Shown: piece by piece, positions 1 to 64,000 of the stretch
Layout: each line of letters opens with the position of its first letter
Position numbering within the stretch: position 1 is the stretch's first letter
Sequence record: MK524176.1
Length of the DNA stretch: 64,000 nt
Reading direction: 5' to 3' (one strand)
From: Escherichia phage PHB11
Made by a program: the position numbers and the translations under genes
Notes under the pieces: model-generated
Database searches by the model: none
The model's input: the letters and a program-made list of their open reading frames with translations, nothing else
What the model was told of the DNA's origin: nothing

Positions 1-273
1 GTAGCCAAGATGGGAGATGAGAAGGTTGGTGGTGTTTATTTACGTAACTCTTCCAGATTCAAGTCTCTGAAAGCTGTTTATGATGACCTTGTTAAAAGCT
101 CTGTTTCAGGACTGCCCTATGCAGGTGGTATTAATCAGTGCGATATTGACATGCGTCGTCAAAATCCTTGCTCTGTCAAGAAATACACAGAATATGGTGA
201 TGCTGCCAGATACGAAGGCAGAGATTACTGCAACCGTGTTAATGGCGTATTTATTATCGAGCGAGATGAATAA
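1..273 (+). CDS. C-terminal fragment of a structural-module protein; 5' end lies upstream of the window
   Basis: Frame open from base 1 to the stop at 271-273 (listed ORF 10..273 is the in-window part); first of a same-strand run of tail genes; no motif recognised. Confidence 0.35.
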   Translation, partial: VAKMGDEKVGGVYLRNSSRFKSLKAVYDDLVKSSVSGLPYAGGINQCDIDMRRQNPCSVKKYTEYGDAARYEGRDYCNRVNGVFIIERDE

Positions 274-755
274 TGGTTAAAAGGGTTATTCACCCCGCTA
301 GAGCAAAATTAGTCGGGGCTATGAAGAACTTGCAAACGGCTAATGCTCAAGTTGGGTATTTTCGAGAACAAGGTCAACATAGCTCTGGTTTTTCTTATCC
401 TGCTTTAATGTATTTACAAGAAGTTATTGGGGTTCCTTCAGCTTCTGGTAAAGTATATCGTAGGTTGTTTGAAATCACTATGATGCTAAACAGACAGACC
501 TTGTTAGAGCAGACTAAGAAGAATCTATATAAGCAACTTAGCAGTCTCAACACAGACCCTTCAAATACCTTAGAAGCATTTGCAAAGAATGCTCAGAAGG
601 CAATTAAAAGAGGTTTTGGTAATTCTGCTATCCTCCCTCCTAACGCACCTTCCACAGTCAAGAAAAAAGGCTTTAATGCACCTCTTGTTGAGACAGGTGA
701 CTTAAGGGAGAACCTTGCTTATAAAATTTCTACTAAGAAGGGTATTAAAAAATGA
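273..755 (+). CDS. Hypothetical virion protein (head-tail joining or tail completion candidate, by position only)
   Basis: 160 aa ORF, start overlaps upstream stop (ATGA), packed in the late operon upstream of the sheath gene. Confidence 0.35.
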   Translation: MVKRVIHPARAKLVGAMKNLQTANAQVGYFREQGQHSSGFSYPALMYLQEVIGVPSASGKVYRRLFEITMMLNRQTLLEQTKKNLYKQLSSLNTDPSNTLEAFAKNAQKAIKRGFGNSAILPPNAPSTVKKKGFNAPLVETGDLRENLAYKISTKKGIKK

Positions 756-1153
756 GGCTCTTAAACAGACACAGCTTTATAGTAAAGCGTAAAGTCTCTG
801 AAGACGGTTATTATAATGATGATGGTGATTGGGTAGCTTCACAAGATATTGTAGAGGTTAACTGTAAAGGTAATATCCAGCCATATATCAAAGGTTCTGT
901 AAAGAATGGTACACAGATTGCTTTACCGGAAGGTATTAGGCTTACCGATACAAGAATCTTGTATACCACATATAAACTTAGAACTTCAGATGATGTAGAG
1001 TGGAATGAGTCTGATATTGTTATGATTGATGGTCATGAGTATGAAGTATTTATGACTATGGATTGGTCACAGCAATTAGCCCATACGTCCCATTATGAAT
1101 ATATCATTATTAGAAGGGATAAAATGAATGCAGTTAGAAACAGCAGAACTTGA
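752..1153 (+). CDS. Hypothetical virion protein
   Basis: 133 aa ORF with ATGA overlap to the upstream gene; late operon. Confidence 0.35.
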   Translation: MRLLNRHSFIVKRKVSEDGYYNDDGDWVASQDIVEVNCKGNIQPYIKGSVKNGTQIALPEGIRLTDTRILYTTYKLRTSDDVEWNESDIVMIDGHEYEVFMTMDWSQQLAHTSHYEYIIIRRDKMNAVRNSRT

Positions 1154-1727
1154 AAAAGGTCTAGTTAGAACCTTAGTGGATGTTATTGGTCACAGACTAG
1201 CTCGTGATAAGAATAATAGACCAAACGTAATTAGAGCTTACCCTTCTGATAACTCAAATGACAAAGGTTTAAAACCTGACCAGCCATTTATTACCGTATA
1301 TTGTCAAGATGCTGCAACACCTTATGGTTGGGTTCTTGATAAGTTTGTTGAGGATGATGTAGTTTGCTACAGAATTGCTTTTCAGATTCCAGTATTAATT
1401 ACGGTAAATGGTAAAGGTGCTCACAGTATTATGCTTGAGCTTAAACAACGATTAGAGATGAGTTCAGTCAGAGATTTAATTCTTGAAGAGACAGGAGCTA
1501 CAGTTCTAGATACTGGAGCTATCCCAAATGACTATACTTATCTTAATACAGATTTCGAAAATTCTGCACCTCTTGTTGTAACTCTTGTAAAAAATTCAGT
1601 CCTGAAAGATGAACGTGGAGGTATTATTGAACGTGTCATCGTTGATGGTGAATTAGTTTACGAAGAAGGACAAGAGCCACCAGAATATACTATCCATCTA
1701 GATGTAGACTCCAAAGGGGTAAAATAA
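1128..1727 (+). CDS. Hypothetical virion protein (tail completion candidate)
   Basis: 199 aa ORF immediately upstream of the putative sheath gene. Confidence 0.35.
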   Translation: MQLETAELEKGLVRTLVDVIGHRLARDKNNRPNVIRAYPSDNSNDKGLKPDQPFITVYCQDAATPYGWVLDKFVEDDVVCYRIAFQIPVLITVNGKGAHSIMLELKQRLEMSSVRDLILEETGATVLDTGAIPNDYTYLNTDFENSAPLVVTLVKNSVLKDERGGIIERVIVDGELVYEEGQEPPEYTIHLDVDSKGVK

Positions 1728-3080
1728 ATGTGGAATCCAATTGTTAATGTAGATATTACATTGAACACCGCAGGAACTACAAGAGAAGGTTTTGGGCTAC
1801 CACTATTTTTAGCTTCAACAGATAACTTTGAAGAAAGAGTCCGTGGTTACACTTCCTTAACTGAAGTTGCTGAAGATTTCGATGAAAATTCTGCTGCATA
1901 TAAGGCTGCTAAACAACTTTGGAGTCAGACTCCTAAAGTAACCCAGCTTTATATTGGTAGACGTGCTATGCAGTACACTGTATCAATTCCTGACTCTGTT
2001 AATGAAAGTACCGATTATTCTTTAACTGTAGCTGTGGGCGGTGGAGTTTCTCAACCATTCCAGTACACTTCACAGTCAAAAGATACTGCTGAGAAGGTGT
2101 TACAGCAGCTTAAAACACAGATTGAAGCTGACCCAACAGTTAAAGATAAGGTCACTGTCAATGTAACTGGTGCTGGCGGTTCAGCCACAATGGTAATCAC
2201 CAAAGCTGGTGTGAACGACTTCGTGAAGGTTACTTCTACAGCACAAACAGTGTCAATTGCAAGTACAACTGCTGACACAGCATCTACTGCTTTGGCAGCT
2301 ATTGAAGCTTATTCAACTGACTGGTATTTCATTGCAGCAGAAGACAGAACTCAACAGTTTGTCTTAGCAATGGCTTCTGAGATTCAAGCTCGCAAGAAGA
2401 TTTTCTTTACAGCTAACTCTGATGTAACAGCACTGCAAGGTACAGAATTAGCCAGTGCAAATGATGTTCCAGCACAACTTGCTAAGAATAAATACACTCG
2501 TACAGTTTGCTTGTGGCATCACACAGCAGCAGAAGACTATCCAGAAATGGCATACATTGCTTATGGTGCTCCATATGATGCAGGTTCAATTGCTTGGGGT
2601 AACGCACAGTTAACTGGTGTAGCTGCTTCTCTACAACCATCTAATCATAGACCTCTGACAAGTATTCAGAAGTCAGCTTTAGATGCACGTCACTGTAACT
2701 TTATTGACCTTGATGGTGGTGTTCCAGTGGTTCGTAGAGGGATTACTTCTGGTGGGGAATGGATTGATATCATCCGTGGTGTTGACTGGTTAGAATCAGA
2801 CCTGAAAACTTCTCTGAGAGACTTGCTAATTAATCAGAAGGGTGGTAAGATTACTTATGATGATACTGGTATTACCCGTATTCGTCAAGTCATTGAAACC
2901 TCTCTACAGAGAGCAGTCAACAGAAACTTCCTGTCATCTTACACAGTTAATGTTCCTAAAGCCTCTCAAGTTGCTTTAGCAGACAAGAAAGCTCGTATCC
3001 TGAAAGATGTTACCTTCTCAGGTATCTTAGCAGGGGCTATCTTGGATGTTGACTTGAAAGGTACAGTGGCTTACGAATAA
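1728..3080 (+). CDS. Putative tail sheath protein
   Basis: 450 aa; position directly upstream of a ~150 aa tube candidate, a frameshifted chaperone pair and the tape measure gene (P2/Mu-like contractile tail order). Confidence 0.5.
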   Translation: MWNPIVNVDITLNTAGTTREGFGLPLFLASTDNFEERVRGYTSLTEVAEDFDENSAAYKAAKQLWSQTPKVTQLYIGRRAMQYTVSIPDSVNESTDYSLTVAVGGGVSQPFQYTSQSKDTAEKVLQQLKTQIEADPTVKDKVTVNVTGAGGSATMVITKAGVNDFVKVTSTAQTVSIASTTADTASTALAAIEAYSTDWYFIAAEDRTQQFVLAMASEIQARKKIFFTANSDVTALQGTELASANDVPAQLAKNKYTRTVCLWHHTAAEDYPEMAYIAYGAPYDAGSIAWGNAQLTGVAASLQPSNHRPLTSIQKSALDARHCNFIDLDGGVPVVRRGITSGGEWIDIIRGVDWLESDLKTSLRDLLINQKGGKITYDDTGITRIRQVIETSLQRAVNRNFLSSYTVNVPKASQVALADKKARILKDVTFSGILAGAILDVDLKGTVAYE

Positions 3081-3095
3081 TAGAGGTAAATTGGA

Positions 3096-3542
3096 ATGGC
3101 TATGTATCAGCAATATTCCCCTAAAGACGTTGTATGTAGCTGGAATGGCATTGCTATTGAAGGCTTTGCTCCAGATTCATTCTTGCGTCTACAGAGAACA
3201 TCACCACTTATTACACCAGTTGTAGGTGCGGGTGGTCAGGTTGCTCTGACAAGAAATGCAGACAAGACAGGTACTATTGAGATTGAGCTAATGCAGACTT
3301 CTCTCTCTAATCAGATGCTTTCTGCAATTCAAGCTAAACAAGACAATATGGAACTTGAAGAAGATATCTCTTCTAACTTCGTAATCTACGACCCATCAGG
3401 CTCTGTTCTGGCAACTGGTATTAATGCTTGGTTGCAGGAACTACCGCAGATTGAACTTGGTCGTGACCAGAACTCTAAGACTTGGATTTTTGGTTGTGAG
3501 AAGCTAGACTACACTTCTACAATTCCAGCGTCAAGTGTTTAA
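3096..3542 (+). CDS. Putative tail tube protein
   Basis: 148 aa, between sheath candidate and chaperone pair; followed by an intrinsic terminator. Confidence 0.45.
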   Translation: MAMYQQYSPKDVVCSWNGIAIEGFAPDSFLRLQRTSPLITPVVGAGGQVALTRNADKTGTIEIELMQTSLSNQMLSAIQAKQDNMELEEDISSNFVIYDPSGSVLATGINAWLQELPQIELGRDQNSKTWIFGCEKLDYTSTIPASSV

Positions 3543-3554
3543 TAAATCCTATAA

Positions 3555-3588
3555 GGGGGAGACTTTAAAAGGTCTTCCCCTTTTTTGT
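3555..3588 (+). terminator. Intrinsic terminator after the tube gene
   Basis: GGGGGAGAC-TTTAAAA-GGTCTTCCCC hairpin followed by a T-run. Confidence 0.6.
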
Positions 3589-3615
3589 TTCTTTTAAAAG
3601 TATTAAGGAATCACA

Positions 3616-4014
3616 ATGAAAACAGAAGCTAGAGTAATTAATGGTAAGAAAGTAAATATCATTCTGCTTGGGGCAAGAGATGGTATTAAGATGTCTATGA
3701 AGTTGGGTAAAATTGTTGTTCCAACTTTTGCACAGATGCTATCAAGTCTGACTGATAAAGATAAGAAAGAAGTTCCAATGGTTCCATTTAAAGAACTTGT
3801 TGAGGCTTGTTTTGACAGAATTGAAGAAATTAACCTTGAAGAAATGGCTACCCTGCTATTTCAAGGGGCAACTGTTGATGACTTCCCACTTAATATTGAT
3901 ACATACTTCCAAGCAAACTATGGCGAATTTATTGATTACTTAGCATTTGCGCTGGAGGCAAACTTCGGAAGTTTTTTCGAAGCAAGCATTTTCAAAAGCC
4001 TAACTTCTCAGTAA
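3616..4014 (+). CDS. Tail assembly chaperone (gpG-like, zero-frame product)
   Basis: 132 aa ORF immediately upstream of the tape measure gene; contains slippery heptamer TTTTTTC near its 3' end. Confidence 0.5.
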   Translation: MKTEARVINGKKVNIILLGARDGIKMSMKLGKIVVPTFAQMLSSLTDKDKKEVPMVPFKELVEACFDRIEEINLEEMATLLFQGATVDDFPLNIDTYFQANYGEFIDYLAFALEANFGSFFEASIFKSLTSQ

Positions 4015-4255
4015 ACATGGGTAACACTCTACAGACACCACTAACTGATGCTGCTGTAGAGGCAACCTATGAAGAAGCAGACGAGATGAAATTTGTGCTT
4101 GCTATTTATGGTATGGAAGGGTGTAAAGAAACACTTGACCAACTCTTTGCTATGACATTCTCTGATTTATTATCATTGAGACAATTTCTTGAAATTCAGA
4201 GGTCGTATAAAGAGGAAATTGCTTACAACGAACTTAGAAGAGCAGGAAAAATGTA

Positions 4256-4256
<1 letters not shown>
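3616..4256 (+). CDS. Predicted G-T-like chaperone fusion made by -1 frameshifting at 3972-3978
   Basis: ORF 4017..4256 is in the -1 frame relative to 3616..4014 and that frame has no stop between the slip site and 4256. Confidence 0.45.
3972..3978 (+). other. Candidate -1 programmed ribosomal frameshift site (slippery heptamer T_TTT_TTC)
   Basis: In-frame X_XXY_YYZ heptamer; the -1 frame is open from 3978 through ORF 4017..4256. Confidence 0.5.
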
Positions 4257-9619
<5,363 letters not shown>

Positions 9620-9620
<1 letters not shown>

Positions 9621-11089
9621 TGGCAGGACTAACTACAACAGGATTACAAACTCTAAGATATCAGGAGATTTTTGATAATATCAAATCAAGACTTCTTAGA
9701 GATATTTCACCAAACCTTGACGTTTCTGAAGATAGTCAATTAGGACTCTTCCTAGCTTCAATTGCAAGGTCTTTAGCAGATACCCATGAGATTCTATCAG
9801 AAGTCTATGACGGTGGAACAATTGACAAGGCCGAAGGCTTTAACCTTGATGATATTACAGCTTTAAATGCTGTATATAGATATGTTGCTCAGGCAACAAG
9901 AGGTCAGGTAGAGTTTACTGGAACGACTGGTGCTACCATTCCTTCAACAACAAGACTAAGAAGTACTGCCGGAAATATCTTTTATCCAGTTAACAACATT
10001 ACCCTAACCCCATCATATTGTGTTGAAGCTGTCCTTGAAGTTAACTCTTTACGAACTGATGCAGATTATGTTATTATTATTGATAACGTCATTTTCTCAT
10101 ATAAACCAACCTCATCAGACACAATCACCACACTTCTAACAAAATTAGCAGAAGCTATTAATGGTGGTATTGTAGCAAAGGCAGAAGTCATTAATGATGG
10201 AGCATCATTAAGAGTCTATAAAGATGAGGGTGATATCATTGCCAGAACAAACCCTATGGTTGTCACTGCGACAACGTTTCTGACCTTTACAAAAATTACA
10301 ACTATTTCAGATGTAGTAGCTGAAGAGGTGGGTGCTACTCCTGCTTTGGCTGGTACACTTATTGAGATTGAGACAACTGTTGATGGCCTTGACAGTATTT
10401 ATAACAGGTATGACTTAACAACTGGTAGAAACGAAGAAACTGACACAGAACTTAGACAGAGATATTTAGAGTCCTTAGCAGTTACTGGTGTAGGAACTTT
10501 GGATGCAATTGTAGCTGCTGTTAAAAGAGTTCAAGGTGTCTCAGATGCTTCAGGTGTTGAAAATGATACTGAAGAGACAAACTCAGAAGGTCTTCCACCA
10601 AAATCTTTTAAGATTGTTGTAGTTGGTGGTCAAAATGATAATGTAGCTCAGGCAATCTGGGATACAAAGCCTGCTGGTATTAGGGCTTATGGCTCAATTT
10701 TTGGTACAGCCCACGATTTAGGTGGTTTGGCACATAATATTTATTTCAGCAGACCAACACCAAAATACGCATTTGTTAAGGTGTCTTACTCACTATATGA
10801 TGAAGAAAGCTTGACAATCCCTGAAGAGGATATCAGAGACAGTATTGTGCAAGGTATTAATGCCTACGGAAGAACTCTTAAGGTTGGTAATGATGTTATC
10901 CCTAACAGAATCTATGGACATATCTATGACGTAATTAAAGGTATTGAGATTAATGAAGTCAAGGTAGCATTATCAAACAGCCAATCAGTTCCACCTAGTG
11001 ACGGACAATATACTACAGGAAGAATTACTGTTGACGGTGACCAATATACTGTTTGGGAAAGTAGCCAGTATACCATCACTAAGGAGTAA
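9620..11089 (+). CDS. Putative baseplate J-like protein
   Basis: 489 aa ORF in canonical W-J-I order upstream of tail fibres. Confidence 0.45.
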
Positions 11090-11091
11090 TA

Positions 11092-11946
11092 ATGTTTGAA
11101 AAGATTGATAGTGTTTATTACAAAACACTTGATGAACGAACTGTAACACAGTTTAAAGATAAGTTTATCTACACAAGTATCTTGAAAGCAATCACTGATG
11201 AGTTACAAACATTAGAGGATGTTTGCTGGCAGATGCACACAGAGAGAAATATTAGGACGTCAGTAGGCCAACAACTTGATAATATTGGCTCACTGATTAA
11301 AGTTCCTAGACCTCTAGGTGCTGATGATGAAACATATAGAGCTATGCTTTATATCCAAATCTTCCTAAGACGCTCTGACACTACTCCAACATTCTTGCAA
11401 AAAGCAATTATGACACTATATGGTGCAACTTTCTCTCAGATTTTTGAGCATATTACTCCTAAGACTGGTGGTATCGTTATCCGTATTAACACCAGAAAAA
11501 ACGTTCTTGATGCTGCATACACGCTATCAAAGATTTCTGCAACAACAACTGGTTCTGCTGTTATCTTAAGAGATGTTACTTTAAAGGGGACTGCTTGGAC
11601 ACCTGTAGAGGTTGCTGATTCAGCACTTGCTATTGTTGATGATAAAGAGAACTGGTTCGTAACTGATGCTAACAGGGGTCTTGTTACAAATAACACTGGT
11701 GGCTCTCTGGAGTCCAACCTAGTAGGGAGTCTTGCAGATGCTGGTGTTATTGATGGTTACTTTAAGGTTGACAGAACAGCAAACTCACAGAGTGATGATT
11801 ACATGACTGTAGATAGGTCTAATAATAGTGGATATTTCATCGTTGGTAAAGAAGCTGTTGCAGGTGGTGCATACGGAATCATGGCTGAGGTTGCACAAAT
11901 TGTCAAAGGCAGAAAAGATAAATCACAACAAGAAGGAAATTCTTAA
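11092..11946 (+). CDS. Putative baseplate gpI-like protein
   Basis: 284 aa ORF between J-like gene and fibre genes. Confidence 0.4.
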
Positions 11947-12248
11947 TGGCAGTTTTAAATTGGTCTACAAATGAAGTGGATACTGATGGTAATCAGTTAA
12001 AAGTTTTACCACCACCGGAAATTCAAGAGACAGGTCTTTTAAAGGGTGAGCCTATGGGTAGACAGTGGTTCAACTATATTATCAACTACCTGCTGAATAA
12101 AGTAAACGGCACTGTTGGTGAAGTTCGCTCATATGCAACTGAGCAACCAGATTTAGTGGCTAATGGCTGGAATCTAATTAAGTCTGAGACAGGGACTGCA
12201 TCAACAAGCACAAGAAACCTTTACACATATGAATATGTAGGAGCTTAA
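11946..12248 (+). CDS. Hypothetical baseplate/fibre-associated protein
   Basis: 100 aa ORF, translationally coupled to neighbours. Confidence 0.35.
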
Positions 12249-12250
12249 TA

Positions 12251-13426
12251 ATGGCAGTAGGTGAAATTCAAATTAGTGCCTTGCCACAAGCGGCCTTACC
12301 AATTGATTTGAGTGATATCTTCCATCTTAAGCAAGGTGTTGAGGATAAAAGATGTACGCTTGAACAGTTGTTAGCACCTCACACATCTTTGAGGAATAAC
12401 CCTCATGGTGTAACTAAATCGCAAGTTGGTCTTGATAATGTTATTAACTCACTCCAATTGGTCGCAGCTAATAACTTGTCAGACATTGTAGATGTTGCTG
12501 AGGCAAGAGCAAATCTACAGATTATGTCGTCAGATGAAGTGAACAGTTTAATTCAGAGACATATCGACGACAAAAGTAACCCACACAATACAACGAAAGC
12601 ACAGGTAGGGTTAAGTAATGTTCAGAACTGGACAACATCCAACTTATACAATGAAGATGCTGATAAATATGCTACCGCGAGAGCAGTGAATAATCTATAC
12701 AAAGCTATCCAAGCATCATATCCAGTGGGGACTATTCATCTGTCTGTTAACTCTGCTAACCCATCCACTTACTTGCTTTGTGGAGGTACTTGGGAGTTGG
12801 TTTCTAAAGGTAGGGCGCTTGTTGGTTATGATACAGAAGCTAGACCTGTTGGTTCAACGTTCGGTTCTCAGACTGTAGCATTAACAAATAATAATTTACC
12901 AGCACACACCCACTCTATCTATTTAACAGGTGGTGGTCACACACACTCTGCAAGCGTATCTATCTCTAGTTTTGATTATGGTTCAAAAAGTACATCAACT
13001 TTTGATTACGGTACAAAAACGACTAATAGTGCTGGTGCTCACACTCACACGTTTAGCGGCACGACAAGTAATGATGGTAACCATAACCATAGAGTACCAC
13101 TGAGAGGTAATGATAGAAGTGGGGGGGATGCTATTACTGCATCTGCTTATGCTGGGGTTAATAATAATACGTATACTGATTTAGCAGGTGCTCACACCCA
13201 TAGCTTCTCAGGCACAACTGCATCATCTGGTGCTCATAACCATACTGTTGCAATTGGTGCTCATAGCCACACTGTTAATATTGGTTCACACAGTCATACG
13301 GGTGCTGTTACTGTCTCTAGCTCTGAACATACACACTCAGGAACATCTGGTTCTGTTGGTGGTGGTCAAGCTTTCAGTGTTGAGCAGCCATCTTTTGTCG
13401 TATATGTATGGCAGAGAACAGCTTAA
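12251..13426 (+). CDS. Tail fibre protein with His-rich (HxH) C-terminal tip
   Basis: C-terminal repeats AHTHTFSG, AHNHTV, AHSHTVNIGSHSHTG; C-terminus ...VWQRTA; N-terminus related to the next gene. Confidence 0.6.
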   Translation: MAVGEIQISALPQAALPIDLSDIFHLKQGVEDKRCTLEQLLAPHTSLRNNPHGVTKSQVGLDNVINSLQLVAANNLSDIVDVAEARANLQIMSSDEVNSLIQRHIDDKSNPHNTTKAQVGLSNVQNWTTSNLYNEDADKYATARAVNNLYKAIQASYPVGTIHLSVNSANPSTYLLCGGTWELVSKGRALVGYDTEARPVGSTFGSQTVALTNNNLPAHTHSIYLTGGGHTHSASVSISSFDYGSKSTSTFDYGTKTTNSAGAHTHTFSGTTSNDGNHNHRVPLRGNDRSGGDAITASAYAGVNNNTYTDLAGAHTHSFSGTTASSGAHNHTVAIGAHSHTVNIGSHSHTGAVTVSSSEHTHSGTSGSVGGGQAFSVEQPSFVVYVWQRTA

Positions 13427-13430
13427 TTTC

Positions 13431-13459
13431 TTTACAGGGGCTTTGTAGCCCCTTTTAAG
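13431..13459 (+). terminator. Hairpin with T-run between the two fibre genes
   Basis: CTTTACA-GGGGCTTTGTAGCCCC-TTTTAAG; same TTTACA + GGGGCTT...AAGCCCC unit as the early-region cassettes. Confidence 0.4.
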
Positions 13460-13472
13460 AGGAAAATTTATA

Positions 13473-15842
13473 ATGGCAGATTACAAATTGAGTCAATTAA
13501 ACTCAATCGACACAATTCGTTCAGAAGACCTATTGCACATCAGAGTTAAGAAAAGACCTGAAATGTTGGGTGACGAAGACCGTAGAATGACCTATCAAGA
13601 CTTCTTAGCTTCCTTCAAACTAGAAAGGTTTGTTCAGATTGCTGGGAGTACTATGGTTGGGGATTTAGGTATTGTCAAGTTACTTTACGGTGGCAAGGCT
13701 GTATTTGACCCAACAGATTCTTCTGAGATTACTATTGGGGATGTTTTAAAGACTTTTAAAATTAACGCAAATGGTCTTAAACTAACTATTGCAGATGCTT
13801 CAAGGTCGGCAACTGTTTATCATACTTTGAATAAGCCAAGCCCTAATGAGCTTGGGATGAGAACTAATGAAGAGAATGATGCAAGATATGCAAGGCTTGC
13901 TGTCACAAATAACTTCAGCATTAGGCAAGCAATCATAACTGATGGTGAGCAGTTAACTCTTAAGAAGGCAACCAATGCAGGTGCTTCATATATTCAAGGT
14001 AGAGATACTAATAACCAGCAAACTTGGTATGTTGGACAGGGAAATGCAAACAGCACTAATGTTTATTTGTACAATCATGCTACTGGTGCAATGTTAACCC
14101 TTGATGCAACAGCAGCATTTAATAAGTCACTTAGAATCACTGGACAAGTTCAACCTTCGGATTTCTCTAACTTAGATGCTAGATACTTCACTCAGACAGT
14201 TGCTAATCAGAGATTTGCACAGTTAGCTGGTAATAACACTTTTACAGGTGCTAATACATTTAATAACTATATCAGTGTGAACTCTAATGCTGCTGCTATC
14301 GTGCTAAAAAATAAGTCTGCTAATGAGTCTTTGTACATCCTAGCAAAAGATGTTGAAAACAATAATCTGTGGTTTATTGGTAAAGGTAGTGCAAATGACA
14401 ATATCACATTTTATGATTACAAGGGCAATACTTCTATTGTATTAAACTCGTCTGGTGCTGCATTCAGCAAGACTGTAAAAATCACTGGTCAAGTCCAACC
14501 TTCAGATTGGGCTAACATTGACTCTAGATATATTCCGGCAGATATTTTAAGCAATCTTGCTAAAATTAATGTAACTAACACATTTACCTCCCAGCAAATT
14601 ATCCAAGCAAATGGTGAAGCTATTAGGCTAAAAAACTCTTCTGAGAACTCACCATTGTATATCAGAGCACAGGACAACACTGGTGCTTATAGGTGGTATG
14701 TAGGTAATGGCTCGGGGAGTGATGATGTCACCATCCGCAATCACAAGACAGATTGTGAGGTTATCCTATCTAGTGTCGTTGCTATTAATAAAACATTAAG
14801 CATCACTGGTCAAGTTAAACCCTCAGATTTCTCTAACTTAGATGCTAGATATTACACGCAATCTACCGCAAACTCTAGGTATATGCTTGCTTACTCTTCT
14901 GGCAGTGGTACAGAGGTGGGTGAGAGTGATGGTATTGTTTGGAATGCTAAAACTGGTCTGTATAATGTGTATAATAAATCTGGTGGCTCAACACAGCTAG
15001 TCTACCATATGTATCAGGGTACAAGTTCTACACCATCTGCACAGTTTAAGTTTATCTACAGGAATGGTGGTATTTTTTACAGGACAGCACGAGATGGGTA
15101 TGGTTTTGAGCAGGCATGGGCTAAAATCTATACAGACCAAGATAAACCAACCCCTTCAGAGATTGGTGCGTACACTAAAGCTGAAACTGACCAGAAGATT
15201 GCAGAAGCGATTAGTGACTCTACAGACCTGAATAAAATCTATCCAGTAGGTATTGTGACGTGGTTTAACAGTAATGTTAACCCTAATACAGCACTTCCTG
15301 GGTTAACTTGGACGTACCTGAACAATGGTGTTGGTAGAACTATTAGAATTGCAGCAGCAAACGGTTCAGATGTTGCTACAACTGGTGGTTCAGATTCTGT
15401 AACACTATCTGTTGGTAACTTACCTTCACACACGCATAGTTTCTCTGCTACCACTTCATCATTTGATTATGGTACTAAGACGACAAATACGACTGGCAAC
15501 CATGCTCATGATAGAGGTAACATGGAAATTTCTGGTGTGTTTGGTTGGTTCAGAAGTGATAACGGTGCATTCTACACTGCTAGTGGTGCATTTGTGATGG
15601 GTGGTAGTCAGGCTTCGCATGGCTTCACAGGCTCTAACTTCACTTATGGTGCGCCTGTTGATTTCCACGCGTCAAGAACTTGGACAGGTGTAACCAACAC
15701 GACTGGTAACCACGCCCACAGTGTAGGTATTGGCGCTCACAGCCACACAGTTAGTGGTAACACAGGTGGTACTGGTTCTGGTTCAGCATTTAGTGTTACT
15801 AACCAGTTCTATAAGCTAATGGCTTGGGTAAGGACTGCTTAA
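13473..15842 (+). CDS. Tail fibre protein (long), paralogous to 12251..13426
   Basis: 789 aa; three internal repeats (...ITGQVQPSDFSNLDARY.../...ITGQVQPSDWANIDSRY.../...ITGQVKPSDFSNLDARY...); HxH motifs near C-terminus; ends ...AWVRTA. Confidence 0.6.
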   Translation: MADYKLSQLNSIDTIRSEDLLHIRVKKRPEMLGDEDRRMTYQDFLASFKLERFVQIAGSTMVGDLGIVKLLYGGKAVFDPTDSSEITIGDVLKTFKINANGLKLTIADASRSATVYHTLNKPSPNELGMRTNEENDARYARLAVTNNFSIRQAIITDGEQLTLKKATNAGASYIQGRDTNNQQTWYVGQGNANSTNVYLYNHATGAMLTLDATAAFNKSLRITGQVQPSDFSNLDARYFTQTVANQRFAQLAGNNTFTGANTFNNYISVNSNAAAIVLKNKSANESLYILAKDVENNNLWFIGKGSANDNITFYDYKGNTSIVLNSSGAAFSKTVKITGQVQPSDWANIDSRYIPADILSNLAKINVTNTFTSQQIIQANGEAIRLKNSSENSPLYIRAQDNTGAYRWYVGNGSGSDDVTIRNHKTDCEVILSSVVAINKTLSITGQVKPSDFSNLDARYYTQSTANSRYMLAYSSGSGTEVGESDGIVWNAKTGLYNVYNKSGGSTQLVYHMYQGTSSTPSAQFKFIYRNGGIFYRTARDGYGFEQAWAKIYTDQDKPTPSEIGAYTKAETDQKIAEAISDSTDLNKIYPVGIVTWFNSNVNPNTALPGLTWTYLNNGVGRTIRIAAANGSDVATTGGSDSVTLSVGNLPSHTHSFSATTSSFDYGTKTTNTTGNHAHDRGNMEISGVFGWFRSDNGAFYTASGAFVMGGSQASHGFTGSNFTYGAPVDFHASRTWTGVTNTTGNHAHSVGIGAHSHTVSGNTGGTGSGSAFSVTNQFYKLMAWVRTA

Positions 15843-15921
15843 TCCCTTGTTGACTGATTGTTAAGATGGTGTTAATATTCTTTATGGGTATTCTCACCAT
15901 CTTGGCTGATGAGGTGATTAA

Positions 15922-16119
15922 ATGCCTACAATCCTAGCAATTCTTCTAAAAAATCTAGGTAGCTTCTTCTGGAAACTCATTTTATCCCTTCTAAGTGAAT
16001 ACATGATTGAGAAAGTGTTCTTTAGGCTTGCAAGATACCTTGCGAGTAAAACAGACACACCTATTGATGATGAGTTCGTAGATAACTTAGAAAAAGCTTT
16101 TAAGGGGGAGAATAAATGA
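15922..16119 (+). CDS. Small membrane protein (unknown; holin-like topology not established)
   Basis: 65 aa with hydrophobic N-terminal segment ILAILLKNLGSFFWKLILSLL. Confidence 0.35.
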   Translation: MPTILAILLKNLGSFFWKLILSLLSEYMIEKVFFRLARYLASKTDTPIDDEFVDNLEKAFKGENK

Positions 16120-16487
16120 AGTGGCTAGAGGAAGCTTTTAAAAATAATATTGGTGCAATTGTAGTTGGTATTTTTAGTGTTATTGGGATGTACACCACCA
16201 TGCAAGTTTCGGATGGTAAACAAGAAGTGTCTATCACAACAAAGTTACAGCAGTTAGATAATTATTCCAAAAGTAATTATTCAGCTATTCGTGATTTACA
16301 GTCTGATATGAGGCTGCTTCAGCTAGGGATGGAGAACCAGAAAGTCCAGTTAGAGAATGTTAAGGGTGAGAACGCAAAACTTACTAAGACTCTTGATAAA
16401 TTCTCTGATAGTGTAAACAATCTGGCTCAATCAGTATCAGCCCTCCAAGCTATTACTGAAAAGAACACAAAGAATACTGAAAAGTAA
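16116..16487 (+). CDS. Membrane-anchored coiled-coil protein (unknown)
   Basis: N-terminal hydrophobic helix IGAIVVGIFSVIGMY followed by heptad-rich region. Confidence 0.35.
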   Translation: MKWLEEAFKNNIGAIVVGIFSVIGMYTTMQVSDGKQEVSITTKLQQLDNYSKSNYSAIRDLQSDMRLLQLGMENQKVQLENVKGENAKLTKTLDKFSDSVNNLAQSVSALQAITEKNTKNTEK

Positions 16488-16493
16488 AGTTTA

Positions 16494-16521
16494 AGGCTCC
16501 TTTTTACGGGAGCCTTTTTTG
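16494..16521. terminator. Intrinsic terminator at the convergent junction of the + late operon and the - strand block
   Basis: AGGCTCC-N8-GGAGCCT hairpin followed by TTTTTT on the + strand. Confidence 0.6.
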
Positions 16522-16523
16522 TT

Positions 16524-17423
16524 TTATTTACCTACTGACAAAGGTGCTTCAATCTTTCCTGCATGTTGATAGTTGCTAATACCACCAATAAAGTCACTTG
16601 CAGTGAGATGTTTTAAGTCACTTAAAGTGTTAAGTGGGATACCAATCTCAAAAGTTGGTGCATGGAACTCTTCATTGTTCATTAGTTCATAAACCTGCTT
16701 CATGTGGTTCTGATAAATCTGAGTATCTCCAAAGACACCTATCAAATATCGTGGAGTGTATCCAGTCATCTTACAAAGAACTTCCAGAATAAAACCATAA
16801 GATGCAATGTTAAACGGAAGTCCTAAAAAGGTGTCTACAGAACGCTGATACCATTGTAAGTCAACTTCACCCTCGTTAGTGATATAAATCTGAAACAGAA
16901 CATGACAAGGTGCTAGAGCCATTGAGTTTGCTGCAATATCTGCTGCATTCCAAGCATTAACAAGCATGTAACGGTCTGTGATATCACCCTTCATCTTCGT
17001 TACTAAGGTCTCTAACTGGTCTACAACACAACCATTATGACCTTCAAAGTTTCTCCACTGAACTCCATAGATTCTTCCACCTGCATCTTCTAACCAATCT
17101 TGTTCAGAAGAATAATTAGAGCTTAACCAACGTTTAAAATCATCTGACCAGATAGTCCAACGTTCTCCGTCATTTTCACCCCAAGTGCGGTAACGGAGTT
17201 CACCAAGCTTATTCTCACCATTCAGGAACCATAAAGCTTCTCCGATAACTTGCCGTGTAAACACCTGTTTAGATGTTAAGAGTGGGAAACCAGTTCGCAT
17301 ATCAAAACGAAACTGAGGTGGAGCAAATGCAGAGATAACATCTCCAGTTCGTGTGGTACGCAGTTCACCAACTGATAAAACATGGTTCAGGATATTTTTG
17401 TAACTCAAATCTGCTTGTGACAT
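16524..17423 (-). CDS. thyA: Thymidylate synthase
   Basis: ThyA-type active site MALAPCHVLFQIY and LGLPFNIAS (Asn retained, as in dUMP-specific enzymes); DHFR gene adjacent. Confidence 0.85.
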   Translation of the reverse strand: MSQADLSYKNILNHVLSVGELRTTRTGDVISAFAPPQFRFDMRTGFPLLTSKQVFTRQVIGEALWFLNGENKLGELRYRTWGENDGERWTIWSDDFKRWLSSNYSSEQDWLEDAGGRIYGVQWRNFEGHNGCVVDQLETLVTKMKGDITDRYMLVNAWNAADIAANSMALAPCHVLFQIYITNEGEVDLQWYQRSVDTFLGLPFNIASYGFILEVLCKMTGYTPRYLIGVFGDTQIYQNHMKQVYELMNNEEFHAPTFEIGIPLNTLSDLKHLTASDFIGGISNYQHAGKIEAPLSVGK

Positions 17424-17424
17424 A

Positions 17425-17970
17425 TCAAAAGTGCCCTTTTACTTGTGGAACATAAATTTCAAAAGTTGCTTTACCATCCTCTGATGGTTTTGACTGTACC
17501 TTTGTAAATACACGGTTATCATACAACTTTTCAAAGAAGTTTTCAAAAGGTAAATGAACAGTGGCCTCTTCAGTAACTTTATGGAAAACTGTATGGAACA
17601 CTACATCAGCATACGGTAAAGCATTGACAAGGACACCTGCACCACCAATTACAAAGACATCTTCATCAATAGAGCTATCAAGATACTTCAAAAATGCTCC
17701 AAATGACTCTTTACTGGCTTTAGCATACATTACCTCATCTTTGCCAAAGTCTATGCCTAAGTATGGTACAGAGTTTGTTAAGATGAGGTTTGCACGTTCT
17801 GGTAAGGGTTTACTACCCAGAGTCTTAAAAGTCTCATTCCCCATCACTACTAAGTTATTTTTAGTGAGTCTCTTAAACTCTTGCATATCCTGTTTATGTC
17901 GAGGCCACGGCATACCAGTTGGAGTACCAAACTCACCATTTTCACCACTTGCAAAGATTAGTTTAATCAT
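17425..17970 (-). CDS. frd: Dihydrofolate reductase
   Basis: 181 aa; MIKLIFA... N-terminus, GMPWP and VIGGAGVLVNALPYADVV blocks typical of phage/bacterial DHFR; coupled to thyA. Confidence 0.75.
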   Translation of the reverse strand: MIKLIFASGENGEFGTPTGMPWPRHKQDMQEFKRLTKNNLVVMGNETFKTLGSKPLPERANLILTNSVPYLGIDFGKDEVMYAKASKESFGAFLKYLDSSIDEDVFVIGGAGVLVNALPYADVVFHTVFHKVTEEATVHLPFENFFEKLYDNRVFTKVQSKPSEDGKATFEIYVPQVKGHF

Positions 17971-18227
17971 TTTATAAATCCTTTCTTAATAAACCAGTTG
18001 ATAACATTCTTCACAGCTTTATTGCTATGGTAGATTAAGTGTGGTGTAGGTTGGTATGAGCCATAGGCCCAGAATGATAGATGCTCACCACAACCAACAC
18101 ATGTAGTACTTTCTTCAGCTATATGACCATTAACAATCACATGAACTTCACCTTGCAAATCTGTACACCCACAATGTGGACAACGTATAGGTGTTCCATC
18201 AGACTCATAGCAGTGTTCAATTTTCAT
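17967..18227 (-). CDS. Small zinc-ribbon protein (unknown)
   Basis: CPHCGC ... CVGCGEH cysteine pairs. Confidence 0.4.
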   Translation of the reverse strand: MKIEHCYESDGTPIRCPHCGCTDLQGEVHVIVNGHIAEESTTCVGCGEHLSFWAYGSYQPTPHLIYHSNKAVKNVINWFIKKGFIK

Positions 18228-18743
18228 TTATTTAACCTCAAAAACTGGCTCAAGAGCCAATATAAAGTCTACACAGTCATCTTCTTCATCCAGAATACCA
18301 TCAAAGTTCTTAGGAACGAAGTCGAAGAGGCTCATAACAAAACAGTCAGAAGTAACCCTAATAGTGCCTCCCATATTCTCTACAGTCAACACTGTACGAC
18401 TTTCTTTTACCTCTCGCAGAAGATTGCTCACAAAGTCATCTAAGAAGTACTTCATCAGTGACTTAAAGCCTTTAGGGTAATCTGTACCAGAGTATGTTTC
18501 AATCTGAGGTACAAGCTTAACATTTATACTAGTCTTTGTTAAGAACGTGCTAGAGAACATGCTATCAGGTAATTTACAAACAATCTTTCCAGTGCCTTCA
18601 TGCTCAATCTCAACAAAACCAGCTTCATCACCACATGTAACTATTTTAAAAGATGCTTCATTCTCATACTGTGAAGCCATAAACTTTTTAAGCATCACTT
18701 TAAGGAAGTCTGCATGAGCATCTTGTAAGTAGATATCAATCAT
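18228..18743 (-). CDS. Hypothetical protein
   Basis: 171 aa ORF, translationally coupled in the - strand operon. Confidence 0.4.
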   Translation of the reverse strand: MIDIYLQDAHADFLKVMLKKFMASQYENEASFKIVTCGDEAGFVEIEHEGTGKIVCKLPDSMFSSTFLTKTSINVKLVPQIETYSGTDYPKGFKSLMKYFLDDFVSNLLREVKESRTVLTVENMGGTIRVTSDCFVMSLFDFVPKNFDGILDEEDDCVDFILALEPVFEVK

Positions 18744-18756
18744 AACTAATCACCTA

Positions 18757-19116
18757 TTATGGGAACAGACACTTAATGTCATCGTTTTTGAAAACGAAAC
18801 TTGTGTAGTTGTGACCATCAACATCCAGCCAAACAGCCTGAACATCTACACCATCAAGATTCTGGTAAAGCTCTTTGATGAAGTGGTCTTTTACAATCTG
18901 ACTGCTAGTTGTTTCCAGCTTAATGTTAGAGATTGCTGAACCTACAGCCATATAACCCATGACACGTTTCTTCTCAGTATGCTTAATCTTACCATCTTTG
19001 TAAGCCATAATGAGATTGGAAAGAATCTTCACACCATAATACTTTTCAAGGTGAGTCGGTACACCATAAAAACCTAATGCGAAGTTTTCAGAGTGGATAA
19101 TGTTTTCACGTTTCAT
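18757..19116 (-). CDS. Hypothetical protein
   Basis: 119 aa ORF directly downstream of the HTH gene. Confidence 0.4.
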   Translation of the reverse strand: MKRENIIHSENFALGFYGVPTHLEKYYGVKILSNLIMAYKDGKIKHTEKKRVMGYMAVGSAISNIKLETTSSQIVKDHFIKELYQNLDGVDVQAVWLDVDGHNYTSFVFKNDDIKCLFP

Positions 19117-19117
19117 A

Positions 19118-19417
19118 TTAATCTGCCAGCCTTAAATTAAAATTAACACCAAATTTTTCACATACTTCCAACATAAACTCAAGAGAGACATTACCAGTGA
19201 GATTAATTATGTTGGATACACGAGCCTGAGAGATACCACAAATTTTAGCAACTTGCTCTTGAGAAAGACCTCTGGATTTAATCTCTCTCTTAAAACGATG
19301 TGCAACGAAATCTCTCATTTCGTCTACATCCATTGGACAAATATAACTCTCCATTTCAGCCTCTCTGTCAGCCTCCCAACCATCTTGTGGAGCATAAGGG
19401 TCAAAAACCTCATTCAT
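19118..19417 (-). CDS. XRE-family helix-turn-helix DNA-binding protein
   Basis: HTH motif GLSQEQVAKICGISQARVSNIIN; start placed at internal Met (19417) that has an upstream GGAAGAAGAAAG SD-like sequence; the ORF track begins at 19447. Confidence 0.5.
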   Translation of the reverse strand: MNEVFDPYAPQDGWEADREAEMESYICPMDVDEMRDFVAHRFKREIKSRGLSQEQVAKICGISQARVSNIINLTGNVSLEFMLEVCEKFGVNFNLRLAD

Positions 19418-19622
19418 CTTTCTTCTTCCGTTTACGTGAAGTGTCAATCAATGAATCTATGTTTGTAGCCCTAACCTTTTCACGTTCATCGTTAAGATAA
19501 TCATCAAGAGCCTTCTCAATCTGTGAATCATCTTGACAGATAACTGTAAAGACTGTAAAGCCATCTGTATCATCAATTATCTTACCATAACCGCTTCTGG
19601 GATGTAACTTTTTAAGAGCCAT
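19410..19622 (-). CDS. Hypothetical small protein
   Basis: 70 aa ORF overlapping the HTH gene start. Confidence 0.3.
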   Translation of the reverse strand: MALKKLHPRSGYGKIIDDTDGFTVFTVICQDDSQIEKALDDYLNDEREKVRATNIDSLIDTSRKRKKKDE

Positions 19623-19623
19623 A

Positions 19624-20007
19624 TCAAATACCTGTGCAGCTTCTGTTTTCTAAGAAATACTCAACACCATACATAGCTTTTTGCATCAAATCTTCTTTAA
19701 ACTGAATACGATGATTAAGCATAGTCTGTACATCAATATCATCATGGTGCTTTTCTTTAATATTTGCAGATTGCAGGAAATACTCTCCAAGAACACGATA
19801 CTGATAGTCAGTTACCTTGTCAGTCATCTCTGTTAAAGACTCTTCAGAGATTGGTTTAAGTAACTCACCATTAGCCAAAGCAACACCTTTAACAATCTGA
19901 CAAGTGTCTTCTGGAACACCTGATAAGTCTACATTTGGAAGTTCTGTTGCATTGACTGGTAAATTCATTGCCATAACCATTGCAGCGGCTAATAAAACCT
20001 TTTTCAT
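19624..20007 (-). CDS. Secreted/periplasmic protein of unknown function
   Basis: N-terminal signal-peptide-like sequence MKKVLLAAAMVMAMNLPVNA. Confidence 0.45.
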   Translation of the reverse strand: MKKVLLAAAMVMAMNLPVNATELPNVDLSGVPEDTCQIVKGVALANGELLKPISEESLTEMTDKVTDYQYRVLGEYFLQSANIKEKHHDDIDVQTMLNHRIQFKEDLMQKAMYGVEYFLENRSCTGI

Positions 20008-20051
20008 AATAACCTCAAAGCTATATTAAATTTTGTATTACATTGAGTATA

Positions 20052-20080
20052 AAAATAGGCTATAACACCTGACTTGTCAA
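20052..20080 (-). promoter_or_regulatory. Sigma70-like promoter for the gene starting at 20007
   Basis: On the - strand: TTGACA, 17 bp spacer, TATTTT, about 45 nt upstream of the ATG. Confidence 0.4.
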
Positions 20081-20115
20081 CAGATTTTATAGCTTATTTG
20101 GCAGATTTTTTATAA

Positions 20116-20390
20116 GGCTACTGCCATCCTTCCATACATTACCTTACCTTACCTCACCTGACCTGACCTGACCCTACCTAACATTACCGTGCCACACCTC
20201 ACTTAAAAACCCTCTTAAAAGACTCTTAAGTGATGTAAGTCTCATTTTAATGTAGCTGAGACTAACTACCCATACCTGACCGAACATTACTAGGCCTTAC
20301 CAGACACTACAGAACAGGACAGCACCGCACCTTATTAAAAGACCCTGTTTAAAGACCTTTTAAAAAGGAGCCTCCGAAGAGGCTACCTAG
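20116..20390. repeat. Non-coding pentamer-periodic element E1 (copy 1 of 2)
   Basis: Starts GGCTACTGCCATCC; runs of NNACC pentamers (TTACC TTACC TTACC TCACC TGACC TGACC TGACC ...); conserved blocks C, B, A shared with 21519-21793; ends in GAGCCTC-CGAA-GAGGCTC hairpin. Confidence 0.7.
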
Positions 20391-20395
20391 TCAAC

Positions 20396-20836
20396 TTAGA
20401 AAGGTTTTCTACGTTGCTTGTTAATGTTAGCTTTCATAGCAGCTAAGTGGTTTTGCTGTTCAATCAGTCGTGAGCGTTCTTGATGGCTAAGTTCCATAGT
20501 GTTCACATTCTCAATAGCTTGAGTGGCTTGCTTTAAAGCTCGACCAATCTTACCAGACATTTTACGTTTTGCAATAGTTGCTTGATGTTTAGGTTCAACC
20601 ACACGATAACCAACACCCATTGAAGCAACCAGATAAATCTTCTCTTCTTTAAGAAGCTTCTCAATAAACTTCTCAAGTCGGTTTAGACGTGTAAGTGCAT
20701 AAGCCTTCATTTCATCTTCGTACTTAACAATGTCGCCTTGATAAGTTGGCTTCACAATACCTAAGAAGGTGTCCATCTCAGAATGTGATACAGTGTCACC
20801 GTAACTAAACTTTGCTGCTAATGCTTTTGTATTCAT
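20396..20836 (-). CDS. Hypothetical protein (cassette gene 2)
   Basis: 146 aa ORF, basic C-terminus; flanked by the E1/E2 repeat elements. Confidence 0.4.
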   Translation of the reverse strand: MNTKALAAKFSYGDTVSHSEMDTFLGIVKPTYQGDIVKYEDEMKAYALTRLNRLEKFIEKLLKEEKIYLVASMGVGYRVVEPKHQATIAKRKMSGKIGRALKQATQAIENVNTMELSHQERSRLIEQQNHLAAMKANINKQRRKPF

Positions 20837-20838
20837 AA

Positions 20839-21444
<606 letters not shown>

Positions 21445-21518
21445 TTAGTTGATTGTTAAGTTGTTTGTAAAGAACCCTCAACAGAAGACTCTTTAGAAAC
21501 TTGGTAGATTTTTAACGT

Positions 21519-21793
21519 GGCTACTACCATCCACCCATACCGTGCCACACCACACCGGACTATACCATGCCCAACCCTACTACACCAGACCTTATTAAAA
21601 GACCCTCTTAAAAGACCTTTTAAAAAGGTAAGTCTCATTTTAATGTAGTTGAGACTAACTACCCATACCTTACCGCACCGGACATTACCGGACCGCACAT
21701 CACCGCACCAAACCAAACATCACATTACCTGACCTCACCGCGCCTTACCATACCTCACTTAAAAACCCCTCTTAAAGATTCTTAAGTGATGCT
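21519..21793. repeat. Non-coding pentamer-periodic element E2 (copy 2 of 2)
   Basis: Starts GGCTACTACCATCC; NNACC pentamer runs (TTACC GCACC GGACA TTACC GGACC GCACA TCACC GCACC AAACC ...); same blocks as E1 but order A-B-...-C. Confidence 0.7.
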
Positions 21794-21821
21794 GGTGAGT
21801 ACCCGTTGGTTTATGCTGCTC

Positions 21822-21849
21822 AGTATACTCACCAAATTTTCTATGTCAA
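21822..21849 (-). promoter_or_regulatory. Sigma70-like promoter just downstream of the ligase stop, reading into E2 and the cassette
   Basis: On the - strand: TTGACA, 16 bp spacer, TATACT. Confidence 0.45.
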
Positions 21850-21855
21850 CAACTT

Positions 21856-22959
21856 TTATTCATAATCTCGTATAACGAGGCCAACAGGGAACTGTAAAGA
21901 ACCTTTACGAGTCATCTTCTGGAACTGAACCGTCAAAGGTTTCCCGATAAACTCTTCAGGATGTTCAGCAAGATACTGTTTCTTCTCATGAGTAGTCTTC
22001 CATGAGACATCTACAAAGACGTTAGGAAGAGTCTCTACAACGAACTTGCCATGACCACGCTTATCAGTCTTTACACCAGTCACTTTAAACTCTTCAGTGT
22101 GCATCTTCTTGTGCTTAATCAAGAAGTATGAACGGTGACAACACTCATAGAAGGAGTCTTCAGAGATTGAACGGTACATTGCACCTTCAAACTTGGCTTC
22201 AACCCACTTATCATGAGCTTCATCAAACTCTTCCCAAGAATTTACACGACGAGACTTAACAGGAACAACTTTACAGCCGTCTCTAAAGTCATTCAATGGT
22301 GAAGTCTCAATAATATCTCTACGCTCAGGCCACGTCTTAGTACTGTCACAGATATCATACCAGTAAAACTTGAGCAAGTGTCTGTCAGGATTGTCTTCAT
22401 TTTTAATCATGGAGACGATATCTTCTAAGTCCCACCCATGAGCATAAATCTCTCCATCAAATTCATCAACATCTTTGTGGAGCCTTAACATTGCCATAAT
22501 GTCAGGTATTAGTTCAGTAGGGATTTTATAAACAGTATTCTCACGAGAATATGCTGTAAACACACTACCAATACTCAAGTGTCTTGAAATCCTACAACGT
22601 ACACCATCAAGCTTCGGTTGAGCATCAGCAGGGAACTTCAGATACTTTGCATGACTAACCTTTGCAGCATCATGAGCAAGCTGTACACCTACCTTCTCAG
22701 TATTCTGTGCAGACTCTTTTGTGTAAGCATAGCCTTTGCGGTCAACTTGCTTTTTATACTTAGCAGCAACTTCAAAGAGAGCTTGCTGTTCAGCATTACG
22801 CTCATTCTTTTTACCGATGTTTTTAGGTTCTGCTGTATACTCTTCAAACATCATCTTGCCATTTTCTTTACCGTAGGTTGTAATAACTTTGTCACCTACA
22901 GCAACGCATGACCAGACGTTAAAAGAGCCGTCTTTATTTTGTTTGTACAGAATTGTCAT
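21856..22959 (-). CDS. ATP-dependent DNA ligase
   Basis: KxDG adenylation motif in ...AQPKLDGVRCRIS...; size (367 aa) typical of T7-type ligases. Confidence 0.75.
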   Translation of the reverse strand: MTILYKQNKDGSFNVWSCVAVGDKVITTYGKENGKMMFEEYTAEPKNIGKKNERNAEQQALFEVAAKYKKQVDRKGYAYTKESAQNTEKVGVQLAHDAAKVSHAKYLKFPADAQPKLDGVRCRISRHLSIGSVFTAYSRENTVYKIPTELIPDIMAMLRLHKDVDEFDGEIYAHGWDLEDIVSMIKNEDNPDRHLLKFYWYDICDSTKTWPERRDIIETSPLNDFRDGCKVVPVKSRRVNSWEEFDEAHDKWVEAKFEGAMYRSISEDSFYECCHRSYFLIKHKKMHTEEFKVTGVKTDKRGHGKFVVETLPNVFVDVSWKTTHEKKQYLAEHPEEFIGKPLTVQFQKMTRKGSLQFPVGLVIRDYE

Positions 22960-23162
22960 TTTCTCTTACCACCAATTTCTACGTCAATAACTTGAACATC
23001 ACCAGCAACATCAAACTTATGAATGATGCTTTCCACAGTGTAAGTCCAACCTTCGATGCGAACCAACTCACCTTCTCGTGGGACGATTGGGTTACGTTGA
23101 GCTACCGTTGTAGTGGAGTGAACAACATCATAACGGTAGATATAGTTTACTAAGACTTGCAT
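22956..23162 (-). CDS. Hypothetical small protein
   Basis: 68 aa ORF coupled to the ligase gene. Confidence 0.35.
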   Translation of the reverse strand: MQVLVNYIYRYDVVHSTTTVAQRNPIVPREGELVRIEGWTYTVESIIHKFDVAGDVQVIDVEIGGKRK

Positions 23163-23171
23163 ATCTTCACC

Positions 23172-23378
23172 TTAAAAGAATAAGTCAGATGCTTTTGGGT
23201 TTGTCTGTTCACGATAATCTAACTCTCTGTATGTTTTCAGATAGTGGGTAATTTGTGCAGGCAATTCATGGCTTTTAACATCTGAACGTAGTAGTTGCCA
23301 ATCAAAACCTTTACCGACTCTCCCATATAAACTAAATAATTTTACTTTGCTTTTCATTTTGGTATCCCCAATACTCAA
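23172..23378 (-). CDS. Hypothetical small protein
   Basis: 68 aa ORF. Confidence 0.3.
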   Translation of the reverse strand: MSIGDTKMKSKVKLFSLYGRVGKGFDWQLLRSDVKSHELPAQITHYLKTYRELDYREQTNPKASDLFF

Positions 23379-23587
23379 AAGTCAATACTGATACGTTCAC
23401 CCTTAAGAACACCTGTACGGTCTCTTGCAATCTTACCGTCAACGATAAGGATATGCGCGACCTTTAAAGCCTCACGATTAAAACCTTTTACGAACTTACT
23501 AGGCATCACCACAATAAGCATCTCTTGAATCAACTCTGGAGTGTAGCAATTATCGTGAAGTTGCTGAATAACGTCTGAAAGTGTCAT
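23375..23587 (-). CDS. Hypothetical small protein
   Basis: 70 aa ORF. Confidence 0.35.
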   Translation of the reverse strand: MTLSDVIQQLHDNCYTPELIQEMLIVVMPSKFVKGFNREALKVAHILIVDGKIARDRTGVLKGERISIDF

Positions 23588-23638
23588 ATAGCCTCCTATA
23601 TAAGATATTGTATAAGGTACTCTTCCATGAGCACCTTG

Positions 23639-24154
23639 TCAACTTAGTTTTGCAAACTCTCCGTGGAGTTTTATCGCAGCTTCACAGTAAGCTTTATGGG
23701 CCTCTTCTTCTGTTGTGTACGTCCCGATATGTATAGTCTTACCATTATGGCTAATCTGGGCTTTCCACTTACCAGACTTACTTCTACTTGTACCTTTTAA
23801 GTTTTTTGATGTTCTAGGTTGCCTCCTATTAGACATGTTCTGTTCTTTTGTGGCCTCTCTAAGATTGTCCCAAGCATTATTCAAACCGTTCCCGTCTTTG
23901 TGGTCAATATGATTGTCAGGCCACTTACCTGTCATCCAGAACCAAGCAATTCGGTGATTGCCTGTCCTGTATCCTAAAATCTGGGTTTGCATATACACAC
24001 CAGACCTTGTGCGCTTGATTGTACCAGCCTGTCTTCCAATCACCACCCTACTGCTATGTGGAGGTCTGCCAATCCAAGTCAAGACCCCTGTTTCGGGGTC
24101 GTAGTCTAACCAAGATTTTAACTGTTCATGTGTGAATCCACAATCTCTCATCAA
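23639..24154 (-). CDS. HNH homing endonuclease with AP2 DNA-binding domain
   Basis: HNH_3-type motif HIDHKDGNGLNNAWDNLREAT and AP2-like block GKWKAQISHNGKTIHIGTYTTEEEAHKAY; 4 nt overlap with the DNA polymerase gene. Confidence 0.7.
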   Translation of the reverse strand: MMRDCGFTHEQLKSWLDYDPETGVLTWIGRPPHSSRVVIGRQAGTIKRTRSGVYMQTQILGYRTGNHRIAWFWMTGKWPDNHIDHKDGNGLNNAWDNLREATKEQNMSNRRQPRTSKNLKGTSRSKSGKWKAQISHNGKTIHIGTYTTEEEAHKAYCEAAIKLHGEFAKLS

Positions 24155-26850
24155 TGTACCTCATACCACGATTTACCAACCTTACCAGTACCTGTAACAA
24201 GTGTTTCTTTCTTTAGTCCTAAGTTTTTAGAAGCTTGTCCATAATACCAATCAGTGACAGCTTTCACCTCTGCCGTCATACTTTCTGGGCATTCCCAACT
24301 CGTCTCATCGTGATAGGAGCACAATAAACGAGCACCTATAGCTGGTTTGCGACCGTTTAACTTCATCAAACCTTCGTCAATCATACGACGACAAGCGAGG
24401 TTAATTGCTTCATTCTGAATCTGGCTTTCCGAACCCATGAGCAAATAATTCAATAACTTATGTGGAGATTTACACCACAACCAAGCTCCAGCAACCTTTA
24501 CAAAACCCCCTTTAGAGATTGCAGCAGTCTTACCAAACACCTCTTCAAGTGCCTTTTTAGTCGCTTTGTAGTCAGCTTCCAAGTCATCTAGTAGCTTCTT
24601 AATCTTAGGCAAACGGATAAAGTAAGTCTGTTTAGTCAGTGCACCTTCCTGAGTAGTTGCAGCTTTAATTGTCTTAGCAAACTTCTCATCACCTGCACCA
24701 AACAGTAGTGCATAGATACCATTCTTAGCTTTCTTACGACCCTTGCTAATCTCATGAAGAAGGTTCTCATCCTGAGTAGCTCGACAAGTCAAGATATCCT
24801 GCTCATCATTCAAGCTAAAGTAAATACTATTCAGTGTGTGTGCATCAGTCCCTGAATAGACAACGTAAAGGTCATTCTCAGAGTCATAACGCAGATACTT
24901 GTCAACTTCTGGGTTAAGGTACTCATCAAAATGTTTGCAGTAATAGCGTCCATCTTCTTGACGAATAAACTCAATCTCTTCTTTACCTTGCGTTACCGCT
25001 TTGGTGAAGTCTTTGTCACCCATAAAGTTACAAAGGAGAACTAGCTGGGCTGAGTTCATGTCTACAGAGACAACGTTAGTACCTTCTTCACAAATCCACA
25101 CTGCCCTCATTGGCTCACCGTAAACAGCAGCACCAGAAGGTACGTTTACAATACCATACTGAGTCATACGTCCAGTAGAAGTACCAAACACCATTGCACC
25201 AGCACTAAGGCGACCATCAGGACGAATCTGGTTCAACCAACCTTTTTCATCATCTTTTGAGTTCTCAATAGTTCTGCGTCGGTGCATCAAAGTATAGTAT
25301 TTAGCAATCTTCTGTCCAAGCTCACCTTCAATCGTATCATAAGATGATTCAGTAAGTTTTGGTGAAGTACGGATTAAGCAAGGCTCAAGCAAATCTGTGT
25401 ACTTCTTCACAGACCAGTTATGCTCAATGTACTGGACACCTTCGTGTTCAACATAACTCAAGCCACATCGTTCAACCATCTCCTGCCACTTAGGATGCTT
25501 TGTAATCATCTTTTTGTTGTCTTTGAAACGACAAACTTTGACAGGACGACCGTCAGAGTCTTTCTTGTAGTTCCAGTCATCTGGAATCCAACCAACTGAT
25601 TTCAAGTAATCTTTAACAACTGCTACCTGAGTCATACGAGAAACTTCGAACTCAATTGGTGTATATGGTGCATCAATCAAACCTGTGTAGCGACTTGACT
25701 CAAGCTCAAAGTGGTTAACGACATGGCTGTTATAGTACTTCACAGTTTTAACTGTTTTTACTGGCTTCCAGTCTTTGCACTTCTTACCAATCTTTGCATT
25801 CAACTCATTGCAAATTGCACGAGCATCCTTCATTGCTACAAAACCTTCCTTGTACTCTTCACCAGTTACAGAGTTGGTTGGTGTATAGCAATTCCGCTTT
25901 TCAATGTTAAAAATCTTTGTAGTTGGCTTACCAAATGGCTTGATTTCGTATGTCTGCATCTCACCGTTACGTACCTGTTGACGATACTTTGTCTTAGGGT
26001 ACTTGGTAATTCTCTTCAGTCCATCTGCATGACCGAATGCTTCAACATACTCATTCCAAGCTTTTGCAAACTCTTCTCCAGTGACTTTACCTTTGGTCTT
26101 AATAGTTGGAGGAAGATGTGGTTCAACCTCTGAAGCAAGCTCATTAGTCAACTTGTCAAGTTCCTTTACATGGAACTCCATAAGCTCTTTATCAGCTTTC
26201 CAACCATTGATAGCTTGTTGACTCATCCAGAAAGATGTTTCTTTAGCTCGCATATAGGTTTCATAGGTATCTATGCCACACTTCTTTAGCTTGAGATATT
26301 CATTATCCAGTGCACGTTTAGTTTTGGCGTTAATACGGATATCTTCTACAACACGAGTGAAGATTTCTGCATTCCACACACCCCAATGTTCAATCTCTGG
26401 TTTACGTACACCAACACGAGCACCCCATGCTGCCAAGCCATGAGCACCTTTATAGCCCTTTGGAGTTGGTCTATCCATCCACTGAACACGAGACTGGATA
26501 AGAGAATCCTGAAAGAAATTACTCCACGGCTTACACTTTGGATTATCAAAGTTCCACAAATCAGGTGCAATGTGATTGAAAACCCACCAGTCATATCCCA
26601 GACCATTATGGATGCAAAGTCGTTTTGCCTTTAACGCAAACTCAACACCTTCACGCAAGCCACCCTTAATGTACTTGGTATACTTGTGACCGAGGATAGG
26701 CTCATCTGTAAAGACCCATACAGGTGGCTCTTCATCGTCAGATTTATAGTCTGCGAAAGCCATTACGTGCACTTTAGTGAACTCAAGGAGTAAACCATCA
26801 GTTTCTGTATCACCAACTAAATGTAAGTTTTTAAAATCTACGTTTTCCAT
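24151..26850 (-). CDS. DNA polymerase, family A (T7 gp5-like) with 3'-5' exonuclease domain
   Basis: Exo I VGDTETDG; motif A DMNSAQLVLL; motif B RKKAKNGIYALLFGAG; motif C SYHDE; start set at the Met preceded by GAGGGAG SD (ORF track begins at 26880). Confidence 0.85.
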   Translation of the reverse strand: MENVDFKNLHLVGDTETDGLLLEFTKVHVMAFADYKSDDEEPPVWVFTDEPILGHKYTKYIKGGLREGVEFALKAKRLCIHNGLGYDWWVFNHIAPDLWNFDNPKCKPWSNFFQDSLIQSRVQWMDRPTPKGYKGAHGLAAWGARVGVRKPEIEHWGVWNAEIFTRVVEDIRINAKTKRALDNEYLKLKKCGIDTYETYMRAKETSFWMSQQAINGWKADKELMEFHVKELDKLTNELASEVEPHLPPTIKTKGKVTGEEFAKAWNEYVEAFGHADGLKRITKYPKTKYRQQVRNGEMQTYEIKPFGKPTTKIFNIEKRNCYTPTNSVTGEEYKEGFVAMKDARAICNELNAKIGKKCKDWKPVKTVKTVKYYNSHVVNHFELESSRYTGLIDAPYTPIEFEVSRMTQVAVVKDYLKSVGWIPDDWNYKKDSDGRPVKVCRFKDNKKMITKHPKWQEMVERCGLSYVEHEGVQYIEHNWSVKKYTDLLEPCLIRTSPKLTESSYDTIEGELGQKIAKYYTLMHRRRTIENSKDDEKGWLNQIRPDGRLSAGAMVFGTSTGRMTQYGIVNVPSGAAVYGEPMRAVWICEEGTNVVSVDMNSAQLVLLCNFMGDKDFTKAVTQGKEEIEFIRQEDGRYYCKHFDEYLNPEVDKYLRYDSENDLYVVYSGTDAHTLNSIYFSLNDEQDILTCRATQDENLLHEISKGRKKAKNGIYALLFGAGDEKFAKTIKAATTQEGALTKQTYFIRLPKIKKLLDDLEADYKATKKALEEVFGKTAAISKGGFVKVAGAWLWCKSPHKLLNYLLMGSESQIQNEAINLACRRMIDEGLMKLNGRKPAIGARLLCSYHDETSWECPESMTAEVKAVTDWYYGQASKNLGLKKETLVTGTGKVGKSWYEVH

Positions 26851-26910
26851 TTTTACTCCCTCTAAAATCATTAACCCCATACATTACTGCAAAAAATTAT
26901 AAAAAGCAAG

Positions 26911-26940
26911 TTGACAATGTACTTGACAAGGTGTTAATCT
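26911..26940 (+). promoter_or_regulatory. Candidate rightward promoter(s) in the divergent pol / 27108 intergenic region
   Basis: Two TTGACA hexamers (26911-26916, 26923-26928) with only weak -10 candidates (TTAATC/TAATCT); a perfect TATAAT on the - strand at 26896-26901. Confidence 0.3.
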
Positions 26941-27107
26941 TTGCGAAGTGGGTTTTTACTTAAAAGGTTACTTAACAGTTTAACTATACAGATACTTTAA
27001 AACTCTTAAAAGATTATTTAATAGCTTTTAAAAAGCTTTAAAGTATAACGTATAGAATACGTTAAGATAAAAGATTAAAACTTAATAGTTACTTAAAAGA
27101 GGCTTAC

Positions 27108-27530
27108 ATGCAGAAAATGTTTGTTCACCCAGACATAGCTGACTTTGTTAGAGCTTTGCAGAAGTTGGAAGAACTTGACATTGCTGCTCAACGGGAATAT
27201 GCTCACCATCACAGGAGAATGGTTGATATACAACATGAAATAGAGTTGTCTGAAAACTATGAAGATGACTTAAAATGCTCTGTGTTTGAGCATATGAAAG
27301 ATGTTGCTACAGCGAGACGTAAAGCTAAAGACACAGTTGCTTTACTAGATTCTCTTAAAAAGAGGTTGCAAAGTGGTACAGACCTGTGTAATCTAGCGTC
27401 ACTGATTAACGATGTTGAAACTTCTTGGGATAGGCATTACTATCCACGTTCTGAAAAGACACTTGACTTTTCTTCATCTGAAAACTTAAAATGTTCTAGA
27501 AAGAAACTTAACCAACTGAGAGAGAAATAA
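27108..27530 (+). CDS. Hypothetical protein
   Basis: 140 aa ORF, first gene of the rightward operon. Confidence 0.4.
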   Translation: MQKMFVHPDIADFVRALQKLEELDIAAQREYAHHHRRMVDIQHEIELSENYEDDLKCSVFEHMKDVATARRKAKDTVALLDSLKKRLQSGTDLCNLASLINDVETSWDRHYYPRSEKTLDFSSSENLKCSRKKLNQLREK

Positions 27531-27531
27531 T

Positions 27532-28344
27532 ATGAATACTACTGTAGACCAGATGCTTGAAGAAAAAGGTATTGACGAAGCATTCTTAATCAATGCCGTA
27601 GAAAGCATGGCTATGATTCTTCGTGGAAACAACTACACAGAACAGTTTATGCCTGCAAGCTATAACTTGCCTAAAGACAAGTCTGATAACGGTGCTTTTG
27701 CAGAACAGGTTAATATGATGCTGTGTGATAAAACACTTGCTTTAGCATCTATCGTTGTAGGTGTTGATGCTCTTGCAGAGTTCATTTTCTATGAGATGCA
27801 GAAAAATGACTATATTGCCATGACCTTTGAAGAAAAAGACTCGCTACTGCTCTTAGGTTATGATGAGCTAGTTGACCTGTTAATCTCGTCAACGAGTGCT
27901 GTTATGGCTGCTCTTGAGAAGCGAATGGAAGAGAAGCTGTCACGGTATGAAAAACTTGATTGGGGTGTAGAAGAGTTAAACCCACGAATCAAAGAGATTA
28001 TCCAGCAAACTAAAGACTCTTTAGCAGAAGCCGTGAAAGATGATTCTGTAGCTGATGTAGAACCACTACAGGTTAAGGTTGCTCTGATGATTCCTGCTAT
28101 CTCTACAATGATGAATATCGTTGCACTAATCCAACTTTCTCAGATGTTGGGTGTAACCATTGAGTTCGTTGAGGAGATGACTGGTGGTGTCAGTATGCAA
28201 GCAATTAATGATGTTTTGGTAAACATTGGCGCTTCAATCATTGAAGAGAAGCTTCGCATTAACTTTGGTGACGATTTTGTGAAGCAAGTCTCAGATATGG
28301 CTGAAAAAGAGCAATCACAGATTACTAGTGACCAACTGCACTAA
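27532..28344 (+). CDS. Hypothetical acidic protein
   Basis: 270 aa ORF starting 2 nt after the upstream stop. Confidence 0.4.
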   Translation: MNTTVDQMLEEKGIDEAFLINAVESMAMILRGNNYTEQFMPASYNLPKDKSDNGAFAEQVNMMLCDKTLALASIVVGVDALAEFIFYEMQKNDYIAMTFEEKDSLLLLGYDELVDLLISSTSAVMAALEKRMEEKLSRYEKLDWGVEELNPRIKEIIQQTKDSLAEAVKDDSVADVEPLQVKVALMIPAISTMMNIVALIQLSQMLGVTIEFVEEMTGGVSMQAINDVLVNIGASIIEEKLRINFGDDFVKQVSDMAEKEQSQITSDQLH

Positions 28345-28361
28345 GTCTTTATAAATCTTAC

Positions 28362-28387
28362 AAGCCTCCTTAGTTGGGGGCTTTTTA
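28362..28387 (+). terminator. Intrinsic terminator
   Basis: AAGCCTCC-N6-GGGGGCTT hairpin followed by TTTTT. Confidence 0.5.
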
Positions 28388-28405
28388 GTAATTAAGGGAG
28401 ATAAA

Positions 28406-29149
28406 ATGAGTAATATTATTGCATTTACTGGAAAGGCACGTTCTGGAAAAGACACCTCATGTTCTATTGTTAAGAATATCTTAGAAGATGAGTATGGCTA
28501 CAATGTTGCAGTAATGGCCTATGCAGACAATCTTAAGCTATCTGCATCAAAGATATTTGACTTGACATGGAATGACCTGTACGGTGAAACTAAAGAGACT
28601 CCACAGGTCTTTGATTTATCATACTCTGAACTTATGACTAAAGTTACGGAAGCTATGGAGTTCACCTTCAGAGATGAACGTTACCATATGGACTTTAAGC
28701 TTATGTCAGAGTTAACCGGACGATTAATCATGGAACTTAAGAAGGTTGCTAAACCGACTCTATTGACACGTCTGGGATTTAGCAAAAAGTATAAATTCTC
28801 ATCAAGACAAATTCAACAGATTTGGGGCACTGAAGTAATCCGTAAAGTTATGGGTGACAAGTTCTGGTCTAAAGACCTTGAAAAAAGAATGGTAAACTTC
28901 TTTGACGTTTGCTCACTTAGGAATCAAGAAGGTGTTGTTTTAATCAGTGACTTAAGGTTTGACTCTGAAGCTGAGTGGCTGAGCAGATTTGCACACCAAA
29001 CTATTGAAGTAAAAAGAGACAATGTGGACAAGGTTTCATCACATGTTTCAGAAAATGGAATTTCTACCAAATATGCGCGTGACATTATCCATAATAATGG
29101 TACTCTTGAAGACCTTGAAAGCAAGCTAAGAGCTATCCTGAAAATTTAA
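28406..29149 (+). CDS. Deoxynucleoside monophosphate kinase (T4 gp1-like)
   Basis: P-loop FTGKARSGKDT and C-terminal HNNGTLEDLESKL resembling T4 dNMP kinase. Confidence 0.6.
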   Translation: MSNIIAFTGKARSGKDTSCSIVKNILEDEYGYNVAVMAYADNLKLSASKIFDLTWNDLYGETKETPQVFDLSYSELMTKVTEAMEFTFRDERYHMDFKLMSELTGRLIMELKKVAKPTLLTRLGFSKKYKFSSRQIQQIWGTEVIRKVMGDKFWSKDLEKRMVNFFDVCSLRNQEGVVLISDLRFDSEAEWLSRFAHQTIEVKRDNVDKVSSHVSENGISTKYARDIIHNNGTLEDLESKLRAILKI

Positions 29150-29157
29150 AAGAGAGA

Positions 29158-29358
29158 ATGAAGATGAGAGTAAAAGATAATTTTAAAGTTATTGACCATC
29201 GTTTAGTGGAACTCTCATCTCTTTCCAATGAGGTAATGATTGAACGTCTTAAGAGAGTTGAATCACGAAGGAAAGAGATTGCAGATGAAATTCATGAACT
29301 GGACAAGATTGAAAACGGATTGAAGGCAGAACTACAACGAAGAGGTGCTAATGTCTAA
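29158..29358 (+). CDS. Hypothetical coiled-coil protein
   Basis: 66 aa ORF. Confidence 0.35.
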   Translation: MKMRVKDNFKVIDHRLVELSSLSNEVMIERLKRVESRRKEIADEIHELDKIENGLKAELQRRGANV

Positions 29359-31336
29359 AGGTCGTAAATTGAAAGAGGCTGGTCAGTTTATTGGTCATTG
29401 TGCATGTCCACGTTGTGGTTCATCAGATGCTGGTTCAATCTACCATCATGACGATGATTCTTATTCGATGACTTGCTTTAGCTGTAACAAAGGTTTCCCA
29501 GAGTGGGATTTTGATAAAGGACAAATCGTGAGCACTTATTCTACTGGTTCAGATAATAAAAACCGTACTTTCCGTGGAATGGATTTAGACGATGTAAAAG
29601 AAAACCTAGAAGCAATGGACTTGAAAGACAGGAAGATTCCTGCAAAAGTTCTTGAACGCTTAGGTATCAAGGTTGACATTGACAGTGACGGCGAAATTGA
29701 CGCACATTTCTATCCAACTTACAAACGTAATGAAGATGGTAAGCTAGAGCACGTCGGTTATCGTGTACGTCACCGTTACCCAGAAGACCACCCAAAAGAA
29801 CATCTACGCGGTAAGTTAAAAGACTTTTCAGGTGGTGTTGGGGACATTAAAGGTGAACTGGCAATGTTCGGTTCATGGATTGCTCCAGAAGGCGGTAACC
29901 GTCTATTCATTTGGGAAGGTGAGATGGAATGTGCCACAGCAATCTACATGACTTCTCTGGCGATTAAAGATAAGTCTCGTCGTAAGAATTACTGTCACGT
30001 ATCTGTTCCATCAGGTGCAAACATTAAGTCTATCAAAGACAACTATCAGTACATTACATCATTTGATGAGATTTACTTGTGCTTTGATAACGATGAAGCA
30101 GGTGCTAAAGCTACCAAAGAAGCTGCTGGTATCCTACCTATTGAAAAGGTTCGTTTATTCCAGTATCCAGAAGGTGTAAAAGACCTTAACGAATGGTGGA
30201 CAAAGTTCTATAAAGAGAAAGACACAGTTCTGGAAGGATTTAAACAGCGTATCTACAACGCACCTCGTTACTGCCCTGCTGGTATCAAGAACTTCGCAGA
30301 TGGTTTTGAGGCAATGAAGAATCGTGGTCAGATTCCATTGATTCCTTTCCCAGAATCTTTCGGGGATTTGAACAGGTTGACTTATGGTGGTTACGGTTTA
30401 GGTGAGATTACAACTCTGGCAGCACCATCTTCAGTAGGTAAATCAGCATATACCCGTGAAATGATTTACACTGCTTGGAAGGAAACCGATTATAATATTG
30501 GTGTAATTCCTGTAGAAGATACCTATGAAGAGTTGATGGAGATGCTCTGTGCAATTCATCTAAGCAAGCAGATTTCTGAGATTCCTTATGATGAACGTGA
30601 TTGGGATGAATTGAAGGAAGCACACGCAGAACTATCTAAAGGTCGTCGTATCCATATCGTTGACCATCAAGGGGCAATTGACCAAGATAACCTACTGGAA
30701 TTTGTTGACTATCTTGTTAACAGTTTAGACTGTAAGATTATTATTCTTGACCCTATCACGTTAGCTCTGTCACGTTCAGATACGGATGAAGAGGAAGTTT
30801 TGTCTGAGCTATTGCGTCGTTGCAAACGCTACCAGTATGCACAGGTAAACGTATGTCACGTTCGTAAGAGTGCAGGTGGTCAGAAAGCTAACTCTGAAGG
30901 TGGAGATATCTCTGAAGAGGATATTAAGGGTTCTGGTGCATACTTCCAGATTTCCATGAACAACATTCTGTTAATGCGTAACAAGGTTGACCCAGACCCT
31001 GTTAAGAAAAACTTGACAAAAATCAAGTTAACTAAGTGTCGTCGTCATGGTAAGTCAACAGGTATTGCTGGTCATACTTGGTACAATCCAGATACAGGAC
31101 GTCTTATCAAAGCTTCTGGATGTGGTGTTGACATTGATGGTGCAGCAGAAAATATTCGTCAACAGTTTGGCATTGGTGAAGCTGAAGACCATTATGATGA
31201 CTCTTTACCTCATTATGAGGATGAAGTGTTTGACCGTGAGACTGGTGAAGTCTATACTGAAGAACAGCGTCAAAGCTCAACGATTCCGCCTGTATTAAGT
31301 GAGGATGCAGATGACTGCCCGTTTGAAACTGAGTGA
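29345..31336 (+). CDS. Bifunctional DNA primase-helicase (T7 gp4-like)
   Basis: N-terminal zinc ribbon CPRCGSS...CFSCNKG; Walker A APSSVGKS in a DnaB-like C-terminal domain. Confidence 0.8.
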   Translation: MLMSKGRKLKEAGQFIGHCACPRCGSSDAGSIYHHDDDSYSMTCFSCNKGFPEWDFDKGQIVSTYSTGSDNKNRTFRGMDLDDVKENLEAMDLKDRKIPAKVLERLGIKVDIDSDGEIDAHFYPTYKRNEDGKLEHVGYRVRHRYPEDHPKEHLRGKLKDFSGGVGDIKGELAMFGSWIAPEGGNRLFIWEGEMECATAIYMTSLAIKDKSRRKNYCHVSVPSGANIKSIKDNYQYITSFDEIYLCFDNDEAGAKATKEAAGILPIEKVRLFQYPEGVKDLNEWWTKFYKEKDTVLEGFKQRIYNAPRYCPAGIKNFADGFEAMKNRGQIPLIPFPESFGDLNRLTYGGYGLGEITTLAAPSSVGKSAYTREMIYTAWKETDYNIGVIPVEDTYEELMEMLCAIHLSKQISEIPYDERDWDELKEAHAELSKGRRIHIVDHQGAIDQDNLLEFVDYLVNSLDCKIIILDPITLALSRSDTDEEEVLSELLRRCKRYQYAQVNVCHVRKSAGGQKANSEGGDISEEDIKGSGAYFQISMNNILLMRNKVDPDPVKKNLTKIKLTKCRRHGKSTGIAGHTWYNPDTGRLIKASGCGVDIDGAAENIRQQFGIGEAEDHYDDSLPHYEDEVFDRETGEVYTEEQRQSSTIPPVLSEDADDCPFETE

Positions 31337-31592
31337 TAGTTATAAAAGAGAGGGGTTCATACCCTTCTTTGAAGAAAAAAGTTTAAATAAATTTCAGGAA
31401 GAGTGTTTGACAAAGATTGATAGGTTCTATAGAATGCTCCTCATGAAATGCGATGGTGAGGTTGCTATAAAAGAAGACTCCTACCAAAGCACGATTACAG
31501 TCATCATTACACTGCCTCAGCATAATATTAGTTGGCTGTTTATAATTAAAGAAAATGTGTTTGAATATCAAGTATATCGGAGAATATCATGA
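31299..31592 (+). CDS. Hypothetical protein
   Basis: 97 aa ORF overlapping the primase-helicase 3' end. Confidence 0.3.
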   Translation: MRMQMTARLKLSDSYKREGFIPFFEEKSLNKFQEECLTKIDRFYRMLLMKCDGEVAIKEDSYQSTITVIITLPQHNISWLFIIKENVFEYQVYRRIS

Positions 31593-31738
31593 AACACTCT
31601 AAAGCATTTGAAAAAGTTTTTGGGGATTCCTTAAAAGCCACTGCTGGCAAACCAGCAAAATACTATGAAGAGAAGCGTGTAAGAACTGGAAAAACTGCAC
31701 GCAAAGCAGCTTCTAAAGATAAGCACAACTTCCAGTAA
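31589..31738 (+). CDS. Small basic protein (not in ORF track, 49 aa)
   Basis: ATG at 31589 preceded by GGAGAA; translation MKHSKAFEKVFGDSLKATAGKPAKYYEEKRVRTGKTARKAASKDKHNFQ. Confidence 0.3.
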   Translation: MKHSKAFEKVFGDSLKATAGKPAKYYEEKRVRTGKTARKAASKDKHNFQ

Positions 31739-31745
31739 TTAATGT

Positions 31746-31774
31746 TTGACAATAGAGTATCAACAAATTAGAAT
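31746..31774 (+). promoter_or_regulatory. Near-consensus sigma70-type promoter upstream of the SSB-like gene
   Basis: TTGACA, 17 bp spacer, TAGAAT. Confidence 0.55.
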
Positions 31775-31810
31775 TGGTACTCTTCATAAATTGAGATAGA
31801 GGTTTAAATA

Positions 31811-32668
31811 ATGTCTAAAGTTGTTAAAATGAAAGCTCCGGTAGAGAAGTACAATGGTACTGAACGTCAAACTCTGCGTTACCTGCTGAAAGATGTTTGG
31901 TTTTATTACCTGAACACTTCACCACGTCCGGGAAAAGGTAAGTCCATTGATAAGAAATTCCCAGGAAAAGACTGCAACTACAGTGTTTCAATTCTGGCAG
32001 AAGACGGTAACAAGCTGTTTAAAGAATTTACTAAGTCTAAGAAAAACCCAGAAGGTTGGGATAAAGTTACTACTGAAGCGGTTGATGCAGACGACTTCGA
32101 AGAGAAGTTTGGTTGCAAACCACCATTTGAAGCAGACACTTACTACATCTTGAAAGTAAGTCGTGCAGCAGCTTATAAAGATGGTGCTGTGTGGACAGCT
32201 AAACAGTCATTCCCTGTAATGCTGATTGAAGAAGTAAATGGTAAGCGTGTAGCTGTTAAACAGCCGATGAAGAAAATCAAAGCTCAAGCATCTGATAAGC
32301 ATGAAGATGACAAGAACTATGATGTAATTCATCCAGATATTGCAGTTGGTAACGGTTCTTTTGGTAGTGTGATTCTTTCTACTCACTTCTACACCTTTGA
32401 GAACAATGTTCTGACAAAACCTATTCAGGAACAGTTTATCATTGATACTCTTGTACCTTACACTGGTGGTAACGGTGCTAATGGCGAACCTGAACTGGAT
32501 GAAGACGAACTGGCTATGCTTGGTCTTGATGGTGTTGAAGATAACGGTGAAATCACTGAAGAAGATGCAAAAGACCACAAACCTTCGAATGATTCTGATG
32601 ATGGTGACGATGAAGACTTGCCAGACCCAGATGACGAAGAAGATGAAGACTTCGATACAGAAGACTAA
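31811..32668 (+). CDS. Single-stranded DNA-binding protein (T7 gp2.5-like) candidate
   Basis: Highly acidic C-terminal tail ...DDEDLPDPDDEEDEDFDTED with aromatic residue; location in the replication module. Confidence 0.5.
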   Translation: MSKVVKMKAPVEKYNGTERQTLRYLLKDVWFYYLNTSPRPGKGKSIDKKFPGKDCNYSVSILAEDGNKLFKEFTKSKKNPEGWDKVTTEAVDADDFEEKFGCKPPFEADTYYILKVSRAAAYKDGAVWTAKQSFPVMLIEEVNGKRVAVKQPMKKIKAQASDKHEDDKNYDVIHPDIAVGNGSFGSVILSTHFYTFENNVLTKPIQEQFIIDTLVPYTGGNGANGEPELDEDELAMLGLDGVEDNGEITEEDAKDHKPSNDSDDGDDEDLPDPDDEEDEDFDTED

Positions 32669-32686
32669 TCTCTAAAAGTTACTTTA

Positions 32687-32715
32687 AAGCCCTGTACTTA
32701 GTATGGGGCTTTTTC
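32687..32715 (+). terminator. Intrinsic terminator
   Basis: AAGCCC-N13-GGGCTT hairpin followed by TTTTT. Confidence 0.5.
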
Positions 32716-32730
32716 ATATGGAGAGTCACA

Positions 32731-33771
32731 ATGGAGAAGTATACGCTAACAAAACTTCCCGATTCAGTTACACATGTCTTTATTGACTCTGACAGTATTG
32801 CCTATAAAGGTGCTTGTGTAGTTGAGAAAGCAAAATATAAATATGTCAATAAACTCACAGCAGAAGAATCTGAACCATTTGATAATGCAAAAGATGCCGC
32901 AAGATGGTTAGCAGACCAGAGAATCCTTGTAGAAGAGCTTGGCCTAGCATTTGATGAAGATGAATGGGAAAGACAGACTTGGAAAGAAGCTAAGAGTGAA
33001 AAAGAAGCTATCATGGCTACTCAGCAGGTTCTTCAGGAATGGCTTAAGGTTGTTGGTAAAGAAAGAACTTGGGTAGGTTACTTAACAGAGAAAGGTGTGC
33101 ATAAGCATAAAGACGTTAAAGGTCTTGAGCACCAATATCAAGGTAACCGTAAAGATGCTGTCACACCAACACACTTAGTTGCTTGTCGTGAATATCTCCT
33201 GTCAAGACCAGAGTTCAAACTCTTAAAGGGTGGCTTCGAAGCCGACTCAATCGTTATTGCTAAAGCTGAAAAGATGGGTAAGAAAGCTGCTCTTATGAGT
33301 ATTGACAAAGACCTTCGACAAGCTGAAGGTACTTATTGTATTGATATGACTTATGAAAAGTCACCACTAATTTTTATTGCTGATAATAATGTTGGTGATA
33401 TCTGGGATTGCCCTATCAAATCAAAACCAAAAGCTGCAAAAACAGTTGGTGTAGGTTTTAAATTCTTGTGTTATCAGGCTGTTGCTGGAGATAATGCAGA
33501 CAACTACTTCGGACTTAAAGGTGCTGGAAAAGTAGCTGTGATGAATGCTTTAGATGGTAAAGAGACTTATAAAGAGTGTCTTGATGCTATCTATGAACTC
33601 TATGCTAAAAAAGAGTCTTATACCTATGTATCATGGGATGGACAGACTGTTACCAAAACACCATTAGAGTTAATGGAACAGCATTTCTGGATAGCATATC
33701 AAGAGAGAAATCCAAAAGATAATTTCTCTTTTAAGAAATATAATTGGGAGCCGTGTATGAATGAAGATTAA
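32731..33771 (+). CDS. 5'-3' exonuclease (T7 gp6-like)
   Basis: Blocks VFIDSDSIAYKGA, MSIDKDLRQ and GDNADNYFGLKGAGKV matching the T7 gene 6 exonuclease pattern. Confidence 0.6.
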   Translation: MEKYTLTKLPDSVTHVFIDSDSIAYKGACVVEKAKYKYVNKLTAEESEPFDNAKDAARWLADQRILVEELGLAFDEDEWERQTWKEAKSEKEAIMATQQVLQEWLKVVGKERTWVGYLTEKGVHKHKDVKGLEHQYQGNRKDAVTPTHLVACREYLLSRPEFKLLKGGFEADSIVIAKAEKMGKKAALMSIDKDLRQAEGTYCIDMTYEKSPLIFIADNNVGDIWDCPIKSKPKAAKTVGVGFKFLCYQAVAGDNADNYFGLKGAGKVAVMNALDGKETYKECLDAIYELYAKKESYTYVSWDGQTVTKTPLELMEQHFWIAYQERNPKDNFSFKKYNWEPCMNED

Positions 33772-34258
33772 AGGATTTGGCAATTGCCCTACCTATGGTC
33801 ATTGGGTATCTTTATGTGGGGAAGTTGACCCCACTAAACATTTTGGTTTTGTCTATTTAGTACACTGTAAGAAGACCGGACAATATTATATCGGAAAGAA
33901 ACAGCTTAATAGTGTGACCAAAAGAAAAGTTGCTGGCAAGACTCGGAAGAAGGTAGTCACTAAGGAGAGTGATTGGGTGACTTATGAGACTTCTTCTGAG
34001 TATATTAAAAAAGATATTGAGAGCTTTGGAAAAGAATTTTTTGACTTTTACATTATCCAAACCTACTACACGAAAGGTGGTCTAGTTTATGGTGAAGCAA
34101 ACCTCCAACATAAATTCGATGTAATGACAAAAAGGATTGACTCTAAGCTCAGACTCTTCTACAATGCCAATATTGCAGCAATTAAGTTTATCACTAAAGA
34201 AACTTATGAAGATGCTGAAAAAAGAATCCATAAGGTAATGAAAGCAAATTGTGCTTGA
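33761..34258 (+). CDS. GIY-YIG-like (T5orf172-type) domain protein, possible nuclease
   Basis: N-terminal FGFVYLVHCKKTGQYYIGKK resembles the GIY...YIG motif pair; remainder unassigned. Confidence 0.35.
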   Translation: MKIKGFGNCPTYGHWVSLCGEVDPTKHFGFVYLVHCKKTGQYYIGKKQLNSVTKRKVAGKTRKKVVTKESDWVTYETSSEYIKKDIESFGKEFFDFYIIQTYYTKGGLVYGEANLQHKFDVMTKRIDSKLRLFYNANIAAIKFITKETYEDAEKRIHKVMKANCA

Positions 34259-34264
34259 TAACTA

Positions 34265-34510
34265 TTGAGAGAGAATAAAATGTTTAACAAAAGTAAAGCT
34301 GTGAGTCATGTAGCAAAGGTTGACAGCAAGATTGAAGAACTTGAGCGCATTCTTGCAAATGCCAGAGAGTCAATAATTAAAGAAGTTGAAGCTGTTGAAT
34401 CTCAAATGCAGCACCTAATGCTTAAACGTCAAGAGTTACGTGAGCATCTGGAATATATTGAAACACGAGAGCTAAAAGTTAACAGATTTTTAAGGAGTCC
34501 AAATGTTTAA
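34265..34510 (+). CDS. Hypothetical coiled-coil protein
   Basis: 81 aa ORF. Confidence 0.35.
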   Translation: MRENKMFNKSKAVSHVAKVDSKIEELERILANARESIIKEVEAVESQMQHLMLKRQELREHLEYIETRELKVNRFLRSPNV

Positions 34511-35258
34511 CTCAAGAGAATCAGTAAAAAACTGGAATCTTCGTTGCGGAAACACCCAAAAGCAACCTTACAGTGATGAGTATTGGGAATCTTTGAAATC
34601 CCAGTCTCTGTGTATGCTTGAAGAAGCGAAAGAGCTTGTAAAAGCAATTGAAGAGAAAGACCCCATTGAGACATTGGATGCTCAGGCAGATTTGCAATAT
34701 GTTCTTGACGGTCTAATTTATCTGTCACAACATGACCACAATGGCGCTATGGAAGCTGTTTGCCATAATAATGACCTGAAGTACACAGATGACTATGAAG
34801 AAGCTTTAAAACGTCTTGCAGATATTGAGAAGCGTACTGGTCAAGAGTGTATTATCAGAATGTCAGTAGTTGATGGTAAAGAGTGGTATGCGATTGTCCG
34901 TGCAGCAGATGGGAAGATTATGAAGCAATCAAATCTCCCTAAAGTACAGCTTGGTGAATACATTGTAGAGCTTGAAAGCCAAGAACTTTTTGTGGTAGTA
35001 TCTGAGACATGCGTTATCTGCAAAGGTATTGTAGGTAGCTTAAAGGATTTGGGTGTAGATGGTTTTGTAGAAGTTAATCCAATTACCTCTAAAGCAGATA
35101 AAGATTTCTGTAAAGAGAATGGACTATGGATTGCAGATATTGTCTACTACGATGGTGAGCAGTTCCATGTAACCTCATACCCGAAACTGAATTATGATGC
35201 TAATAACCTGAAGTGCTGGTTAAAAGGGGTTGGTTATGATGGATTCACAGAACATTAA
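34503..35258 (+). CDS. MazG-like nucleotide pyrophosphohydrolase domain protein (N-terminal third)
   Basis: EEAKELVKAIEE ... DAQADLQYVLDGLIYL resembles the MazG EExxE/ExxD helix pair; C-terminal 140 aa unassigned. Confidence 0.35.
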   Translation: MFNSRESVKNWNLRCGNTQKQPYSDEYWESLKSQSLCMLEEAKELVKAIEEKDPIETLDAQADLQYVLDGLIYLSQHDHNGAMEAVCHNNDLKYTDDYEEALKRLADIEKRTGQECIIRMSVVDGKEWYAIVRAADGKIMKQSNLPKVQLGEYIVELESQELFVVVSETCVICKGIVGSLKDLGVDGFVEVNPITSKADKDFCKENGLWIADIVYYDGEQFHVTSYPKLNYDANNLKCWLKGVGYDGFTEH

Positions 35259-35562
35259 TAAAGAAGGTGTGGCTCAGAAGAGCCACTTCTCAAACTACAA
35301 TATTTCTATGACGGTGTTTATGTATGACCCGTTACTTGAGAAGTATGGTGAGACTCCAGATACACTTCTGGATAATGAACAAGTTTTAAAAGCAGTCCTG
35401 TACAAATATGGGATTGATATTGAGAAAGAGTATTCCTTTGAAATCTGCCAACACAGAAATACTTTTGGTAAAGTTGTGATGGCTCCACTCTTCATGGGTG
35501 TAGAAAGAACTGACTATGGTTGGTTATATCTAAAAAGAAACTTGGAGAAATACCGTGTCTAA
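35230..35562 (+). CDS. Hypothetical protein
   Basis: 110 aa ORF. Confidence 0.3.
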   Translation: MVMMDSQNINKEGVAQKSHFSNYNISMTVFMYDPLLEKYGETPDTLLDNEQVLKAVLYKYGIDIEKEYSFEICQHRNTFGKVVMAPLFMGVERTDYGWLYLKRNLEKYRV

Positions 35563-35896
35563 AGCAAAAAAGTTATCTTATGATGACATTATCTCAGGTG
35601 CTAAGTTAGGTGTTGACAGTATCGGACAAGACGTTAAGCACGGAGACACAGTTATGTACTGTGATGACCGAAGAGGGAGAAGTGCAATCTTGTTTGGAAG
35701 AATTGTTTGCAAGATGCGAGGTAATTACGTTGTTGCAGACATGGATGTGAACGTTACACAAAAACTTGAAACACTTATGGATGATAATACATCATCATCA
35801 TGGTTCTTCCTGAATTGTATGCACACTTCTTCAGTCACAAAAGTAAGTGATAAGTTTTACGATATGTGGCAGAATGAGCAAATTTTCAAGATTTAA
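35555..35896 (+). CDS. Hypothetical protein
   Basis: 113 aa ORF followed by a terminator. Confidence 0.35.
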   Translation: MSKAKKLSYDDIISGAKLGVDSIGQDVKHGDTVMYCDDRRGRSAILFGRIVCKMRGNYVVADMDVNVTQKLETLMDDNTSSSWFFLNCMHTSSVTKVSDKFYDMWQNEQIFKI

Positions 35897-35902
35897 ACTA
35901 GT

Positions 35903-35925
35903 GAGCCTCTTCGGAGGCTCTTTTC
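35903..35925 (+). terminator. Intrinsic terminator upstream of nrdA
   Basis: GAGCCTC-TTCG-GAGGCTC hairpin followed by TTTT. Confidence 0.6.
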
Positions 35926-35942
35926 ATCTGTAGGATTCAAAA

Positions 35943-38177
35943 ATGATTAAGACAATTAAAAAATCAAACGGTACAGTAGTAAGCTTTGACCCAGAAAGAC
36001 TGAATAAGTGGGCATCATGGGCAGATAAGCGTGGAATTATCTGGTCAGAAGTCACTATGGAAGCCATGAAACGTGTCTATGAGGGTTGCACTACAAAAGA
36101 GATGCACCAAGCCATGATTGATGTTTGTGTTGATAAGCAAACTCAAGAGTACTCAGACATGGCTGGACGGCTACTTCTGGGAATTATCTACAAAGAAGCC
36201 TTTGGAGGCTTTACTAAGGTTCCTACGCTGGTTACCTTCGTTAAAAATATGGAGAGAGCAGGACTTTGGGAGAAGATGGACTATTCTCAGGAAGAGCTTG
36301 AATATCTGCAAGGGTACATTGTGCACTCAAAAGATATCTCTTATGGTTATGCAGTCCTGAAACAGTTCAGAGACAAGTATGGTATTCGTGATATCAAAAC
36401 GGGAAGACTTTTTGAGTCACCACAATTTATGTTTATGGGTATGGCTATGAAAGCCTTTGAGAAGCAACCAAAGCACCGTAGACTGCAAGATGTTATCAAG
36501 CTGTACACTTACCTATCTGACCTGAAGATTAATGCTCCTACACCTTATCTGAATGGTTTAAGAGCTACTAAATCGGGTTATGCGTCATGCTGTTTGATTA
36601 AGGCGAATGATACCGCTGAATCACTCGGTATTGCTGCAAAGGTTGCTTATGATATGACTACAAAGCAAGCTGGTATCGGGATGCTGATGGAGACTCGTAC
36701 TATTGGTGATGGTATCCGTCAAAATACTATTGAGCACATGGGTAAACTACCTTATTACAAGCTTGTACGTTCATCTGTAGAGGCAAACAAACAGAAGAGT
36801 CGTGGTGGTTCAGCTAACAACTTCTACACTGCTCTAGACCCACAGATTGAAGATTTACTGCGTTTGAAGCACCCTACAACGGTTCCTTCGAAACGTATTA
36901 ACGAGATGGACTACTCATTCGGCACAAATGATTATTTCTGGCAGTGTGTTCAATATGATACAGACTGGTTGCTTTTCTCTTACAAGGATGCACCAAAGCT
37001 CTATGACATGTTCTACACAGCATCTGCTGATGAGTTTGCTATGGCAGTTGGTCACGCAGTACATTCAGGTGTTAAGCACAGACGGGTGAAGGCTCGTGAA
37101 ATTGCTAAACTGTTTATCCAGCAGCGTTATGCAACAGGCCGTGTGTACCCATTCTTCACGAATAATGCAAACACACATACACCATTTAAAGAGCCTTTGA
37201 AGATGTCAAACCTTTGTATGGAAATTGTGTTGCCAGTGTACGGCTTTGAGAAAGAGACAGACCTTTACAGAGATGATGCTGTGAAAGAGGATGGTGAGGT
37301 AGCTCTTTGCTTCCTAGCTAGTTTGGTTGCAGGGAGAATTTCGGAAGATGAATACGCTGACGTTGCTTATTATGCTCTTGCAATGGTTGACTCCGTTATT
37401 GACCTTATGGATTATCCGTATCCGTCGATGCGCAACCATGTTCAGAAGCGTCGTTCTGTTGGTATTGGCCTTACAAATGTGGCTCATTACCTTGCAAAAA
37501 ATTACGTGAACTACTCTTCAAGAGCAGGTAAGACAAAGCTTCATGAGCTTGCTGAAATGCACTCTTACTACTTACACGAAGCTTCTTTAAGACTTGCTAA
37601 AGAACGTGGTGTACCTGAGTATATGCAGTTCACTAAGTATCCTGAAGGTTGGGTTCCTCCGAAGACAGCTAACAGGAAGATTGATGAGAAGCATGATGCA
37701 AAACTTCGTTATGATTGGGATGACTTAGCACAACGTATTAAAGAAAATGGTGGAATCCGTAACTCTGTATTAGAAGCTTACATGCCTAATGAGAGTTCTT
37801 CACTGGCAACTAATACGACAAATGGCTTGTATCCAATTCGTGACTTTATTTTAACTAAAAAGTCTGCAACTGGTAACGTACTGTTTATTGTTCCAGATTA
37901 CGAAGAGTTGAAGTATGTCTATGAAATTGCTTGGGATATTGACACCTTTGACCTGATTGATTGTTATGCAATTGTTCAAAAGTTCACTGGTCAAGCTATT
38001 TCTTCAGATTTCTATGTTGACTACGCAAAAGCTAAGAAGGTATCATTGGCTCAAGCTTTGAAGTACATGATTTATGCCAACTCAGTAGGTATGAAAACCA
38101 TGTACTACCTTAACAGTCGCATCGGTGTAGGTAAATCTGCACTACAAGATGCTTATTGCGAGGGTTGTGGTGTTTAG
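35943..38177 (+). CDS. nrdA: Ribonucleotide reductase class I large subunit
   Basis: N-terminal ATP-cone, active-site SNLCMEIVLP, tyrosine pair ...TMYYLN..., C-terminal cysteine pair CEGCGV. Confidence 0.85.
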   Translation: MIKTIKKSNGTVVSFDPERLNKWASWADKRGIIWSEVTMEAMKRVYEGCTTKEMHQAMIDVCVDKQTQEYSDMAGRLLLGIIYKEAFGGFTKVPTLVTFVKNMERAGLWEKMDYSQEELEYLQGYIVHSKDISYGYAVLKQFRDKYGIRDIKTGRLFESPQFMFMGMAMKAFEKQPKHRRLQDVIKLYTYLSDLKINAPTPYLNGLRATKSGYASCCLIKANDTAESLGIAAKVAYDMTTKQAGIGMLMETRTIGDGIRQNTIEHMGKLPYYKLVRSSVEANKQKSRGGSANNFYTALDPQIEDLLRLKHPTTVPSKRINEMDYSFGTNDYFWQCVQYDTDWLLFSYKDAPKLYDMFYTASADEFAMAVGHAVHSGVKHRRVKAREIAKLFIQQRYATGRVYPFFTNNANTHTPFKEPLKMSNLCMEIVLPVYGFEKETDLYRDDAVKEDGEVALCFLASLVAGRISEDEYADVAYYALAMVDSVIDLMDYPYPSMRNHVQKRRSVGIGLTNVAHYLAKNYVNYSSRAGKTKLHELAEMHSYYLHEASLRLAKERGVPEYMQFTKYPEGWVPPKTANRKIDEKHDAKLRYDWDDLAQRIKENGGIRNSVLEAYMPNESSSLATNTTNGLYPIRDFILTKKSATGNVLFIVPDYEELKYVYEIAWDIDTFDLIDCYAIVQKFTGQAISSDFYVDYAKAKKVSLAQALKYMIYANSVGMKTMYYLNSRIGVGKSALQDAYCEGCGV

Positions 38178-38232
38178 TTTTAATAACTATGAGGGTCGTA
38201 AAAGACCCTCTAAAATTAACTTTGGAGAAACT

Positions 38233-38490
38233 ATGAAAGACCTAATAGAAAAACATGAGAGACCAATATACTTGTTCTACAAACCCCGCAAAACATTATA
38301 CTACGTGAGCAGCACAGGCATCATGATAAAGCAGAATGATGACTTATGGGTAACTGGAGCCTCTTACATCTCTACAGCAGATGGTAAAATCTACGCAAGA
38401 CCTTACGAGATGTTCAATGAAGAAAATTGGGAAGTTTTAGACAGAAAACAAGCCTTAGAGATGATAAAGAAAGGAGAAATCACACTATGA
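38233..38490 (+). CDS. Hypothetical protein between nrdA and nrdB
   Basis: ATG at 38233 preceded by GGAGAA; the ORF track start at 38149 overlaps nrdA. Confidence 0.35.
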   Translation: MKDLIEKHERPIYLFYKPRKTLYYVSSTGIMIKQNDDLWVTGASYISTADGKIYARPYEMFNEENWEVLDRKQALEMIKKGEITL

Positions 38491-39560
38491 TTAACCAACA
38501 CCCAATCTTTTTAGGTGGTGAAAGAAAAACATTTGACTCCCTTAATAAACACTACCCAAAAATCTTTGAGCTATACAAACAACAAAAAGCGCAAGACTGG
38601 TCAGAAGATGAGTTCCCTTTTGAACAATCACGTCTTGATTTTGAGAGTGTGCCAGCATCAATGTCAGGTGTAATGCTTGAGATTCTTAAGTGGCAGTGGG
38701 AAGCAGATACCCAAGTTGCTAAGAGTTTAGCGTTTGCCTTTGCACCATTTATCTCTGATGACATTTATGCAACTGCAATTATGAAGCAGTCTGAGATTGA
38801 AAACCTACATGCTCTCACTTACTCGGAGATTGTAAGGCAATGTATTAAAAACCCTGAAACAATCTTAGATGAGATTAACCAGAATATTGCTGTGCAAGAC
38901 CGATTAAAAACTGTGAATCGTGTTCTTGAAGAATTGCTGGACGAAGGTATAAACTATCGGCTGAGTTATGTCCGTGACTCACTTCTGGACAAAGACCCTT
39001 TACACTTCCATAAAGTGATTTTAAAAGGTCTATTTGCAGTGACTGCACTTGAAGGTATATCTTTTATGGCATCCTTTGCGTGTACTTTTGCACTTGATGC
39101 TCAAGATAAATTTCAAGGTATTGCTCAAGCTGTCCAGAAGATTATGCTTGATGAAATCCTTCACACTAAAATTGATATTGAAGTTTTAAAAGAAACTTTA
39201 AGAGATGATGAGTGGCAAAAAGCTTTCCAACAAATTCTTCCAGAGATTAAAGTAATCTTAGATGAAGTAGTTGAAAGTGAAGAGAAATGGTCGTATTATA
39301 TCTTCTCCGAAGGACGTGCTGTAGTTGGGTTAAATACAAAGCTTCTTCATGAGTGGGTTTACTATAATGCTGCCCCACTGTATGATATGTTTGGCATTCC
39401 CAGAGATTTTGTAGCTCCTAAAGAACCACCTTTGAAGTATATGATTAAGAAGATGGAAATTGATAAAGAGCAGAATGCTAATCAGGAGCAACAGAACGGT
39501 GCGTATTTATTGAATACTGTTGTAGATGATTTGAATAGTGGATTTTTAGAGGTTCCTTAA
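38487..39560 (+). CDS. nrdB: Ribonucleotide reductase class I small subunit
   Basis: Di-iron/tyrosyl radical blocks SEIENLHALTYSE and DEILHT; start set at MINQHP (38487, AAAGGAGAAA upstream). Confidence 0.8.
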   Translation: MINQHPIFLGGERKTFDSLNKHYPKIFELYKQQKAQDWSEDEFPFEQSRLDFESVPASMSGVMLEILKWQWEADTQVAKSLAFAFAPFISDDIYATAIMKQSEIENLHALTYSEIVRQCIKNPETILDEINQNIAVQDRLKTVNRVLEELLDEGINYRLSYVRDSLLDKDPLHFHKVILKGLFAVTALEGISFMASFACTFALDAQDKFQGIAQAVQKIMLDEILHTKIDIEVLKETLRDDEWQKAFQQILPEIKVILDEVVESEEKWSYYIFSEGRAVVGLNTKLLHEWVYYNAAPLYDMFGIPRDFVAPKEPPLKYMIKKMEIDKEQNANQEQQNGAYLLNTVVDDLNSGFLEVP

Positions 39561-39802
39561 TGACTTATGTAATTTACTCCAAAACTGGATGCCCTCAGTG
39601 TGAGACTGCAAAGAATTTTGCAAAAGCTCGTGGTATTGACCATGTTGTAAGAATGTTGGGGCAGGATTATGAACTGTCAGACCTGATTGATATTGCACAG
39701 ATGCCAGTTCGTCAGATGCCATTCATCATGAAAACTGATGGTCAAAATCTAAAACCTGTTGGAACGCTACAGAATTTCATGGCAGAGGTGAATAATGCTT
39801 AA
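39560..39802 (+). CDS. Glutaredoxin/thioredoxin-like redoxin (RNR reductant candidate)
   Basis: CPQC active-site motif in an 80 aa protein directly after nrdB. Confidence 0.6.
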   Translation: MTYVIYSKTGCPQCETAKNFAKARGIDHVVRMLGQDYELSDLIDIAQMPVRQMPFIMKTDGQNLKPVGTLQNFMAEVNNA

Positions 39803-40001
39803 ACGCCTTTGGGAAGGCTTGGTTGTTGATGCACCAGCCATTGTGATTGGTATGCTTGTTGTTAACCTATTTACTGATTTTGAACAAGGTTCATTGTTTG
39901 GAGCCATGTTACTATGGGTTATCTTTGAAATATTAGAGATACAGCTAGGCATTACTGAAAAACTAAGAAAACTTGTTTCGAAGTTTTCTAAAAAGATTTA
40001 A
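39795..40001 (+). CDS. Small membrane protein
   Basis: Two hydrophobic segments (AIVIGMLVVNLF, AMLLWVIFEIL). Confidence 0.35.
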   Translation: MLKRLWEGLVVDAPAIVIGMLVVNLFTDFEQGSLFGAMLLWVIFEILEIQLGITEKLRKLVSKFSKKI

Positions 40002-40008
40002 AATGAAA

Positions 40009-40031
40009 AGGTCTCTTCGGAGACCTTTTTA
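40009..40031 (+). terminator. Intrinsic terminator upstream of nrdD
   Basis: AGGTCTC-TTCG-GAGACCT hairpin followed by TTTTT. Confidence 0.6.
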
Positions 40032-40049
40032 GCATGTAAAGGGGCAATA

Positions 40050-42194
40050 ATGAACAAAGTACAGATTATTAAAAAGAACGGCTCACTTGAAGAACCTGAT
40101 ATCAAAAAAGTTTTAGCAGCAGTAACTAAGTCAGCTAACAGAGTTGGGTATAAAGAACTCCCACCAGATGTTACCCAAGCTCTTGAGTCAGCATTTATGA
40201 GGATTCTGGTAAAGTCCACTAAGCAGAATAATTTGCTCATCTCGGTAAACGATATTCACAGTATTGTTGAAGGTGCTTTGGCAGAAGTCAATCACGAGAT
40301 TTATGAGTCTTACTCAACATACAGAAATTACCGTAAAGAGGTTGCTCAAAATTGGGATGAGCTTTACCAAAAGACTAAAGACACACTCTTCTTAGGTGAC
40401 CGTGAAAACGCTAACTTTGACAGTAGTTTAATTTCTACAAAAGGCTCAATTATTCGTGGTTACCTGACTAAAGAAATCTTTAAACAGTACCATTTAACAC
40501 CAGAGGAACTTGAAGCCATTGAAAAAGGGTTTATCTACATCCATGACTTAAGAGACCTAATTTTTGGTGGGATTAACTGTTGCCTGTTTGACATTGGTAG
40601 AGTACTGAAAGGTGGCTTTGAAATGTCTGGCATCGAATACTGTGAACCGAAGTCTGTACTGTCAGCCTTACAGGTTATCGGTGATGTAGTTCTTTCAGCA
40701 ACTGCACAGCAATTTGGTGGCTTTACTTTAGCAGAGATTGACAAGGTGCTTGTACCGTATGCTAAGAAGTCTCTACGCTATCATGCTGAGAAAGCAGCAT
40801 CTTACGGTATTCCTAAAGAACATTACCATAATTATGTCATGGAGCAGCTACAGATTGAATTAACTCAAGGTTTCCAGTCACTAGAGATGAAGCTAAATAC
40901 TGTACCTTGTAGCCGTGGTGATTTCGCATTCACAACTTTAACATTTGGTTTACTTGACTCAGACATGTCTAATGAAGACAACCGACTACAATACATGATT
41001 GCAAACACCATTCTTGATGTTCGCATGAATGGACAAGGTAAGAGCAAGAAGCCTGTTGTATTCCCTAAACTGGTTTATATTCATGACCAGAAGAGACACG
41101 ATGAGAATATCTGTCAAGGTCAACTGTACAGTAAAGCTATTGAGTGTTGCTCTAAAGCTATGTATCCAGATTTCTTAAGTGTATCTGGTCATGGTGCTGC
41201 AGCAGAGGCTTTTGAGCGTTCTGGCAAGGTAATTTCACCGATGGGTTGCAGAGCTTTCTTATCCCCATATTTTAACGAGAATGGAGAAGAGTTCTACGTT
41301 GGACGTGCTAACATTGGTGCTGTATCTTTGAACTTGCCAATGATTTACCAGTATTCTAAAGAGAATGGTTTAGATTTCTGGAAAGAGCTTGATAAGTACC
41401 TAGAGATGATTCGCAGCTTCCACAAGAAACGCTACGAAATGATTGCTAATATGCCAGCAAGCTCTAACCCTCTTGCATTCACACAAGGTGGTCTGTACAA
41501 AGGGACTAAGAAACCTACTGACAAGGTTGGTTGGGATATCGTGAAGTCTTTCACAGCTTCTTTTGGGGTTACTGCACTTGATGAGTTATCTGTTCTTGCT
41601 GAGGGTAAACGACTTCATGAAGTTGGAAGCTGTAGTTTTGCATACGATGTTCTGGCATACATTAACATGAAAACTGAAGAGTTTAAGAACGAAGATGGCT
41701 TCTTGTATGCGGTATATGGCACTCCAGCAGAGTCATTGTGTGGAACTCAGCTAAAACAGTTCAGAGATATGTTTGGCGTTATCAAAGGTGTTTCTGATAA
41801 GGAATATTTTACAAACAGTTTCCATATGAATGTTGCAGCAGATATCTCACCATTTGAGAAGCAGGACTTAGAAGAACCATTCTTCCATATCTGTAGAGGT
41901 GGTAGAATCCAGTATGTAAGGGTAGCTAACCCAGAAAACTTACCAGCACTTAAAAGTTGTATTACAAGAGGGATGTTGAAAGGTTTTTATCAGGGACTTA
42001 ACTTTGACTTAGCAATCTGTGAACATTGTGGTAACAGACCAAAGGCTGATGTTGAAGAATGTGAGGTTTGCCATTCACATGACATCTCTGTGATTAACAG
42101 GGTGTGTGGGTATCTTGGGTGGACTAAGATTAAAGGCGAATCCCGAATGAACGATGCAAAAATTGCTGAGATTCGTGATAGAGTCTCTATGTAA
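40050..42194 (+). CDS. nrdD: Anaerobic ribonucleotide reductase (class III)
   Basis: N-terminal ATP-cone, C-terminal zinc ribbon CEHCGN...CEVCH and glycyl-radical motif RVCGYLGW. Confidence 0.85.
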   Translation: MNKVQIIKKNGSLEEPDIKKVLAAVTKSANRVGYKELPPDVTQALESAFMRILVKSTKQNNLLISVNDIHSIVEGALAEVNHEIYESYSTYRNYRKEVAQNWDELYQKTKDTLFLGDRENANFDSSLISTKGSIIRGYLTKEIFKQYHLTPEELEAIEKGFIYIHDLRDLIFGGINCCLFDIGRVLKGGFEMSGIEYCEPKSVLSALQVIGDVVLSATAQQFGGFTLAEIDKVLVPYAKKSLRYHAEKAASYGIPKEHYHNYVMEQLQIELTQGFQSLEMKLNTVPCSRGDFAFTTLTFGLLDSDMSNEDNRLQYMIANTILDVRMNGQGKSKKPVVFPKLVYIHDQKRHDENICQGQLYSKAIECCSKAMYPDFLSVSGHGAAAEAFERSGKVISPMGCRAFLSPYFNENGEEFYVGRANIGAVSLNLPMIYQYSKENGLDFWKELDKYLEMIRSFHKKRYEMIANMPASSNPLAFTQGGLYKGTKKPTDKVGWDIVKSFTASFGVTALDELSVLAEGKRLHEVGSCSFAYDVLAYINMKTEEFKNEDGFLYAVYGTPAESLCGTQLKQFRDMFGVIKGVSDKEYFTNSFHMNVAADISPFEKQDLEEPFFHICRGGRIQYVRVANPENLPALKSCITRGMLKGFYQGLNFDLAICEHCGNRPKADVEECEVCHSHDISVINRVCGYLGWTKIKGESRMNDAKIAEIRDRVSM

Positions 42195-42349
42195 AACTTG
42201 ACAAGGTGGTGTGGGTCTTGATAGGCTTACATCACCTTTTTTTATTGGATGTTAGATATGGCAGAGAGTATTATTGGGTTGTTCATAGGTTCTGTCTTAC
42301 TAGGGTTCTTTTTAGGACTTTCTTATTGTGAATTGAGAGATAAGTTAAA

Positions 42350-42550
42350 ATGTTTAAAATATCAAAAACGTTGATATACATACTCCACATTCTAATCTTC
42401 TTCTTTGGGGTTAGTGTTATGGTATGGGGTTTTTCAGACCCACAATGGAGTTTATCATATCATGGACAAATGGATTTATGGTCATGCTTCAAACCATTTT
42501 TAGGGTTAGTTATAGCATTCAGTGCATTACCAACTAGGGTGAAATTATGA
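42350..42550 (+). CDS. Small membrane protein
   Basis: 66 aa with two hydrophobic segments. Confidence 0.3.
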   Translation: MFKISKTLIYILHILIFFFGVSVMVWGFSDPQWSLSYHGQMDLWSCFKPFLGLVIAFSALPTRVKL

Positions 42551-42942
42551 TTAAGTTGAACCAAAAACAGTTAGAGTGGATTAAAGACTACGCCTCAGAG
42601 TGTGGCTCTTGCGAAAAGAATCACGTAAAATACTCAACATTCCATACAATCTTCACATTGTACATCAGCGACAATGTTCTAAGTGATTCCGTGGAAGACG
42701 GTGTAGCGTTACCTAATGAGTTACTTGATAAACTAGCTGTAGTCACTGGAACTTGGTCTGAAGAAGACGGTCATGAATTATCTGATGATGTTGTCTTCTA
42801 CACTCTTGAAAACATCATGAATCCAGAGTACATTATGCTAATGACTTGTGCACAAGACTGTGTGCCATTACAAAACTTCATTAAAGAACACTGTGAAGAG
42901 TTTATTACTAAACAGGTTCCTTGTCAGGTAGTGTTTGAATAA
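42547..42942 (+). CDS. Hypothetical Cys-rich protein
   Basis: 131 aa ORF between nrdD and nrdG. Confidence 0.35.
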   Translation: MIKLNQKQLEWIKDYASECGSCEKNHVKYSTFHTIFTLYISDNVLSDSVEDGVALPNELLDKLAVVTGTWSEEDGHELSDDVVFYTLENIMNPEYIMLMTCAQDCVPLQNFIKEHCEEFITKQVPCQVVFE

Positions 42943-42977
42943 GTAAAACAATTAAATAATATTGGTGAGGTAACTAG

Positions 42978-43463
42978 ATGAATTACATGGAGATTCGACC
43001 ATTTGACACAGCTAATGGTGAAGGGGTTCGTGTAAGCCTCTTCGTAGCTGGCTGTAAACATCACTGTGAAGGCTGCTTTAACAGGGAGTCTTGGAAGTTT
43101 AATGCTGGTAAAGAGTTTACTTATGCAAACCTCTACGGCATCATCAAGTTAATGGATGATAATGCTATCAGTGGGCTGTCAATACTGGGTGGGGAGCCTC
43201 TGGATGACAGAAACATTCAAGAGGTCACCAACATATGCAAGCGTATTAAAACTGTTTATCCAGAAAAGTCTATATGGCTTTGGACAGGTTTTCAACTACA
43301 CGAAAAAATCCACTTAGATGTGATGAAATATGTTGACGTGGTAATTGATGGTAAGTATGATTCTTCTAAACCAACAGTTAAACCATACCGTGGCTCTGAT
43401 AACCAAAACCTCTGGAGAAAAGAATATGGGTGGCAAGGCGATTGTCAATGGCGAGCAGAATGA
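42978..43463 (+). CDS. nrdG: Anaerobic RNR activating enzyme (radical SAM)
   Basis: CxxxCxxC cluster CKHHCEGC near the N-terminus; position after nrdD. Confidence 0.75.
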   Translation: MNYMEIRPFDTANGEGVRVSLFVAGCKHHCEGCFNRESWKFNAGKEFTYANLYGIIKLMDDNAISGLSILGGEPLDDRNIQEVTNICKRIKTVYPEKSIWLWTGFQLHEKIHLDVMKYVDVVIDGKYDSSKPTVKPYRGSDNQNLWRKEYGWQGDCQWRAE

Positions 43464-43701
43464 TTATTCTGGCAAGTGGACTTATGACATCAACAAGTTA
43501 GATGCCTGGATTATTTATACAAGAGAAAAATTTGGTGCACATTCATTATGTGCTCTTGCAACGATTGTAAAGAATGTAACCTTTGTCATACACGAGTCAG
43601 ATAAATTTGGAGACTTCTACAGGATTCAAAACATGAGAGAGGGTATCACTCCAATAGGAATCACTGAAGAAGAACTTCATAAGTTCTGCATTAAACTTTA
43701 A
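43426..43701 (+). CDS. Hypothetical protein
   Basis: Internal Met with GGAGAA upstream; ORF track start at 43345 overlaps nrdG. Confidence 0.3.
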   Translation: MGGKAIVNGEQNDYSGKWTYDINKLDAWIIYTREKFGAHSLCALATIVKNVTFVIHESDKFGDFYRIQNMREGITPIGITEEELHKFCIKL

Positions 43702-43716
43702 TGAGAGAGACTAAAA

Positions 43717-43983
43717 ATGGGAATTTTAGGTAATATGAAGGCTGGCTTCTTGAAGGCACTGGCAAAAGCAGCAGCAATCATTTCTATGACTGGAAAGCAG
43801 GTTGGTGTAGATGCTTCAGCAGTTGCACAAGTTCTTGCAAGCCAAATTGAACAGCAGCCTTACATCCACGTAGGACGTGGGAAAGGTGGTAAAAAACAAT
43901 CACATCGACCAACTGGTGCAGCAGCAATTAAACGTGCAGCTAAAAAAGCTCGTAACCGTAAACGTAACAAGAAGGCTAAATAA
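43717..43983 (+). CDS. Small basic protein (possible nucleic-acid-binding)
   Basis: Lys/Arg-rich C-terminus ...RAAKKARNRKRNKKAK. Confidence 0.35.
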   Translation: MGILGNMKAGFLKALAKAAAIISMTGKQVGVDASAVAQVLASQIEQQPYIHVGRGKGGKKQSHRPTGAAAIKRAAKKARNRKRNKKAK

Positions 43984-43985
43984 TC

Positions 43986-44306
43986 ATGAGCAAAATTTAT
44001 AACACTCGTAAATTACAGATTTTCGTACTGTGCCAGTTTATGGCTAAAGAGTATAACTGCTACTATTGTGGTACAGGGTTCATTAGTGATAATGACGGCT
44101 CATATCTACCATTCAAAGAGGCTGTAAAACTCTTCAATGAAGAGAAAAGCTCTAAGAAAGATATTGAAAAGGTTAAGCTAACCTACAGCAAGAAAGATAA
44201 GAAGATTATCTGCCTAGATAACTTTGTAAAAGTTACTGGAGAAGCAAAAGAGTTTATGGATGAGAGTGAAATCTCATTCACAAGCATCTTGAAAGTAGCT
44301 CAGTAA
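43986..44306 (+). CDS. Hypothetical protein
   Basis: 106 aa ORF followed by a hairpin/T-run. Confidence 0.35.
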   Translation: MSKIYNTRKLQIFVLCQFMAKEYNCYYCGTGFISDNDGSYLPFKEAVKLFNEEKSSKKDIEKVKLTYSKKDKKIICLDNFVKVTGEAKEFMDESEISFTSILKVAQ

Positions 44307-44360
44307 ACAGATACTATAAGGGGACTGTAAAGGTTCCCTTTTTATTTTTATGGAGATACT

Positions 44361-44876
44361 ATGTACCTGTCAAACCTGAAACGTTCGGCTGCAATGTCAG
44401 TTCTAAGACTCAGCTTTGAGGAACGTCAAGAGTTCATTGACTCCCACCAATACGACCCTTCTAACTCAAACCACATGATTCTCTGGAATCGTGATAACTT
44501 CCGTGAAAGAGCACTTGTCCGTTATTACCCACACTACACAATAGATAACCTGTATGAATGGTGTGTCGTGAAGAACACTATTACAACACTGAACAATCTT
44601 TGCAGGTATACAGGTAAGCAAACATTCACACTAGGCCACCATAAACCTATTACAAAAGGTGGTGAGCATCACTGTGCGAACTGGTTTATCCAAACTAAAG
44701 CTGATAACCAGAAGCAAGGAGATAGACTTCTAAGCACCCCTAAGATGACCTATGAAGAACAAGAGAAATATATCAAAAATAATATGCCAGATGTGCTTGA
44801 CAACAACTATACAGATTTGGCAATATCTCTCCTGTTGAAGTACGAGACAGTTTATAGGGCAACTTACAATGGCTAA
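44361..44876 (+). CDS. HNH-like nuclease motif protein
   Basis: GHHKPITKGGEHHCANW resembles the HH-P-GG-N core of HNH nucleases; the downstream Cys/His part is not evident. Confidence 0.4.
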   Translation: MYLSNLKRSAAMSVLRLSFEERQEFIDSHQYDPSNSNHMILWNRDNFRERALVRYYPHYTIDNLYEWCVVKNTITTLNNLCRYTGKQTFTLGHHKPITKGGEHHCANWFIQTKADNQKQGDRLLSTPKMTYEEQEKYIKNNMPDVLDNNYTDLAISLLLKYETVYRATYNG

Positions 44877-45147
44877 AGAGAAGTGGGAGATTTTACCATT
44901 AGTGAGTGAAGGTGGTAACGGTTGTGAGATGTACATGATACGTGGTCATGTCCCAGAACCAATTGCACTTGAGATGGTAAACAATTTTACAGATGGTTCT
45001 TACAAAGATTTAGGAGAGCCAACTATAAAGCATCAATGGGTCAAACCTGTACCAGACAGCACAGGTAACTGTAGTGTACTTTATCACGTTGTAGACCCTG
45101 CAAAATGCAAATCTGCAATGGCAGTAACAAACGTAACTTTTGATTGA
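44869..45147 (+). CDS. Hypothetical protein
   Basis: 92 aa ORF coupled to the Prs-like gene. Confidence 0.35.
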   Translation: MAKEKWEILPLVSEGGNGCEMYMIRGHVPEPIALEMVNNFTDGSYKDLGEPTIKHQWVKPVPDSTGNCSVLYHVVDPAKCKSAMAVTNVTFD

Positions 45148-45158
45148 GAGAGAAAACT

Positions 45159-46040
45159 ATGAAAACATCTATCCGTGTTACAGTTCATTCACCAACTAAA
45201 GGGACTCATGAAGAAGAGTTTAACATCATCCAATTCCCTTCTGGTGAGATTGGTGGACACTTTTCACCAGAGTTTGTTGACTTCACTGCTTATGCAGCAT
45301 CATCTATCAACAATGTGATTATGATTGTAAAAGGTTATGATAAAGATACATTGTTTGCTGTGGCACTTGCTAAAGAGGCAGTGGACAACTTAGTACCTCA
45401 TAAGTTTGCTATGAAGACTGTCATCTTTTACTATTTACCAAATGCACGTTACGACCGTCACATGTTTAAAGGTGATGCAGCAGCTTTGAAAGTGTTTGCA
45501 CAACAGGTTAATGCAATGGGTTTTGATGCAGTTTGTGCAGTTGACCCTCACAGCTATGTACCAGATAACCTGTTTAACTGTTTCCAGAGTATTCCTCAAA
45601 AGGAAATTGCAGTCCACTATGCAAATGACCCACTGGTTGATTACTTAGTAGCCCCAGATGCAGGTGCTGCTAAGAAGATTGCAGAAACTGCTAAAGAGGT
45701 GGATAAACCATATATCACAATGTCTAAAGTACGTGACCTTAAGACTGGTGAAATTACTGGTATGCGAATCCTTGATGATGTTGATTTGACAGATAAAACC
45801 GTTATGATTCTTGATGATATCTGTGATGGAGGACGAACCTTCATAGAAGCAGCTAAACATCTTCGCGAAGCAGGTGCAAAACGTGTGGAACTGTACGTAA
45901 CACATGGTATCTTCTCTAAAGATGTTGAAAACCTTCTTGACAATGGTATTGACCACATCTACACTACAAACTCTTTAGGGGAAGCTAAAGACCGTGGATT
46001 AACACATTATAGTCAAGTTACTGTAGCAAACCTTGATTAA
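45159..46040 (+). CDS. Ribose-phosphate pyrophosphokinase (Prs) family protein; candidate ADP-ribose pyrophosphate synthetase (Adps-like)
   Basis: PRPP-binding loop VMILDDICDGGRT...AGAKRV...THGIFS typical of Prs; ATG 45159 with GAGAG upstream (track uses TTG at 45144). Confidence 0.65.
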   Translation: MKTSIRVTVHSPTKGTHEEEFNIIQFPSGEIGGHFSPEFVDFTAYAASSINNVIMIVKGYDKDTLFAVALAKEAVDNLVPHKFAMKTVIFYYLPNARYDRHMFKGDAAALKVFAQQVNAMGFDAVCAVDPHSYVPDNLFNCFQSIPQKEIAVHYANDPLVDYLVAPDAGAAKKIAETAKEVDKPYITMSKVRDLKTGEITGMRILDDVDLTDKTVMILDDICDGGRTFIEAAKHLREAGAKRVELYVTHGIFSKDVENLLDNGIDHIYTTNSLGEAKDRGLTHYSQVTVANLD

Positions 46041-46049
46041 AACTTTATA

Positions 46050-46070
46050 GGGGCTTTAAGCCCCATTTTG
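46050..46070 (+). terminator. Short hairpin between Prs-like and NAMPT-like genes (weak terminator/processing signal)
   Basis: GGGGCT-TTA-AGCCCC followed by ATTTTG. Confidence 0.3.
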
Positions 46071-46084
46071 AGAGAGATTAAAAG

Positions 46085-47866
46085 ATGACTAAATCACTTT
46101 ATGCAGTACCAGCAGGTTTAAACGCAGATGCTTACAAATCTGGTCACATTTACCAGTATCCTAGCGCAACAGAATACTTGATGTTCAACCTGACACCACG
46201 TAGTGATAAATGGTTTAACAGTCCTTTAGCAATTGACGGTGTGGTGGCTTTTGGTATTCAACGTTTTGTTAAAGACTACTTAATAGACCACTGGAACGCC
46301 ACCTTCTTCGAACGTGACAAAGAAGAAGCAATTGACGAAATCTTAGAAGTCATGAACGGTGTTCTGGGTAAAGATGCTATTGGCCGTGAACATTGGGAAG
46401 CACTTCACGACTTAGGTTATCTACCAGTTGAAGTATACGCTGTAGAAGAAGGCACAGTTGTTCCTATGCGTGTACCAATGATTGTCTTCCAGAACACTGT
46501 TTCAGGTTTCCATTGGGTAGCGGGGTATCTGGAAGATGCTTTCTCTGCTGAGATTTGGAAGGCTTGTACCATTGCAACTATTGCATTGCACTACAAACGT
46601 ATCTGTAAGAAGTGGTCTGACCTTACTTGTGATAACGACTTACATTTGCCTTATCAGTGCCATGACTTTGCTATGCGTGGTATGTCCGGCTTTACCGATG
46701 ACGCATTTAACGCTGTAGGCCACTTAACCAGCTTTAAAGGAACTGATAGCTTCCCTGCTGTATATACAGCTAAACGCATCTATGGACAGTCCTACCCAAT
46801 CTCTGATATTGGTAGCTCTGTACCAGCCACTGAGCACTCTGTAATGTGTGCAAACATTGCTTGGGAAGGTGGTAATGAGTTGATTGAAGAAGAAAGACGC
46901 TTTAAAGGTGAGTTACAGACCTTCCGTCGTTTCTTAACAGAAACTTACCCAACTGGTATTGCAAGTGTTGTTTCAGACACTTATAACTTTTGGAGAACTG
47001 TGTCAGAAATCTTACCAGCACTTCGTAAAGAGATTATGGAACGTGATGGCAAACTGGTCATTCGTCCTGACTCTGGCGACCCTGTACATATTGTCACAGG
47101 TTATAAAGCAATCCACTTAGAGTGTGCTAAAAAGGCTTATTACGAACACCTAAGCAAGCTGGAAGCCAGCGACACAATGCTGAATGCTGTTCTGAACATG
47201 AAGCTTGAAAACATCAACTATGGTATTGCTGGATGGCTACTGTCAGAAGGCTACGAAATGGTTGTTGACAGAGAAGACTTTGAAGTTGCTGATACAGTGC
47301 TGTTGAAAAATGCTTATATGGTTGGTTCTGCAAACGTTGTAACACGTCCTGTAGCAGAGATTGATGGGGCTATTAAGACCCTGTATAACATCTTTGGAGG
47401 GACTATCAACTCTAAAGGTTTTAAGGTACTGGATGAGCACATCGGCCTTATTTATGGTGACTCTATCACGTTGGAACGTGCAAACGAAATCCTTAAGCGT
47501 TTGTATGAAATGGGTTTTGCAAGCTCTAACGTAGTGTTTGGTGTAGGTTCTTACACTTACCAGTATATGACTCGTGACACCTTTGCATTTGCTGTCAAAG
47601 CAACTCTTGCAAGCATTGGTGGTAAAGAGATTATGCTTGCAAAAGACCCTAAAACAGATAGTGGTGTTAAGAAGTCTGCTTTTGGTGGTGTAGCACCTAT
47701 GTGGGATGGTGATAAGCTGAAAGCTGTAGATGGCTATGGATTCCAGAGCTTTGAAGATGTACTTGAGCATCCAGCTTGTGCTTTACGTTTAGTCTTTAGC
47801 GAATCTGAGCAGTTTGGCTACACAACTCTTGGTGATATTCGAAATAATATTGACAAGCAACTCTAA
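46085..47866 (+). CDS. Nicotinamide phosphoribosyltransferase (NAMPT) family protein; candidate Namat-like enzyme
   Basis: 593 aa with NAMPT signature block HLTSFKGTDSFPA and GDS-containing C-terminal region. Confidence 0.7.
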   Translation: MTKSLYAVPAGLNADAYKSGHIYQYPSATEYLMFNLTPRSDKWFNSPLAIDGVVAFGIQRFVKDYLIDHWNATFFERDKEEAIDEILEVMNGVLGKDAIGREHWEALHDLGYLPVEVYAVEEGTVVPMRVPMIVFQNTVSGFHWVAGYLEDAFSAEIWKACTIATIALHYKRICKKWSDLTCDNDLHLPYQCHDFAMRGMSGFTDDAFNAVGHLTSFKGTDSFPAVYTAKRIYGQSYPISDIGSSVPATEHSVMCANIAWEGGNELIEEERRFKGELQTFRRFLTETYPTGIASVVSDTYNFWRTVSEILPALRKEIMERDGKLVIRPDSGDPVHIVTGYKAIHLECAKKAYYEHLSKLEASDTMLNAVLNMKLENINYGIAGWLLSEGYEMVVDREDFEVADTVLLKNAYMVGSANVVTRPVAEIDGAIKTLYNIFGGTINSKGFKVLDEHIGLIYGDSITLERANEILKRLYEMGFASSNVVFGVGSYTYQYMTRDTFAFAVKATLASIGGKEIMLAKDPKTDSGVKKSAFGGVAPMWDGDKLKAVDGYGFQSFEDVLEHPACALRLVFSESEQFGYTTLGDIRNNIDKQL

Positions 47867-47880
47867 AAGTATATGATAAG

Positions 47881-47905
47881 AGGCTCCTACGGGAGCCTTT
47901 TTAAT
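47881..47905 (+). terminator. Intrinsic terminator
   Basis: AGGCTCC-TAC-GGGAGCCT hairpin followed by a T-run. Confidence 0.6.
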
Positions 47906-47919
47906 TTCTGGAGAAGATT

Positions 47920-48255
47920 ATGAAAATCAAAGAAATGAATATCAATATTGTCTTAGAAGAACGTTGGGAGAACATCAAGAAGCCTGAAAATGGTCATAAG
48001 TTCCTCAACAAAATCTTAGTAGCAGCTAAAGAAGAACTGACTGGCAAGGTTGCAGCAGCAATCACAATAAAGGTCTGTGTAAAAGGTCTTCCAGACAATC
48101 ACCAATTTGCACTTGACGAGTTTAAAGAAAGCTTCTACAATCCAAACAAACAGATGCTTGAAAGTAACTTTGCAGTATCTACAAGTATCGTCCATGACAG
48201 AAGCTTTATCCTTTACAAGAATATGAGAGGTGAGTCATGCAAGCATATTGGATAG
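47920..48255 (+). CDS. Hypothetical protein
   Basis: 111 aa ORF. Confidence 0.35.
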   Translation: MKIKEMNINIVLEERWENIKKPENGHKFLNKILVAAKEELTGKVAAAITIKVCVKGLPDNHQFALDEFKESFYNPNKQMLESNFAVSTSIVHDRSFILYKNMRGESCKHIG

Positions 48256-48414
48256 AAATTTTACTGTCACTTGGTAGTGTAGCAGTGTTTGTTTACCTTC
48301 TTTGCAAGTACTATGCAGAGCACAAAAAATGTGACTTCTGTAATGGAGAAGGTTATACAAGAGCAGGTTGTTGCCCTATGTGTGGTGGTTCTGGTAAAAT
48401 GTTTAATAAGTAAT
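48238..48414 (+). CDS. Small membrane zinc-ribbon protein (not in ORF track, 58 aa)
   Basis: MQAYWIEILLSLGSVAVFVYLLCKYYAEHKKCDFCNGEGYTRAGCCPMCGGSGKMFNK: hydrophobic helix plus CxxC...CxxC. Confidence 0.3.
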
Positions 48415-48441
48415 TTAACAGTAAACTAAGAGGAAAGTATT

Positions 48442-50808
48442 ATGCGCATGGTAAATGACCACGCAGAAGTGATTAAGAGTTCAACTTCTTTAGAGACATC
48501 TCAAGCACAGATTACAATGACACCTGAAATGTTCAGCCTTCTGAGTTCTGGTGTATATACCTTTAAAGAGCGAGCAGTAATTCGTGAACTGTCATGTAAC
48601 GCAGTAGATGCTCAGAAAGAAGCTGGAAAAGAGGACATCCCGTTCCATGTGCATTTACCTACTCGTTTTGAGCCTTACTTTGAAGTTCGTGATTTTGGAA
48701 CTGGATTGACTCATGATAAAGTTATGAGTTTGTATCTAAATTACGGGGCTTCTACGAAGAATGACTCTAATGATTACATTGGTGCAATGGGTATCGGTTC
48801 AAAATCTCCATTTGCAATCGCTCAGTCATTCACAGTATCTAGCTATGTTGATGGTGTTGTTAATAAGTACTCTGTTTACCTTGAGAATGGCATCCCTCAA
48901 GTAACTAAGCTGACCACCAACCCAACAAAAGAACCTAATGGTTTAGCTGTACGTGTAGCAGTTGCTGACCATCGTATTTCAAAGTTCTTTGAAGAAGCTG
49001 GTCACGTATACTCATACTTTGCTGTAAAACCAGAAAGTAATATCGAGTATGACGATGTATTAGCAGACATGAATGTCATTGCCCGTGAAGAAGGTGTTTA
49101 TGATGCCATGATTCACAAACAAAGCTGGCGTTCTAGTGGCAACAGGACAGAGTTTAATGTGGTGATGGGTAACATTGCCTACCCAGTTAACATGGAAGCA
49201 TTACTTGGTGATGATTTCTTCAAAGTCTTGCCAGAGTTTTTCCGTAGGAGCGTAGACCTTGTAAACATCTATATGCCTATTGGTTCAGTTGCTATTGCAG
49301 CTTCTCGTGAAGCATTGCAGATGAATGATACAACAAAAAATGTTATCATTGAGGCTACTAAAAAGATAACTGAAGCAATTACAAAGGATGTTATCAAGAA
49401 AGTTAATAGCCAACCTACACTCATGGATGCTGCACAGGCTTATGCTGAGTTACGTTTAAACTCACGAGAGATGTTTAATGCTGTGTGTCCAAAACTAGAG
49501 TGGGGAGGCGTTAAGCTTGATTCTTTGGAAGAAGAATTGCTAAACATTCGTCGTGGAATTATCTACGCAGAAGACGGCTCAGTTATCTATGAACGTGATG
49601 GTAAAGGTAATATTAAGGTTGATAGGAACGGAAACAATATCCCTAAAGTAGATTATCTTTATAATCCAGTTGCTTATGTTAAGTTCAACTCTTTAGAAAG
49701 TAAGATTCGTGCAACAGCACTTTCCTACACTCAAGAGGCAAGTATGTTCAATATCTTTGGCGCAATGCGTAAAAGTCAAATTGAACAGTTTTTGTTTGTT
49801 ATAAATGACCGTCGCAATAAAAATGGTACTGAGAAGACTGTAGGACGCAATCAGATTCTGCGTGGTGCATGTCGAGACTATGCCAGCGAGTCAAGTCTGT
49901 TTCACAGATACAATGGTATTGTCTTTGTATTCTCTAATGAGGAAGAGCTAGATGATTTAATCAATCTGCACAAACTTGATAAAAGCTTGTTAAAGATTGT
50001 GAAGATGTCTGATAAGGAACATCATTATCAGCGTAAAGAAGCTGTAAGAGGTGTTGTAAAACTTTGGAAAGCTGTTCCAGCAGAAGGTGTAGCTTCATAC
50101 AAAGAGGTGTCAGAAGACTTAGATACGATTGAGGAGCCTCAGCTTTATATTAAGGCAGTAGGCGACACAGTTGATGGCGAATGTTTTTGCTCATCTCCAG
50201 AAGATGTAGCTAAGTCAGTTGCCAATGTCATTGGAAAGACAGTATATGTTTTCCGAAAAGCAAATTGGAAAAAGATACCAGAAGACTGGATTGAAGTAGA
50301 TGAGAAGCTCTTGAACGACAGCTTAACTGATGTTCACTGGATTAATCATAACAGGTATATGACACGTATCTATATGAATGGTGTCCTAGACCTGACAAGC
50401 AGTTGGATTATTGCCAGAAACTTTACGTTCAATAACAGGAAGATTTCTCGTGGTTATTGCTATTCACGAGACACAAACAAAACTATCTTCTTAGAAGGTA
50501 ATGAAGATGCTGTTGAGGCAATGTTTGGTAAAATCCAATACGTTGCTGCACCGTTTGCATACACTTATACTGTTAGCAGGTTGCAAACTTTGAAAGAATG
50601 CCTTGACAATGATACAAAGCTGTACAAGAAAATCAAGAAAGCTGGTGACCGTATGGTCATTAAGGTGACAAACTATCTTTCAAAAAGAAAACAAGAAAAC
50701 TTCTTGCTTTCTCATTTAGATTGGAATAAAGTGTCACCCATCGAAGTGAGTAAGTTCTTAGGCTTTGATGTGAAGTGTGTTCCAGAAGGGACTACAATTT
50801 ACGATTAA
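48442..50808 (+). CDS. rIIA: rIIA-like protein with GHKL-type ATPase domain
   Basis: Bergerat-fold boxes RELSCNAVDA (N box), DFGTGL (G1), GAMGIGSKS (G2); followed by an rIIB homologue. Confidence 0.6.
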   Translation: MRMVNDHAEVIKSSTSLETSQAQITMTPEMFSLLSSGVYTFKERAVIRELSCNAVDAQKEAGKEDIPFHVHLPTRFEPYFEVRDFGTGLTHDKVMSLYLNYGASTKNDSNDYIGAMGIGSKSPFAIAQSFTVSSYVDGVVNKYSVYLENGIPQVTKLTTNPTKEPNGLAVRVAVADHRISKFFEEAGHVYSYFAVKPESNIEYDDVLADMNVIAREEGVYDAMIHKQSWRSSGNRTEFNVVMGNIAYPVNMEALLGDDFFKVLPEFFRRSVDLVNIYMPIGSVAIAASREALQMNDTTKNVIIEATKKITEAITKDVIKKVNSQPTLMDAAQAYAELRLNSREMFNAVCPKLEWGGVKLDSLEEELLNIRRGIIYAEDGSVIYERDGKGNIKVDRNGNNIPKVDYLYNPVAYVKFNSLESKIRATALSYTQEASMFNIFGAMRKSQIEQFLFVINDRRNKNGTEKTVGRNQILRGACRDYASESSLFHRYNGIVFVFSNEEELDDLINLHKLDKSLLKIVKMSDKEHHYQRKEAVRGVVKLWKAVPAEGVASYKEVSEDLDTIEEPQLYIKAVGDTVDGECFCSSPEDVAKSVANVIGKTVYVFRKANWKKIPEDWIEVDEKLLNDSLTDVHWINHNRYMTRIYMNGVLDLTSSWIIARNFTFNNRKISRGYCYSRDTNKTIFLEGNEDAVEAMFGKIQYVAAPFAYTYTVSRLQTLKECLDNDTKLYKKIKKAGDRMVIKVTNYLSKRKQENFLLSHLDWNKVSPIEVSKFLGFDVKCVPEGTTIYD

Positions 50809-50813
50809 AGTGT

Positions 50814-50843
50814 TTGACAAGGGGCTTCAAAGCCCCTTAAAAT
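50814..50843 (+). promoter_or_regulatory. Promoter-like element with a hairpin in the spacer, upstream of rIIB
   Basis: TTGACA, then AGGGGCTTCAAAGCCCC (GGGGCT/AGCCCC stem), then TAAAAT. Confidence 0.4.
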
Positions 50844-50887
50844 AGCCTCACAAAATAATTTATTAACTAACAAGAGAGAGTAATAAG

Positions 50888-51997
50888 ATGACTACTAAAA
50901 CTAAAGCACAGATTGACGCAGAAATTTACAAACTGGTTAAAGAAGGTAAGCTGACTAAAACAGCTATTGCACAGAAGTTCAATACTTCAACCCGTTCAGT
51001 TGGTCGTGCTGTAGAGCGCCATGAAGCAACCTTAAAGGGTAAGAAAAAGATAGCTTCTAAACCAGCTACGAAGACTTTGAAGCAAGTTGCTAAATCAGTT
51101 AAAAAGAAAACTGGAAAACCAGTTGAAAAGGCCGTTAAAGACACTGTACAAAAGGCTCCGGTAAATAAACTGCACGAAGCTATGCAGAAAGATAACAAGA
51201 TTGAGTACATGATTACTGGCGACTCTGTAATTATGACTTACGGTTCAGAATCTGAAATTGTTGAGTCTACTCATCCGAACTATCAAGAGATTGTAGTTCA
51301 TGTTGTGAAAGGTGAGTTCAAGAAAGCCTTTGAACTGATGAACATTCGTAAGTCTATCGAAAACTTTACTCAGGGTGCTATCACAATCAAAGGTGACAAG
51401 TTATTCTACGGTGCTGTTGAGATGCGTTCTACTCTGGTTGACCGTATCCTTCACATGATGAAGACTGGTGATAAAGGTTTTGAACGACTTGTAATGTTCT
51501 TCGAAAAACTGATGGAAAACCCATCTAAAGACTCTGTAGAACAACTTTGGGGATTTGTATCTCACCTTGATGTTGAAATTGATGAAGAAGGCTACATCAT
51601 TGGTTGGAAGAAAGCCTCTACTCGTGAAGGCAAGCTGGTTGACTCTCACACCTACAAAGTACCTAATGATTTGGGTAACATTGTAGAAATGCCACGTTGG
51701 ATGGTTGATAACAACCGTAACGTGACTTGCTCTCAGGGTCTTCATGTTGGTGCTTGGGACTATGTCCGTTGCTTCTCAGGTGATACAATTCTGAAGGTTC
51801 GTGTCCATCCACGAGATGTTGTATCTGTTCCAACTGATTACAACGATATGAAGATGCGTTCGTCCCGTTATGAAGTTGCAGCAATCGTTGATAATCAACG
51901 TAAAGTGCTGAAAGCATGGGACGGTAAGACTGAAGCTTTGCATGTCATCGTTGGCACTGCTGGTGAACTTATCTCTCAACGTAAGCGTGAAATCTAA
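50888..51997 (+). CDS. rIIB: rIIB-like protein
   Basis: Blocks KLFYGAVEMRSTLVDRIL and KVRVHPRDVVSVPTDYNDMKMRSSRYEV closely match my recollection of T4 rIIB. Confidence 0.7.
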   Translation: MTTKTKAQIDAEIYKLVKEGKLTKTAIAQKFNTSTRSVGRAVERHEATLKGKKKIASKPATKTLKQVAKSVKKKTGKPVEKAVKDTVQKAPVNKLHEAMQKDNKIEYMITGDSVIMTYGSESEIVESTHPNYQEIVVHVVKGEFKKAFELMNIRKSIENFTQGAITIKGDKLFYGAVEMRSTLVDRILHMMKTGDKGFERLVMFFEKLMENPSKDSVEQLWGFVSHLDVEIDEEGYIIGWKKASTREGKLVDSHTYKVPNDLGNIVEMPRWMVDNNRNVTCSQGLHVGAWDYVRCFSGDTILKVRVHPRDVVSVPTDYNDMKMRSSRYEVAAIVDNQRKVLKAWDGKTEALHVIVGTAGELISQRKREI

Positions 51998-52014
51998 TAA
52001 GTAATTTCTTAAAA

Positions 52015-52036
52015 GGCTGCTTCGGCGGCCTTTTTT
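52015..52036 (+). terminator. Intrinsic terminator after rIIB
   Basis: AGGCTGC-TTCG-GCGGCCT hairpin followed by TTTTTT; a TATAAT hexamer follows at 52061-52066. Confidence 0.55.
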
Positions 52037-52097
52037 ATTTGTATTTTGTGCAGAGTGCTGTATAATTGTTGTCACGATAAACTAAACAGGAGAACCA

Positions 52098-52646
52098 ATG
52101 AAGAAGTTGATTCTAGGTTTGTGCTTAATGTTTACAGCACACTTATCTTATGCAGTTGACTGCCCAGAGCTATCAATTAGCCAAAAAGTAAACATGTTAA
52201 AAGCTTACCAGTATGGTGAGAATAATATGGGTAAAGGTTGGGGTATCACTCTAGCTGCTATAGCCTTACAAGAGTCAGAGTTAGGTCTGAAGGTAGAGAA
52301 TAAAAAGACCCATGACTATGGTATCTTCCAGAATCACTTGAAGACTGTTGTAAAGCGTAACAAAATCAGTCCTAATGTGGCTAAAAAGAAACTCTTAAAA
52401 GACTTTGACTATGCTGCAAAGGAAACACACAAAGAGCTTGAGTTTTGGACTAAGGTACATGGTCAACCAAAGTCAAAGAAGACTTTACAAAAAGTTTTAG
52501 CGTCATATAATGCTGGGTATTCGTACAAAATCCCTAAAGCTAAGAAATACTCTCAAGATGTTTACAACAATATGAAAGTCATCGCTCAATGTGAATTTGC
52601 AACAAACATTTCTAAGGTAAACCATGAAAAAATTAAGAAAGTCTGA
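52098..52646 (+). CDS. Secreted lytic transglycosylase (SLT domain); endolysin candidate
   Basis: Signal peptide MKKLILGLCLMFTAHLSYA; SLT motifs ALQESELG, YGIFQ, SYNAGYSY. Confidence 0.6.
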   Translation: MKKLILGLCLMFTAHLSYAVDCPELSISQKVNMLKAYQYGENNMGKGWGITLAAIALQESELGLKVENKKTHDYGIFQNHLKTVVKRNKISPNVAKKKLLKDFDYAAKETHKELEFWTKVHGQPKSKKTLQKVLASYNAGYSYKIPKAKKYSQDVYNNMKVIAQCEFATNISKVNHEKIKKV

Positions 52647-53319
52647 TGAAGTCCTGTGCCATGCTTACGACTTGCACCCTCATGAGTTAGGTCTTGATTC
52701 CTGTGTATGGACTCCAGAACAGTGCAGAGATTTTGAAGATACTGCAAGAGAAGTTGTATGTTCACTTGAAGAGTTCCACACATCAGAACCAATTGTGAGC
52801 GTTGTGGACAAAGAGACTGGACAATCTATAGGTGTAAGACGTGACAGTTTAGTCATAGTCAATAAAGACCTTGTAGAAAAAGGTAACCTCATCTTAGCAG
52901 ACATTGATGGTGTTCTTACAAATTTTAATCACGAAGATTGCTCAACAGAATTGATTGATGGGTCATTTTCACAGTACACTAATTTGCTTGACTCTGTAAG
53001 AGCAAAACCAACGTATGTTTTCAATATTATTGATGCAATTGCTAACCATGCTGCCATTGGACTCTTGACAGCGAGGGGTGAATCTCAGAGAATACCTACT
53101 GAGATGTTTTTAAGGCATTACATAGAGCATGATTACATGCTTTTCATGCGTGGTTTTGGAACTAACTCTATAGATGCAGAAAGTTTGAAAGTGAGGATGA
53201 TTCAGTCTTGCATTCTTCCTTACTTTAATATAGTATGTTTTATAGAAGATACAGAGAAGAATGTTCAGAAGGTAAACAGAATCCTTCCGCACATTAAAAC
53301 TATGTTAGTAAAACATTGA
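52624..53319 (+). CDS. HAD-superfamily 5'(3')-deoxyribonucleotidase-like phosphatase
   Basis: Motif I LADIDGVLTNF (DxDGVLxxF) typical of NT5C/HAD nucleotidases. Confidence 0.45.
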   Translation: MKKLRKSDEVLCHAYDLHPHELGLDSCVWTPEQCRDFEDTAREVVCSLEEFHTSEPIVSVVDKETGQSIGVRRDSLVIVNKDLVEKGNLILADIDGVLTNFNHEDCSTELIDGSFSQYTNLLDSVRAKPTYVFNIIDAIANHAAIGLLTARGESQRIPTEMFLRHYIEHDYMLFMRGFGTNSIDAESLKVRMIQSCILPYFNIVCFIEDTEKNVQKVNRILPHIKTMLVKH

Positions 53320-53329
53320 GAGAAAACTT

Positions 53330-53794
53330 ATGAACAATATCATTACGGTAGCACTGGACGTTACGGCAAACAAATCTGAAGTAGTTCGTAACATTATCAA
53401 AAGCAACTTTGAGGGTAAAATCTTCCGTGCTGTCAATGTAAAAGCAGACGGTAACATCCGAGAGTATCGTGCTCTTCTGAATGTTAAGAAACACGTCAAA
53501 GGTGCTGGTTCAACGACTGCACACAAAGAAAACCTGATGACTATCTATGATATGGGTATGGCTTCAGAGTTAGGTGCTGAAGGTATCGTTAAAGAAGGTG
53601 CTCCGTATCGCTCTTTCAATCTGGAAACTGCTCTTATGCTTTCCTTTACAAGTGGTTCTAAAACAACTACTTATCTCTTTACTGATGCTGCAACGGTATC
53701 TGCTATCAAGGATAGCACCGTCAAAGCTGGGGTAGCTGCTGCTGCAAAAGCTTCTTCGATGGCTGCAAATGTCCTTGCTAAAGTCCTCGGTTAA
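53330..53794 (+). CDS. Hypothetical protein
   Basis: 154 aa ORF followed by a terminator. Confidence 0.35.
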   Translation: MNNIITVALDVTANKSEVVRNIIKSNFEGKIFRAVNVKADGNIREYRALLNVKKHVKGAGSTTAHKENLMTIYDMGMASELGAEGIVKEGAPYRSFNLETALMLSFTSGSKTTTYLFTDAATVSAIKDSTVKAGVAAAAKASSMAANVLAKVLG

Positions 53795-53805
53795 GGTTAA
53801 GATAC

Positions 53806-53829
53806 AGGCTCCTTCGGGAGCCTTTTTCA
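53806..53829 (+). terminator. Intrinsic terminator
   Basis: AGGCTCC-TTCG-GGAGCCT hairpin followed by TTTTT. Confidence 0.6.
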
Positions 53830-53846
53830 TTTCAGGAGATTGTTAA

Positions 53847-54194
53847 ATGACATTTAAAGAGTTCTGCCAAGCTACTTTCATAATTGTTTTCTTAGTTGGA
53901 GCAGGTGTCTGGGGAGGATACTCTTACAGAGACTACCAAGTTGCTGAAGCTGAGCTAAATAATGAGAAACTAATAAGTGTTGCTAAAGATGCTTATCAGG
54001 AAGGTTTAGCCACACTCAGCACCAATTACAAAAATGATTTGAAAGACGTGCTTGCTAAGAATAAGCACACAAAAGAGGTACTAACATATGAAAAGACTAA
54101 GCCAGAGTTTTATAATGTTTGTGTTACTGATAATTATGTCAGGGTGTTCAACGAACAAAGTGAACAGTACATTCAAAAACTCCCAAGTAAGTGA
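53847..54194 (+). CDS. Inner-membrane spanin (Rz-like) candidate
   Basis: N-terminal TM helix FIIVFLVGAGVWGGYSY followed by periplasmic coiled-coil; overlaps an out-of-frame lipoprotein ORF. Confidence 0.45.
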   Translation: MTFKEFCQATFIIVFLVGAGVWGGYSYRDYQVAEAELNNEKLISVAKDAYQEGLATLSTNYKNDLKDVLAKNKHTKEVLTYEKTKPEFYNVCVTDNYVRVFNEQSEQYIQKLPSK

Positions 54195-54357
54195 GGGTGA
54201 CAAGTACACTCAAGAAGAGTCAAGATTCACTGTCAAAGGTAATACTGGTAGTGATGTGGCAGCAGCCCTTGAGTTTTATCGTGATGGTTTTTACCAGTGC
54301 ACAATCAAAGCTAATAACCTTATTGACATGATTTTATTAGGGAACAAACAGCAATGA
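54088..54357 (+). CDS. Outer-membrane spanin (Rz1-like lipoprotein) candidate, overlapping the i-spanin gene
   Basis: Signal peptide with lipobox-like IIMSGC; start embedded in the 3' part of 53847..54194 in another frame. Confidence 0.45.
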   Translation: MKRLSQSFIMFVLLIIMSGCSTNKVNSTFKNSQVSEGDKYTQEESRFTVKGNTGSDVAAALEFYRDGFYQCTIKANNLIDMILLGNKQQ

Positions 54358-54623
54358 CAGAGAATGAAGACACTTTCTATGTAGAAGGGTACTTACTGCT
54401 ACCACGACCAAAAGAAACTTATATGCGGGTTGATTTCTCACCAACCATTATGGACAACGTGATGTGTCATATCTTTATGCAAGGTGTCACAGCACAGCTT
54501 AAGCATGTTGGTAAAGAGTGTAAAATAAAGGTTGACACTCATCCAGAAATCAAAGAGAATCACTACACATGGTTCTTACCAGACTCTAAAGAAATCTTAG
54601 CAGTTCTTAAAACGAGGAAGTGA
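54354..54623 (+). CDS. Hypothetical protein
   Basis: 89 aa ORF. Confidence 0.35.
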   Translation: MTENEDTFYVEGYLLLPRPKETYMRVDFSPTIMDNVMCHIFMQGVTAQLKHVGKECKIKVDTHPEIKENHYTWFLPDSKEILAVLKTRK

Positions 54624-54952
54624 CTATGCAGATTAACGGAAGAGATTTTGTAGCCGTTTACTACGAGAAAGATAAAGAAGTTGGCGTAGCACAAGTATCT
54701 TATGGCAATGGTAAGTGGTTGTATGGGACAATCGCAGTAGTTGGAACAAGAAGTGATACAAAAACTTTTAAAGATTGTGTTGACCTTCTTGAAGAATCCA
54801 TCCACAATCATTGGTGTCTGATATGGATGACTGACAACGAAGTGATAGAACGCTTCAAAAAGATTGGTATCAACATTGATAGTATTGAGCATGTTGATTT
54901 ATACGAACTAACTGAGAAGGTAAACTATGAGAGTAATACTAGCCAGAGATAA
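54620..54952 (+). CDS. Hypothetical protein
   Basis: 110 aa ORF. Confidence 0.35.
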   Translation: MTMQINGRDFVAVYYEKDKEVGVAQVSYGNGKWLYGTIAVVGTRSDTKTFKDCVDLLEESIHNHWCLIWMTDNEVIERFKKIGINIDSIEHVDLYELTEKVNYESNTSQR

Positions 54953-55160
54953 AAAGACCCGTAAGATTGTACGTTCAGCAGTATTCATAGGGAGAGATGA
55001 AGTCGTCCCGTTTGCAGGGGAAGATGTGCTAACTTATAAGAAGGGTTTAAAACGTAAATTCAGTGACCGTTTACGTGGCTTCATCTCTGAACCATTAGAA
55101 GATTTCAAAAGTCGCTGTGGCGAAGGCATCATCATTCAAGAGGCAATTATTCATGGCTGA
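54927..55160 (+). CDS. Hypothetical protein
   Basis: 77 aa ORF. Confidence 0.3.
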   Translation: MRVILARDKKTRKIVRSAVFIGRDEVVPFAGEDVLTYKKGLKRKFSDRLRGFISEPLEDFKSRCGEGIIIQEAIIHG

Positions 55161-55353
55161 TTTCTGCAAAGATTGTGCTATCGAAATGTTTGGACGTGAT
55201 ACAGGTGACTTAAAAGGTCTTATCACTGAAGATGACTTTAAAGCTGGTTATGCAATGCCAGTAATCTGTGAAGGTTGTGGATGTATCTGGGTAGACCACG
55301 AAGGACAGCGTGTAAAACCTTCAGAAGATAAAGAATCTTGGGAGAGATGTTAA
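55153..55353 (+). CDS. Small zinc-ribbon protein
   Basis: MADFCKDC...ICEGCGC; start at internal ATG with AAGAGG upstream (track start 55117). Confidence 0.3.
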   Translation: MADFCKDCAIEMFGRDTGDLKGLITEDDFKAGYAMPVICEGCGCIWVDHEGQRVKPSEDKESWERC

Positions 55354-56139
55354 ATGGGTATTGTAAAAATTATCAAAGGCAACATCTTTGACGCATTTGA
55401 TAAAGGTAAGTTTGATATCATTGGTCATGGTTGCAACTGTATGAATTTCATGGGTGCAGGTATTGCAGCAACTATTTCTAAGCGTTATCCAAAAGTATAT
55501 GATACTGATACAGAAGTTTACCTGTTTGCAGGTGGTATTCGTCACAAACCATGTGAAAATCTGCTAGGTAATTTCTCTGTAACACGTTTAAAACAAGGCC
55601 GTATAGCCAATCTTTACACCCAGCTTCATACCGGTAAAGATGCCCGATATAGTGCTTTAGAGTCATCTTTGAAACAGCTTAACAGATACTGTGAAGTTAA
55701 TCAGTTGAAGAAAGTTGGGTTACCTATGATTGGTGCAGGTATCGGTGGACTAGACCCTCAAGCCGTCACAGTTATCATTAATCAGGTGATGAAGAGTGTA
55801 GATGTTTACCTGTATGTCTATGAGACAGAGATGTACAACGAGTTACACTCAGGTTGGAAGAACTACTGTGAACCAGAATACTTTGCAGGTGTAGTAGTGT
55901 TCACTGATGATGCAGTTACCCTCTTCAGACGAAGAAAAGGCAAGATACATCAAAGTAACCCTCCGGTTGAAAAGATGTCTCTAAGTAACGCTCTAGTTAC
56001 CCACCTGTCGAAGAGCAATCACAGAATTGCAGTAACATTTGGCAGTGATGCAGATACATATATCTATGCAAGAACTGATGAGGATATCGAGACGGTCTTC
56101 TCTTCACCGGAAGTAACCTTCTTAGACGCAAAGAACTAA
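55354..56139 (+). CDS. Macro-domain protein (ADP-ribose binding/processing) with C-terminal extension
   Basis: Macro-like blocks IIKGNIFDA, DIIGHGCNCMNFMGAGIAATI and VGLPMIGAGIGGLDP. Confidence 0.55.
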   Translation: MGIVKIIKGNIFDAFDKGKFDIIGHGCNCMNFMGAGIAATISKRYPKVYDTDTEVYLFAGGIRHKPCENLLGNFSVTRLKQGRIANLYTQLHTGKDARYSALESSLKQLNRYCEVNQLKKVGLPMIGAGIGGLDPQAVTVIINQVMKSVDVYLYVYETEMYNELHSGWKNYCEPEYFAGVVVFTDDAVTLFRRRKGKIHQSNPPVEKMSLSNALVTHLSKSNHRIAVTFGSDADTYIYARTDEDIETVFSSPEVTFLDAKN

Positions 56140-56207
56140 GAAACTCTGTAGAATATTCACAATAGGTTAAGCCTTTCTTATCTGGTAAATTTTTCAGGTA
56201 AGGAGGG

Positions 56208-56406
56208 CTTTTTCATTTCAGGATTGTGCAGGTAGAGTTCTGGACAGAAATCTGTAGAGAAAATTTTGAACTCCAAAGAGAAAATTCATTTTCAAACTGT
56301 GCAGGTAATCTCCAAAGAGCTTTTTCATTTTCAAAACGTGCAGACCCCGCTCAGGTCGGGCAAGAAAAATCATTTTAGAATTGTGCAGGTAGGTGGGTGC
56401 AGGTGG
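56208..56406. repeat. Iteron-like direct repeat array in non-coding DNA
   Basis: Four to five copies of TTCATTT(T)CA-N4-5-TGTGCAGGTA (TGTGCAGGTA at 56225, 56298, 56382; degenerate CGTGCAGAC at 56337; GTGCAGGTG at 56397); adjacent 38-39 bp tandem pair starting CTCCAAAGAG at 56271 and 56310. Confidence 0.6.
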
Positions 56407-56568
56407 GGATGTCGCCATTTCTCACAAGGCTACCACATCTGAAAAGAAAAGTCAACAGAAAAATTTGTAGCGGATTGAAAAATAATTCTTGATTGTAGTT
56501 CTGTTTTGTGGTAGTCGCGTGCGCCCGTTTCATTACAGTTTTTGCAAAAAATATTTTTAAAATTCCTA

Positions 56569-56597
56569 TTGACTCTTTGAATATGGTTATCTAATAT
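56569..56597 (+). promoter_or_regulatory. Sigma70-like promoter for the first early gene
   Basis: TTGACT, 17 bp spacer, TAATAT, about 50 nt upstream of ATG 56648. Confidence 0.45.
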
Positions 56598-56647
56598 TTG
56601 CATCAGACGGGCAATCAAGCCCACTTCCTAAACTGGAGAATCAAAAA

Positions 56648-56854
56648 ATGCTTTACAGTCGTGAATTGATGGTTACAACTAACGTTAACACAAAGGTAAA
56701 ACGTTTTTATATGCAAGTGTGCGGCGCATGGCGTAGAATATCAGAAGCTGACTATTGCAACTATGTAGAAACGGCTATTAATTCTAATTGCTACCTTACA
56801 ATAAACACTAAGAAGTTTACAAGACAGACAGCAATTTACTACTACGATAAATAA
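56648..56854 (+). CDS. Small early-region protein, unknown
   Basis: 68 aa; TIR CCTAAACTGGAGAATCAAAAAATG. Confidence 0.4.
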   Translation: MLYSRELMVTTNVNTKVKRFYMQVCGAWRRISEADYCNYVETAINSNCYLTINTKKFTRQTAIYYYDK

Positions 56855-56945
56855 AAAAGTACTTTACAGGGGGCTTAAAAGCTGATATCTTAAGCCCCAG
56901 ATAAAGAGCTTTACTAAACTAACCCTTAAACTAGGAGATTCAAAA
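56855..56945 (+). promoter_or_regulatory. Early cassette, class A
   Basis: AAGTACTTTACA, hairpin GGGGCTTAA-N11-TTAAGCCCC (TTTACA-17-TATCTT overlaps it), AGATAAAGAGCTTTAC, TIR ...CTAGGAGATTCAAAAATG. Confidence 0.45.
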
Positions 56946-57326
56946 ATGGCTTATCGTGCACCTAAATTCATCAACAAAGACAACTTTCGCAACGCACTGG
57001 AGAAGTCACTTGATGAAAATTTTAAAGGTAATATTATCGTTGTTCACGCATTCAATTTTAAGTATGATGTAAACGGGAATAGAATCAACCATTACACAGC
57101 AACCATGTTAGATGGTACGCTATCAAGTGAAAAAGCTGTACTGAATGCACTTGCAGGACGTGGTAAAAACCTGATAAGATGCGATAAGAGACGTTATCAG
57201 GGTGGCGCATATGGTTATGATGATGCTGTTTATCATCTTGAAAATATGGGCTATTCAGTGGAAAAAGCTGGAGTGTCTCAAATAATCGGCAGTGACGGCT
57301 ATGTGACAATTTTCAAAATTAACTAA
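56946..57326 (+). CDS. Small early-region protein, unknown
   Basis: 126 aa ORF preceded by a class A cassette. Confidence 0.45.
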   Translation: MAYRAPKFINKDNFRNALEKSLDENFKGNIIVVHAFNFKYDVNGNRINHYTATMLDGTLSSEKAVLNALAGRGKNLIRCDKRRYQGGAYGYDDAVYHLENMGYSVEKAGVSQIIGSDGYVTIFKIN

Positions 57327-57414
57327 TAAAGTACTTTACAGGGGGCTTATAGTTCGATAAAGTAAGCCCCAGATAAAGAGCTTTACCACTAAATCCTAAA
57401 TTGGAGATTCAAAA
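57327..57414 (+). promoter_or_regulatory. Early cassette, class A
   Basis: TAAAGTACTTTA palindrome overlapping the upstream stop, GGGGCTTA...TAAGCCCC hairpin, conserved TIR. Confidence 0.45.
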
Positions 57415-57705
57415 ATGGCTATTATTAAAAACGTTGTAATTCCTGCAAAAACTCGTGATGACGCTCGCATCATGGCGAAAAAGTTAGGCGGGAAAGTGGT
57501 TGACAACGGAAAACAAACTGCTGTAAGGTGGAACGTGAAGGCGGATAAACAAATGAATTTAAAAAATTCACCAATAAACCTTTTTACATGTGTAAACACT
57601 ATCGGGAAAACGAATGTATACACTAAAAAGGCATATATCAGACGCATCGCCATGACGTCACCTATTCGCACAATGAGAAGTCATGCAAAGCTGAAAATTA
57701 AGTAA
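57415..57705 (+). CDS. Small early-region protein, unknown (basic)
   Basis: 96 aa ORF preceded by a class A cassette. Confidence 0.45.
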   Translation: MAIIKNVVIPAKTRDDARIMAKKLGGKVVDNGKQTAVRWNVKADKQMNLKNSPINLFTCVNTIGKTNVYTKKAYIRRIAMTSPIRTMRSHAKLKIK

Positions 57706-57795
57706 TAGAGTACTTTACAGGGGGCTTAAAAGCTGATATCTTAAGCCCCAGATAAAGAGCTTTACCACTCAATCCTTAAACTAGGAGATTCAAAA
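57706..57795 (+). promoter_or_regulatory. Early cassette, class A
   Basis: GAGTACTTTACA, GGGGCTTAA...TTAAGCCCC hairpin, conserved TIR. Confidence 0.45.
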
Positions 57796-58308
57796 ATGAA
57801 AACTGTAGACGCTACCTTTGAAGTTGTAAAAGAAAAATTTTCCATCATTTACGAAGCTGTCAATTGCTACGAAGCAAGCCATAATCTTGATAATTGGAAG
57901 TTTACAGATGACCATCAAGGCGGTGTGACTATTAAAAACCCCAACTGTCAGCGTAATGGATTTAAATATGCAATTCCTTTACATTACAGCCTTAAACAGC
58001 TTTCAATTGACTATGCAAAACAAGGCCGGGAAAATCCATCGAAAGAGGCTTACATCAGCTTACAGAAAGAACTAGAAAGAGATTTAGAGGCTTCAGAATA
58101 TAACATCGCCGCGAAAGTTGTAGATGCAAACGGTAGCACGGTTTTAGAGAGTTTTTATATTGGTTATGCTTTCGATTGGTGCTACAGTGACGGCGATGAT
58201 TTAGATGACAGACTAAAAGAGGAAGTGAACAACGCAGACGCAGAATCTGAAGTATTAGAACGCTTGGAAGCATTAAAAGATTCAGTGATGAATATCTTTA
58301 AGAACTAA
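57796..58308 (+). CDS. Small early-region protein, unknown (acidic C-terminus)
   Basis: 170 aa ORF preceded by a class A cassette. Confidence 0.45.
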   Translation: MKTVDATFEVVKEKFSIIYEAVNCYEASHNLDNWKFTDDHQGGVTIKNPNCQRNGFKYAIPLHYSLKQLSIDYAKQGRENPSKEAYISLQKELERDLEASEYNIAAKVVDANGSTVLESFYIGYAFDWCYSDGDDLDDRLKEEVNNADAESEVLERLEALKDSVMNIFKN

Positions 58309-58399
58309 ATAGATTTCTTTACACGGGGCTAACAAGCGGATATGATAGCCCCAGATAAAGAGATTTATCAAATTAACCCTTAAACTAGGAGATTCAAAA
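58309..58399 (+). promoter_or_regulatory. Early cassette, class A variant
   Basis: TTTACA, 17 bp spacer, TATGAT with compensating hairpin GGGGCTA...TAGCCCC; conserved TIR. Confidence 0.45.
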
Positions 58400-58696
58400 A
58401 TGAAATTATCAAATAAAGTTAGGGAAAACCTTAGCAAATTACTCAACAAAATTGATTTTATAGAGACATCAAGGAATAGTCATGATGTTATGGAATGGTT
58501 ACACGGCAAAATAAAAGGCCGTCGTGTAGTGATTTGCTTATGGAATAGTTGCAGGGAGTATAAAAAGCCTGTATTGCAAATTAATGTTTATGATGATACT
58601 TTTAAAAGTCCTGTAAAGTCTAAAAGCGATTTATTAGAATCCTATGAGATAACTGTAAATGGCAAAGTATCACGTAAAGAGGAAACACCATGTTAA
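58400..58696 (+). CDS. Small early-region protein, unknown
   Basis: 98 aa ORF preceded by a class A cassette. Confidence 0.45.
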   Translation: MKLSNKVRENLSKLLNKIDFIETSRNSHDVMEWLHGKIKGRRVVICLWNSCREYKKPVLQINVYDDTFKSPVKSKSDLLESYEITVNGKVSRKEETPC

Positions 58697-59022
58697 TGAC
58701 TGGTATCACTGCAATCATTGCCATTTTCGCGCTATATAAGGCATATAAAGCCTATAATCTAGCAAATAAGGCAATCACACAGCAAGTTAGCAATAACCTT
58801 GTAGAGAGCTTTCTAGGGCGTTTAAGTGATGAGCAAATAAAGCGGCTAGAGATGAGCTTCAGATATAAAGCGAAAACCTATCAGATAAGTGACATCTTCA
58901 AAGATGATTTCCAGTTAGTTGATGATTATAATTCTCTGATAAATGCTTTAAACATCAGTGACTTGAAAGACTATCACGCTGTAATTGTTCAAGAATTGAG
59001 CAAACGAAAACAAAGTGTTTGA
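58690..59022 (+). CDS. Small early-region protein, unknown
   Basis: 110 aa ORF overlapping the upstream stop; N-terminal hydrophobic helix. Confidence 0.4.
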   Translation: MLMTGITAIIAIFALYKAYKAYNLANKAITQQVSNNLVESFLGRLSDEQIKRLEMSFRYKAKTYQISDIFKDDFQLVDDYNSLINALNISDLKDYHAVIVQELSKRKQSV

Positions 59023-59113
59023 CACTGATTTTTAGATAGGTTAAATTACACATCAACGGGGAGGGGATGACCTTCCCCACTAAATAAAGTCCTTAAACTA
59101 GGAGATTCTAAAA
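59019..59113 (+). promoter_or_regulatory. Early cassette, class B (promoter, 5' UTR hairpin, TIR)
   Basis: TTGACA, 17 bp spacer, TAAATT, ATCAACGGGGAGGGGATGACCTTCCCC hairpin, ACTAAATAAAGTCCTTAAACTAGGAGATTCTAAAAATG. Confidence 0.5.
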
Positions 59114-59272
59114 ATGTTTTGTGCAGGTGATAAAGTTGTCTGGAATGATATAGATGACGGTTTATGTACGAAAGTTGTTGTTATCTTAGAAATTGATTAT
59201 ATCACTGGTGTTGCAACTGTAGCAGATAATGATATAATCTTTGATGTCTTAATTAGTGAACTGTCAAAATAA
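59114..59272 (+). CDS. Small early-region protein (not in ORF track, 52 aa)
   Basis: ATG right after a class B cassette; translation MFCAGDKVVWNDIDDGLCTKVVVILEIDYITGVATVADNDIIFDVLISELSK. Confidence 0.4.
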   Translation: MFCAGDKVVWNDIDDGLCTKVVVILEIDYITGVATVADNDIIFDVLISELSK

Positions 59273-59297
59273 AGTCCTTAAACTAGGAGATTCAAAA
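59273..59297 (+). promoter_or_regulatory. TIR-only module (no own promoter), operonic with 59114..59272
   Basis: AAAGTCCTTAAACTAGGAGATTCAAAAATG immediately after the upstream stop. Confidence 0.45.
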
Positions 59298-59570
59298 ATG
59301 TACACTACTAACAACGGTCGCACCTTAAATGCAACCCTACGCCACTATGTGAACGGTGTAATGCACTTCGAGGATTTACAAGCTGAACAGCACATTTTGG
59401 ATTGGCAACTTGCAGGATTCCAAAAAACTGCTACCGGATACGGGAAAAAGATTCCAACTAGCTGGAAAGTATACTACGAAGGCCGTTTGCGTAGAATTTA
59501 TCAAGATGTATGCGGCAATAGCGCATCAAGTTACATCATAGTAAAAGGCAAAAAGCTGCATTTAGCATAA
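59298..59570 (+). CDS. Small early-region protein, unknown
   Basis: Start set at MYTTNNG (59298); the track start 59256 reads through the conserved TIR. Confidence 0.45.
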   Translation: MYTTNNGRTLNATLRHYVNGVMHFEDLQAEQHILDWQLAGFQKTATGYGKKIPTSWKVYYEGRLRRIYQDVCGNSASSYIIVKGKKLHLA

Positions 59571-59655
59571 AGTACTTTACAAGGGGCTTATAAGTCTGTA
59601 CAGTAAGCCCCAGATAAAGAGCTTTACCACTAAATCCTAAATTGGAGATTCAAAA
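59571..59655 (+). promoter_or_regulatory. Early cassette, class A
   Basis: TAAAGTACTTTA palindrome, GGGGCTTA...TAAGCCCC hairpin, conserved TIR. Confidence 0.45.
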
Positions 59656-60060
59656 ATGGCTATTAATAATCGTGAGTTATCTATCTTAAAAGCACGTTTG
59701 ACCGTTAACCGGATTAATGTTATCACATCAGCAGCACCGGATGAAACACTGCAAAACATTATTGGGAAGATTCAAAGTGTTATCTTAGACGTTGAAAGCG
59801 TAAAAAACTCATTGGCTGACGTTGCAGCCGGTATCACGCTAGACGGTGCACAACATGAGATGGCCGACATGTTAGGCAAATCAAAGGTAATGAATAAAGA
59901 ATTAGACTTGAAAATGTTTCGATTTGCTGTTAAAGTGTGGCTATCCGTCGAGTATGACGCTAATTTTGCAATCGCTGATTTCTTTGCCACTTGGTTACAA
60001 CGTAACTTAACAAATCATGATTTCCGTGATGTCTGTGATGCAATCTACGCAGAACTTTAA
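59656..60060 (+). CDS. Small early-region protein, unknown
   Basis: 134 aa ORF preceded by a class A cassette. Confidence 0.45.
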   Translation: MAINNRELSILKARLTVNRINVITSAAPDETLQNIIGKIQSVILDVESVKNSLADVAAGITLDGAQHEMADMLGKSKVMNKELDLKMFRFAVKVWLSVEYDANFAIADFFATWLQRNLTNHDFRDVCDAIYAEL

Positions 60061-60160
60061 AAAGATGTTGACACTGATTTTTAGATAGATTAAATTACTC
60101 ATCAACGGGGAGGCAATAACCTCCCTACTAAATAAAGTCCTTAAACTAGGAGATTCTAAA
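60061..60160 (+). promoter_or_regulatory. Early cassette, class B
   Basis: TTGACA (60068-60073), 17 bp spacer, TAAATT, ATCAACGGGGAGG...CCTCCC hairpin, conserved TIR. Confidence 0.5.
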
Positions 60161-60358
60161 ATGGCTATTATTAACGGCTTAACCATTGAAACAACACACA
60201 TCAAAGATATCAAAGTTGGTGATGTAGTCCTTTCCCACGGCGTAGAAAAAACTGTCACTGCAAAGGATATCAAAGAGGATTCTTTCATGGGTAGAACTCT
60301 CTTCGGTGATTCTTATTGCTTAGGTTATCTTGCAGTTTTAAAAGTTGTCAAAAATTAA
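60161..60358 (+). CDS. Small early-region protein, unknown
   Basis: 65 aa ORF preceded by a class B cassette. Confidence 0.4.
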   Translation: MAIINGLTIETTHIKDIKVGDVVLSHGVEKTVTAKDIKEDSFMGRTLFGDSYCLGYLAVLKVVKN

Positions 60359-60450
60359 GTAATAAAGTACTTTACAAGGGGCTTAAAAAGTTGGTATCTT
60401 AAGCCCCAGATAAAGAGCTTTACACAGTCCTTAAACTAGGAGATTAAAAA
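60359..60450 (+). promoter_or_regulatory. Early cassette, class A
   Basis: TAAAGTACTTTACA, GGGGCTTAA...TTAAGCCCC hairpin, TIR variant CTAGGAGATTAAAAAATG. Confidence 0.45.
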
Positions 60451-60699
60451 ATGATGAATTATTTAAACATTCCCGACACTTGCAAACTGTTAACGCAACC
60501 AGAAAATTTAGGTAAGGCTTACCTATACCATATGCCAAATAATACGGCAAAAACTTATAGTTACACTGTTAACCGATTCACGGCATACGCTGCAAAAAAC
60601 GGTTACAAGGTTGTTACTCAAAAAGTAACACTGTTTACAACTGTTGAGGAACTCCCCACGGTTGCAGTTAAACTGATTTTTTCAAAGAAAACTAAATAG
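60451..60699 (+). CDS. Small early-region protein, unknown
   Basis: 82 aa ORF preceded by a class A cassette. Confidence 0.45.
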   Translation: MMNYLNIPDTCKLLTQPENLGKAYLYHMPNNTAKTYSYTVNRFTAYAAKNGYKVVTQKVTLFTTVEELPTVAVKLIFSKKTK

Positions 60700-60784
60700 A
60701 TTTCTTTACACGGGGTTATCAAGCTGATAAGATAGCCCCAGATAAAGAAATTTATCAAATAAATCCTAAACTGGAGATTCAAAA
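60700..60784 (+). promoter_or_regulatory. Early cassette, class A variant
   Basis: TTTACA, 17 bp spacer, TAAGAT with hairpin GGGGTTATC...GATAGCCCC; conserved TIR. Confidence 0.45.
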
Positions 60785-61327
60785 ATGAAATGTTTTCACG
60801 GTACTACTCAAGAAAACTTTATCAACCTGATTAATAACGGTGATAAACCATCAGGCGCATGGAATTGTTCTGATATGGATGGGAATTTTTACGTTTACCC
60901 AGAGAATAAAATCTATGGCGACGATGAGGAAGAAATAATCTTTGAAGGTATCCAGCAAGCTCTGGGCAATGCCACTATCACCGCAGCTTTTCAGATGAAA
61001 ACTCAAAACATTGTTATCTTGGAACTTGAGATTCCAGAAGATGAGCTAAACGATGATTATTCTTGTGATAATATGTCGAGCGTGGCAAGTTTTACAGAAT
61101 ATTTCGATTTAAATTGGATTAAAAAGGTTTACATCACTGAATTTAATGCTATGTATTCGCCTTTTTGTCTTCCTTCACTGGATAACCCAAATATGAATTA
61201 TCTTGATGAGACATTAGAACTACTTGCTAAAAGTGTTCAACAATCGGACAGTATTCAGGTTTTTTGTGACATCATGGACACACTAACGGAAAACATCGCA
61301 GAAGAGGATTTAAAGAGCTTTTTCTAA
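60785..61327 (+). CDS. Small early-region protein, unknown (acidic)
   Basis: 180 aa ORF preceded by a class A cassette. Confidence 0.45.
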   Translation: MKCFHGTTQENFINLINNGDKPSGAWNCSDMDGNFYVYPENKIYGDDEEEIIFEGIQQALGNATITAAFQMKTQNIVILELEIPEDELNDDYSCDNMSSVASFTEYFDLNWIKKVYITEFNAMYSPFCLPSLDNPNMNYLDETLELLAKSVQQSDSIQVFCDIMDTLTENIAEEDLKSFF

Positions 61328-61359
61328 AAACCTATGCAATCACATTATAAACACTATTC

Positions 61360-61380
61360 AGCCCCTTGTAGGGGCTTTTA
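61360..61380 (+). terminator. Intrinsic terminator inside the early array
   Basis: GCCCC-TTGTA-GGGGC hairpin followed by TTTT. Confidence 0.55.
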
Positions 61381-61393
61381 AGAGGCTTAAATC

Positions 61394-61627
61394 ATGCTTA
61401 CAACCGTTTATCTTATCCTTTCTATATGTAATGGTCATTCATGCGATTTTAAAGGGCTTGAAGAGTTTACAGGAAGTAAAGAAAATGCTATTCAAGTTTG
61501 CCAGATAGCGAGACAAGACTATCCCGCAAGTGATGATATTCAGTGTTACTTTAAGACAGAAGATGAAGACGGTATCTATTTTGACAGTGTAGATGGTCAA
61601 TATGAAATTATCATTGAAAAAGACTAG
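61394..61627 (+). CDS. Small early-region protein, unknown
   Basis: 77 aa ORF with AGAGG SD; lacks the conserved cassette. Confidence 0.4.
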   Translation: MLTTVYLILSICNGHSCDFKGLEEFTGSKENAIQVCQIARQDYPASDDIQCYFKTEDEDGIYFDSVDGQYEIIIEKD

Positions 61628-61716
61628 ACAAGCCTGATAAAAGTCTGTAAATTGTCAATCAACGGGAGGGATGACCTTCCCCACTAAATAAAGTCCTTAA
61701 ACTAGGAGATTCAAAA
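61625..61716 (+). promoter_or_regulatory. Early cassette, class B
   Basis: TAGACA, 17 bp spacer, TAAATT, ATCAACGGGAGGGATGACCTTCCCC hairpin, conserved TIR. Confidence 0.45.
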
Positions 61717-62058
61717 ATGGCTTATGTAACCGTAATTACCGATAAAGCTGGCGCATCTTGGTCAACTCAAGTAAGCGATAAGATGTCACCTATGCAGTGC
61801 CTAAAATACTTTGAGCAATGGAACAAAGGCGAGGAAACAAGCCCCTTTCAAGTAATGCAGATTATCCATACAGATAACGAAGGGAAGAAAACTGTTTTGA
61901 ATAGTGAGTACTACGCAACCAGATTTGAAACGAGAAGTAAAGCAATGAAGCTCTTACGTGAATCCGGTTATTCTCATATTGCCGCGCTAATCTGGGATGA
62001 CCTCCTAAAAAGTCAGCGTATCAGCTACGTAAAACCTGAAAAAATATTCATCAGCTAA
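61717..62058 (+). CDS. Small early-region protein, unknown
   Basis: 113 aa ORF preceded by a class B cassette. Confidence 0.45.
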   Translation: MAYVTVITDKAGASWSTQVSDKMSPMQCLKYFEQWNKGEETSPFQVMQIIHTDNEGKKTVLNSEYYATRFETRSKAMKLLRESGYSHIAALIWDDLLKSQRISYVKPEKIFIS

Positions 62059-62090
62059 TCAATAACTTACAAAAAACTTTTAAAAAAGTG

Positions 62091-62119
62091 TTGACAATAC
62101 CCCTTGACATTGGTAATGT
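62091..62119 (+). promoter_or_regulatory. Additional promoter-like element with tandem TTGACA boxes
   Basis: TTGACA at 62091 and 62104; TAATGT 17 bp after the first. Confidence 0.35.
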
Positions 62120-62187
62120 TGTTCGAGGGGGTTTATCTAAAAGGGATTCACTTAAAAGATTCTTTATAGATAAACTGAAAAAATTGC

Positions 62188-62278
62188 TTGCAATCAGATA
62201 TCAAAGCAAGTAAATTACTAATCAACGGGAGGGATGACCTCCCCACTAAGTAAAGTCCTTAAACTAGGAGATTCTAAA
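62188..62278 (+). promoter_or_regulatory. Early cassette, class B
   Basis: TTGCAA, 17 bp spacer, TAAATT, ATCAACGGGAGGGATGACCTCCCC hairpin, TIR ...CTAGGAGATTCTAAAATG. Confidence 0.45.
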
Positions 62279-62809
62279 ATGAACAAGTTCAAAGCTATCA
62301 ATTACATTCGTTCAAATAGTGTTATGTCAAAACCTGTTAAAGACACTTACGAATTCCGTTGCAATGGTGTACACTTCGCAACCATCACCAAATCAGAAAA
62401 CGGGGCTTATTACGTCCATCGCCGTAATGTTGCAACTGTTGTAGTCTCTCATTTTATGCAAGCTATCGCGGAATTATTACCGTTATTCTTAGAGATTTAT
62501 CTAGATGATTGTAAAAACGTTCACAATCACGTTAAAAACCTTTTAAATGGTTATAAAATGGCTTATGAACGTTCTATCAAGTCCTTGAACAAGTTCTATA
62601 AAGCCCCTGTAAATACCGTTTCAATGGCCTACGGTATAGGTGGCTGGACTGTTAACCTTTCTCTAGTGGAAGAAATCGAACTTTATGATTTACGTCCTAG
62701 CGGTTACTCTAAGACACTGGGAGAAGGTTTAACGTTCAATATCAAGAACTTAGAAAAAACTTTAAAAGATATTGAAAAAGATATTGACGAGACAATCAAA
62801 AATCTGTAA
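62279..62809 (+). CDS. Small early-region protein, unknown
   Basis: Start set at MNKFKAI (62279); the track start 62234 reads through the TIR. Confidence 0.45.
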   Translation: MNKFKAINYIRSNSVMSKPVKDTYEFRCNGVHFATITKSENGAYYVHRRNVATVVVSHFMQAIAELLPLFLEIYLDDCKNVHNHVKNLLNGYKMAYERSIKSLNKFYKAPVNTVSMAYGIGGWTVNLSLVEEIELYDLRPSGYSKTLGEGLTFNIKNLEKTLKDIEKDIDETIKNL

Positions 62810-62878
62810 ATTGTCAATCAACGGGGAGGGGATGACCTTCCCCACTAAGTAAAGCCCTTAAACTAGGAGATTCAAAAA
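62784..62878 (+). promoter_or_regulatory. Early cassette, class B; promoter embedded in the 3' end of the upstream gene
   Basis: TTGACG, 17 bp spacer, TAAATT (overlapping stop codon), ATCAACGGGGAGGGGATGACCTTCCCC hairpin, conserved TIR. Confidence 0.45.
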
Positions 62879-63127
62879 ATGGCAACTATCCGCGCAACTG
62901 TTAACGAATTTGGCTTCTACTCTCTGGATGTTAAATTTGACCTTGTAGGCACTAACAACGCCTTTGAAATGGTGAAAGGCCTTATCAGTCAGATAATCAA
63001 AGATTATAATCCTTCGGATGAGTTCTGGGAAGAAACAAAACAGGAAGTTTTTACGCATGGTCACACTTATTACTATTGGGGAGAAAAAATCGTCTCCTTG
63101 TACTACGATAAACAAGGTTGCAACTAA
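62879..63127 (+). CDS. Small early-region protein, unknown
   Basis: 82 aa ORF preceded by a class B cassette. Confidence 0.45.
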   Translation: MATIRATVNEFGFYSLDVKFDLVGTNNAFEMVKGLISQIIKDYNPSDEFWEETKQEVFTHGHTYYYWGEKIVSLYYDKQGCN

Positions 63128-63165
63128 TCAACGCAACGGGGCTAAATAGCCCCAGATACCTGAAC

Positions 63166-63191
63166 AGCCCCTATTTAAAGGGGCTTTTTTA
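63166..63191 (+). terminator. Intrinsic terminator closing the early array
   Basis: AGCCCCT-ATTTA-AAGGGGCT hairpin followed by TTTTTT. Confidence 0.6.
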
Positions 63192-63529
63192 CGTCTAGCG
63201 AATCCTTATACAATCCCTTTCCACCTCCTTTCTAGAATCTTATCAGACCTTAAAAAGCAATAACTCTATAGCTTACTCTATAGCCCCTTATCAAATCAAC
63301 TTAAATATAAGCCCATAACCCGAAAGGGAAGGGCAACCATTAATTGGTATTGTTACCAATCCCTAAAACGCTCTATAAAGCTCTATAACAGCCTTATCAA
63401 TCTAACTTAAGGGATTGCATTACCTCACCCTTAAAAGCCCTTTATAGAGCTTCCCAGAGCCTTAAAAGAATCTTATAAGGGTGTGAGCTTTATCATCTCG
63501 TTAGCTATCTTGTGAATAACTAAAAAGGG

Positions 63530-63994
63530 CTTGTTAGTGTCTTAAAAGTATGTTATAGGGGCTTAAAAGTTACTTTGAAGTAGCTTAAAAGTTACTTTGA
63601 AGTAGCTTAAAAGTTACGTAAATGCTAGCCCCCTTAACATTTTCTTAACAATTTCTTAACAAACCCTACATAGTTATGCTTTTAAGGCACTTGTTAGCAA
63701 CTTGTTAGCCCCTTGTTAAATCTCTGTTAATACCTCGTAAAAGCCTTGTAAGAGCCTTTGGCATAGCCTTTAAAGCCCCTGTAAAGCCCTATAAAGAGCT
63801 TTCTATATAGTTGGGGTGTAATTACTAGAAAGAGACTAAAAAGAGCTTATAAGGAGCTATAAAGGGCTTTTAAGAGGGCTATTTAAAAGGTCACTAAGAG
63901 GGAAAGGGAACGATAAGAAAAGAGATAGTGACCATGTTAACAGCTTGTTAAAAAGATTAAACACTTGTTAGGAACTTGTTAATTATCTTAACAA
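63530..63994. repeat. Cluster of CTTGTTA(R) motifs in both orientations in non-coding DNA
   Basis: CTTGTTAG/CTTGTTAA at 63530, 63690, 63701, 63712, 63944, 63964, 63975; inverted CTTAACAA at 63644, 63655, 63987. Confidence 0.6.
63561..63617. repeat. Tandem direct repeat, 22 bp unit, about 2.6 copies
   Basis: GCTTAAAAGTTACTTTGAAGTA at 63561 and 63583, partial copy at 63605. Confidence 0.7.
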
Positions 63995-64000
63995 AATAAC

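What the first reader, a model, noticed from the sequence alone, without database searches (positions are those of the whole stretch)
52098..54357. Lysis cassette: signal-peptide lytic transglycosylase and overlapping spanin pair, no obvious adjacent holin
52098..52646 has a Sec-type signal peptide and SLT motifs (ES, GIFQ, SYNAG). 53847..54194 (TM helix plus coiled-coil) and the embedded out-of-frame 54088..54357 (lipobox-like IIMSGC) form a classic overlapped Rz/Rz1-type arrangement. No canonical holin lies between them; candidates are the small membrane proteins at 15922, 39795 or 42350.
Basis: partly seen in the sequence, partly recalled or inferred. Interest (0 to 1): 0.35.

Follow-up and report, generated by a model that had tools for sequence, protein, structure and literature searches.

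The report
Known Felix O1 spanins plus Vs.1-like transglycosylase
This stretch of a Felix O1-like phage genome holds an already catalogued pair of overlapping "spanin" genes that break the bacterial outer membrane at lysis, and, in a separate unit upstream, an exported cell-wall-cutting enzyme related to the uncharacterised T4 protein Vs.1; the two do not form a lysis cassette, so the finding is largely ordinary.

Summary
The window is a Felixounavirus, 97-98.5% identical to annotated phages. All the ORFs named in the finding exist.

**Spanins.** 53847..54194 and 54088..54357 form a genuine two-component spanin pair. The second gene is in the +1 frame and overlaps the first by 107 nt. Its lipobox is IMSGC, with Ser at +2. 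The pair is conserved down to 30% identity. It is already annotated in GenBank and listed as "overlapped" in the Kongari 2018 spanin census.

**SLT protein.** 52098..52646 is a real GH23/SLT-fold protein with a cleavable Sec signal. E59-S60, GxFQ and SYNAG are conserved, and the AF2 model scores pLDDT 85. It is the homologue of T4 Vs.1 (same PHROG 600; found in >2000 phage records). In T4 that gene is prereplicative, its function is unknown, and its SLT similarity was noted in 2006.

**Not a cassette.** Terminator-like hairpins, a polynucleotide kinase gene and an unknown gene separate the SLT gene from the spanins. Its synteny follows rIIB/PNK, not the spanins.

**Rest of the lysis system.** The family's characterised endolysin is a soluble GH24 lysozyme, and it is not encoded in this window.

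**Verdict.** The features are already known and interest is low.

The parts
52011..52034 (+). Intrinsic-terminator-like hairpin after rIIB. It marks the upstream boundary of the SLT-PNK-unknown unit.
   Evidence: 10-bp stem with 5 GC pairs and a T-run. A terminator is annotated at the equivalent place in phage Mijalis.
52098..52646 (+). Vs.1-family exported GH23/SLT-fold muramidase, probably a lytic transglycosylase. Signal peptide is residues 1-19 (52098..52154). The catalytic Glu59 codon is 52272..52274.
   Evidence: Found. Pfam SLT scores 18.8 bits, below the 21.3 cut-off. PHROG 600 matches at 1e-57, and T4 Vs.1 hits the same PHROG at 2e-68. BLASTP to T4 Vs.1 gives 2e-16. The motif residues are invariant. 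The AF2 model has pLDDT 84.8. Foldseek returns g-type lysozymes, EtgA, Cj0843 and MltF and phage SLT proteins. A PDB profile search finds EtgA at 7e-4.
52624..53319 (+). Polynucleotide kinase/phosphatase-like gene (PseT-like). It overlaps the SLT gene by 23 nt and is not a lysis gene.
   Evidence: PHROG 3970 matches at 5e-134. The SLT-PNK pairing is kept in the distant relative L005.
53330..53794 (+). Conserved soluble protein of unknown function (PHROG 2267).
   Evidence: It travels with PNK in Mooglevirus, Kolesnikvirus and L005.
53806..53823 (+). Terminator-like hairpin 24 nt upstream of the i-spanin start codon.
   Evidence: A terminator is annotated in Mijalis at the same place.
53847..54194 (+). 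i-spanin: an inner-membrane protein with an N-terminal TMD (about residues 6-24), a periplasmic domain and a conserved Cys92.
   Evidence: PHROG 1152 'Rz-like spanin' matches at 9e-42. Hydropathy shows the TMD. There are 402 phage records with homologues, many annotated i-spanin or Rz-like. The Cys is conserved in divergent relatives.
54088..54357 (+). o-spanin: an outer-membrane lipoprotein precursor. It lies in the +1 frame and overlaps the i-spanin gene by 107 nt. The lipobox IMSGC is at 54133..54147, with Ser at +2. The mature protein is 70 aa, proline-free, and has a second Cys at residue 71.
   Evidence: PHROG 4180 matches at 4e-50 and PHROG 456 'Rz-like spanin' at 4e-4. It is conserved in 312 records. 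The lipobox is kept in six divergent relatives. CPT annotates the same start in Mijalis.
16116..16487 (+). Putative class III holin (123 aa, one N-terminal TMD at about residues 11-31, helical C-terminal part). It belongs to the same dispersed lysis system but lies far from the finding.
   Evidence: It is 97.6% identical to the RefSeq BPS17W1 'holin'. The topology-based assignment comes from the Mushroom genome paper. It matches only PHROG 4038, of unknown function, and has no similarity to T4 T.

Best explanation
The finding joins two unrelated things that happen to lie 1.2 kb apart in the T4-like prereplicative gene block of a Felix O1-like myophage (rIIA, rIIB, vs.1-like, pseT-like PNK, spanins, tk.4-like macro-domain phosphatase).

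**(a) Spanin pair, 53847..54194 and 54088..54357.**
- This is a two-component spanin of the overlapped class.
- The i-spanin is anchored in the inner membrane by its N-terminal TMD.
- The o-spanin is made as a prolipoprotein, lipidated at Cys20 and sorted to the outer membrane (Ser at +2).
- By analogy with lambda Rz/Rz1 and T4 PseT.3/PseT.2, the two bind across the periplasm. Once the endolysin has removed the peptidoglycan mesh, they fuse the inner and outer membranes as the last step of lysis. This mechanism is inferred and was not tested for this family.

**(b) SLT protein, 52098..52646.**
- This is the Felixounavirus member of the T4 Vs.1 family. It is a small GH23/SLT-fold enzyme carrying the catalytic Glu of lytic transglycosylases.
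- A cleavable signal peptide exports it through Sec into the periplasm, independently of any holin.
- By analogy with T4 vs.1 it is probably made before late gene expression.
- It most likely cuts or remodels host peptidoglycan in a limited, non-lytic way as an accessory function. It is not the phage's endolysin.

**Lysis proper.** Lysis in this phage group uses a soluble GH24 lysozyme encoded outside the window, a putative one-TMD holin at 16116..16487, and the spanins.

**Shown versus inferred.**
- Shown here: the fold, the motifs, the signal and lipobox sequences, the conservation, the homology to Vs.1 and the gene order.
- Inferred: export, enzymatic activity, timing and physiological role.
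For: **Identity of the window**
- It is 97-98.5% identical to Felixounavirus genomes.

**Spanins**
- PHROG 1152 'Rz-like spanin' matches the i-spanin at 9e-42.
- The TMD and the lipobox are present.
- The pair is conserved in 312 (o-spanin) and 402 (i-spanin) records.
- The lipobox Cys, a second o-spanin Cys and a periplasmic i-spanin Cys are kept in Mooglevirus, Kolesnikvirus, Arno18, Proteus Gorganvirus and LPML1.
- In Proteus phage 2207-N35 the homologous pair sits directly after the annotated endolysin. In Arno18 it sits directly after a GH24 lysozyme.
- Relatives annotate the pair as spanins, and the published census lists Felix O1 as overlapped.

**SLT protein**
- E59, G63, Q78, Y137, N138 and G140 are invariant.
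- The AF2 model has pLDDT 84.8.
- Foldseek hits are GH23 g-type lysozymes, a GH23 chitinase, EtgA, Cj0843, MltF and phiKZ gp144, at probability about 1 for the best hits, plus phage SLT proteins.
- A profile search finds EtgA at 7e-4.
- Homology to T4 Vs.1 is supported by BLASTP 2e-16 and a shared PHROG 600.
- Cys22 and Cys165 are present or absent together among homologues, which fits a periplasmic disulfide.
- T4 vs.1 has early RNA and middle protein.

**Separation from the spanins**
- Terminator-like hairpins flank the SLT unit.
- Synteny follows rIIB/PNK in L005, with no spanins adjacent.

**Dispersed lysis genes**
- The Moogle and Mushroom genome papers describe scattered lysis genes.
- The GH24 endolysin is not in the window.
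Against: - No experiment exists for any of these genes in this phage group in the literature I could search.
- Pfam SLT is below its gathering score (18.8 vs 21.3 bits).
- Foldseek TM-scores to solved structures are only about 0.5.
- There is no room for a promoter between the hairpin at 53806-53823 and the i-spanin start. The spanins must therefore be read through from upstream, so SLT and spanins could share a transcript.
- Some depositors call the SLT gene 'putative lysin'.
- A secreted phage transglycosylase acting as an additional endolysin has a precedent in Kayvirus Tgl.
- The claimed coiled-coil in the i-spanin could not be confirmed.
- The holin assignment has no profile support.
Confidence: 0.8

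Rival explanations
1. The signal-peptide transglycosylase is a holin-independent, Sec-exported endolysin, and together with the spanins downstream it forms a compact lysis cassette.
For: - It has the signal peptide, the GH23 fold and an invariant catalytic Glu.
- Some records label it 'putative lysin' and UniRef names it 'Lysin'.
- Kayvirus Tgl is a secreted transglycosylase that lyses E. coli when expressed and acts beside the main endolysin.
- Read-through of the hairpin at 53806-53823 is needed to express the spanins, so co-transcription is possible.
Against: - Relatives encode a separate soluble GH24 endolysin, described as the lysis enzyme. An endolysin from the Felix O1-like phage BPS15S6 has been characterised; I saw this only as a reference-list title.
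- The homologue T4 Vs.1 is prereplicative. From my own knowledge of T4 genetics, T4 e mutants do not lyse even though vs.1 is intact.
- Two unrelated genes and two hairpins separate it from the spanins.
- The linkage to the spanins is not conserved.
Confidence: 0.12
2. The SLT protein is a virion-associated peptidoglycan-piercing enzyme used at infection, like T7 gp16 or PRD1 P7, and not an intracellularly produced periplasmic enzyme.
For: - Foldseek also hits virion or tail-associated SLT domains, including tape-measure and tail lysozyme proteins and PRD1 P7.
- T4 Vs.1 weakly matches PHROG 2013 'lytic tail protein'.
Against: - All homologues carry an N-terminal cleavable signal peptide. That would send the protein out of the cytoplasm, where virions assemble.
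- It is a small stand-alone domain sitting among early genes, next to rIIB and PNK.
- The Bas63 (Felixounavirus) virion cryo-EM paper mentions transglycosylase only in connection with another system. This is weak negative evidence.
Confidence: 0.04
3. The o-spanin ORF 54088..54357 is a chance overlapping ORF, and only the TMD protein 53847..54194 is made.
For: - Several GenBank records do not annotate it, or they start it downstream of the lipobox.
- PHROG 4180 is labelled 'unknown function'.
Against: - The ORF is intact in 312 records down to 30% identity.
- The signal peptide, the lipobox Cys and a C-terminal Cys-containing motif are conserved across five divergent lineages.
- It has its own GAGG ribosome-binding site.
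- It is catalogued as a spanin.
Confidence: 0.03

Closest known systems
Felix O1 / FO1a / UAB_Phi87 two-component spanins (overlapped class, Kongari et al. 2018, PMC6139136)
   Same: These are the same genes. The i-spanin is 97% identical and the o-spanin 93% identical to the Felix O1 proteins, with the same overlapped layout.
   Different: Nothing of substance differs. Several GenBank relatives mis-start or omit the o-spanin gene.
Lambda Rz/Rz1 and T4 PseT.3/PseT.2 spanins
   Same: Both have an inner-membrane TMD subunit plus an outer-membrane lipoprotein subunit encoded by adjacent genes, with periplasmic Cys residues. As in T4, the pair lies away from the holin and endolysin, near a pseT-type kinase gene and among early genes.
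   Different: The layout is overlapped, whereas lambda's is embedded and T4's is separated. The tblastn rows listed for the i- and o-spanin queries included no T4-type phage. The mature o-spanin has no proline, unlike the proline-rich Rz1. The i-spanin periplasmic part is not clearly coiled-coil.
T4 Vs.1 (NP_049725; PHROG 600)
   Same: The length is the same (181 vs 182 aa). Both have a signal peptide and the E-S, FQ and YN-G motifs. Identity is 32% at E = 2e-16, and both match the same PHROG over their full length. Both sit in blocks of T4-type early-gene homologues that include a tk.4-type macro-domain gene.
   Different: The neighbours differ: regB and vs in T4, rIIB and PNK here. I found no published function for either protein. 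The SLT similarity of vs.1 was already noted in 2006.
EtgA / IagB / VirB1-type 'specialised' small periplasmic lytic transglycosylases, and goose-type lysozymes (GH23)
   Same: These are the best solved-structure matches by sequence profile and by fold. They share the catalytic Glu-Ser motif, a size of about 150-190 aa and Sec export.
   Different: They show only 14-17% identity and TM-scores of about 0.5. Those bacterial enzymes serve the assembly of secretion systems; no such partner is evident here.
Kayvirus Tgl (secreted phage transglycosylase, PMC7150955)
   Same: It is a phage-encoded, signal-peptide-exported transglycosylase-motif enzyme. It is expressible from an early-type promoter and is encoded in addition to the main endolysin.
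   Different: Its host is Gram-positive. Homology to it was not tested here. Tgl lies a few genes from lysK and has demonstrated lytic activity; nothing has been demonstrated for the protein here.

Membership tests
Two-component spanin (i-spanin + o-spanin) | The i-spanin has a single N-terminal TMD with the bulk of the protein in the periplasm. | tested here: met
   There is one hydrophobic segment at about residues 6-24 and none elsewhere. PHROG 1152 'Rz-like spanin' matches at 9e-42.
Two-component spanin (i-spanin + o-spanin) | The o-spanin has a lipoprotein signal with a lipobox Cys and no inner-membrane retention residue (Asp) at +2. | tested here: met
   The sequence is MKRLSQSFIMFVLLIIMSGC followed by S-T. 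It fits the PROSITE-type lipobox pattern and has Ser at +2. The feature is conserved in six divergent relatives.
Two-component spanin (i-spanin + o-spanin) | The two genes are adjacent in an embedded, overlapped or separated layout, i-spanin first. | tested here: met
   The layout is overlapped: +1 frame, 107 nt shared, 163 nt beyond the i-spanin stop. The same layout is seen in relatives.
Two-component spanin (i-spanin + o-spanin) | There is at least one periplasmic Cys available for homotypic disulfide bonds. | tested here: met
   i-spanin Cys92 and o-spanin Cys71 are both conserved in distant homologues. The rule is described.
Two-component spanin (i-spanin + o-spanin) | The i-spanin periplasmic domain is predicted to be helical or coiled-coil. 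| tested here: inconclusive
   The heptad contrast was no better than shuffles (374/500). The single-sequence AF2 model had pLDDT 51, with helices at residues 27-71 followed by short strands.
Two-component spanin (i-spanin + o-spanin) | The pair forms a complex across the periplasm and is required for outer-membrane disruption (complements lambda Rz/Rz1). | not testable with these tools
   This needs genetics or biochemistry. The only indirect support is that homologues lie next to endolysins in Proteus 2207-N35 and Arno18.
GH23 / SLT-domain lytic transglycosylase (Pfam PF01464) | The sequence passes the family profile at its curated threshold. | tested here: not met
   The score is 18.8 bits against a gathering score of 21.3. 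More distant homologues in the same alignment do carry precomputed PF01464 hits.
GH23 / SLT-domain lytic transglycosylase (Pfam PF01464) | The catalytic Glu-Ser motif and the GxxQ and (A/S)YNxG motifs are present. | tested here: met
   E59, Q78, Y137, N138 and G140 are invariant, and S60 is conserved in at least 90% of the 15 sequences. The Glu aligns with the Glu of the corresponding E-S motif in EtgA and goose lysozyme.
GH23 / SLT-domain lytic transglycosylase (Pfam PF01464) | The protein has the goose-lysozyme-like all-alpha fold. | tested here: met
   The AF2 model has pLDDT 84.8. The top Foldseek hits are all GH23 enzymes at probability about 1, though with TM-scores of only about 0.5. 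BFVD SLT proteins reach TM 0.66-0.73 among the top hits.
GH23 / SLT-domain lytic transglycosylase (Pfam PF01464) | It cleaves MurNAc-GlcNAc bonds and forms 1,6-anhydroMurNAc. | not testable with these tools
   This needs an enzyme assay. Sequence alone cannot separate a transglycosylase from a hydrolytic g-type lysozyme.
T4 Vs.1 family (PHROG 600) | There is a full-length match to the family profile and pairwise homology to T4 Vs.1. | tested here: met
   The window protein matches PHROG 600 at 1.1e-57 over residues 1-170. T4 Vs.1 matches at 2.1e-68. BLASTP gives 2e-16, and tblastn works both ways.
Sec-exported or SAR holin-independent endolysin | It has an N-terminal secretion signal on a muralytic domain. 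| tested here: met
   The signal peptide shows n-, h- and c-regions with an S-Y-A cleavage motif, conserved among homologues. The h-region is short and strongly hydrophobic, which fits a cleavable signal better than a SAR anchor; this is my inference.
Sec-exported or SAR holin-independent endolysin | It is the enzyme responsible for peptidoglycan degradation at lysis, a late lysis gene linked to a holin or pinholin. | tested here: not met
   A separate GH24 endolysin exists in relatives. The T4 homologue is prereplicative. No holin is adjacent. A direct test needs genetics.
Contiguous lysis cassette (holin-endolysin-spanin) | The lysis genes are contiguous and co-conserved as a unit. | tested here: not met
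   PNK, an unknown gene and hairpins intervene. The SLT-spanin linkage is lost in L005 and T4, and the SLT gene is not detected next to the Arno18 spanins. The literature states that the lysis genes of Felix O1-like phages are scattered.
Class III holin (T4 T-like), for 16116..16487 | It has a single TMD in N-in/C-out orientation with a periplasmic C-terminal domain. | tested here: inconclusive
   One TMD at about residues 11-31 was found. Orientation was not tested. There is no similarity to T4 T and no holin profile hit. Its position after the tail-fibre gene parallels T4 t after genes 37/38.

The most novel reading that the evidence does not exclude
The Vs.1 family is a signal-peptide GH23 enzyme found in more than 2000 phage records across Tevenvirinae, Ackermannviridae, Ounavirinae and Vibrio giant T4-likes. 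On this reading it is a prereplicative, holin-independent periplasmic effector whose job is not lysis. Candidate jobs are local remodelling of the sacculus to permit cell enlargement or to condition it for later spanin action, interference with superinfecting phages, or release of muropeptides. That would make it a widespread, uncharacterised class of phage-host cell-wall manipulation.
Probability: 0.3. Interest if true: 0.45.

Novelty: already known. Interest (0 to 1): 0.12.

Why it matters
- **Annotation.** The o-spanin start should be 54088. Several GenBank relatives start it after the lipobox or omit it.
- **SLT gene.** It should be labelled as a Vs.1-family exported SLT-domain protein, not as 'lysin' or 'PseT'.
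- **Lysis system.** Felix O1-like phages have a dispersed, T4-style lysis system, not a cassette.
- **Open question.** The only one touched is old and modest. It asks what the widely conserved periplasmic Vs.1 transglycosylase does during T4-type infections. This window adds one more member and no new handle on the question.

Tried and rejected
- **Endolysin in the window.** I searched with the BPS17W1 GH24 endolysin by tblastn and found no hit. The main lysis enzyme therefore lies outside the 64 kb.
- **Holin versus T4 T.** BLASTP of the 123-aa putative holin against T4 T found nothing. Pfam, PHROG and NCBIfam gave only coiled-coil noise or unknown families.
  - 15922 (65 aa) shows no TMD at the hydropathy thresholds I used.
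  - 39795 (68 aa) has two TMDs and lies between the glutaredoxin and nrdD genes.
  - 42350 (66 aa) has one or two TMDs.
  - All three match only unknown or 'membrane protein' PHROGs. None can be confirmed or excluded.
- **Coiled-coil in the i-spanin.** The heptad test was not significant and the single-sequence AF2 model was uninformative (pLDDT 51). I did not run a fold search on it.
- **NCBIfam.** It gave nothing meaningful for the SLT protein, the spanins or T4 Vs.1.
- **Literature.** Searches for Felixounavirus transcriptomics and for functional work on Vs.1 or the Felix O1 SLT protein found none. One toxic-protein screen paper turned out to be unrelated.
- **LGLC as a lipobox.** I considered the LGLC sequence in the SLT signal peptide. 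I rejected it because Leu at -1 does not fit the lipobox and the Cys is not conserved.


Full report
**What the window is.** The stretch 51900-54700 matches 257 phage records by megablast. Of these, 245 match over at least 80% of the query, and the best are 97-98.5% identical: E. coli phage Shy and Salmonella phages ph2-2 and BPS17W1. All are Felixounavirus, that is, Felix O1-like myophages. Gene order in the RefSeq record BPS17W1 maps colinearly onto the window in reverse orientation.

**Checking the observation.**
- All four ORFs are present at the stated coordinates.
- The 182-aa ORF 52098..52646 has an AGGAG ribosome-binding site.
- Its N-terminus is MKKLILGLCLMFTAHLSYA|VD. This has a basic n-region, a short strongly hydrophobic core and a small-x-small cleavage motif.
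- 53847..54194 (115 aa) has one hydrophobic segment at about residues 6-24.
- 54088..54357 (89 aa) is in the +1 frame relative to it. It shares 107 nt with it and extends 163 nt beyond its stop. The layout is therefore "overlapped", not "embedded".
- It has a GAGG ribosome-binding site 9 nt upstream and begins MKRLSQSFIMFVLLIIMSGC-ST. That is a lipoprotein signal with the lipobox Cys at residue 20 and Ser at +2.

**The spanin pair is real and already known.**
- The i-spanin matches PHROG 1152 "Rz-like spanin" at 9e-42. The o-spanin matches PHROG 4180 (unlabelled) and, weakly, PHROG 456 "Rz-like spanin".
- tblastn finds the o-spanin ORF intact in 312 phage records and the i-spanin in 402, down to 26-35% identity. 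Many of these are annotated i-spanin, o-spanin or Rz-like spanin.
- I read six of the more divergent loci: Mooglevirus Mijalis, two Kolesnikvirus phages, Pectobacterium Arno18, Proteus Gorganvirus 2207-N35 and "Listeria" LPML1. In every one, the ORF overlapping the 3' end of the TMD protein gene encodes a basic N-terminus, a hydrophobic core and a lipobox (LISGC, TTASC, SISAC, IIAGC or IMSGC) followed by Ser-Thr. Each also has a conserved C-terminal Cys-containing motif, and the i-spanin keeps a periplasmic Cys.
- In the Proteus phage the pair directly follows the annotated endolysin, after two small genes. In Arno18 a GH24 lysozyme homologous to the Felix O1-type endolysin sits directly upstream. 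Both cases support the lysis role by association.
- The spanin census of Kongari et al. 2018 lists (Felix01, FO1a, UAB_phi87) under the overlapped class.
- Two details stay open. The "coiled-coil" could not be confirmed: a heptad test was no better than shuffles and the AF2 model had pLDDT 51. The mature o-spanin has no proline, unlike lambda Rz1.

**The SLT protein is a genuine GH23-fold enzyme and the T4 Vs.1 homologue.**
- Pfam SLT is just below threshold, at 18.8 against 21.3 bits.
- In an alignment of 15 homologues down to 29% identity, E59, G63, Q78, Y137, N138 and G140 are invariant, and every full-length homologue has an N-terminal signal-like segment.
- Cys22 and Cys165 are present or absent together, which fits a periplasmic disulfide.
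- A profile search of PDB sequences gives the type III secretion transglycosylase EtgA (7e-4) and goose lysozymes, with the Glu-Ser motif aligned.
- The AF2 model is confident, with pLDDT 84.8 overall and above 90 in the core. Its Foldseek matches are g-type lysozymes, a GH23 chitinase, EtgA, Cj0843, MltF and phiKZ gp144, plus phage proteins named SLT-domain proteins.
- tblastn against phage genomes finds homologues in 2128 records, including Tevenvirinae, Ackermannviridae and Vibrio giant T4-likes.
- The T4 counterpart is vs.1 (181 aa). BLASTP gives 2e-16 at 32% identity. Both proteins match PHROG 600 over their full length.
- The SLT similarity of vs.1 was already reported in 2006.
- In T4, vs.1 has early RNA and middle protein.
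- I found no functional study of Vs.1 or of the Felix O1 protein.

**Why this is not a lysis cassette.**
- Between the SLT gene and the spanins lie a PseT-like polynucleotide kinase gene (PHROG 3970, 5e-134) and a conserved soluble protein of unknown function.
- Terminator-like hairpins flank that three-gene unit at 52011-52034 and 53806-53823. CPT annotated terminators at the same positions in Mijalis.
- There is no room for a promoter between the second hairpin and the i-spanin start. Some read-through must therefore occur, and co-transcription cannot be excluded.
- In a distant relative (L005, 37% identity) the order NAPRTase - rIIA - rIIB - SLT - PNK - unknown is kept, but no spanin pair follows.
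- In Kolesnikvirus three further genes are inserted between the unknown gene and the spanins.
- In Arno18 the spanins follow the endolysin, and no SLT or PNK homologue was detected in that locus.
- In T4, vs.1 and the spanins pseT.3/pseT.2 lie about 73 kb apart.
- Genome papers on Felix O1-like phages state that the lysis genes are scattered. [quoted passage not shown]
- That GH24 endolysin (BPS17W1 gp117) has no match in this window.
- From my own knowledge of T4 genetics, not tested here, T4 e mutants fail to lyse although vs.1 is intact. This argues that a Vs.1-type enzyme does not suffice for lysis.

**The holin.**
- The gene that RefSeq annotates as holin in BPS17W1 maps to 16116..16487 (97.6% identity). 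It lies just after the tail-fibre gene, as T4 t follows genes 37/38.
- It has one N-terminal TMD. It has no holin profile hit and no similarity to T4 T, so the assignment is topological only.
It has a strong GAGGTGA ribosome-binding site, and its stop codon overlaps the start of the 123-aa gene in an ATGA junction.
- The candidates at 39795 and 42350 are small membrane proteins within the nucleotide-metabolism block.

**Mechanism, with its basis.**
- *Shown:* the sequence features, the fold, the conservation, the homologies and the gene order.
- *Inferred from the lambda and T4 paradigms:* the TMD-anchored i-spanin and the lipid-anchored o-spanin bridge the periplasm and fuse the two membranes once the endolysin has removed the peptidoglycan.
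- *Inferred for the SLT protein:* Sec export, signal cleavage after Ala19, Glu59-dependent cleavage of glycan strands, production before late genes, and an accessory, non-lytic role.
- The closest demonstrated analogue of a secreted extra phage transglycosylase is Kayvirus Tgl. That keeps the "additional endolysin" reading alive at low probability.

**Verdict.** Everything here is already annotated or published for near-identical phages. The only open question is the long-standing unknown role of the Vs.1 family, and this window offers no new leverage on it. Interest is low.

Noticed in passing
window 15922..16119 and 16116..16487: A 65-aa ORF with a strong GAGGTGA ribosome-binding site has a stop codon that overlaps the start of the 123-aa putative holin gene in an ATGA junction. 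RefSeq BPS17W1 annotates only a 37-aa version starting at an internal Met that has no obvious ribosome-binding site. It could be a holin partner or antiholin, but I found nothing that tests this.
   Followed up: partly
window 55354..56139: The 'phosphatase' gene is a homologue of the T4 Tk.4 macro-domain (A1pp) protein (33% identity, 1e-20). Together with rIIA, rIIB, the Vs.1-like gene, the PseT-like PNK and the spanins, the region is a mosaic of genes whose homologues, or for the spanins functional counterparts, are early or middle genes in T4.
   Followed up: partly
window 53806..53846: A strong terminator-like hairpin ends only 24 nt before the i-spanin start codon, leaving no room for a promoter. 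Spanin expression must depend on read-through, or the hairpin may act as an RNA-stabilising or processing element.
   Followed up: no
L008 (GCA_053226485.1, contig ACBEZJ010000004.1, 214,766 bp), genes at 6001-6582 and 8019-9953: A contig in a 'Campylobacter coli' assembly encodes a chimallin (PF25677, the phage-nucleus shell protein) close to a Vs.1/SLT homologue. It looks like a nucleus-forming jumbo phage genome inside a Campylobacter assembly.
   Followed up: no
GenBank MG065668.1 (Campylobacter phage A126), OK283618.1 (Listeria phage LPML1; L015): These records are labelled as Campylobacter and Listeria phages but carry Felix O1-type genes. A126 has an SLT protein 100% identical to the window's. 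LPML1 is classified in Ounavirinae and has a Gram-negative-style i-/o-spanin pair. The host labels look doubtful.
   Followed up: no
L001 (skuden) 5237..5458; L002 (Shy) 3199..3747 and 5261..5458: There are annotation errors in close relatives. The skuden and Shy o-spanin genes start at or after the lipobox, which removes the signal peptide. Shy also labels the SLT gene 'putative PseT polynucleotide', with the label apparently shifted by one gene.
   Followed up: yes
L005 5398..5905: In a distant relative (37% identical SLT protein), two small membrane-protein ORFs, apparently with two hydrophobic segments each (92 and 75 aa), sit between rIIB and the SLT gene. The window has nothing equivalent there. 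Their role is unknown.
   Followed up: no
window 24151..26880 and 40050..42194: The DNA polymerase (909 aa) and the NrdD-like reductase (714 aa) are single intact ORFs here. In BPS17W1 both are annotated in pieces, the reductase being interrupted by homing endonuclease genes.
   Followed up: no

Follow-up and report, generated by a model that had tools for sequence, protein, structure and literature searches.

In a transposon screen on DarTG2-expressing E. coli, tk.4 was the single depleted gene of phage T4, and a clean tk.4 knockout sensitises T4 to DarTG2; the gene was therefore renamed adfM, for anti-DarT factor Macrodomain (10.1101/2025.11.20.689424). The evidence for T4 adfM is genetic and comes from a 2025 preprint. 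An independent phage macrodomain, PhiKZ gp104 (AdfM), clears ssDNA of T-ADPr in vitro and confers protection from DarTG2 (PMC13309987), and a parallel to these proteins is found for DarTG1 in the NADAR orphan antitoxin AdfN (PMC11825919). Streptomyces SCO6735, which has a glutamine (Gln85) at the position of the catalytic lysine, was the fastest of three enzymes compared at stripping thymidine-linked ADP-ribose from DNA; exchange of this residue (Q85A and Q85E) leaves no activity, N27S almost none and G128E a substantially lower one, with Asn27 positioning the catalytic glutamine (PMC9411070). TARG1 and SCO6735 are promiscuous enzymes that also hydrolyse protein-linked ADP-ribose, and catalytically dead forms of SCO6735, DarG and TARG1 still inhibit DarT through interaction (PMC9411070). 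The role of the AdfM family is already published for T4, and the macro or 'phosphatase' label of the gene analysed here is present in hundreds of records; only its C-terminal domain and the exchange of its alleles as a cassette are potentially new.

The window, i.e. the whole stretch of DNA that was analysed, comprises 64,000 nucleotides of Escherichia phage PHB11 (MK524176.1). It represents a Felixounavirus, a Felix O1-like lytic myovirus; 257 phage records match, the best being vB_EcoM_Shy with 97% identity over 5.5 kb. On its plus strand the window carries a gene for a two-domain protein, referred to below as the macro gene, whose product we consider on balance a probable AdfM-type orphan antitoxin, that is, a DNA ADP-ribosylglycohydrolase that would counter DarT2-type defence. 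The gene and its surroundings comprise the following features:

55340..55346 (+), Shine-Dalgarno-like GGGAGAG, 7 nt 5' of the ATG of the macro gene (direct sequence reading)
55354..56139 (+), coding sequence including the stop codon, 261 aa, macro domain and Ounavirinae-specific C-terminal domain (phrog_335, E = 9e-115, residues 1-260)
55354..55821 (+), macro domain, residues 1-156, ALC1-like class with Gln-type active site (Pfam, PDB profile and Foldseek)
55426..55437 (+), H25-G26-C27-N28, by alignment equal to H24-V25-C26-N27 of SCO6735
55621..55623 (+), Q90 of the NLYTQ motif, at the position of Q85 in SCO6735, K84 in TARG1 and K80 in DarG
55732..55740 (+), G127-A128-G129 of the IGAGIGG phosphate-binding loop, equal to G126-C127-G128 of SCO6735
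55822..56136 (+), C-terminal domain, residues 157-261, predicted to be largely beta, an orphan by sequence as well as by fold
56169..56220 (+), intrinsic terminator with a 17-bp stem and an 8-nt loop, followed by UUUUUCAUUU (U-run), found by folding

The open reading frame is intact from its ATG start to its TAA stop codon, and the stop codon (55351-55353) of a preceding ORF, which codes for a 66-aa CxxC protein, directly abuts the ATG of the macro gene. The terminator downstream has a folding energy of -24.4 kcal/mol (z = -7.6), and none of 200 shuffled sequences folded as well. It is a strong intrinsic terminator, and we therefore conclude that the macro gene closes a local transcription unit. 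An earlier note on this DNA had placed the gene at the end of the rightward operon, which is correct for this local unit but not beyond it, as genes on the plus strand resume after an intergenic region of ~430 nt. Scans for tRNAs and Rfam families around the macro gene gave no match.

The same note had described the product as a macro-domain protein and had proposed profile-based assignment to a subfamily as well as structure prediction. Both approaches confirm this description, and the matches go far beyond what chance would give. The Pfam family PF01661 (Macro) matched residues 25-141 with 30.7 bits (gathering score 22; E = 3.3e-7), phrog_335, which is annotated as 'phosphatase', covered nearly the entire protein, and the sequence blocks that had been quoted as typical of macro domains are all present (KGNIFDA at residues 8-14, DIIGHGCNCMNFMGAGIAATI at residues 21-41 and VGLPMIGAGIGGLDP at residues 121-135). 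A family profile built from 23 homologs and run against PDB sequences detected TARG1 (E = 1.1e-18), SCO6735 (5e3b; 1.7e-18), BT1257 (8e-18), M. tuberculosis DarG (5e-16), Poa1p (1e-15) and Thermus DarG (2e-14), whereas members of other classes scored only 3e-3 (MacroD-type 5lcc) and ~1e-3 (viral nsP3). The AF2 model of the full-length protein (pLDDT 89.6, pTM 0.87) shows a macro alpha/beta fold with an ADP-ribose-binding cleft. Foldseek ranked the ADP-ribose-bound macrodomain of Thermus DarG first (E = 2.7e-10, TM (target) 0.80), followed by TARG1, M. tuberculosis DarG and Poa1p (1.9e-9), with 5m3e, 4j5s, 5m3i and 6lfr among the matches; the best 50 of the 244 PDB matches with E<=1e-3 consist of macrodomains and of designed enzymes built on a macro-like scaffold. 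Profiles and predicted structure alike assign the macro half to the ALC1-like class (TARG1, DarG, SCO6735, Poa1p) and not to the MacroD, PARG or viral nsP3 classes.

The best structural match, DarG of DarTG2 (Thermus 5m3e/5m31, M. tuberculosis 5m3i), resembles the PHB11 protein in its two-domain layout with an N-terminal macro domain. However, DarG features a catalytic Lys80, a second domain that binds DarT and a neighbouring darT gene; the PHB11 protein has Gln90 in place of the lysine, its C-terminal domain gave no match to DarG models, and no darT was found among nine neighbouring ORFs. Dedicated DarG models matched in their macro part only: NF048014 of NCBIfam (DarG equivalog) reached 55.3 bits against a cut-off of 250 and aligned at profile positions 2-151 of 338, and the DarG model of PADLOC aligned at positions 3-146 of 329.

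Human TARG1 (OARD1) and yeast Poa1p share the ALC1-like fold class with the PHB11 protein, and the presence of Poa1p among the significant relatives, in the profile search as well as by Foldseek, would also fit a hydrolase of small ADP-ribose derivatives. Such an enzyme could dephosphorylate Appr-1''-p, as Poa1p does, deacetylate O-acetyl-ADP-ribose, or break down toxic metabolites or immune signals that derive from ADPR. Products of relatives are named 'phosphatase', 'O-acetyl-ADP-ribose deacetylase' or 'macro domain protein' in GenBank, and a PseT-like polynucleotide kinase/phosphatase that is encoded 2 kb upstream of the macro gene hints at RNA-repair chemistry nearby. T4 Tk.4 has long been listed as 'phosphatase, A1pp motif'. 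However, these names result from homology transfer, and phosphatase activity as in Poa1p is ascribed to the phage family by annotation transfer only. TARG1, SCO6735 and DarG score equal to or better than Poa1p, no source of Appr>p or Appr-1''-p of the Tpt1/KptA type is annotated in the relatives, and the sole phenotype known in the family, that of T4 Tk.4, is counter-defence against DarTG2. We therefore regard a small-molecule hydrolase as rather improbable.

The active site of the PHB11 protein carries the signature HGCNC, NLYTQ and IGAGIGG and is of the Gln type, as in SCO6735. Residues H25, N28, Q90, G127 and G129 as well as the NLYTQ motif are invariant in the alignment of 23 homologs; an Erwinia homolog outside this alignment has a glutamine at the position of His25. 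The catalytic dyad of TARG1 (Lys84/Asp125) is absent, as it is in SCO6735: Lys84 aligns with Gln90 and Asp125 with Gly131, and the position of the catalytic Lys80 of DarG is likewise occupied by Gln90. In common with SCO6735 are the glutamine at the position of the catalytic lysine (Q85/Q90), the conserved asparagine (Asn27/Asn28), the histidine (His24/His25) and the glycines of the phosphate loop (Gly126 and Gly128/G127 and G129). Differences concern Val25, which is Gly26 in the PHB11 protein, and Lys34, which is Ala35. Furthermore, the loop QLHTGKDARY is five residues shorter than the 'mobile loop' of SCO6735 (QHGMKTGSKGAPVRY) and has K95 as its only lysine; the DNA-favouring lysines K89 and K93 are absent because of this shortening. 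SCO6735 is encoded by a cellular, RecA-regulated gene and has no counterpart of the C-terminal domain. The earlier note had held that its reading would fall if profile searches found no macro domain or if the residues for ligand binding were replaced; neither is the case, since the profiles match significantly and the residues that serve in binding and positioning have been retained.

Replacement of the catalytic lysine of TARG1 and DarG by glutamine, and of Asp125 of TARG1 by glycine, might suggest that the protein works without catalysis, either as a reader or sponge of ADP-ribose or by inhibiting DarT stoichiometrically, with binding possibly through its C-terminal domain. The inhibition of DarT by catalytically dead SCO6735, DarG and TARG1 would provide a precedent, and the second, DarT-binding domain of DarG makes the two-domain layout suggestive. 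But the activity of SCO6735 with Gln85 implies that a lysine-to-glutamine replacement need not mean a dead site: in SCO6735 it is precisely this glutamine that is essential for fast hydrolysis of dT-ADPr, and that N28, Q90 and the Gly loops do not vary at all is in keeping with an enzyme. The C-terminal domain, moreover, matches no PDB fold and no region of the DarG models outside the macro part, and its net charge (below) is unlike that of an acidic ssDNA mimic. We consider a purely non-catalytic function most unlikely.

With T4 Tk.4 the protein shares 34% identity over 157 residues (BLASTP, E = 3e-23), membership in phrog_335 and the motifs HGCNC, NLYTQ and IGAGIG. Both genes stand alone, with no toxin partner, in a lytic enterobacterial myovirus. 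T4 Tk.4 is a single domain of 155 aa from a member of the Straboviridae, whereas the PHB11 protein belongs to the Andersonviridae/Ounavirinae and has an added C-terminal domain of 105 aa. PhiKZ AdfM, by its published description, is Lys-type (N23/K78, DarG-like) and enters the phage nucleus (PMC13309987), and it differs in this from the PHB11 protein; the role that we propose would be the same. The macro half is basic, with a pI of 9.26 in the PHB11 protein and of 8.6-9.3 across homologs. The AdfM-type reading is based on the homology to T4 Tk.4 together with the DarTG2 phenotype of the latter, on the SCO6735-type residues, on the precedent of PhiKZ AdfM and on the basic macro half, and from these we infer that the protein is catalytically competent, that dT-ADPr on ssDNA is its substrate and that it acts against DarTG2. 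The suggestion in the earlier note that the gene might reverse ADP-ribosylation and be directed at DarT-type systems agrees with the best evidence, namely the homology to Tk.4/AdfM and the SCO6735-type signature.

Several observations speak against this AdfM-type reading. Identity to T4 AdfM is only 34% and ALC1-like macrodomains are promiscuous; K89 and K93 are absent, K34 is replaced by Ala35 and His25 is not universal; and the extra domain, which has no counterpart in T4 Tk.4, could redirect specificity.

The proposed reaction would begin with a host DarT2-type toxin that is released on infection and ADP-ribosylates thymidines in phage ssDNA, leading to a replication block, a step that is known from the literature. 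The basic macro domain would then bind ADP-ribose via its two Gly-rich loops, MGAGIA and IGAGIGG. Gln90, held by Asn28, would position the distal ribose, and the bond between ribose and thymine would presumably be cleaved in a water-mediated reaction, as proposed for SCO6735. Unmodified DNA and free ADP-ribose would be released.

A related activity would be the removal of ADP-ribose from protein or RNA rather than from DNA, by which the phage could counter ADP-ribosyltransferase (ART) toxins such as RNA-targeting CmdT-like enzymes or edit host or phage proteins. Protein-linked ADP-ribose is hydrolysed by TARG1 and SCO6735, to which the protein is closest among characterised structures. A defence system that ADP-ribosylates RNA has been described, and phage erasers have been proposed as possibly directed at it (PMC11825919). 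The C-terminal domain could also shift specificity towards another target. On the other hand, enzymes of the DarG type are DNA-specific and the phenotype of the T4 homolog is specific for DarTG2. Moreover, no ART is annotated in Felixounavirus relatives or was found among the neighbours of the macro gene. An eraser of protein or RNA modifications appears unlikely to us.

A search of the nine neighbouring ORFs up- and downstream revealed no DarT, no ART and no match to a PADLOC defence model. This is what would be expected of an orphan antitoxin, and the attribute 'orphan' in our assignment is based on it. Our literature search yielded no study in which Felixounavirus or Bas63 is considered together with DarTG.

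Further upstream the window contains two ORFs of NAD+ metabolism, both identified by Pfam:

45144-46040, Prs-like ORF
46085-47866, NAMPT-like ORF

In annotated relatives the gene order is Prs, NAMPT, a hypothetical gene, rIIA, rIIB, lysin, spanins, small ORFs and the macro gene. The pair is NARP1 (Adps/Namat), as in the Felixounavirus Bas63. The Bas63 pair is the founding NARP1, in which Adps converts ADPR and ATP to ADPR-PP and Namat uses this compound and nicotinamide to form NAD+, and it counters SIR2-HerA (10.1101/2024.02.11.579819). A 'NAD synthetase' gene of relatives was considered as a third gene of the NAD pathway and rejected, as it codes for a GIY-YIG SegE-like endonuclease.

The earlier note had connected the macro gene with the Prs/NAMPT pair. 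The pair is indeed present in the window; a link to the macro gene, however, found no support. The two are 7.5 kb apart and not adjacent. If such a link existed, the macrodomain might act as a metabolic feeder that frees ADPR from conjugates or signals for the rebuilding of NAD+ by NARP1 (Adps and Namat). The presence of the characterised pair in the same window, the fact that macrodomain hydrolysis yields ADPR and the precedent of RyDEP, an ADPR-releasing enzyme that feeds NARP1 (PMC13232231), are in agreement with this possibility. However, rIIA, rIIB and the lysis genes lie between pair and macro gene, and a matching macro gene is carried by >2,800 phage records of many genera including T4, where the annotation of the 3.4 kb around tk.4 shows no NARP1-type pair. 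In addition, the NADase effectors that are countered already supply the substrate of NARP1 in bulk (10.1101/2024.02.11.579819), and DNA would presumably carry little ADPR. A feeder function is in our opinion quite unlikely. If the AdfM-type reading holds, Felix O1-like phages carry a counter-defence against DarTG2 alongside NARP1. The AdfM family, which is newly defined, would then reach a second phage family, and the Gln-type (SCO6735-like) chemistry would be the version used by T4-like and Felix O1-like phages.

Felix O1-like phages are widely used in typing and biocontrol of Salmonella and E. coli. If our assignment is true, DarTG of a target strain would be a lesser barrier to these phages, and the macro gene could serve as a marker in the prediction of host range.

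The C-terminal extension of the macro domain, which had been noticed before and estimated at ~110 aa, is real although somewhat shorter (~105 aa, residues 157-261). Its dN/dS values are 0.16-0.37 within Felixounavirus and 0.23-0.41 between genera, compared with 0.02-0.15 and 0.12-0.23 for the macro half. The dN of the C-terminal domain is ~2x that of the macro half, and amino acid identity to Mordin is 0.50 as against 0.75 for the macro part. By these sequence comparisons it is a real domain under purifying selection whose rate of evolution is roughly double that of the macro half. The domain occurs in 255 phage records, assigned to Felixounavirus, Suspvirus and Mooglevirus by organism name and the matches listed, and among the matches listed it is always found under a phosphatase or macro-domain gene where a product is named. 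Its sequence distribution is restricted to the Ounavirinae. An Erwinia Kolesnikvirus homolog is of similar length (260 aa), but its tail showed no detectable homology to the C-terminal domain by hhalign (probability 0.3%), and few positions align with MAFFT.

No significant match to the C-terminal domain was obtained in Pfam, PHROG, PADLOC or PDB sequences, and none in a word-indexed protein search; an exhaustive profile search of 1.84e9 representative proteins returned only its own family and fragments. Two proteins that emerged as candidate homologs, P0028 with WSC-like and P0029 with WD-like repeats, were dismissed as spurious multi-stretch matches. At the level of structure, no PDB fold matched, and BFVD gave the SUSP2 homolog only. 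The SUSP2 model from BFVD superposes poorly on the model of the isolated domain (TMq 0.39), for which pLDDT is 76; because of these two values the isolated model is not robust. In the full-length model the domain is mainly beta and reaches a pLDDT of 80-92, and this increase, together with the pTM of 0.87, suggests that it would pack on the macro domain. The invariant residues M160, P174, G179, V180, S201, N212 and Y236 do not look catalytic. Among the homologs, net charges range from -5 to +2, which leaves the idea of a DarG-like acidic ssDNA mimic unsupported.

Of the functions considered for the C-terminal domain, that of a non-catalytic accessory module which would sit on the macro domain and tune the binding of substrates or partners seems to us the most likely, although our confidence in it is low. 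A bolder variant, which we hold to be doubtful, would make it a second, non-enzymatic counter-defence module that binds DarT2 or tethers the hydrolase to ssDNA or the replisome. The combination of eraser and toxin binder known from DarG would then have been re-created independently and in a non-homologous manner, and the divergent alleles described below would reflect an arms race with host toxin variants.

Comparison with another contig (L003) revealed a divergent allele of the macro gene. The contig is 94.8% identical to the window over 49369-54933 and 85% identical over 55146-55495, shows no detectable nucleotide similarity to window positions 55496-56324 and becomes similar again at 56325. 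Its two-domain protein (P0009) is 39% identical to that of the window, while the abutting CxxC ORF upstream is 98% identical. This allele is also located at the orthologous locus of the GenBank Felixounavirus finno (finno_37); both domains and all active-site motifs are kept. Weak tblastn matches (H99, H100) had raised the possibility of a genomic paralog, which was rejected: none is present in the window, and the match in finno (H100) is the orthologous gene in its divergent allele. The match in FSL SP-107 (H99) is presumably a divergent orthologous allele, too. It follows that the macro gene is exchanged as a cassette between near-identical Felixounaviruses. Swapping of divergent cassettes is often seen for counter-defence genes, and we count it as support for the counter-defence reading of the macro gene. 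The C-terminal domain and the swapped cassette together provide a compact natural experiment in the tuning of macrodomain erasers by accessory domains. On its left the cassette begins within the conserved 5' part of the macro gene, and on its right it ends in a set of conserved intergenic repeats.

The macro gene, with its C-terminal domain, has a second allele whose protein is 39% identical to that of the window, and this allele is found in the contig L003 and in Felixounavirus finno (L011, gene finno_37). The features on which the argument draws are as follows.

Features of the window and of one related locus
33761-34258: ORF that relatives and phrog_447 label 'NAD synthetase' (Pfam PF19835, E=1.4e-27)
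45144-46040 and 46085-47866: Prs-like and NAMPT-like genes, the NARP1 pair (Adps/Namat)
52624-53319: 231-aa ORF with a DxDGV HAD-type motif, phrog_3970 'polynucleotide kinase' (PseT-like)
55153-55353: 66-aa CxxC...CxxCxC (zinc-ribbon-like) ORF, phrog_2210
55496-56324: region swapped between the alleles, from the comparison with L003 and L011
56204-56391: direct repeats TCATTT-N8-GTGCAGGTA within 28-34-nt units, three exact copies and one degenerate
56440-56600: AT-rich stretch downstream of the repeats
L006 1498-2280: Kolesnikvirus homolog (Erwinia phage vEam_PM_6), 260 aa

Judged from the sequence comparison, the macro and C-terminal gene is exchanged as a cassette among Felixounaviruses that are approximately 95% identical upstream. 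We estimate that roughly a dozen of the 255 phage records matching the C-terminal domain carry the second allele. On its right side the cassette ends inside the set of direct repeats, which are placed immediately 3' of the macro-gene terminator; Felixounavirus, Suspvirus and the phage with the divergent allele all keep them at this site. No other copy of the repeat occurs in the window, where 0.02 matches would be expected by chance. The repeats could be iteron-like elements, or serve as regulatory or recombination sites.

On the other side of the gene, the stop codon of the 66-aa ORF directly abuts the macro ATG. This small ORF has counterparts at the equivalent site in Mooglevirus (73%), Suspvirus (83%) and the phage that carries the divergent allele (98%) and is not conserved there in Erwinia Kolesnikvirus; it may provide translational coupling to the macro gene or encode a partner of it. 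The PseT-like ORF, for which Pfam gives no match, precedes the macro gene by 2 kb.

The homolog of Erwinia phage vEam_PM_6 retains the overall length, features a glutamine in place of His25 (GQGCNC) and has a tail that is unalignable to the C-terminal domain profile (hhalign probability 0.3%). In metagenomic phage contigs, other accessory regions are joined to three Tk.4-type macrodomains (P0014, P0018 and P0019): two carry N-terminal extensions, and the third, a protein of 339 aa, has PF20274 and a long tail at its C terminus. The addition of modules to a Tk.4-type eraser is thus not unique to Ounavirinae.

Despite their host names, Staphylococcus phage SA1 (GU169904; 91.8% DNA identity) and Campylobacter phage A132 (MG065664; 93% amino-acid identity in the C-terminal domain) carry sequence that exceeds 90% identity to the Felixounavirus of the window; both records are probably contaminated or mislabelled assemblies. 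Campylobacter phage A112b (MG065682) matches the macro part only, at 31% identity.

The ORF labelled 'NAD synthetase' is a GIY-YIG SegE-like homing endonuclease according to its Pfam match; the label looks like a propagated annotation error. The Prs-like/NAMPT-like pair is the counterpart of NARP1 as characterised in Felixounavirus Bas63 and should not be labelled as PRPP synthetase and NMN-forming NAMPT.

Follow-up and report, generated by a model that had tools for sequence, protein, structure and literature searches.

The iterons of theta-type replication origins (lambda ori, RK2, R6K, pSC101 and F) are direct, asymmetric sites of approximately 19–22 bp, spaced at about 22 bp. The stoperators of mycobacteriophage L5 and the C1 operators of P1 are asymmetric, orientation-dependent repressor sites, which are found in dozens of copies throughout the genomes of these temperate phages and for which the repressor is known. 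Precedents for clustered early promoters are the tandem promoters A1–A3 of T7 and the three early promoters of N4, and the primary replication origin of T7 lies where the early genes give way to the middle genes. In T5, 7.9% of the genome is first-step-transfer DNA, with an untranslated repeat region at its end that is more strictly conserved than nearby coding DNA (10.1101/866236). This injection stop signal, Repeat Region 3, is 1.2 kb long, contains many inverted repeats, palindromes and paired DnaA boxes and lies mostly within the approximately 10-kb terminal repeat, with an overrun of 270 bp into unique sequence (Davison, bioRxiv 10.1101/866236).

The Felixounavirus (Felix O1-type) Escherichia phage PHB11 carries a directly repeated, asymmetric, genome-unique motif of about 20 bp, which has the appearance of an iteron-like protein-binding array. 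In the stretch of DNA analysed here (64,000 nucleotides of record MK524176.1, referred to as the window), the array is 185 bp long, consists of direct repeats only and lies in a non-coding gap of 508 bp (56140-56647), which extends from the stop codon of a macro-domain gene to the start codon (ATG) of the first small early gene. The repeats are non-coding, as the first-pass annotation had stated, while its description of the region as AT-rich did not hold, with an AT content of 62.4% in the gap and 61.6% in the array compared to 61.2% in the whole window. A strong terminator precedes the array, and the first sigma-70 promoter of an approximately 6.5-kb block of small early genes follows it; all units of the array are co-oriented with transcription. 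The terminator scan identified an intrinsic hairpin with a 17-bp stem (56169-56210, + strand, like all features of the gap described here), which closes a rightward operon of about 29 kb. This hairpin has a folding energy of -24.4 kcal/mol (z -7.6; 0 of 200 shuffles equally stable), and its T tract (56208-56218) doubles as the start of repeat unit 1. The terminator is kept in Felixounavirus and Mooglevirus, and an analogous hairpin is present in Erwinia phage phiEa21-4 (Kolesnikvirus).

Downstream of the array, a variable segment (56392-56446) is G-rich in PHB11 and includes the pseudo half-site GGTGCAGGTG (56396-56405). In other strains and in all other genera this segment is a C-rich pyrimidine tract (e.g. 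CCCCTCTCCCCCTCTTACTCCCCCTCTCCCC), although many further strains share the PHB11-like G-rich replacement. It is followed by a highly conserved non-coding block (56447-56540, beginning with AAAAGTCAAcAGAAAAATTTGTAGCGGATTGAAAAATAATTCTTGA), which sequence comparison also revealed in Mooglevirus and Suspvirus and, in part, in the Hafnia phage. The sole strongly AT-rich stretch of the gap (56540-56564, 92% AT) falls within an AT-rich UP-like element (56538-56568) preceding the first promoter of the early block, a sigma-70-type promoter found in the promoter scan (TTGACT at 56569-56574, 17 nt spacer, TAATAT at 56592-56597). A promoter is annotated at the equivalent place in phage ASO1A, and equivalent promoters are also found in SFPB and phiEa21-4. 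The leader contains a 5'-UTR hairpin (56609-56622) and a ribosome-binding site (GGAG, 56635-56638) in front of the ATG of the first early gene at 56648 (in all, 56609-56650). Sigma-70-like sites were not detected inside the array on either strand, and the promoter at 56569-56597 is the only promoter-like site of the gap. Flanked by the strong terminator and this first promoter, the array looks untranscribed. The early block itself (56648-63185, + strand) comprises approximately 16 small ORFs, almost all with a sigma-70-like promoter of their own in front (44 promoter-like sites observed, 22.5 +/- 5.1 expected), and has a terminator at its end (63166-63185). In a scan of the early-block proteins no recognisable domains were found; every ORF encodes at most 191 amino acids, and no large A1-like nuclease is among them.

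Four matches without mismatch to the core motif TCATTT-N7-GTGCAG (TCATTTYNNNNNYGTGCAG) were found in the 64-kb window, all on the + strand and with start-to-start spacings of 73, 39 and 45 bp. Outside the array, exact copies are absent from the window as well as from the complete genome (88,421 bp) of phage Pr103Blw. When up to two mismatches were allowed, eight matches were obtained compared to 2.12 +/- 1.42 in 100 shuffled sequences, none of which reached eight; the other four of the eight are scattered sites with two mismatches. The direct repeats reported in the first-pass annotation are thus real, and of the "four to five copies" counted there, four stand, whereas the fifth is only the 3' half-site GGTGCAGGTG in the strain-variable G-rich segment. 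Two of the units are of a T-tract type, namely unit 1 (CTTTTTCATTTCAGGATTGTGCAGGTAG, 56208-56235, core match 56213-56231) and unit 3 (CTTTTTCATTTTCAAAACGTGCAGACCC, 56320-56347, core match 56325-56343), and two are of an A-tract type, namely unit 2 (AAAATTCATTTTCAAACTGTGCAGGTAA, 56281-56308, core match 56286-56304) and unit 4 (AAAAATCATTTTAGAATTGTGCAGGTAG, 56365-56392, core match 56370-56388). Unit 3 always ends with GTGCAGA instead of GTGCAGG; its end, previously given as GTGCAGGTA, is actually GTGCAGAC, a deviation conserved by position. Pairwise identity between the units is 62–82% over 34 nt. The 38–39 bp tandem duplication noted earlier was likewise recovered, since 56271-56304 and 56310-56343 are 82% identical (39-bp tandem duplication). 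A probable decayed unit (AATCTGTAGAGAAAATTTTGAACTCCAA) together with a second short repeat (CTGTAGAGAAA) may occupy 56249-56276 (+ strand), because the 73-bp distance between units 1 and 2 corresponds to two 37-bp periods of phiEa21-4. TGTAG-type motifs are located at 56147, 56253, 56466 and 56494, and Hafnia phage Zyzzx carries CTGTAGAGAAAAAT in tandem. A CRISPR array, already dismissed in the first-pass annotation, was rejected on the basis of the 62–82% unit identity, the irregular spacing, the conservation of the "spacers" across strains and genera and the lack of an Rfam CRISPR match.

The early genes are transcribed toward the nearby right physical end of the genome, which is formed by a direct terminal repeat (63628-64000, + strand, continuing past the window), to which the annotated 581-bp repeat of Pr103Blw aligns. 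This repeat begins approximately 7.2 kb downstream of the array, and the distance from the array to the right physical end is 6.7–6.9 kb or 7.6–7.8% of the genome. With the physical genome end about 7 kb away, the array delimits the terminal early block on its inner side, a setting absent from the first-pass annotation. A reading of the gap itself as genome end or terminal repeat was attractive, because the terminal repeats of Felixounavirus (581–608 bp) have about the size of the gap. It was rejected since the annotated Pr103Blw repeat maps from 63628 onward, which places the array about 6.9 kb from the right end. The genome ends of UAB_Phi87, mapped by Bal31 digestion (PMC4837284), agree with this placement, and the repeat homologue in UAB_Phi87 (15152-15765) matches the published SpeI end fragments within 2.5%. 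The sum of the UAB_Phi87 SpeI site at 19582 and 2819 also gives the edge of the gap, but this was judged an arithmetic coincidence, because the matching 4322-bp fragment would then be unplaceable. Several contigs or records end inside the gap (L014, L016, L021, L122, FSL SP-010, KhF1, EC106 and TH10), with no common coordinate. They were dismissed as biological ends and attributed to a change of version, G-rich or C-rich, within mixed-strain assemblies; the end of L016 is an adapter read-through and that of L021 an assembly chimera with E. coli mukE/mukB.

Conservation in relatives, proposed in the first-pass annotation as a check, was strongly borne out. The array was found after the macro-domain gene in Felixounavirus, Mooglevirus, Suspvirus, the Kolesnikvirus phiEa21-4, Hafnia phage Zyzzx and contig L129, a distant metagenomic relative with proteins only 30–45% identical to those of the PHB11 window. 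The motif is retained in five lineages even though the flanking non-coding DNA no longer aligns, and the array is conserved more than the neighbouring proteins. Twenty units from the five lineages were aligned without gaps, yielding the consensus (A4/T4)T-TCATTTT-N6-GTGC-A with approximately 29.5 bits. Nearly all 8-mers common to the gaps of PHB11 and phiEa21-4 are located inside units, and unit 4 shares the exact 18-mer GGCAAGAAAAATCATTTT with one unit of phiEa21-4. Among 19 distinct Felixounavirus sequences, 10% of the columns are variable in the core, compared to 30–39% in and between the units outside the core and 48–52% downstream and in the promoter. The placement of unit 1 is kept in the lineages with the terminator: it overlaps the T tract in Felixounavirus and Mooglevirus, while phiEa21-4 has only a partial unit copy at the terminator T tract. 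Unit spacing differs between lineages (73/39/45 bp in PHB11, 75/41/45 in SFPB, 37/37/39 in phiEa21-4 and 55/43/53 in Zyzzx; 37–39 bp correspond to 3.5–3.7 helical turns), and so does the distance from the last unit to the -35 hexamer (199 bp in PHB11, 194 in SFPB, 223 in phiEa21-4, 241 in L129 and, as read from the sequence, approximately 130 in Zyzzx). Outside the Ounavirinae, Pseudomonas phage PaP1 has a macro-domain homologue, while gap and array are absent. Two similar motifs on a 10-kb IMG/VR contig (L127) were judged a chance match within a 50-bp tandem repeat. A search for paired units in 185,579 genomes returned only unrelated tandem repeats from non-enteric taxa, and comparable arrays were not found in Enterobacterales. 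The literature searched gave no description of the motif, of a Felix O1-type origin or of two-step entry. In Bas63 (MZ501086) the array is located at about 64.1–64.3 kb, and nothing is stated on this intergenic region in the main text of the PhageMaP study of that phage.

Since the motif is kept in all five related lineages examined, the array is probably a docking array for a putative DNA-binding protein, i.e. a set of DNA-level sites for one sequence-specific protein. A site consists of an A4 or T4 tract, a box A (T-TCATTTT) and, six bases on, a box B (GTGC-A), which places the two boxes about one helical turn apart; this asymmetric two-box layout points to a monomeric protein in which two parts contact DNA. 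The units may have descended from a tandem repeat of approximately 38 bp, which is still regular in phiEa21-4. Terminator, array, pyrimidine-rich tract, conserved block and UP element with the strong sigma-70 promoter appear to form a fixed control module, which lies between the long operon of DNA metabolism and the terminal early genes with their individual promoters. We infer that a protein bound to the array, whichever its identity, would form a nucleoprotein boundary controlling transcription across this junction: it would shield the early genes from upstream read-through, or else modulate or silence the promoter at the head of their block. A role of the array in boundary formation or control of early transcription is the reading we tentatively prefer, with a probability of roughly 35%. 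The units resemble the L5 stoperators and P1 C1 operators in being asymmetric, probably monomer-bound, intergenic and aligned with transcription, and they could likewise block elongating RNA polymerase. They differ in that four copies are clustered at one locus of a virulent phage.

Several observations limit a role of the array in boundary formation. The terminator with its 17-bp stem already insulates the junction well, so that a need for additional roadblocks is not obvious. The array lies 130–240 bp upstream of the promoter at a lineage-variable distance, and this speaks against activation or repression of the classical stereospecific kind; in PHB11, SFPB, phiEa21-4, L129 and Zyzzx the units neither overlap nor adjoin the first early promoter. 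The only recognisable HTH regulator (19121-19447, - strand, phrog_1373) has homologues in Felixounavirus, Suspvirus and Mooglevirus, while none were found in the Erwinia or Hafnia phages at E<=1e-3. It was rejected as binder of the array because it is missing from those relatives, which keep the array. With the variable promoter distance and the lack of this regulator in part of the array carriers, the multi-site operator suggested by the first-pass annotation was not corroborated. Regulator-operator pairs usually diverge fast between genera, and the deep conservation of the motif fits a protein of the core machinery or of the host better than such a pair. Scans with the DnaA, IHF, Fis and CRP consensus sequences gave no site common to all lineages. 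To our knowledge, the motif does not fit the sites of sigma-54, sigma-E, sigma-32, MarA/SoxS, ArgR, Fur, NtrC, XerC/D, Chi or Tus either.

If the protein belonged to the replication machinery, the units might be iterons for a phage initiator or a replisome component and the array a replication origin, which appears rather doubtful. Binding together with negative supercoiling behind the outward-firing early promoter would open the DNA, and the primase-helicase of T7 gp4 type (Toprim and DnaB_C domains) would be loaded. At least three direct, co-oriented repeats of approximately 17–22 bp, as sought for iterons, are present (four units with a core of 19–23 bp on the + strand). Like theta-type iterons, these sites are asymmetric, unique in the replicon and located in conserved non-coding DNA near a promoter, and their two-part layout would suit a monomer on two successive major grooves. 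The four to five sites lie in an extensive stretch of conserved non-coding DNA; downstream of them come a conserved block of moderate AT-richness, a GC-rich clamp and the strong promoter, a setting that would also suit an origin. Conservation deeper than that of the neighbouring proteins would suit core replication machinery, and the T7-like replisome brings the placement of the T7 origin to mind as a parallel. The first-pass annotation had likewise seen an origin-like array; its direct, asymmetric, unique sites of about 20 bp stand, while the unwinding element and the helical spacing of an iteron origin and, in the 20 replication-module ORFs scanned, a Rep initiator were not found. No AT-rich unwinding element adjoins the array, which is directly followed by the G-rich or C-rich tract, and the nearest stretch with 92% AT, about 150 bp away, is the UP-like element of the promoter. 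The spacing of 37–75 bp is out of helical phase and differs from the two turns usual for theta-type iterons, and none of the 20 ORFs scanned from the replication module belongs to a Rep-like family in the PHROGs scan (most are without assigned function). PHB11 also differs from the theta-type systems in its T7 gp4-type replisome. Furthermore, the GC skew falls instead of rising rightward of the gap, and the stability of the DNA in the window is lowest elsewhere, at 26.98–27.09 kb (by our own arithmetic about 4 sd from the window mean). This divergent region between the DNA polymerase and the primase operon has repeats of its own and a 27-nt palindrome, and the stretch at 26.9–27.1 kb would be a better candidate origin than the array. 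The array might also be an entry or genome-partitioning checkpoint, at which the genome is held after its terminal 7.8% by a T5-like two-step transfer, which would have evolved independently in a myovirus whose terminal repeat is short. By analogy, with the right end entering first, the cell would receive and express the early block before the array engages a virion-delivered or envelope-associated protein; entry would then pause until early proteins release the array. Such a pause signal is very unlikely, although its position would fit: assuming that the right end enters first, untranslated repeats lie at the inner border of the first-transferred DNA, 7.6–7.8% of the genome from the end, as in T5 (about 8%). 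As in T5 Repeat Region 3, the repeats border a terminal early block and are strictly conserved, here more than the neighbouring proteins, as would be understandable if core machinery of the virion or the host bound them, and a promoter for nearly every early gene would permit expression in the order of entry. In phiEa21-4, each of the four units ends with a DnaA box with one mismatch, and such a box is also present in one unit of L129. DnaA boxes with up to one mismatch are, however, absent from the units of Felixounavirus, Mooglevirus and the Hafnia phage (TGTGCAGGT in the former two has, by reading, three mismatches to the DnaA box), so that the array unlike the T5 region has DnaA-like boxes confined to one genus. 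The inverted-repeat architecture of T5 with its paired DnaA/DnaA* boxes was not found at the array, which consists of 185 bp of direct repeats. The terminal repeat, about 7 kb away, is only 581 bp long and does not include the early block, which in turn lacks a large A1-like nuclease, and in the literature searched, two-step transfer is not described for phages of the Felix O1 type.

A function at the RNA level has a similarly small chance; in leader or read-through transcripts, the units would serve, for instance, for Rho loading (rut), being unstructured and rich in U and C, or would be recognised by an RNA-binding protein. All units read in the sense direction, shuffled controls are more structured than the + strand RNA (z +1.39), and a C-rich, G-poor tract follows the array in most lineages. 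On the other hand, this tract is replaced by a G-rich one in PHB11 and many strains, the array is preceded by a very strong intrinsic terminator and not by a promoter, and two fixed boxes one turn apart with interchangeable A or T tracts suggest a readout of double-stranded DNA shape. No stable structure was predicted (fold z-scores +1.39 and -0.24), and Rfam matches were not obtained except for a chance miRNA match outside the array. It is highly improbable that the units are a promoter cluster of the early block, which would be read either by a phage polymerase so far overlooked or by the host RNA polymerase with a likewise overlooked phage factor. In favour of it, the units are conserved elements of about 23 bp, tandem and co-oriented, and occur only just upstream of the early genes. 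As with the early control DNA at the left end of T7, conserved tandem non-coding elements head or border the early genes in a phage that combines a direct terminal repeat with a primase-helicase of the gp4 type. The units nevertheless match no promoter consensus tested, and the early genes run toward the nearby end, not away from it as in T7. None of the units has -35 and -10 hexamers at a spacing of 16–18 bp, conservation within the unit is lowest at the presumptive -10 position, the boxes are too close for the sigma-70 family, and the GG of sigma-54 is missing as judged by reading of the motif. No phage RNA polymerase gene is given in the Felix O1 genome paper (PMC3185647). A functionless relic, i.e. 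decaying tandem duplications of the 3' half of the terminator kept by linkage, would account for GCTTTTTCATTT, which is common to units 1 and 3 and the terminator tail, and for the now irregular spacing in Felixounavirus. This explanation is extremely improbable and appears already largely refuted by the conservation data: the core is kept where proteins are only 30–45% identical and flanking non-coding DNA is unalignable, and its columns vary three to five times less than neighbouring non-coding columns.

Phages of the Felix O1 type are classic Salmonella typing phages and are by now widely used in cocktails for biocontrol and therapy and as an engineering chassis (Bas63). According to the Felix O1 genome paper of 2010, the temporal regulation of their transcription was not known (PMC3185647). 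The array and its surroundings define a compact, subfamily-wide control module at the border of the terminal early-gene block, and the precise motif of 19–23 bp is now usable for pull-down, deletion and titration. For genome engineering, the module is a region to be left undisturbed, and it also marks the edge of the largely dispensable early block. The putative protein binding the array is likely a key conserved player in early infection, be it a regulator, an initiator or an entry factor.

The non-coding gap of 508 bp at 56140-56647 harbors an array of four repeat units, which start at 56208, 56281, 56320 and 56365. The direct repeats reported in the first-pass annotation are real: TCATTTYNNNNNYGTGCAG occurs without mismatch at 56213, 56286, 56325 and 56370, on the + strand every time. 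With up to two mismatches, eight matches are found in the window (2.1 ± 1.4 in shuffled sequences), the four additional ones being weak and scattered. The 39-bp tandem duplication is present as well (56271-56304 and 56310-56343, 82% identity). A supposed fifth copy (56396-56405) comprises the GTGCAGG half only and lies within a strain-variable segment; copy 3 ends in GTGCAGA in all genomes examined. The region had also been described as AT-rich, which does not hold, since the gap (62.4% AT) and the array (61.6%) are close to the window (61.2%). A CRISPR, already argued against in the first-pass annotation, is excluded by imperfect units, irregular spacing and conserved 'spacers'.

The gap is located between a macro-domain gene (55354-56139; Pfam Macro, often annotated as 'phosphatase') and a run of small + strand genes. 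It begins with an intrinsic terminator (56169-56210; 17-bp stem, dG -24.4 kcal/mol, z -7.6), the T tract of which doubles as the start of unit 1. Unit 1 is followed by a decayed stretch with CTGTAGAGAAA, units 2, 3 and 4, a variable segment (56392-56446), a very conserved block (56447-56540), a 92%-AT UP-like element followed by a sigma-70-type promoter (TTGACT-17 nt-TAATAT, 56569-56597) and, ahead of the ATG at 56648, a hairpin in the 5'-UTR and a ribosome-binding site. The variable segment is G-rich on the + strand in the window strain and in about two thirds (12 of 18) of the distinct Felixounavirus sequences aligned; the remaining ones and all other genera have a pyrimidine tract at this position, e.g. 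CCCCTCTCCCCCTCTTACTCCCCCTCTCCCC. The two versions were noted from the window and the same position of loci L008, L012, L013, L020, L024, L030 and L125. The pyrimidine tract, approximately 30 nt long and about 70% C, is unusual at 39% genome GC; its - strand contains runs of four or five Gs, making a G-quadruplex possible. A second short motif, (C/T)TGTAG(A/C)G, is found in the gap at 56147, 56253, 56466 and 56494, and recurs in tandem every 14 bp (AAAAATCTGTAGAG) in most Felixounavirus strains and in Hafnia phage Zyzzx (locus L131, 1624-1651). In two distant relatives, the space between array and early promoter holds a different family of repeats: about ten TTAACA-containing 9-mers in the metagenomic contig L129 (5600-5780, reverse complement), several of them at most one mismatch from a DnaA box (e.g. 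TTATTAACA), and four copies of CTTTACA, approximately 10-12 bp apart, in Zyzzx (L131, 1689-1744).

The 2.5 kb around the array show 92-96% identity to >140 Felix O1-type phages (Felixounavirus, Ounavirinae), with Escherichia phages SME50 and Shy as closest relatives. Conservation of the repeats, which the first-pass annotation had named as a check, was found in all five lineages examined. At one and the same position behind the macro-domain gene, the array is present in all Felixounavirus loci examined, in Mooglevirus and Suspvirus (SFPB and further contigs), in the Erwinia Kolesnikvirus phiEa21-4 (four regular units, spacing 37, 37 and 39 bp), in Zyzzx and even in L129, the proteins of which are just 30-45% identical to those of the window. 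The gap of phiEa21-4 can no longer be aligned with that of the window, yet shared 8-mers lie almost all within the units, and exact 17- and 18-mers are among the sequences common to the units of both. An ungapped alignment of twenty units, taken from five lineages, gives a pattern of G, an A4 or T4 tract (interchangeable among units), T-TCATTTT, six looser bases, GTGC and usually A; with approximately 29.5 bits, it is sufficient for uniqueness in an 88-kb genome. In an exact-pattern scan of IMG/VR, paired units were found only in contigs of Ounavirinae size (84-94 kb), plus one probable chance match. Meaningful BLAST matches with two units were confined to Ounavirinae, and a genome scan of Enterobacterales revealed no paired units. 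The more distant Pseudomonas phage PaP1 encodes a macro-domain homologue and lacks the gap.

Some records in this comparison are anomalous. Two 'Campylobacter' phages (A132, MG065664.1; A126, MG065668.1) and one 'Staphylococcus' record contain Felixounavirus sequence with approximately 95-96% identity to the window and are probably mislabelled or contaminated deposits. In an 89-kb metagenomic Felixounavirus contig (L021, IMG/VR 3300045988_004180), the phage sequence gives way, within the short GC-rich hairpin that follows unit 3, to 200 bp (3498-3698) matching E. coli mukE/mukB at 100% identity. A chimera formed during assembly or in the library is the most likely cause; a sister contig (L016) ends in Nextera adapter sequence.

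Since two fixed boxes lie about one helical turn apart, are preceded by an interchangeable A-tract or T-tract, and the units are arranged head-to-tail at one locus between terminator and promoter, the array is best read, from its sequence, as candidate sites for a sequence-specific DNA-binding protein. An array of DnaA, IHF, Fis or CRP sites was rejected; DnaA boxes with one mismatch were found only at the unit ends of phiEa21-4 and in a single L129 unit, and the coliphage lineages show no such resemblance. The sole recognisable HTH regulator of the replication module (19121-19447) was rejected as binder, as it is absent from the Erwinia and Hafnia phages keeping the array. Residues 25-141 of the macro-domain protein make up its macro domain, at the N-terminus; the C-terminal portion (about 100 residues) matched no family. 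This portion is unlikely to bind the array, because L129 encodes the macro domain alone (148 aa) and keeps the array. Conservation of the motif exceeds that of the surrounding proteins and therefore suggests a slowly evolving partner, which might belong to the core machinery of the phage or be a host protein common to Enterobacterales.

Felix O1-type phages have short direct terminal repeats; those of UAB_Phi87 (608 bp, Bal31-mapped; PMC4837284) and Pr103Blw (581 bp; PMC8303462) are similar in size to the gap, which was therefore tested as terminal repeat. This was rejected, as was the array as genome end, using the Pr103Blw deposit with both repeats annotated as reference: its repeat aligns at 63628-64000 (88% identity) and continues past the window end. 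With its homologue in UAB_Phi87 (15152-15765) as terminal repeat, SpeI digestion should give end fragments of 2751 and 4431 bp, compared to published values of 2819 and 4322 bp (PMC4837284). From the alignment and this fit it follows that the end of the window lies within the right terminal repeat. The genes at 56648-63127 form the last 6.5 kb (approximately) of unique sequence, with transcription running towards the right end. In the complete genome of Pr103Blw, the four units are located 6.7-6.9 kb from this end (7.6-7.8% of 88,421 bp). Almost all small genes of the block, which ends with a terminator at 63166-63185, have their own sigma-70-like promoter (44 promoter-like sites versus 22.5 ± 5.1 expected; 12 intergenic on the + strand). 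All encoded proteins are of unknown function, and the label 'early array' is inferred from this anatomy. Spacers of the block (56855-56945 and the other intergenic ones up to 62880) share one module, the 57-bp repeat of the Felix O1 genome paper (PMC3185647), composed of a TTTACA -35 element, a GC-rich hairpin (GGGGCTTAA...TTAAGCCCC) covering spacer and -10 element, AGATAAAGAGCTTTAC and a strong ribosome-binding site. Lacking a T tract, the hairpin may serve in RNA processing or stability rather than in termination.

With regard to function, the leading, still tentative reading (probability roughly 0.35) is that the array forms a boundary for transcription or controls the early block. The array has a fixed association with the terminator, its orientation follows the direction of transcription and it is part of a multi-part control module; on the other hand, its distance to the promoter varies (130-240 bp) and the terminator is already strong. 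A replication origin is the second, less probable reading. The form of the array fits and may fairly be called 'iteron-like', but an adjoining unwinding element, spacing in helical phase and, among the 20 replication-module proteins scanned, a Rep-type protein, all expected of an origin, were not found, the primase-helicase is T7 gp4-like and GC skew drops to the right of the gap. A stronger origin candidate is found at 26881-27107, in the intergenic region from which the DNA polymerase gene (- strand) and the primase-helicase operon (+ strand) diverge. No duplex in the window is less stable (about 4 sd from the mean), and the region contains three TTACTTAAAAG repeats, two TTGACA boxes next to each other and a near-palindrome of 27 nt. 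An HNH homing-endonuclease gene (23642-24154, - strand; phrog_99, E 2e-64) lies directly downstream of the polymerase gene.

A pause in DNA entry, as at the injection stop signal of phage T5 (Repeat Region 3; 10.1101/866236), is improbable, even though the positions are parallel (7.8% of the genome compared to 7.9% in T5) and both are untranslated repeats bordering a terminal early block and conserved more strictly than their coding neighbours. The DnaA-box pairs, inverted repeats and long terminal repeat of T5 are missing here, and no report of two-step entry for Felix O1-type phages was found in the searchable literature. An element acting at the RNA level has an equally small probability; the units matched no known RNA family, and neither strand of the array yielded a structured RNA. 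A promoter scan rejected the units as sigma-70 promoters, and promoters of an unrecognised kind are scarcely probable. Least of all is a relic to be expected; column variability in Felixounavirus is 10% in the core, 30-39% in the rest of the array and about 50% downstream, including the promoter.

No description of the motif or module was found in the searchable literature, and in GenBank records the gap carries either no annotation or that of a terminator and a promoter alone. As an element of a familiar kind, the array is a new case with clear limits and deep conservation, and it opens the early regulation or replication of a phage group in wide use to direct experiments.

Follow-up and report, generated by a model that had tools for sequence, protein, structure and literature searches.

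What do the conserved intergenic segments that recur through a cluster of small phage genes do, and how do they shape the gene content around them? The window analysed here, 64,000 nt of Escherichia phage PHB11, is from a Felixounavirus (Felix O1-like myovirus), and at 56.6-63.1 kb it contains an array of 16 small ORFan genes flanked by two intrinsic terminators. The array is this Felix O1-like phage's variable region of early genes, and nearly every small gene in it has its own regulatory cassette. Our comparisons with related genomes point to a probable joint reading: a hyperplastic early accessory array built of two classes of sigma70 promoter module, A and B, with roles for their hairpins and with recombination between cassettes. 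This cassette layout and its occurrence in Ounavirinae have apparently not been described earlier; cassettes of T4-like phages are already known.

Layout of the array

All 16 ORFs between 56648 and 63127 lie on the + strand, as do all features given below, and they encode proteins of 52-180 aa, for none of which (16/16) a known function was found. The left boundary terminator (56169..56217; 17-bp stem and T-run) ends the upstream operon, whose last gene is a macro-domain gene, and is Felix O1 terminator t13 (PMC3185647, Table 2). The right one, a predicted terminator at 63166..63190, is Felix O1 t23 (PMC3185647). No canonical terminators were found between these two. By RT-PCR, the Felix O1 homologs ORF16, 20, 21 and 22 were assigned to 5 min and the homologs ORF14, 17, 19 and 23 to 25 min (PMC3185647, Table 3).

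Gene 1 (56648..56854; 68 aa, phrog_5293) follows a class B-like promoter at 56569..56647, with a -35 TTGACT (56569-56574), a -10 TAATAT (56592-56597), the leader hairpin GGGCAATCAAGCCC (56609-56622) and a variant, TCCTAAACTGGAGAATCAAAAA, of the shared translation initiation region (TIR). The original prediction had the other promoter sites and omitted this one, of which model R2 recovers orthologous copies in relatives (e.g., L001 1217-1320 and L012 5520-5623). Class A cassettes precede the next three genes: 56855..56945 (-35 TTTACA at 56863, -10 TATCTT, two-stem hairpin, TIR) lies before gene 2 (56946..57326; 126 aa, phrog_4495), 57327..57414 (-10 TAAAGT, variant TIR) before gene 3 (57415..57705; 96 aa), and 57706..57795 (-10 TATCTT) before gene 4 (57796..58308; 170 aa). 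The cassette at 58309..58399 belongs to a divergent class A subtype, A2 (upper stem GGGGCTA/TAGCCCC, -10 TATGAT, perfect lower stem of 13 bp), and leads into genes 5 and 6 (58400..59022), which overlap (58400-58696, 98 aa; 58690-59022, 110 aa), have no cassette between them and invariably co-occur in relatives. The stop codon of gene 6 lies inside the TTGACA of a class B cassette (59019..59113), which continues with a 17-nt spacer, TAAATT, the leader ATCAAC, the hairpin GGGGAGGGGATGACCTTCCCC and the TIR. Gene 7 (59114..59272; 52 aa), missing in Felix O1, VpaE1, humlepung and HY02, has homology breakpoints around it at 59113/59117 and 59267. It is followed by a TIR-only mini-cassette (59273..59297; duplicated AAATAAAGTCCTTAAACTAGGAGATTCAAAA) with neither promoter nor hairpin; of a full cassette, gene 8 (59298..59570; 90 aa) keeps just the leader/TIR portion.

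Gene 9 (59656..60060; 134 aa) stands behind a class A cassette (59571..59655; -10 TACAGT), gene 10 (60161..60358; 65 aa) behind a class B cassette (60068..60160; hairpin GGGGAGGCAATAACCTCCCT), and gene 11 (60451..60699; 82 aa), missing in finno, VpaE1, Shy, humlepung, HY02 and Felix O1, behind a class A cassette with an 18-nt spacer and a -10 TATCTT (60359..60450). Another A2 cassette (60700..60784; GGGGTTATC/GATAGCCCC, -10 TAAGAT) precedes genes 12 and 13 (60785..61627; 60785-61327, 180 aa, and 61394-61627, 77 aa), which are invariably paired in relatives and are separated by a terminator-like hairpin, GCCCCTTGTAGGGGC+TTTT, at ~61360-61380. The remaining genes have class B cassettes: 61625..61716, whose -35 TAGACA holds the gene 13 stop codon, for gene 14 (61717..62058; 113 aa); 62188..62278 (-35 TTGCAA, 62188-62193; -10 TAAATT, 62211-62216) for gene 15 (62279..62809; 176 aa counted from the cassette ATG); and 62784..62878, whose -35, spacer and -10 lie within the 3' end of gene 15, with its stop TAA in TAAATT, for gene 16 (62879..63127; 82 aa). 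Three class B promoters (59019, 61625 and 62784) extend back into the gene before them, over its stop codon or the end of its coding sequence. Gene 16 is a homolog of Felix O1 ORF23, whose product, Gp23, is reported among the virion proteins (PMC3185647).

The array of 16 genes with repeated cassettes is real, and the positions and hexamers originally proposed for both classes were recovered. The class A core CCCCAGATAAAGAGCTTTAC has seven matches (0.01 expected; TTTACA-17(18)-TAnnnT), and class B TAAATTNNNNATCAACGGG occurs in five exact copies (TTGACA-like-17-TAAATT, with TTGCAA at 62188). The claim that nearly every gene has a cassette stands for these 12 sites; the first gene has the class B-like promoter, 59298 retains a TIR-only remnant, and two genes are cassette-less (58690, overlapping the preceding gene, and 61394, behind its own terminator-like hairpin). 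The TIR core CCTTAAACTAGGAGATTC, allowing at most one mismatch, gives 10 matches versus 0.06 expected by chance, all in 56.9-62.9 kb, and the variant TCCTAAAYTGGAGA(T/A)TC lies upstream of four more genes. Covariance models found no additional cassette copies elsewhere in the 64-kb window. The cassettes are conserved in related genomes: 14 genomes in four Ounavirinae genera yielded 75 copies of class A and about 67 of class B.

Hairpins and predicted promoters of the two classes

Both classes were predicted to be sigma70-like promoters followed by a common TIR, and the conserved hexamers and TIR matches agree with this. Class B looks like a sigma70-like promoter with conserved -35 and -10 elements and an unconstrained spacer. 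The 13 genomes compared supply 64 distinct copies, of which 51 have TAAATT as the -10, 6 have TAAAGT and 4 have TAATAT; exactly 17 nt away, the -35 is TTGACA, TTGCAA, TTGACG, TAGACA or TTGACT. The spacer columns carry almost zero information, and the spacers fall into at least four unrelated families; the leader, comprising the 5' hairpin and the TIR, is highly conserved. We suggest that class B is a host sigma70 early promoter composed of an A-tract, a TTGACA-like -35, a free 17-nt spacer and TAAATT. Its transcripts are predicted to start a few bases 5' of the G/C-rich hairpin, which most likely shields the mRNA 5' end against decay and would be followed by an AU-rich linker and then the strong shared ribosome-binding region.

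Class A is, judged by the positions that relatives conserve, a putative promoter built into a palindrome, that is, a sigma70 promoter (CTTTACA, 17 nt, nGnTAnnnT) predicted to lie inside an imperfect palindrome. The hairpin with compensatory changes that was originally described is real and covaries, and it is longer than described, since a second, lower stem (AAAGTACTTTA / TAAAGAGCTTT) brings it to ~20 bp in total. The two helices are 96.3% paired, with both-sided changes at 5 pairs (G-C to U-A ten times in the lower stem, and four times in the upper stem, in Erwinia phage). The covariation score of 0.115 compares with 0.066 for shuffles (0/500 reach 0.115) and at most 0.048 for slid controls, and represents a small number of independent events, given that the copies share ancestry and recombine. 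All copies fold alike, with dG of -20 to -25 kcal/mol and z of -3.7 to -7.7; the hairpin has no Rfam match.

A strong, covarying two-stem hairpin could also mean that class A is not a promoter at all but a pure RNA element (an RNase III-type processing site, stabiliser or attenuator) whose hexamers are by-products of the hairpin, with polycistronic transcripts starting from class B promoters and from the one at 56569. TTTACA does lie within the lower stem, and pairing could therefore help to keep this -35 invariant; T-7 is paired at the base of the upper stem. Moreover, the weak -10 hexamers (TAAAGT, TATCTT), distant from consensus, and the G/C-rich discriminator (AAGCCCC) count against a promoter, and the sites are never annotated as promoters in the relatives' records. 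However, pairing leaves unexplained a conservation pattern whose information content is that of a sigma70 -10 element. All 71 distinct copies, drawn from four genera, carry CTTTACA, and in 64 the spacer after it measures 17 nt. The unpaired apical-loop positions G-14 (66/71), T-12 and A-11 are invariant or at least 93% conserved, and T-12, A-11 and T-7 are invariant over 12 different -10 hexamers, whereas the loop positions beside them, including -10 to -8, vary freely. We thus consider the RNA-only explanation unlikely. For the promoter-in-palindrome reading, transcription is predicted to start where the upper stem ends on its 3' side (AGATAAAG...), and RNA initiated there would therefore lack the hairpin. 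Read-through RNA from upstream would contain the ~20-bp two-stem hairpin with its internal loop, which would most likely serve, in the manner of an RNase III site, for processing between cistrons or for 3' stabilisation, or else as a weak insulator.

Shared leaders and exchange of modules

The ~25 nt preceding the ATG are common to 14/16 array genes, and GGAG occurs in the SDs of 14/16 array genes versus 21/75 in the rest of the genome. The original prediction took the shared TIR as a sign of coordinated control, for example by a RegA/RegB-like factor at GGAG. In a broader form of that idea, the phage would encode a dedicated post-transcriptional regulator that targets the uniform leader/TIR, a nuclease or repressor acting like T4 RegB/RegA yet unrelated to both, that shuts off the early array together. 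TIRs are indeed uniform inside each lineage and different across lineages, as TIR-factor co-evolution would give, and every variant keeps an SD-complementary pyrimidine tract (UCCU/AGGA, UCC/GGA, CCUU/AAGG, CCUC/GAGG). Nevertheless, T4 RegB/RegA homologs are absent from Ounavirinae among the matches listed (50,697 phage records, E<=1), and the sole "RegB" annotation, in the relative Erwinia phage Tian, is wrong, the protein being an SLT transglycosylase. GGAG is not avoided outside the array, and the homologous TIRs of Erwinia relatives have AAGGA/GAGGA in its place. The SD is weakly occluded (-2.4 to -3.6 kcal/mol; P(paired) 0.55 vs 0.41), and cassette recombination with selection for strong translation accounts for the uniformity without any factor. 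The RegA/RegB-like proposal is not supported on these points, and a dedicated regulator of another kind is, in our estimate, quite unlikely. The high identity of copies within a genome would also suit DNA that regulates nothing and is selfish or of recent duplicate origin, such as the remains of tandem duplication. This we regard as highly improbable: the copies are invariably intergenic, gene-oriented and end precisely at the start codon, the intervening genes are mutually unrelated, conservation is concentrated at particular positions (hexamers, stems, SD) and not spread evenly, and the design is retained in four genera, including Erwinia phages with diverged cassette sequences.

Gene-family maps of 13 relatives reveal single modules present or absent over a conserved backbone, and the differences consist of entire cassette+gene modules. 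Of the homology breakpoint clusters, 22/28 fall in cassettes, although these occupy 23% of the array (p about 1e-9), a statistic that overstates independence since HSPs naturally end at gene boundaries where whole genes differ. Chimeric cassettes occur in VpaE1 (a hybrid at the site of the missing g9), MET-P1-301 (an A2/A1 chimera) and Shy (linker and TIR taken from the neighbouring cassette). The array unit would then be a self-contained module of one regulatory cassette and one small ORFan gene. Because the ~90-bp cassettes are near-identical, they are also portable homology, and recombination between them would delete, insert or swap whole modules and hold the cassettes uniform in a lineage.

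Comparison with known systems

The array resembles T4 RegB/RegA targets in that GGAG SDs are concentrated in early genes, and differs in the points given above. Hairpins near an mRNA 5' end, e.g., the ompA leader stabiliser, slow 5'-end-dependent RNase E decay; the class B hairpin likewise begins ~4-6 nt from the predicted +1, although it has no homology to the ompA leader. Dunn and Studier reportedly described, in 1983, RNase III processing sites between phage T7 early genes. Like these, the class A elements are irregular hairpins that span roughly two turns of helix, contain an internal loop and sit between cistrons of an early region with no terminators inside it; cleavage would give the upstream message a protective 3' hairpin. 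The two share no sequence similarity, and to our knowledge the T7 sites are not built around a promoter.

The likeness originally proposed was to the promoter-early stem-loop (PeSL) cassettes that T4-like phages carry (Arbiol et al. 2010, PMC2839356; Comeau et al. 2014, PMC4122927). Both are intergenic composites of ~70-100 bp that combine an AT-rich tract and a sigma70-like early promoter with a GGGG...CCCC stem-loop and an SD, in many copies clustered amid small ORFan genes of a hyperplastic region. The order of elements differs: in PeSLs the -35 comes directly after the stem-loop (PMC4122927, Fig. 3 legend), whereas here the stem-loop lies over the spacer and -10 (class A) or past +1 (class B). 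One PeSL stem-loop was shown to terminate transcription (PMC2839356; PMC4122927); the hairpins here have no U-tract behind them, and the "terminator" half of the PeSL model is therefore not transferable. Class A has an additional lower stem, the shared segment runs through the near-invariant TIR up to the ATG, and the phages are Ounavirinae rather than T4-like. The likeness and the modular shuffling are supported because close relatives differ by whole modules, their indels and replacements end in cassettes, and chimeric cassettes are present. The mechanism would be the same one proposed for the PeSLs of T4-like phages.

The early-gene array and its flanks

The region holding the 16 small plus-strand genes (56500-63200) matches 256 phage records by megablast, almost all of them Felix O1-like (Felixounavirus and relatives), with Escherichia phage EcoM2 as the best match (94% identity, 89% of the query). 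The operon 5' of the array runs from rIIA-rIIB through an SLT-like gene and a polynucleotide kinase to a macro-domain "phosphatase". The array is bordered by intrinsic terminators at 56169-56217 on the left and 63166-63190 on the right, which are t13 and t23 of Felix O1 (PMC3185647, Table 2); in a consensus scan only these two were detected, with none internal to the array. Within 6.5 kb there are 13 cassettes, that is, repeated intergenic units of promoter, hairpin and translation initiation region (TIR), and the two covariance models used here, R1 for class A and R2 for class B, find none outside the array in the 64 kb window. The cassette counts and positions of the original prediction hold: all copies lie on the plus strand at 56.8-62.9 kb, with 10 copies of the TIR core seen against 0.06 expected, 7 of the class A core (56855, 57327, 57706, 58309, 59571, 60359 and 60700) against 0.01 expected, and five exact copies of the class B -10/leader motif (59019, 60068, 61625, 62188 and 62784). 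A TIR variant, TCCTAAAYTGGAGA(T/A)TC, is found in four array genes. A class B-like promoter at 56569 precedes the first array gene, and gene 59298 keeps only the final ~35 nt of the leader and TIR. Genes 58690 and 61394 have no cassette; the former overlaps the gene 5' of it and the latter sits 3' of its own small terminator-like hairpin. This hairpin (GCCCCTTGTAGGGGC plus TTTT, 61360-61380) lies between genes 60785-61327 and 61394-61627, a pair always found together in relatives, and overlaps the Shine-Dalgarno sequence (SD) of the second.

None of the 16 array proteins has a Pfam family above threshold, and all of their PHROG matches are of "unknown function". The homologous array of phage SUSP1 comprises genes agp095-agp111 (L136 6200-12920), none of which is Fit or Semi-Fit in CRISPRi-ART, a screen for which the authors note false negatives (PMC11879866, Supplementary Discussion C). 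This outcome fits dispensable accessory genes. The SUSP1 "Fit" genes agp046-061 were considered as array members and rejected because the RefSeq numbering puts the array at agp095-111. CRISPRi-ART targets each SUSP1 gene with guides tiled over its RBS region. Since the array TIRs are nearly identical, guides directed against them would cross-match and probably lower the expression of many array genes together, complicating per-gene fitness calls. The last array gene (62879-63127, 82 aa) is a homolog of Felix O1 ORF23, and the Felix O1 paper lists Gp23 among the virion proteins identified by proteomics (PMC3185647). The ORF23 homolog thereby resembles the T4 internal proteins in being a small early-region protein that ends in the particle, and the T4 locus is likewise shuffled.

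Both flanks carry repeats of their own. Four direct copies of CATTTYNNNAWYGTGCAG(GTA), at 56214, 56287, 56326 and 56371, each after a T- or A-run (56204-56400), lie in the ~430-bp non-coding gap from the upstream terminator to the first array promoter. In 11 of 13 Ounavirinae loci the same place is occupied by one to three exact copies of CATTTYNNNAWYGTGCAG; the Erwinia phage has four copies of TCATTTTnnAWTYGTGCATAG. The CATTTYNNNAWYGTGCAG repeats could be protein-binding iterons. After the array terminator, a long non-coding stretch at a convergent-transcription junction (63130-64000, continuing past the window end) is rich in short phased repeats: CTTGTTA at 11-nt spacing, AGCTTAAAAGTTAC three times at 22 nt, and TATAAAGRGCTTT. 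It also holds class A-like fragments, GGGGCTTAAAAG at 63557 and CCCCTGTAAAG at 63776, the latter being the reverse complement of CTTTACAGGGG. Because the GenBank records of several relatives start or stop nearby, this stretch is a possible site of a genome end, an origin or a packaging signal.

Predicted promoters and hairpins of the two cassette classes

The conservation of the cassettes in related genomes is borne out for both classes. R2 collects about 67 class B copies (64 distinct) from 13 genomes, and R1 collects 75 plus-strand class A copies (71 distinct) from four genera (14 genomes), four of the copies being from Erwinia phage Tian. In the column-by-column information profile of class B, an upstream A-tract and the -35 are conserved, the spacer is almost without information, the -10 is conserved, and the leader after it, ATCAACGGGG-hairpin-CCCCACTAAATAAAG-TIR, is very strongly conserved. 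The -10 hexamer is TAAATT in 51 of the 64 distinct copies, TAAAGT in 6 and TAATAT in 4, and exactly 17 nt 5' of it stands TTGACA, TTGCAA, TTGACG, TAGACA or TTGACT in 61/64. Among the spacers, 30 are distinct, and these form at least four families (<12/17 positions in common; about seven by eye). With hexamers conserved at a fixed spacing around a free spacer, class B behaves as a predicted sigma70 promoter. Three class B promoters run into the end of the gene 5' of them (59019-59024, 61625-61630 and 62784-62812), where the stop codon falls within the -35 (TTGACA, TAGACA) or the -10 (TAAATT); the promoter at 62784 is coding sequence throughout.

Every class B copy has a hairpin 4-6 nt past the predicted start, with arms that differ among copies (GGGGAGGG/CCTTCCCC, GGGAGG/CCTCCC, and GGGGC/GCCCC in Moogle-type phages); by analogy, it may act as a 5' stabiliser. 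The GenBank record of phage ASO1A annotates some class B hexamers as "promoter" and the class B leader hairpins as "rho-independent terminator", leaving class A unannotated. No U-tract or T-run follows the class A or class B hairpins, AGATAAAG or ACTAAATAAAG standing there instead, and so we rejected canonical intrinsic termination for the cassette hairpins, that of class A included. The WebGeSTer "terminator" labels on the class B hairpins of ASO1A are doubtful for the same reason, and such hairpins in GenBank are probably leader structures. An extra strong promoter-like site (TTGACA at 62091-62096, 17 nt, TAATGT at 62114-62119) lies just 5' of the class B cassette at 62188 and is followed by a long hairpin, GTTTATCTA (62131-62139) with TAGATAAAC (62167-62175). 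The ASO1A equivalent of 62091-62175 is annotated as promoter plus terminator; the site could be a small RNA or a leader.

Class A is, judged from its sequence, a predicted promoter within a palindrome. CTTTACA is invariant in the 71 distinct copies, the spacer is 17 nt in 64, 18 in 5 and 16 in 2, and the 12 different -10 hexamers all fit TAnnnT. G is found at -14 in 66/71 copies and T at -15 in 38/71. Pairing cannot account for the conservation of T-12, A-11 and G-14, since they belong to the apical loop, whose other positions are free to vary. The G/C-rich discriminator reads AAGCCCC, and transcription is predicted to begin at the A/G of an invariant AGATAAAGAG.

The class A hairpin, as folded by RNAalifold from the seven window copies, has two stems separated by a 3x3 internal loop, the lower one being AAAGUACUUUA/UAAAGAGCUUU and the upper one that already noted in the original prediction; the lower has 11-13 bp and the upper 9 bp. 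All copies share one fold (dG -20 to -25 kcal/mol, z -3.7 to -7.7). Across the 75-copy alignment its 20 pairs are 96.3% paired and five of them are altered on both sides, with G-C to U-A changes in the lower stem of 10 sequences and in the upper stem of the four Erwinia copies. For covariation the alignment scores 0.115; shuffles give 0.066, with 0/500 reaching the observed value, and slid partners give at most 0.048. In A2, a divergent class A subtype (58309 and 60700), an extra A-to-U change mends the lone A·A mismatch, giving perfect 11-13-bp lower stems. Because the -35 lies in the 5' arm and the predicted start at the foot of the upper stem, the hairpin is expected only in read-through RNA. 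Class A would thus be a compact natural case of a predicted promoter nested in an RNA hairpin, a layout that predicts two transcript populations.

As to what the hairpin does, Rfam returns no match at E<=1 over 55.5-64 kb. In size and shape the hairpin agrees with the RNase III processing signals of phages: like those of the T7 early region, it is an irregular intercistronic hairpin of ~20 bp with an internal loop, in an array without internal terminators. The likeness suggests a role in processing; the hairpin may instead act as a 3' stabiliser or an insulator. A more elaborate scheme, which we regard as improbable when taken whole, would make class A dual-coded, the same 60 bp being a sigma70 promoter at the DNA level and, in read-through RNA, a processing hairpin of the RNase III type, with each early gene using its own start or being cut from a polycistronic message; in addition, a lineage-specific, near-invariant leader/TIR with conserved anti-SD/SD pairing would be read by a phage factor that co-ordinates array shut-off.

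The shared TIR and the RegA/RegB question

The TIR is uniform inside each genome and specific to the lineage. Its consensus is CCTTAAACTAGGAGATTCAAAA and CCTAAAYTGGAGATTCAAAA in Felixounavirus, CCTAAACTGGAGAATCTAAA in Mooglevirus and CCCTTAWAAAGGAATCAAAA in Kolesnikvirus; we compared lineages by consensus, as ungapped identity within versus between genomes was too noisy (1-nt register shifts, spurious ORFs). GGAG occurs in the SD of 14/16 array genes against 21/75 elsewhere, an enrichment among non-independent array copies and not an avoidance elsewhere; late genes likewise have GGAG, and Erwinia relatives have AAGGA/GAGGA. In all TIR variants a pyrimidine tract pairs with the SD (UCCU/AGGA, UCC/GGA, and CCUU/AAGG or CCUC/GAGG in the Erwinia phage). 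The resulting hairpin is weak, at about -3 kcal/mol, and with an SD pairing probability of 0.55 versus 0.41 for other genes we rejected it as a strong regulatory feature and count it a minor observation.

The suggestion that a RegA/RegB-like factor acts at GGAG is not supported. With T4 RegB as a tblastn query against phage records (E<=1), 1140 records were retrieved, 1135 of them covering at least 80% of the query, and no Ounavirinae homolog was found among the sampled matches, which were T4-like genomes (about 160-175 kb) besides one T4 fragment record and one chance match (E=0.4). The same search with T4 RegA gave no Ounavirinae or ~85-90 kb record among the sampled matches; the sampled matches of the two queries are only T4-like and other large myoviruses. 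Erwinia phage Tian carries a "putative T4 endoribonuclease RegB" annotation 5' of its array (L003 1048-1560). We reject it as a mis-annotation, for Pfam and BLASTP identify a signal peptide and an SLT lytic transglycosylase domain in the protein; the window ORF at 52098-52646, 45% identical to it, is likewise an SLT lytic transglycosylase with a signal peptide. T4 regB adjoins vs.1, an ORF of similar size, and this adjacency may be the source of the error.

Modular shuffling and likeness to PeSL cassettes

Gene-family maps of 14 arrays reveal one backbone gene order in which single "cassette + gene" units are present or absent and a few genes are limited to one phage. Breakpoints were taken as clusters of homology end points in BLASTN of the window array against each relative. 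The cassettes make up 23% of the array and contain 22 of the 28 clusters (±8 nt; binomial p about 1e-9, inflated by shared ancestry and a gene-boundary effect). Cassette sub-parts also reassort among orthologous positions. VpaE1, which is without gene g9, has a hybrid cassette with a 5' half of the g9-upstream type and a linker and TIR of the g2-upstream type; MET-P1-301 has a chimera of A2 and A1 with a broken lower-stem pair; the g11 cassette of Shy takes its linker and TIR from the neighbouring cassette; and the cassette 5' of g7 has three subtypes among close relatives. Gene 59114-59272, flanked by a duplicated leader/TIR, is absent in four relatives, which implies that the TIR alone can serve as homology. 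The comparison of gene content between cassettes thus agrees with the modular shuffling originally proposed, whole units being gained or lost, breakpoints falling in cassettes and chimeras being present. Beyond the array relatives, true copies among the matches listed by an IMG/VR scan with GATAAAGAGCTTTA were confined to Felix O1/Moogle/SUSP-like genomes (about 86-91 kb); matches in the remaining contigs were chance 14-mers. Cassettes mark safe insertion and deletion points for engineering phages of the Ounavirinae, the subfamily of Felix O1 and of many candidates for therapy and biocontrol.

The phiEa21-4 genome, described by Lehman in 2009, reportedly has a dispersed conserved terminator, not these cassettes, and we found no description of such cassettes in this phage group. 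Two "direct repeats", one of 57 bp and one of 39 bp, are recorded without interpretation in the Felix O1 genome paper, between genes 15/16, 19/20, 18/19 and 20/21 (PMC3185647); they correspond to a class A and a class B cassette. The same paper states the organisation of transcription as unknown, finds few early promoters, and detects ORFs 16, 20, 21 and 22 at 5 min and ORFs 14, 17, 19 and 23 at 25 min by RT-PCR (PMC3185647). The cassette reading answers the question it left, that of unexplained repeats and few early promoters (PMC3185647).

The likeness to the promoter-early stem-loop (PeSL) cassettes of T4-like phages is supported for function and evolution and fails for element order. Like a PeSL, each cassette here is a composite intergenic repeat with a sigma70-like early promoter, a stem-loop and an SD/start codon, and many copies are grouped in a hyperplastic region of small ORFans. 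Indels and replacements between relatives end in cassettes, and chimeric cassettes occur, which is the pattern described for PeSLs (PMC2839356, PMC4122927). However, the PeSL stem-loop stands just 5' of the cassette's own promoter as a terminator or attenuator of upstream transcription (PMC4122927, Fig. 3 legend; PMC2839356), whereas here the class A hairpin lies over the spacer and -10, the class B hairpin lies 3' of the predicted +1, and neither is followed by a T-run; one defining feature of the PeSL is thus absent. Cassette-mediated modular shuffling is thereby extended from T4-like phages to an unrelated myovirus subfamily, the Ounavirinae, which suggests that it is a general strategy for the turnover of accessory early genes.
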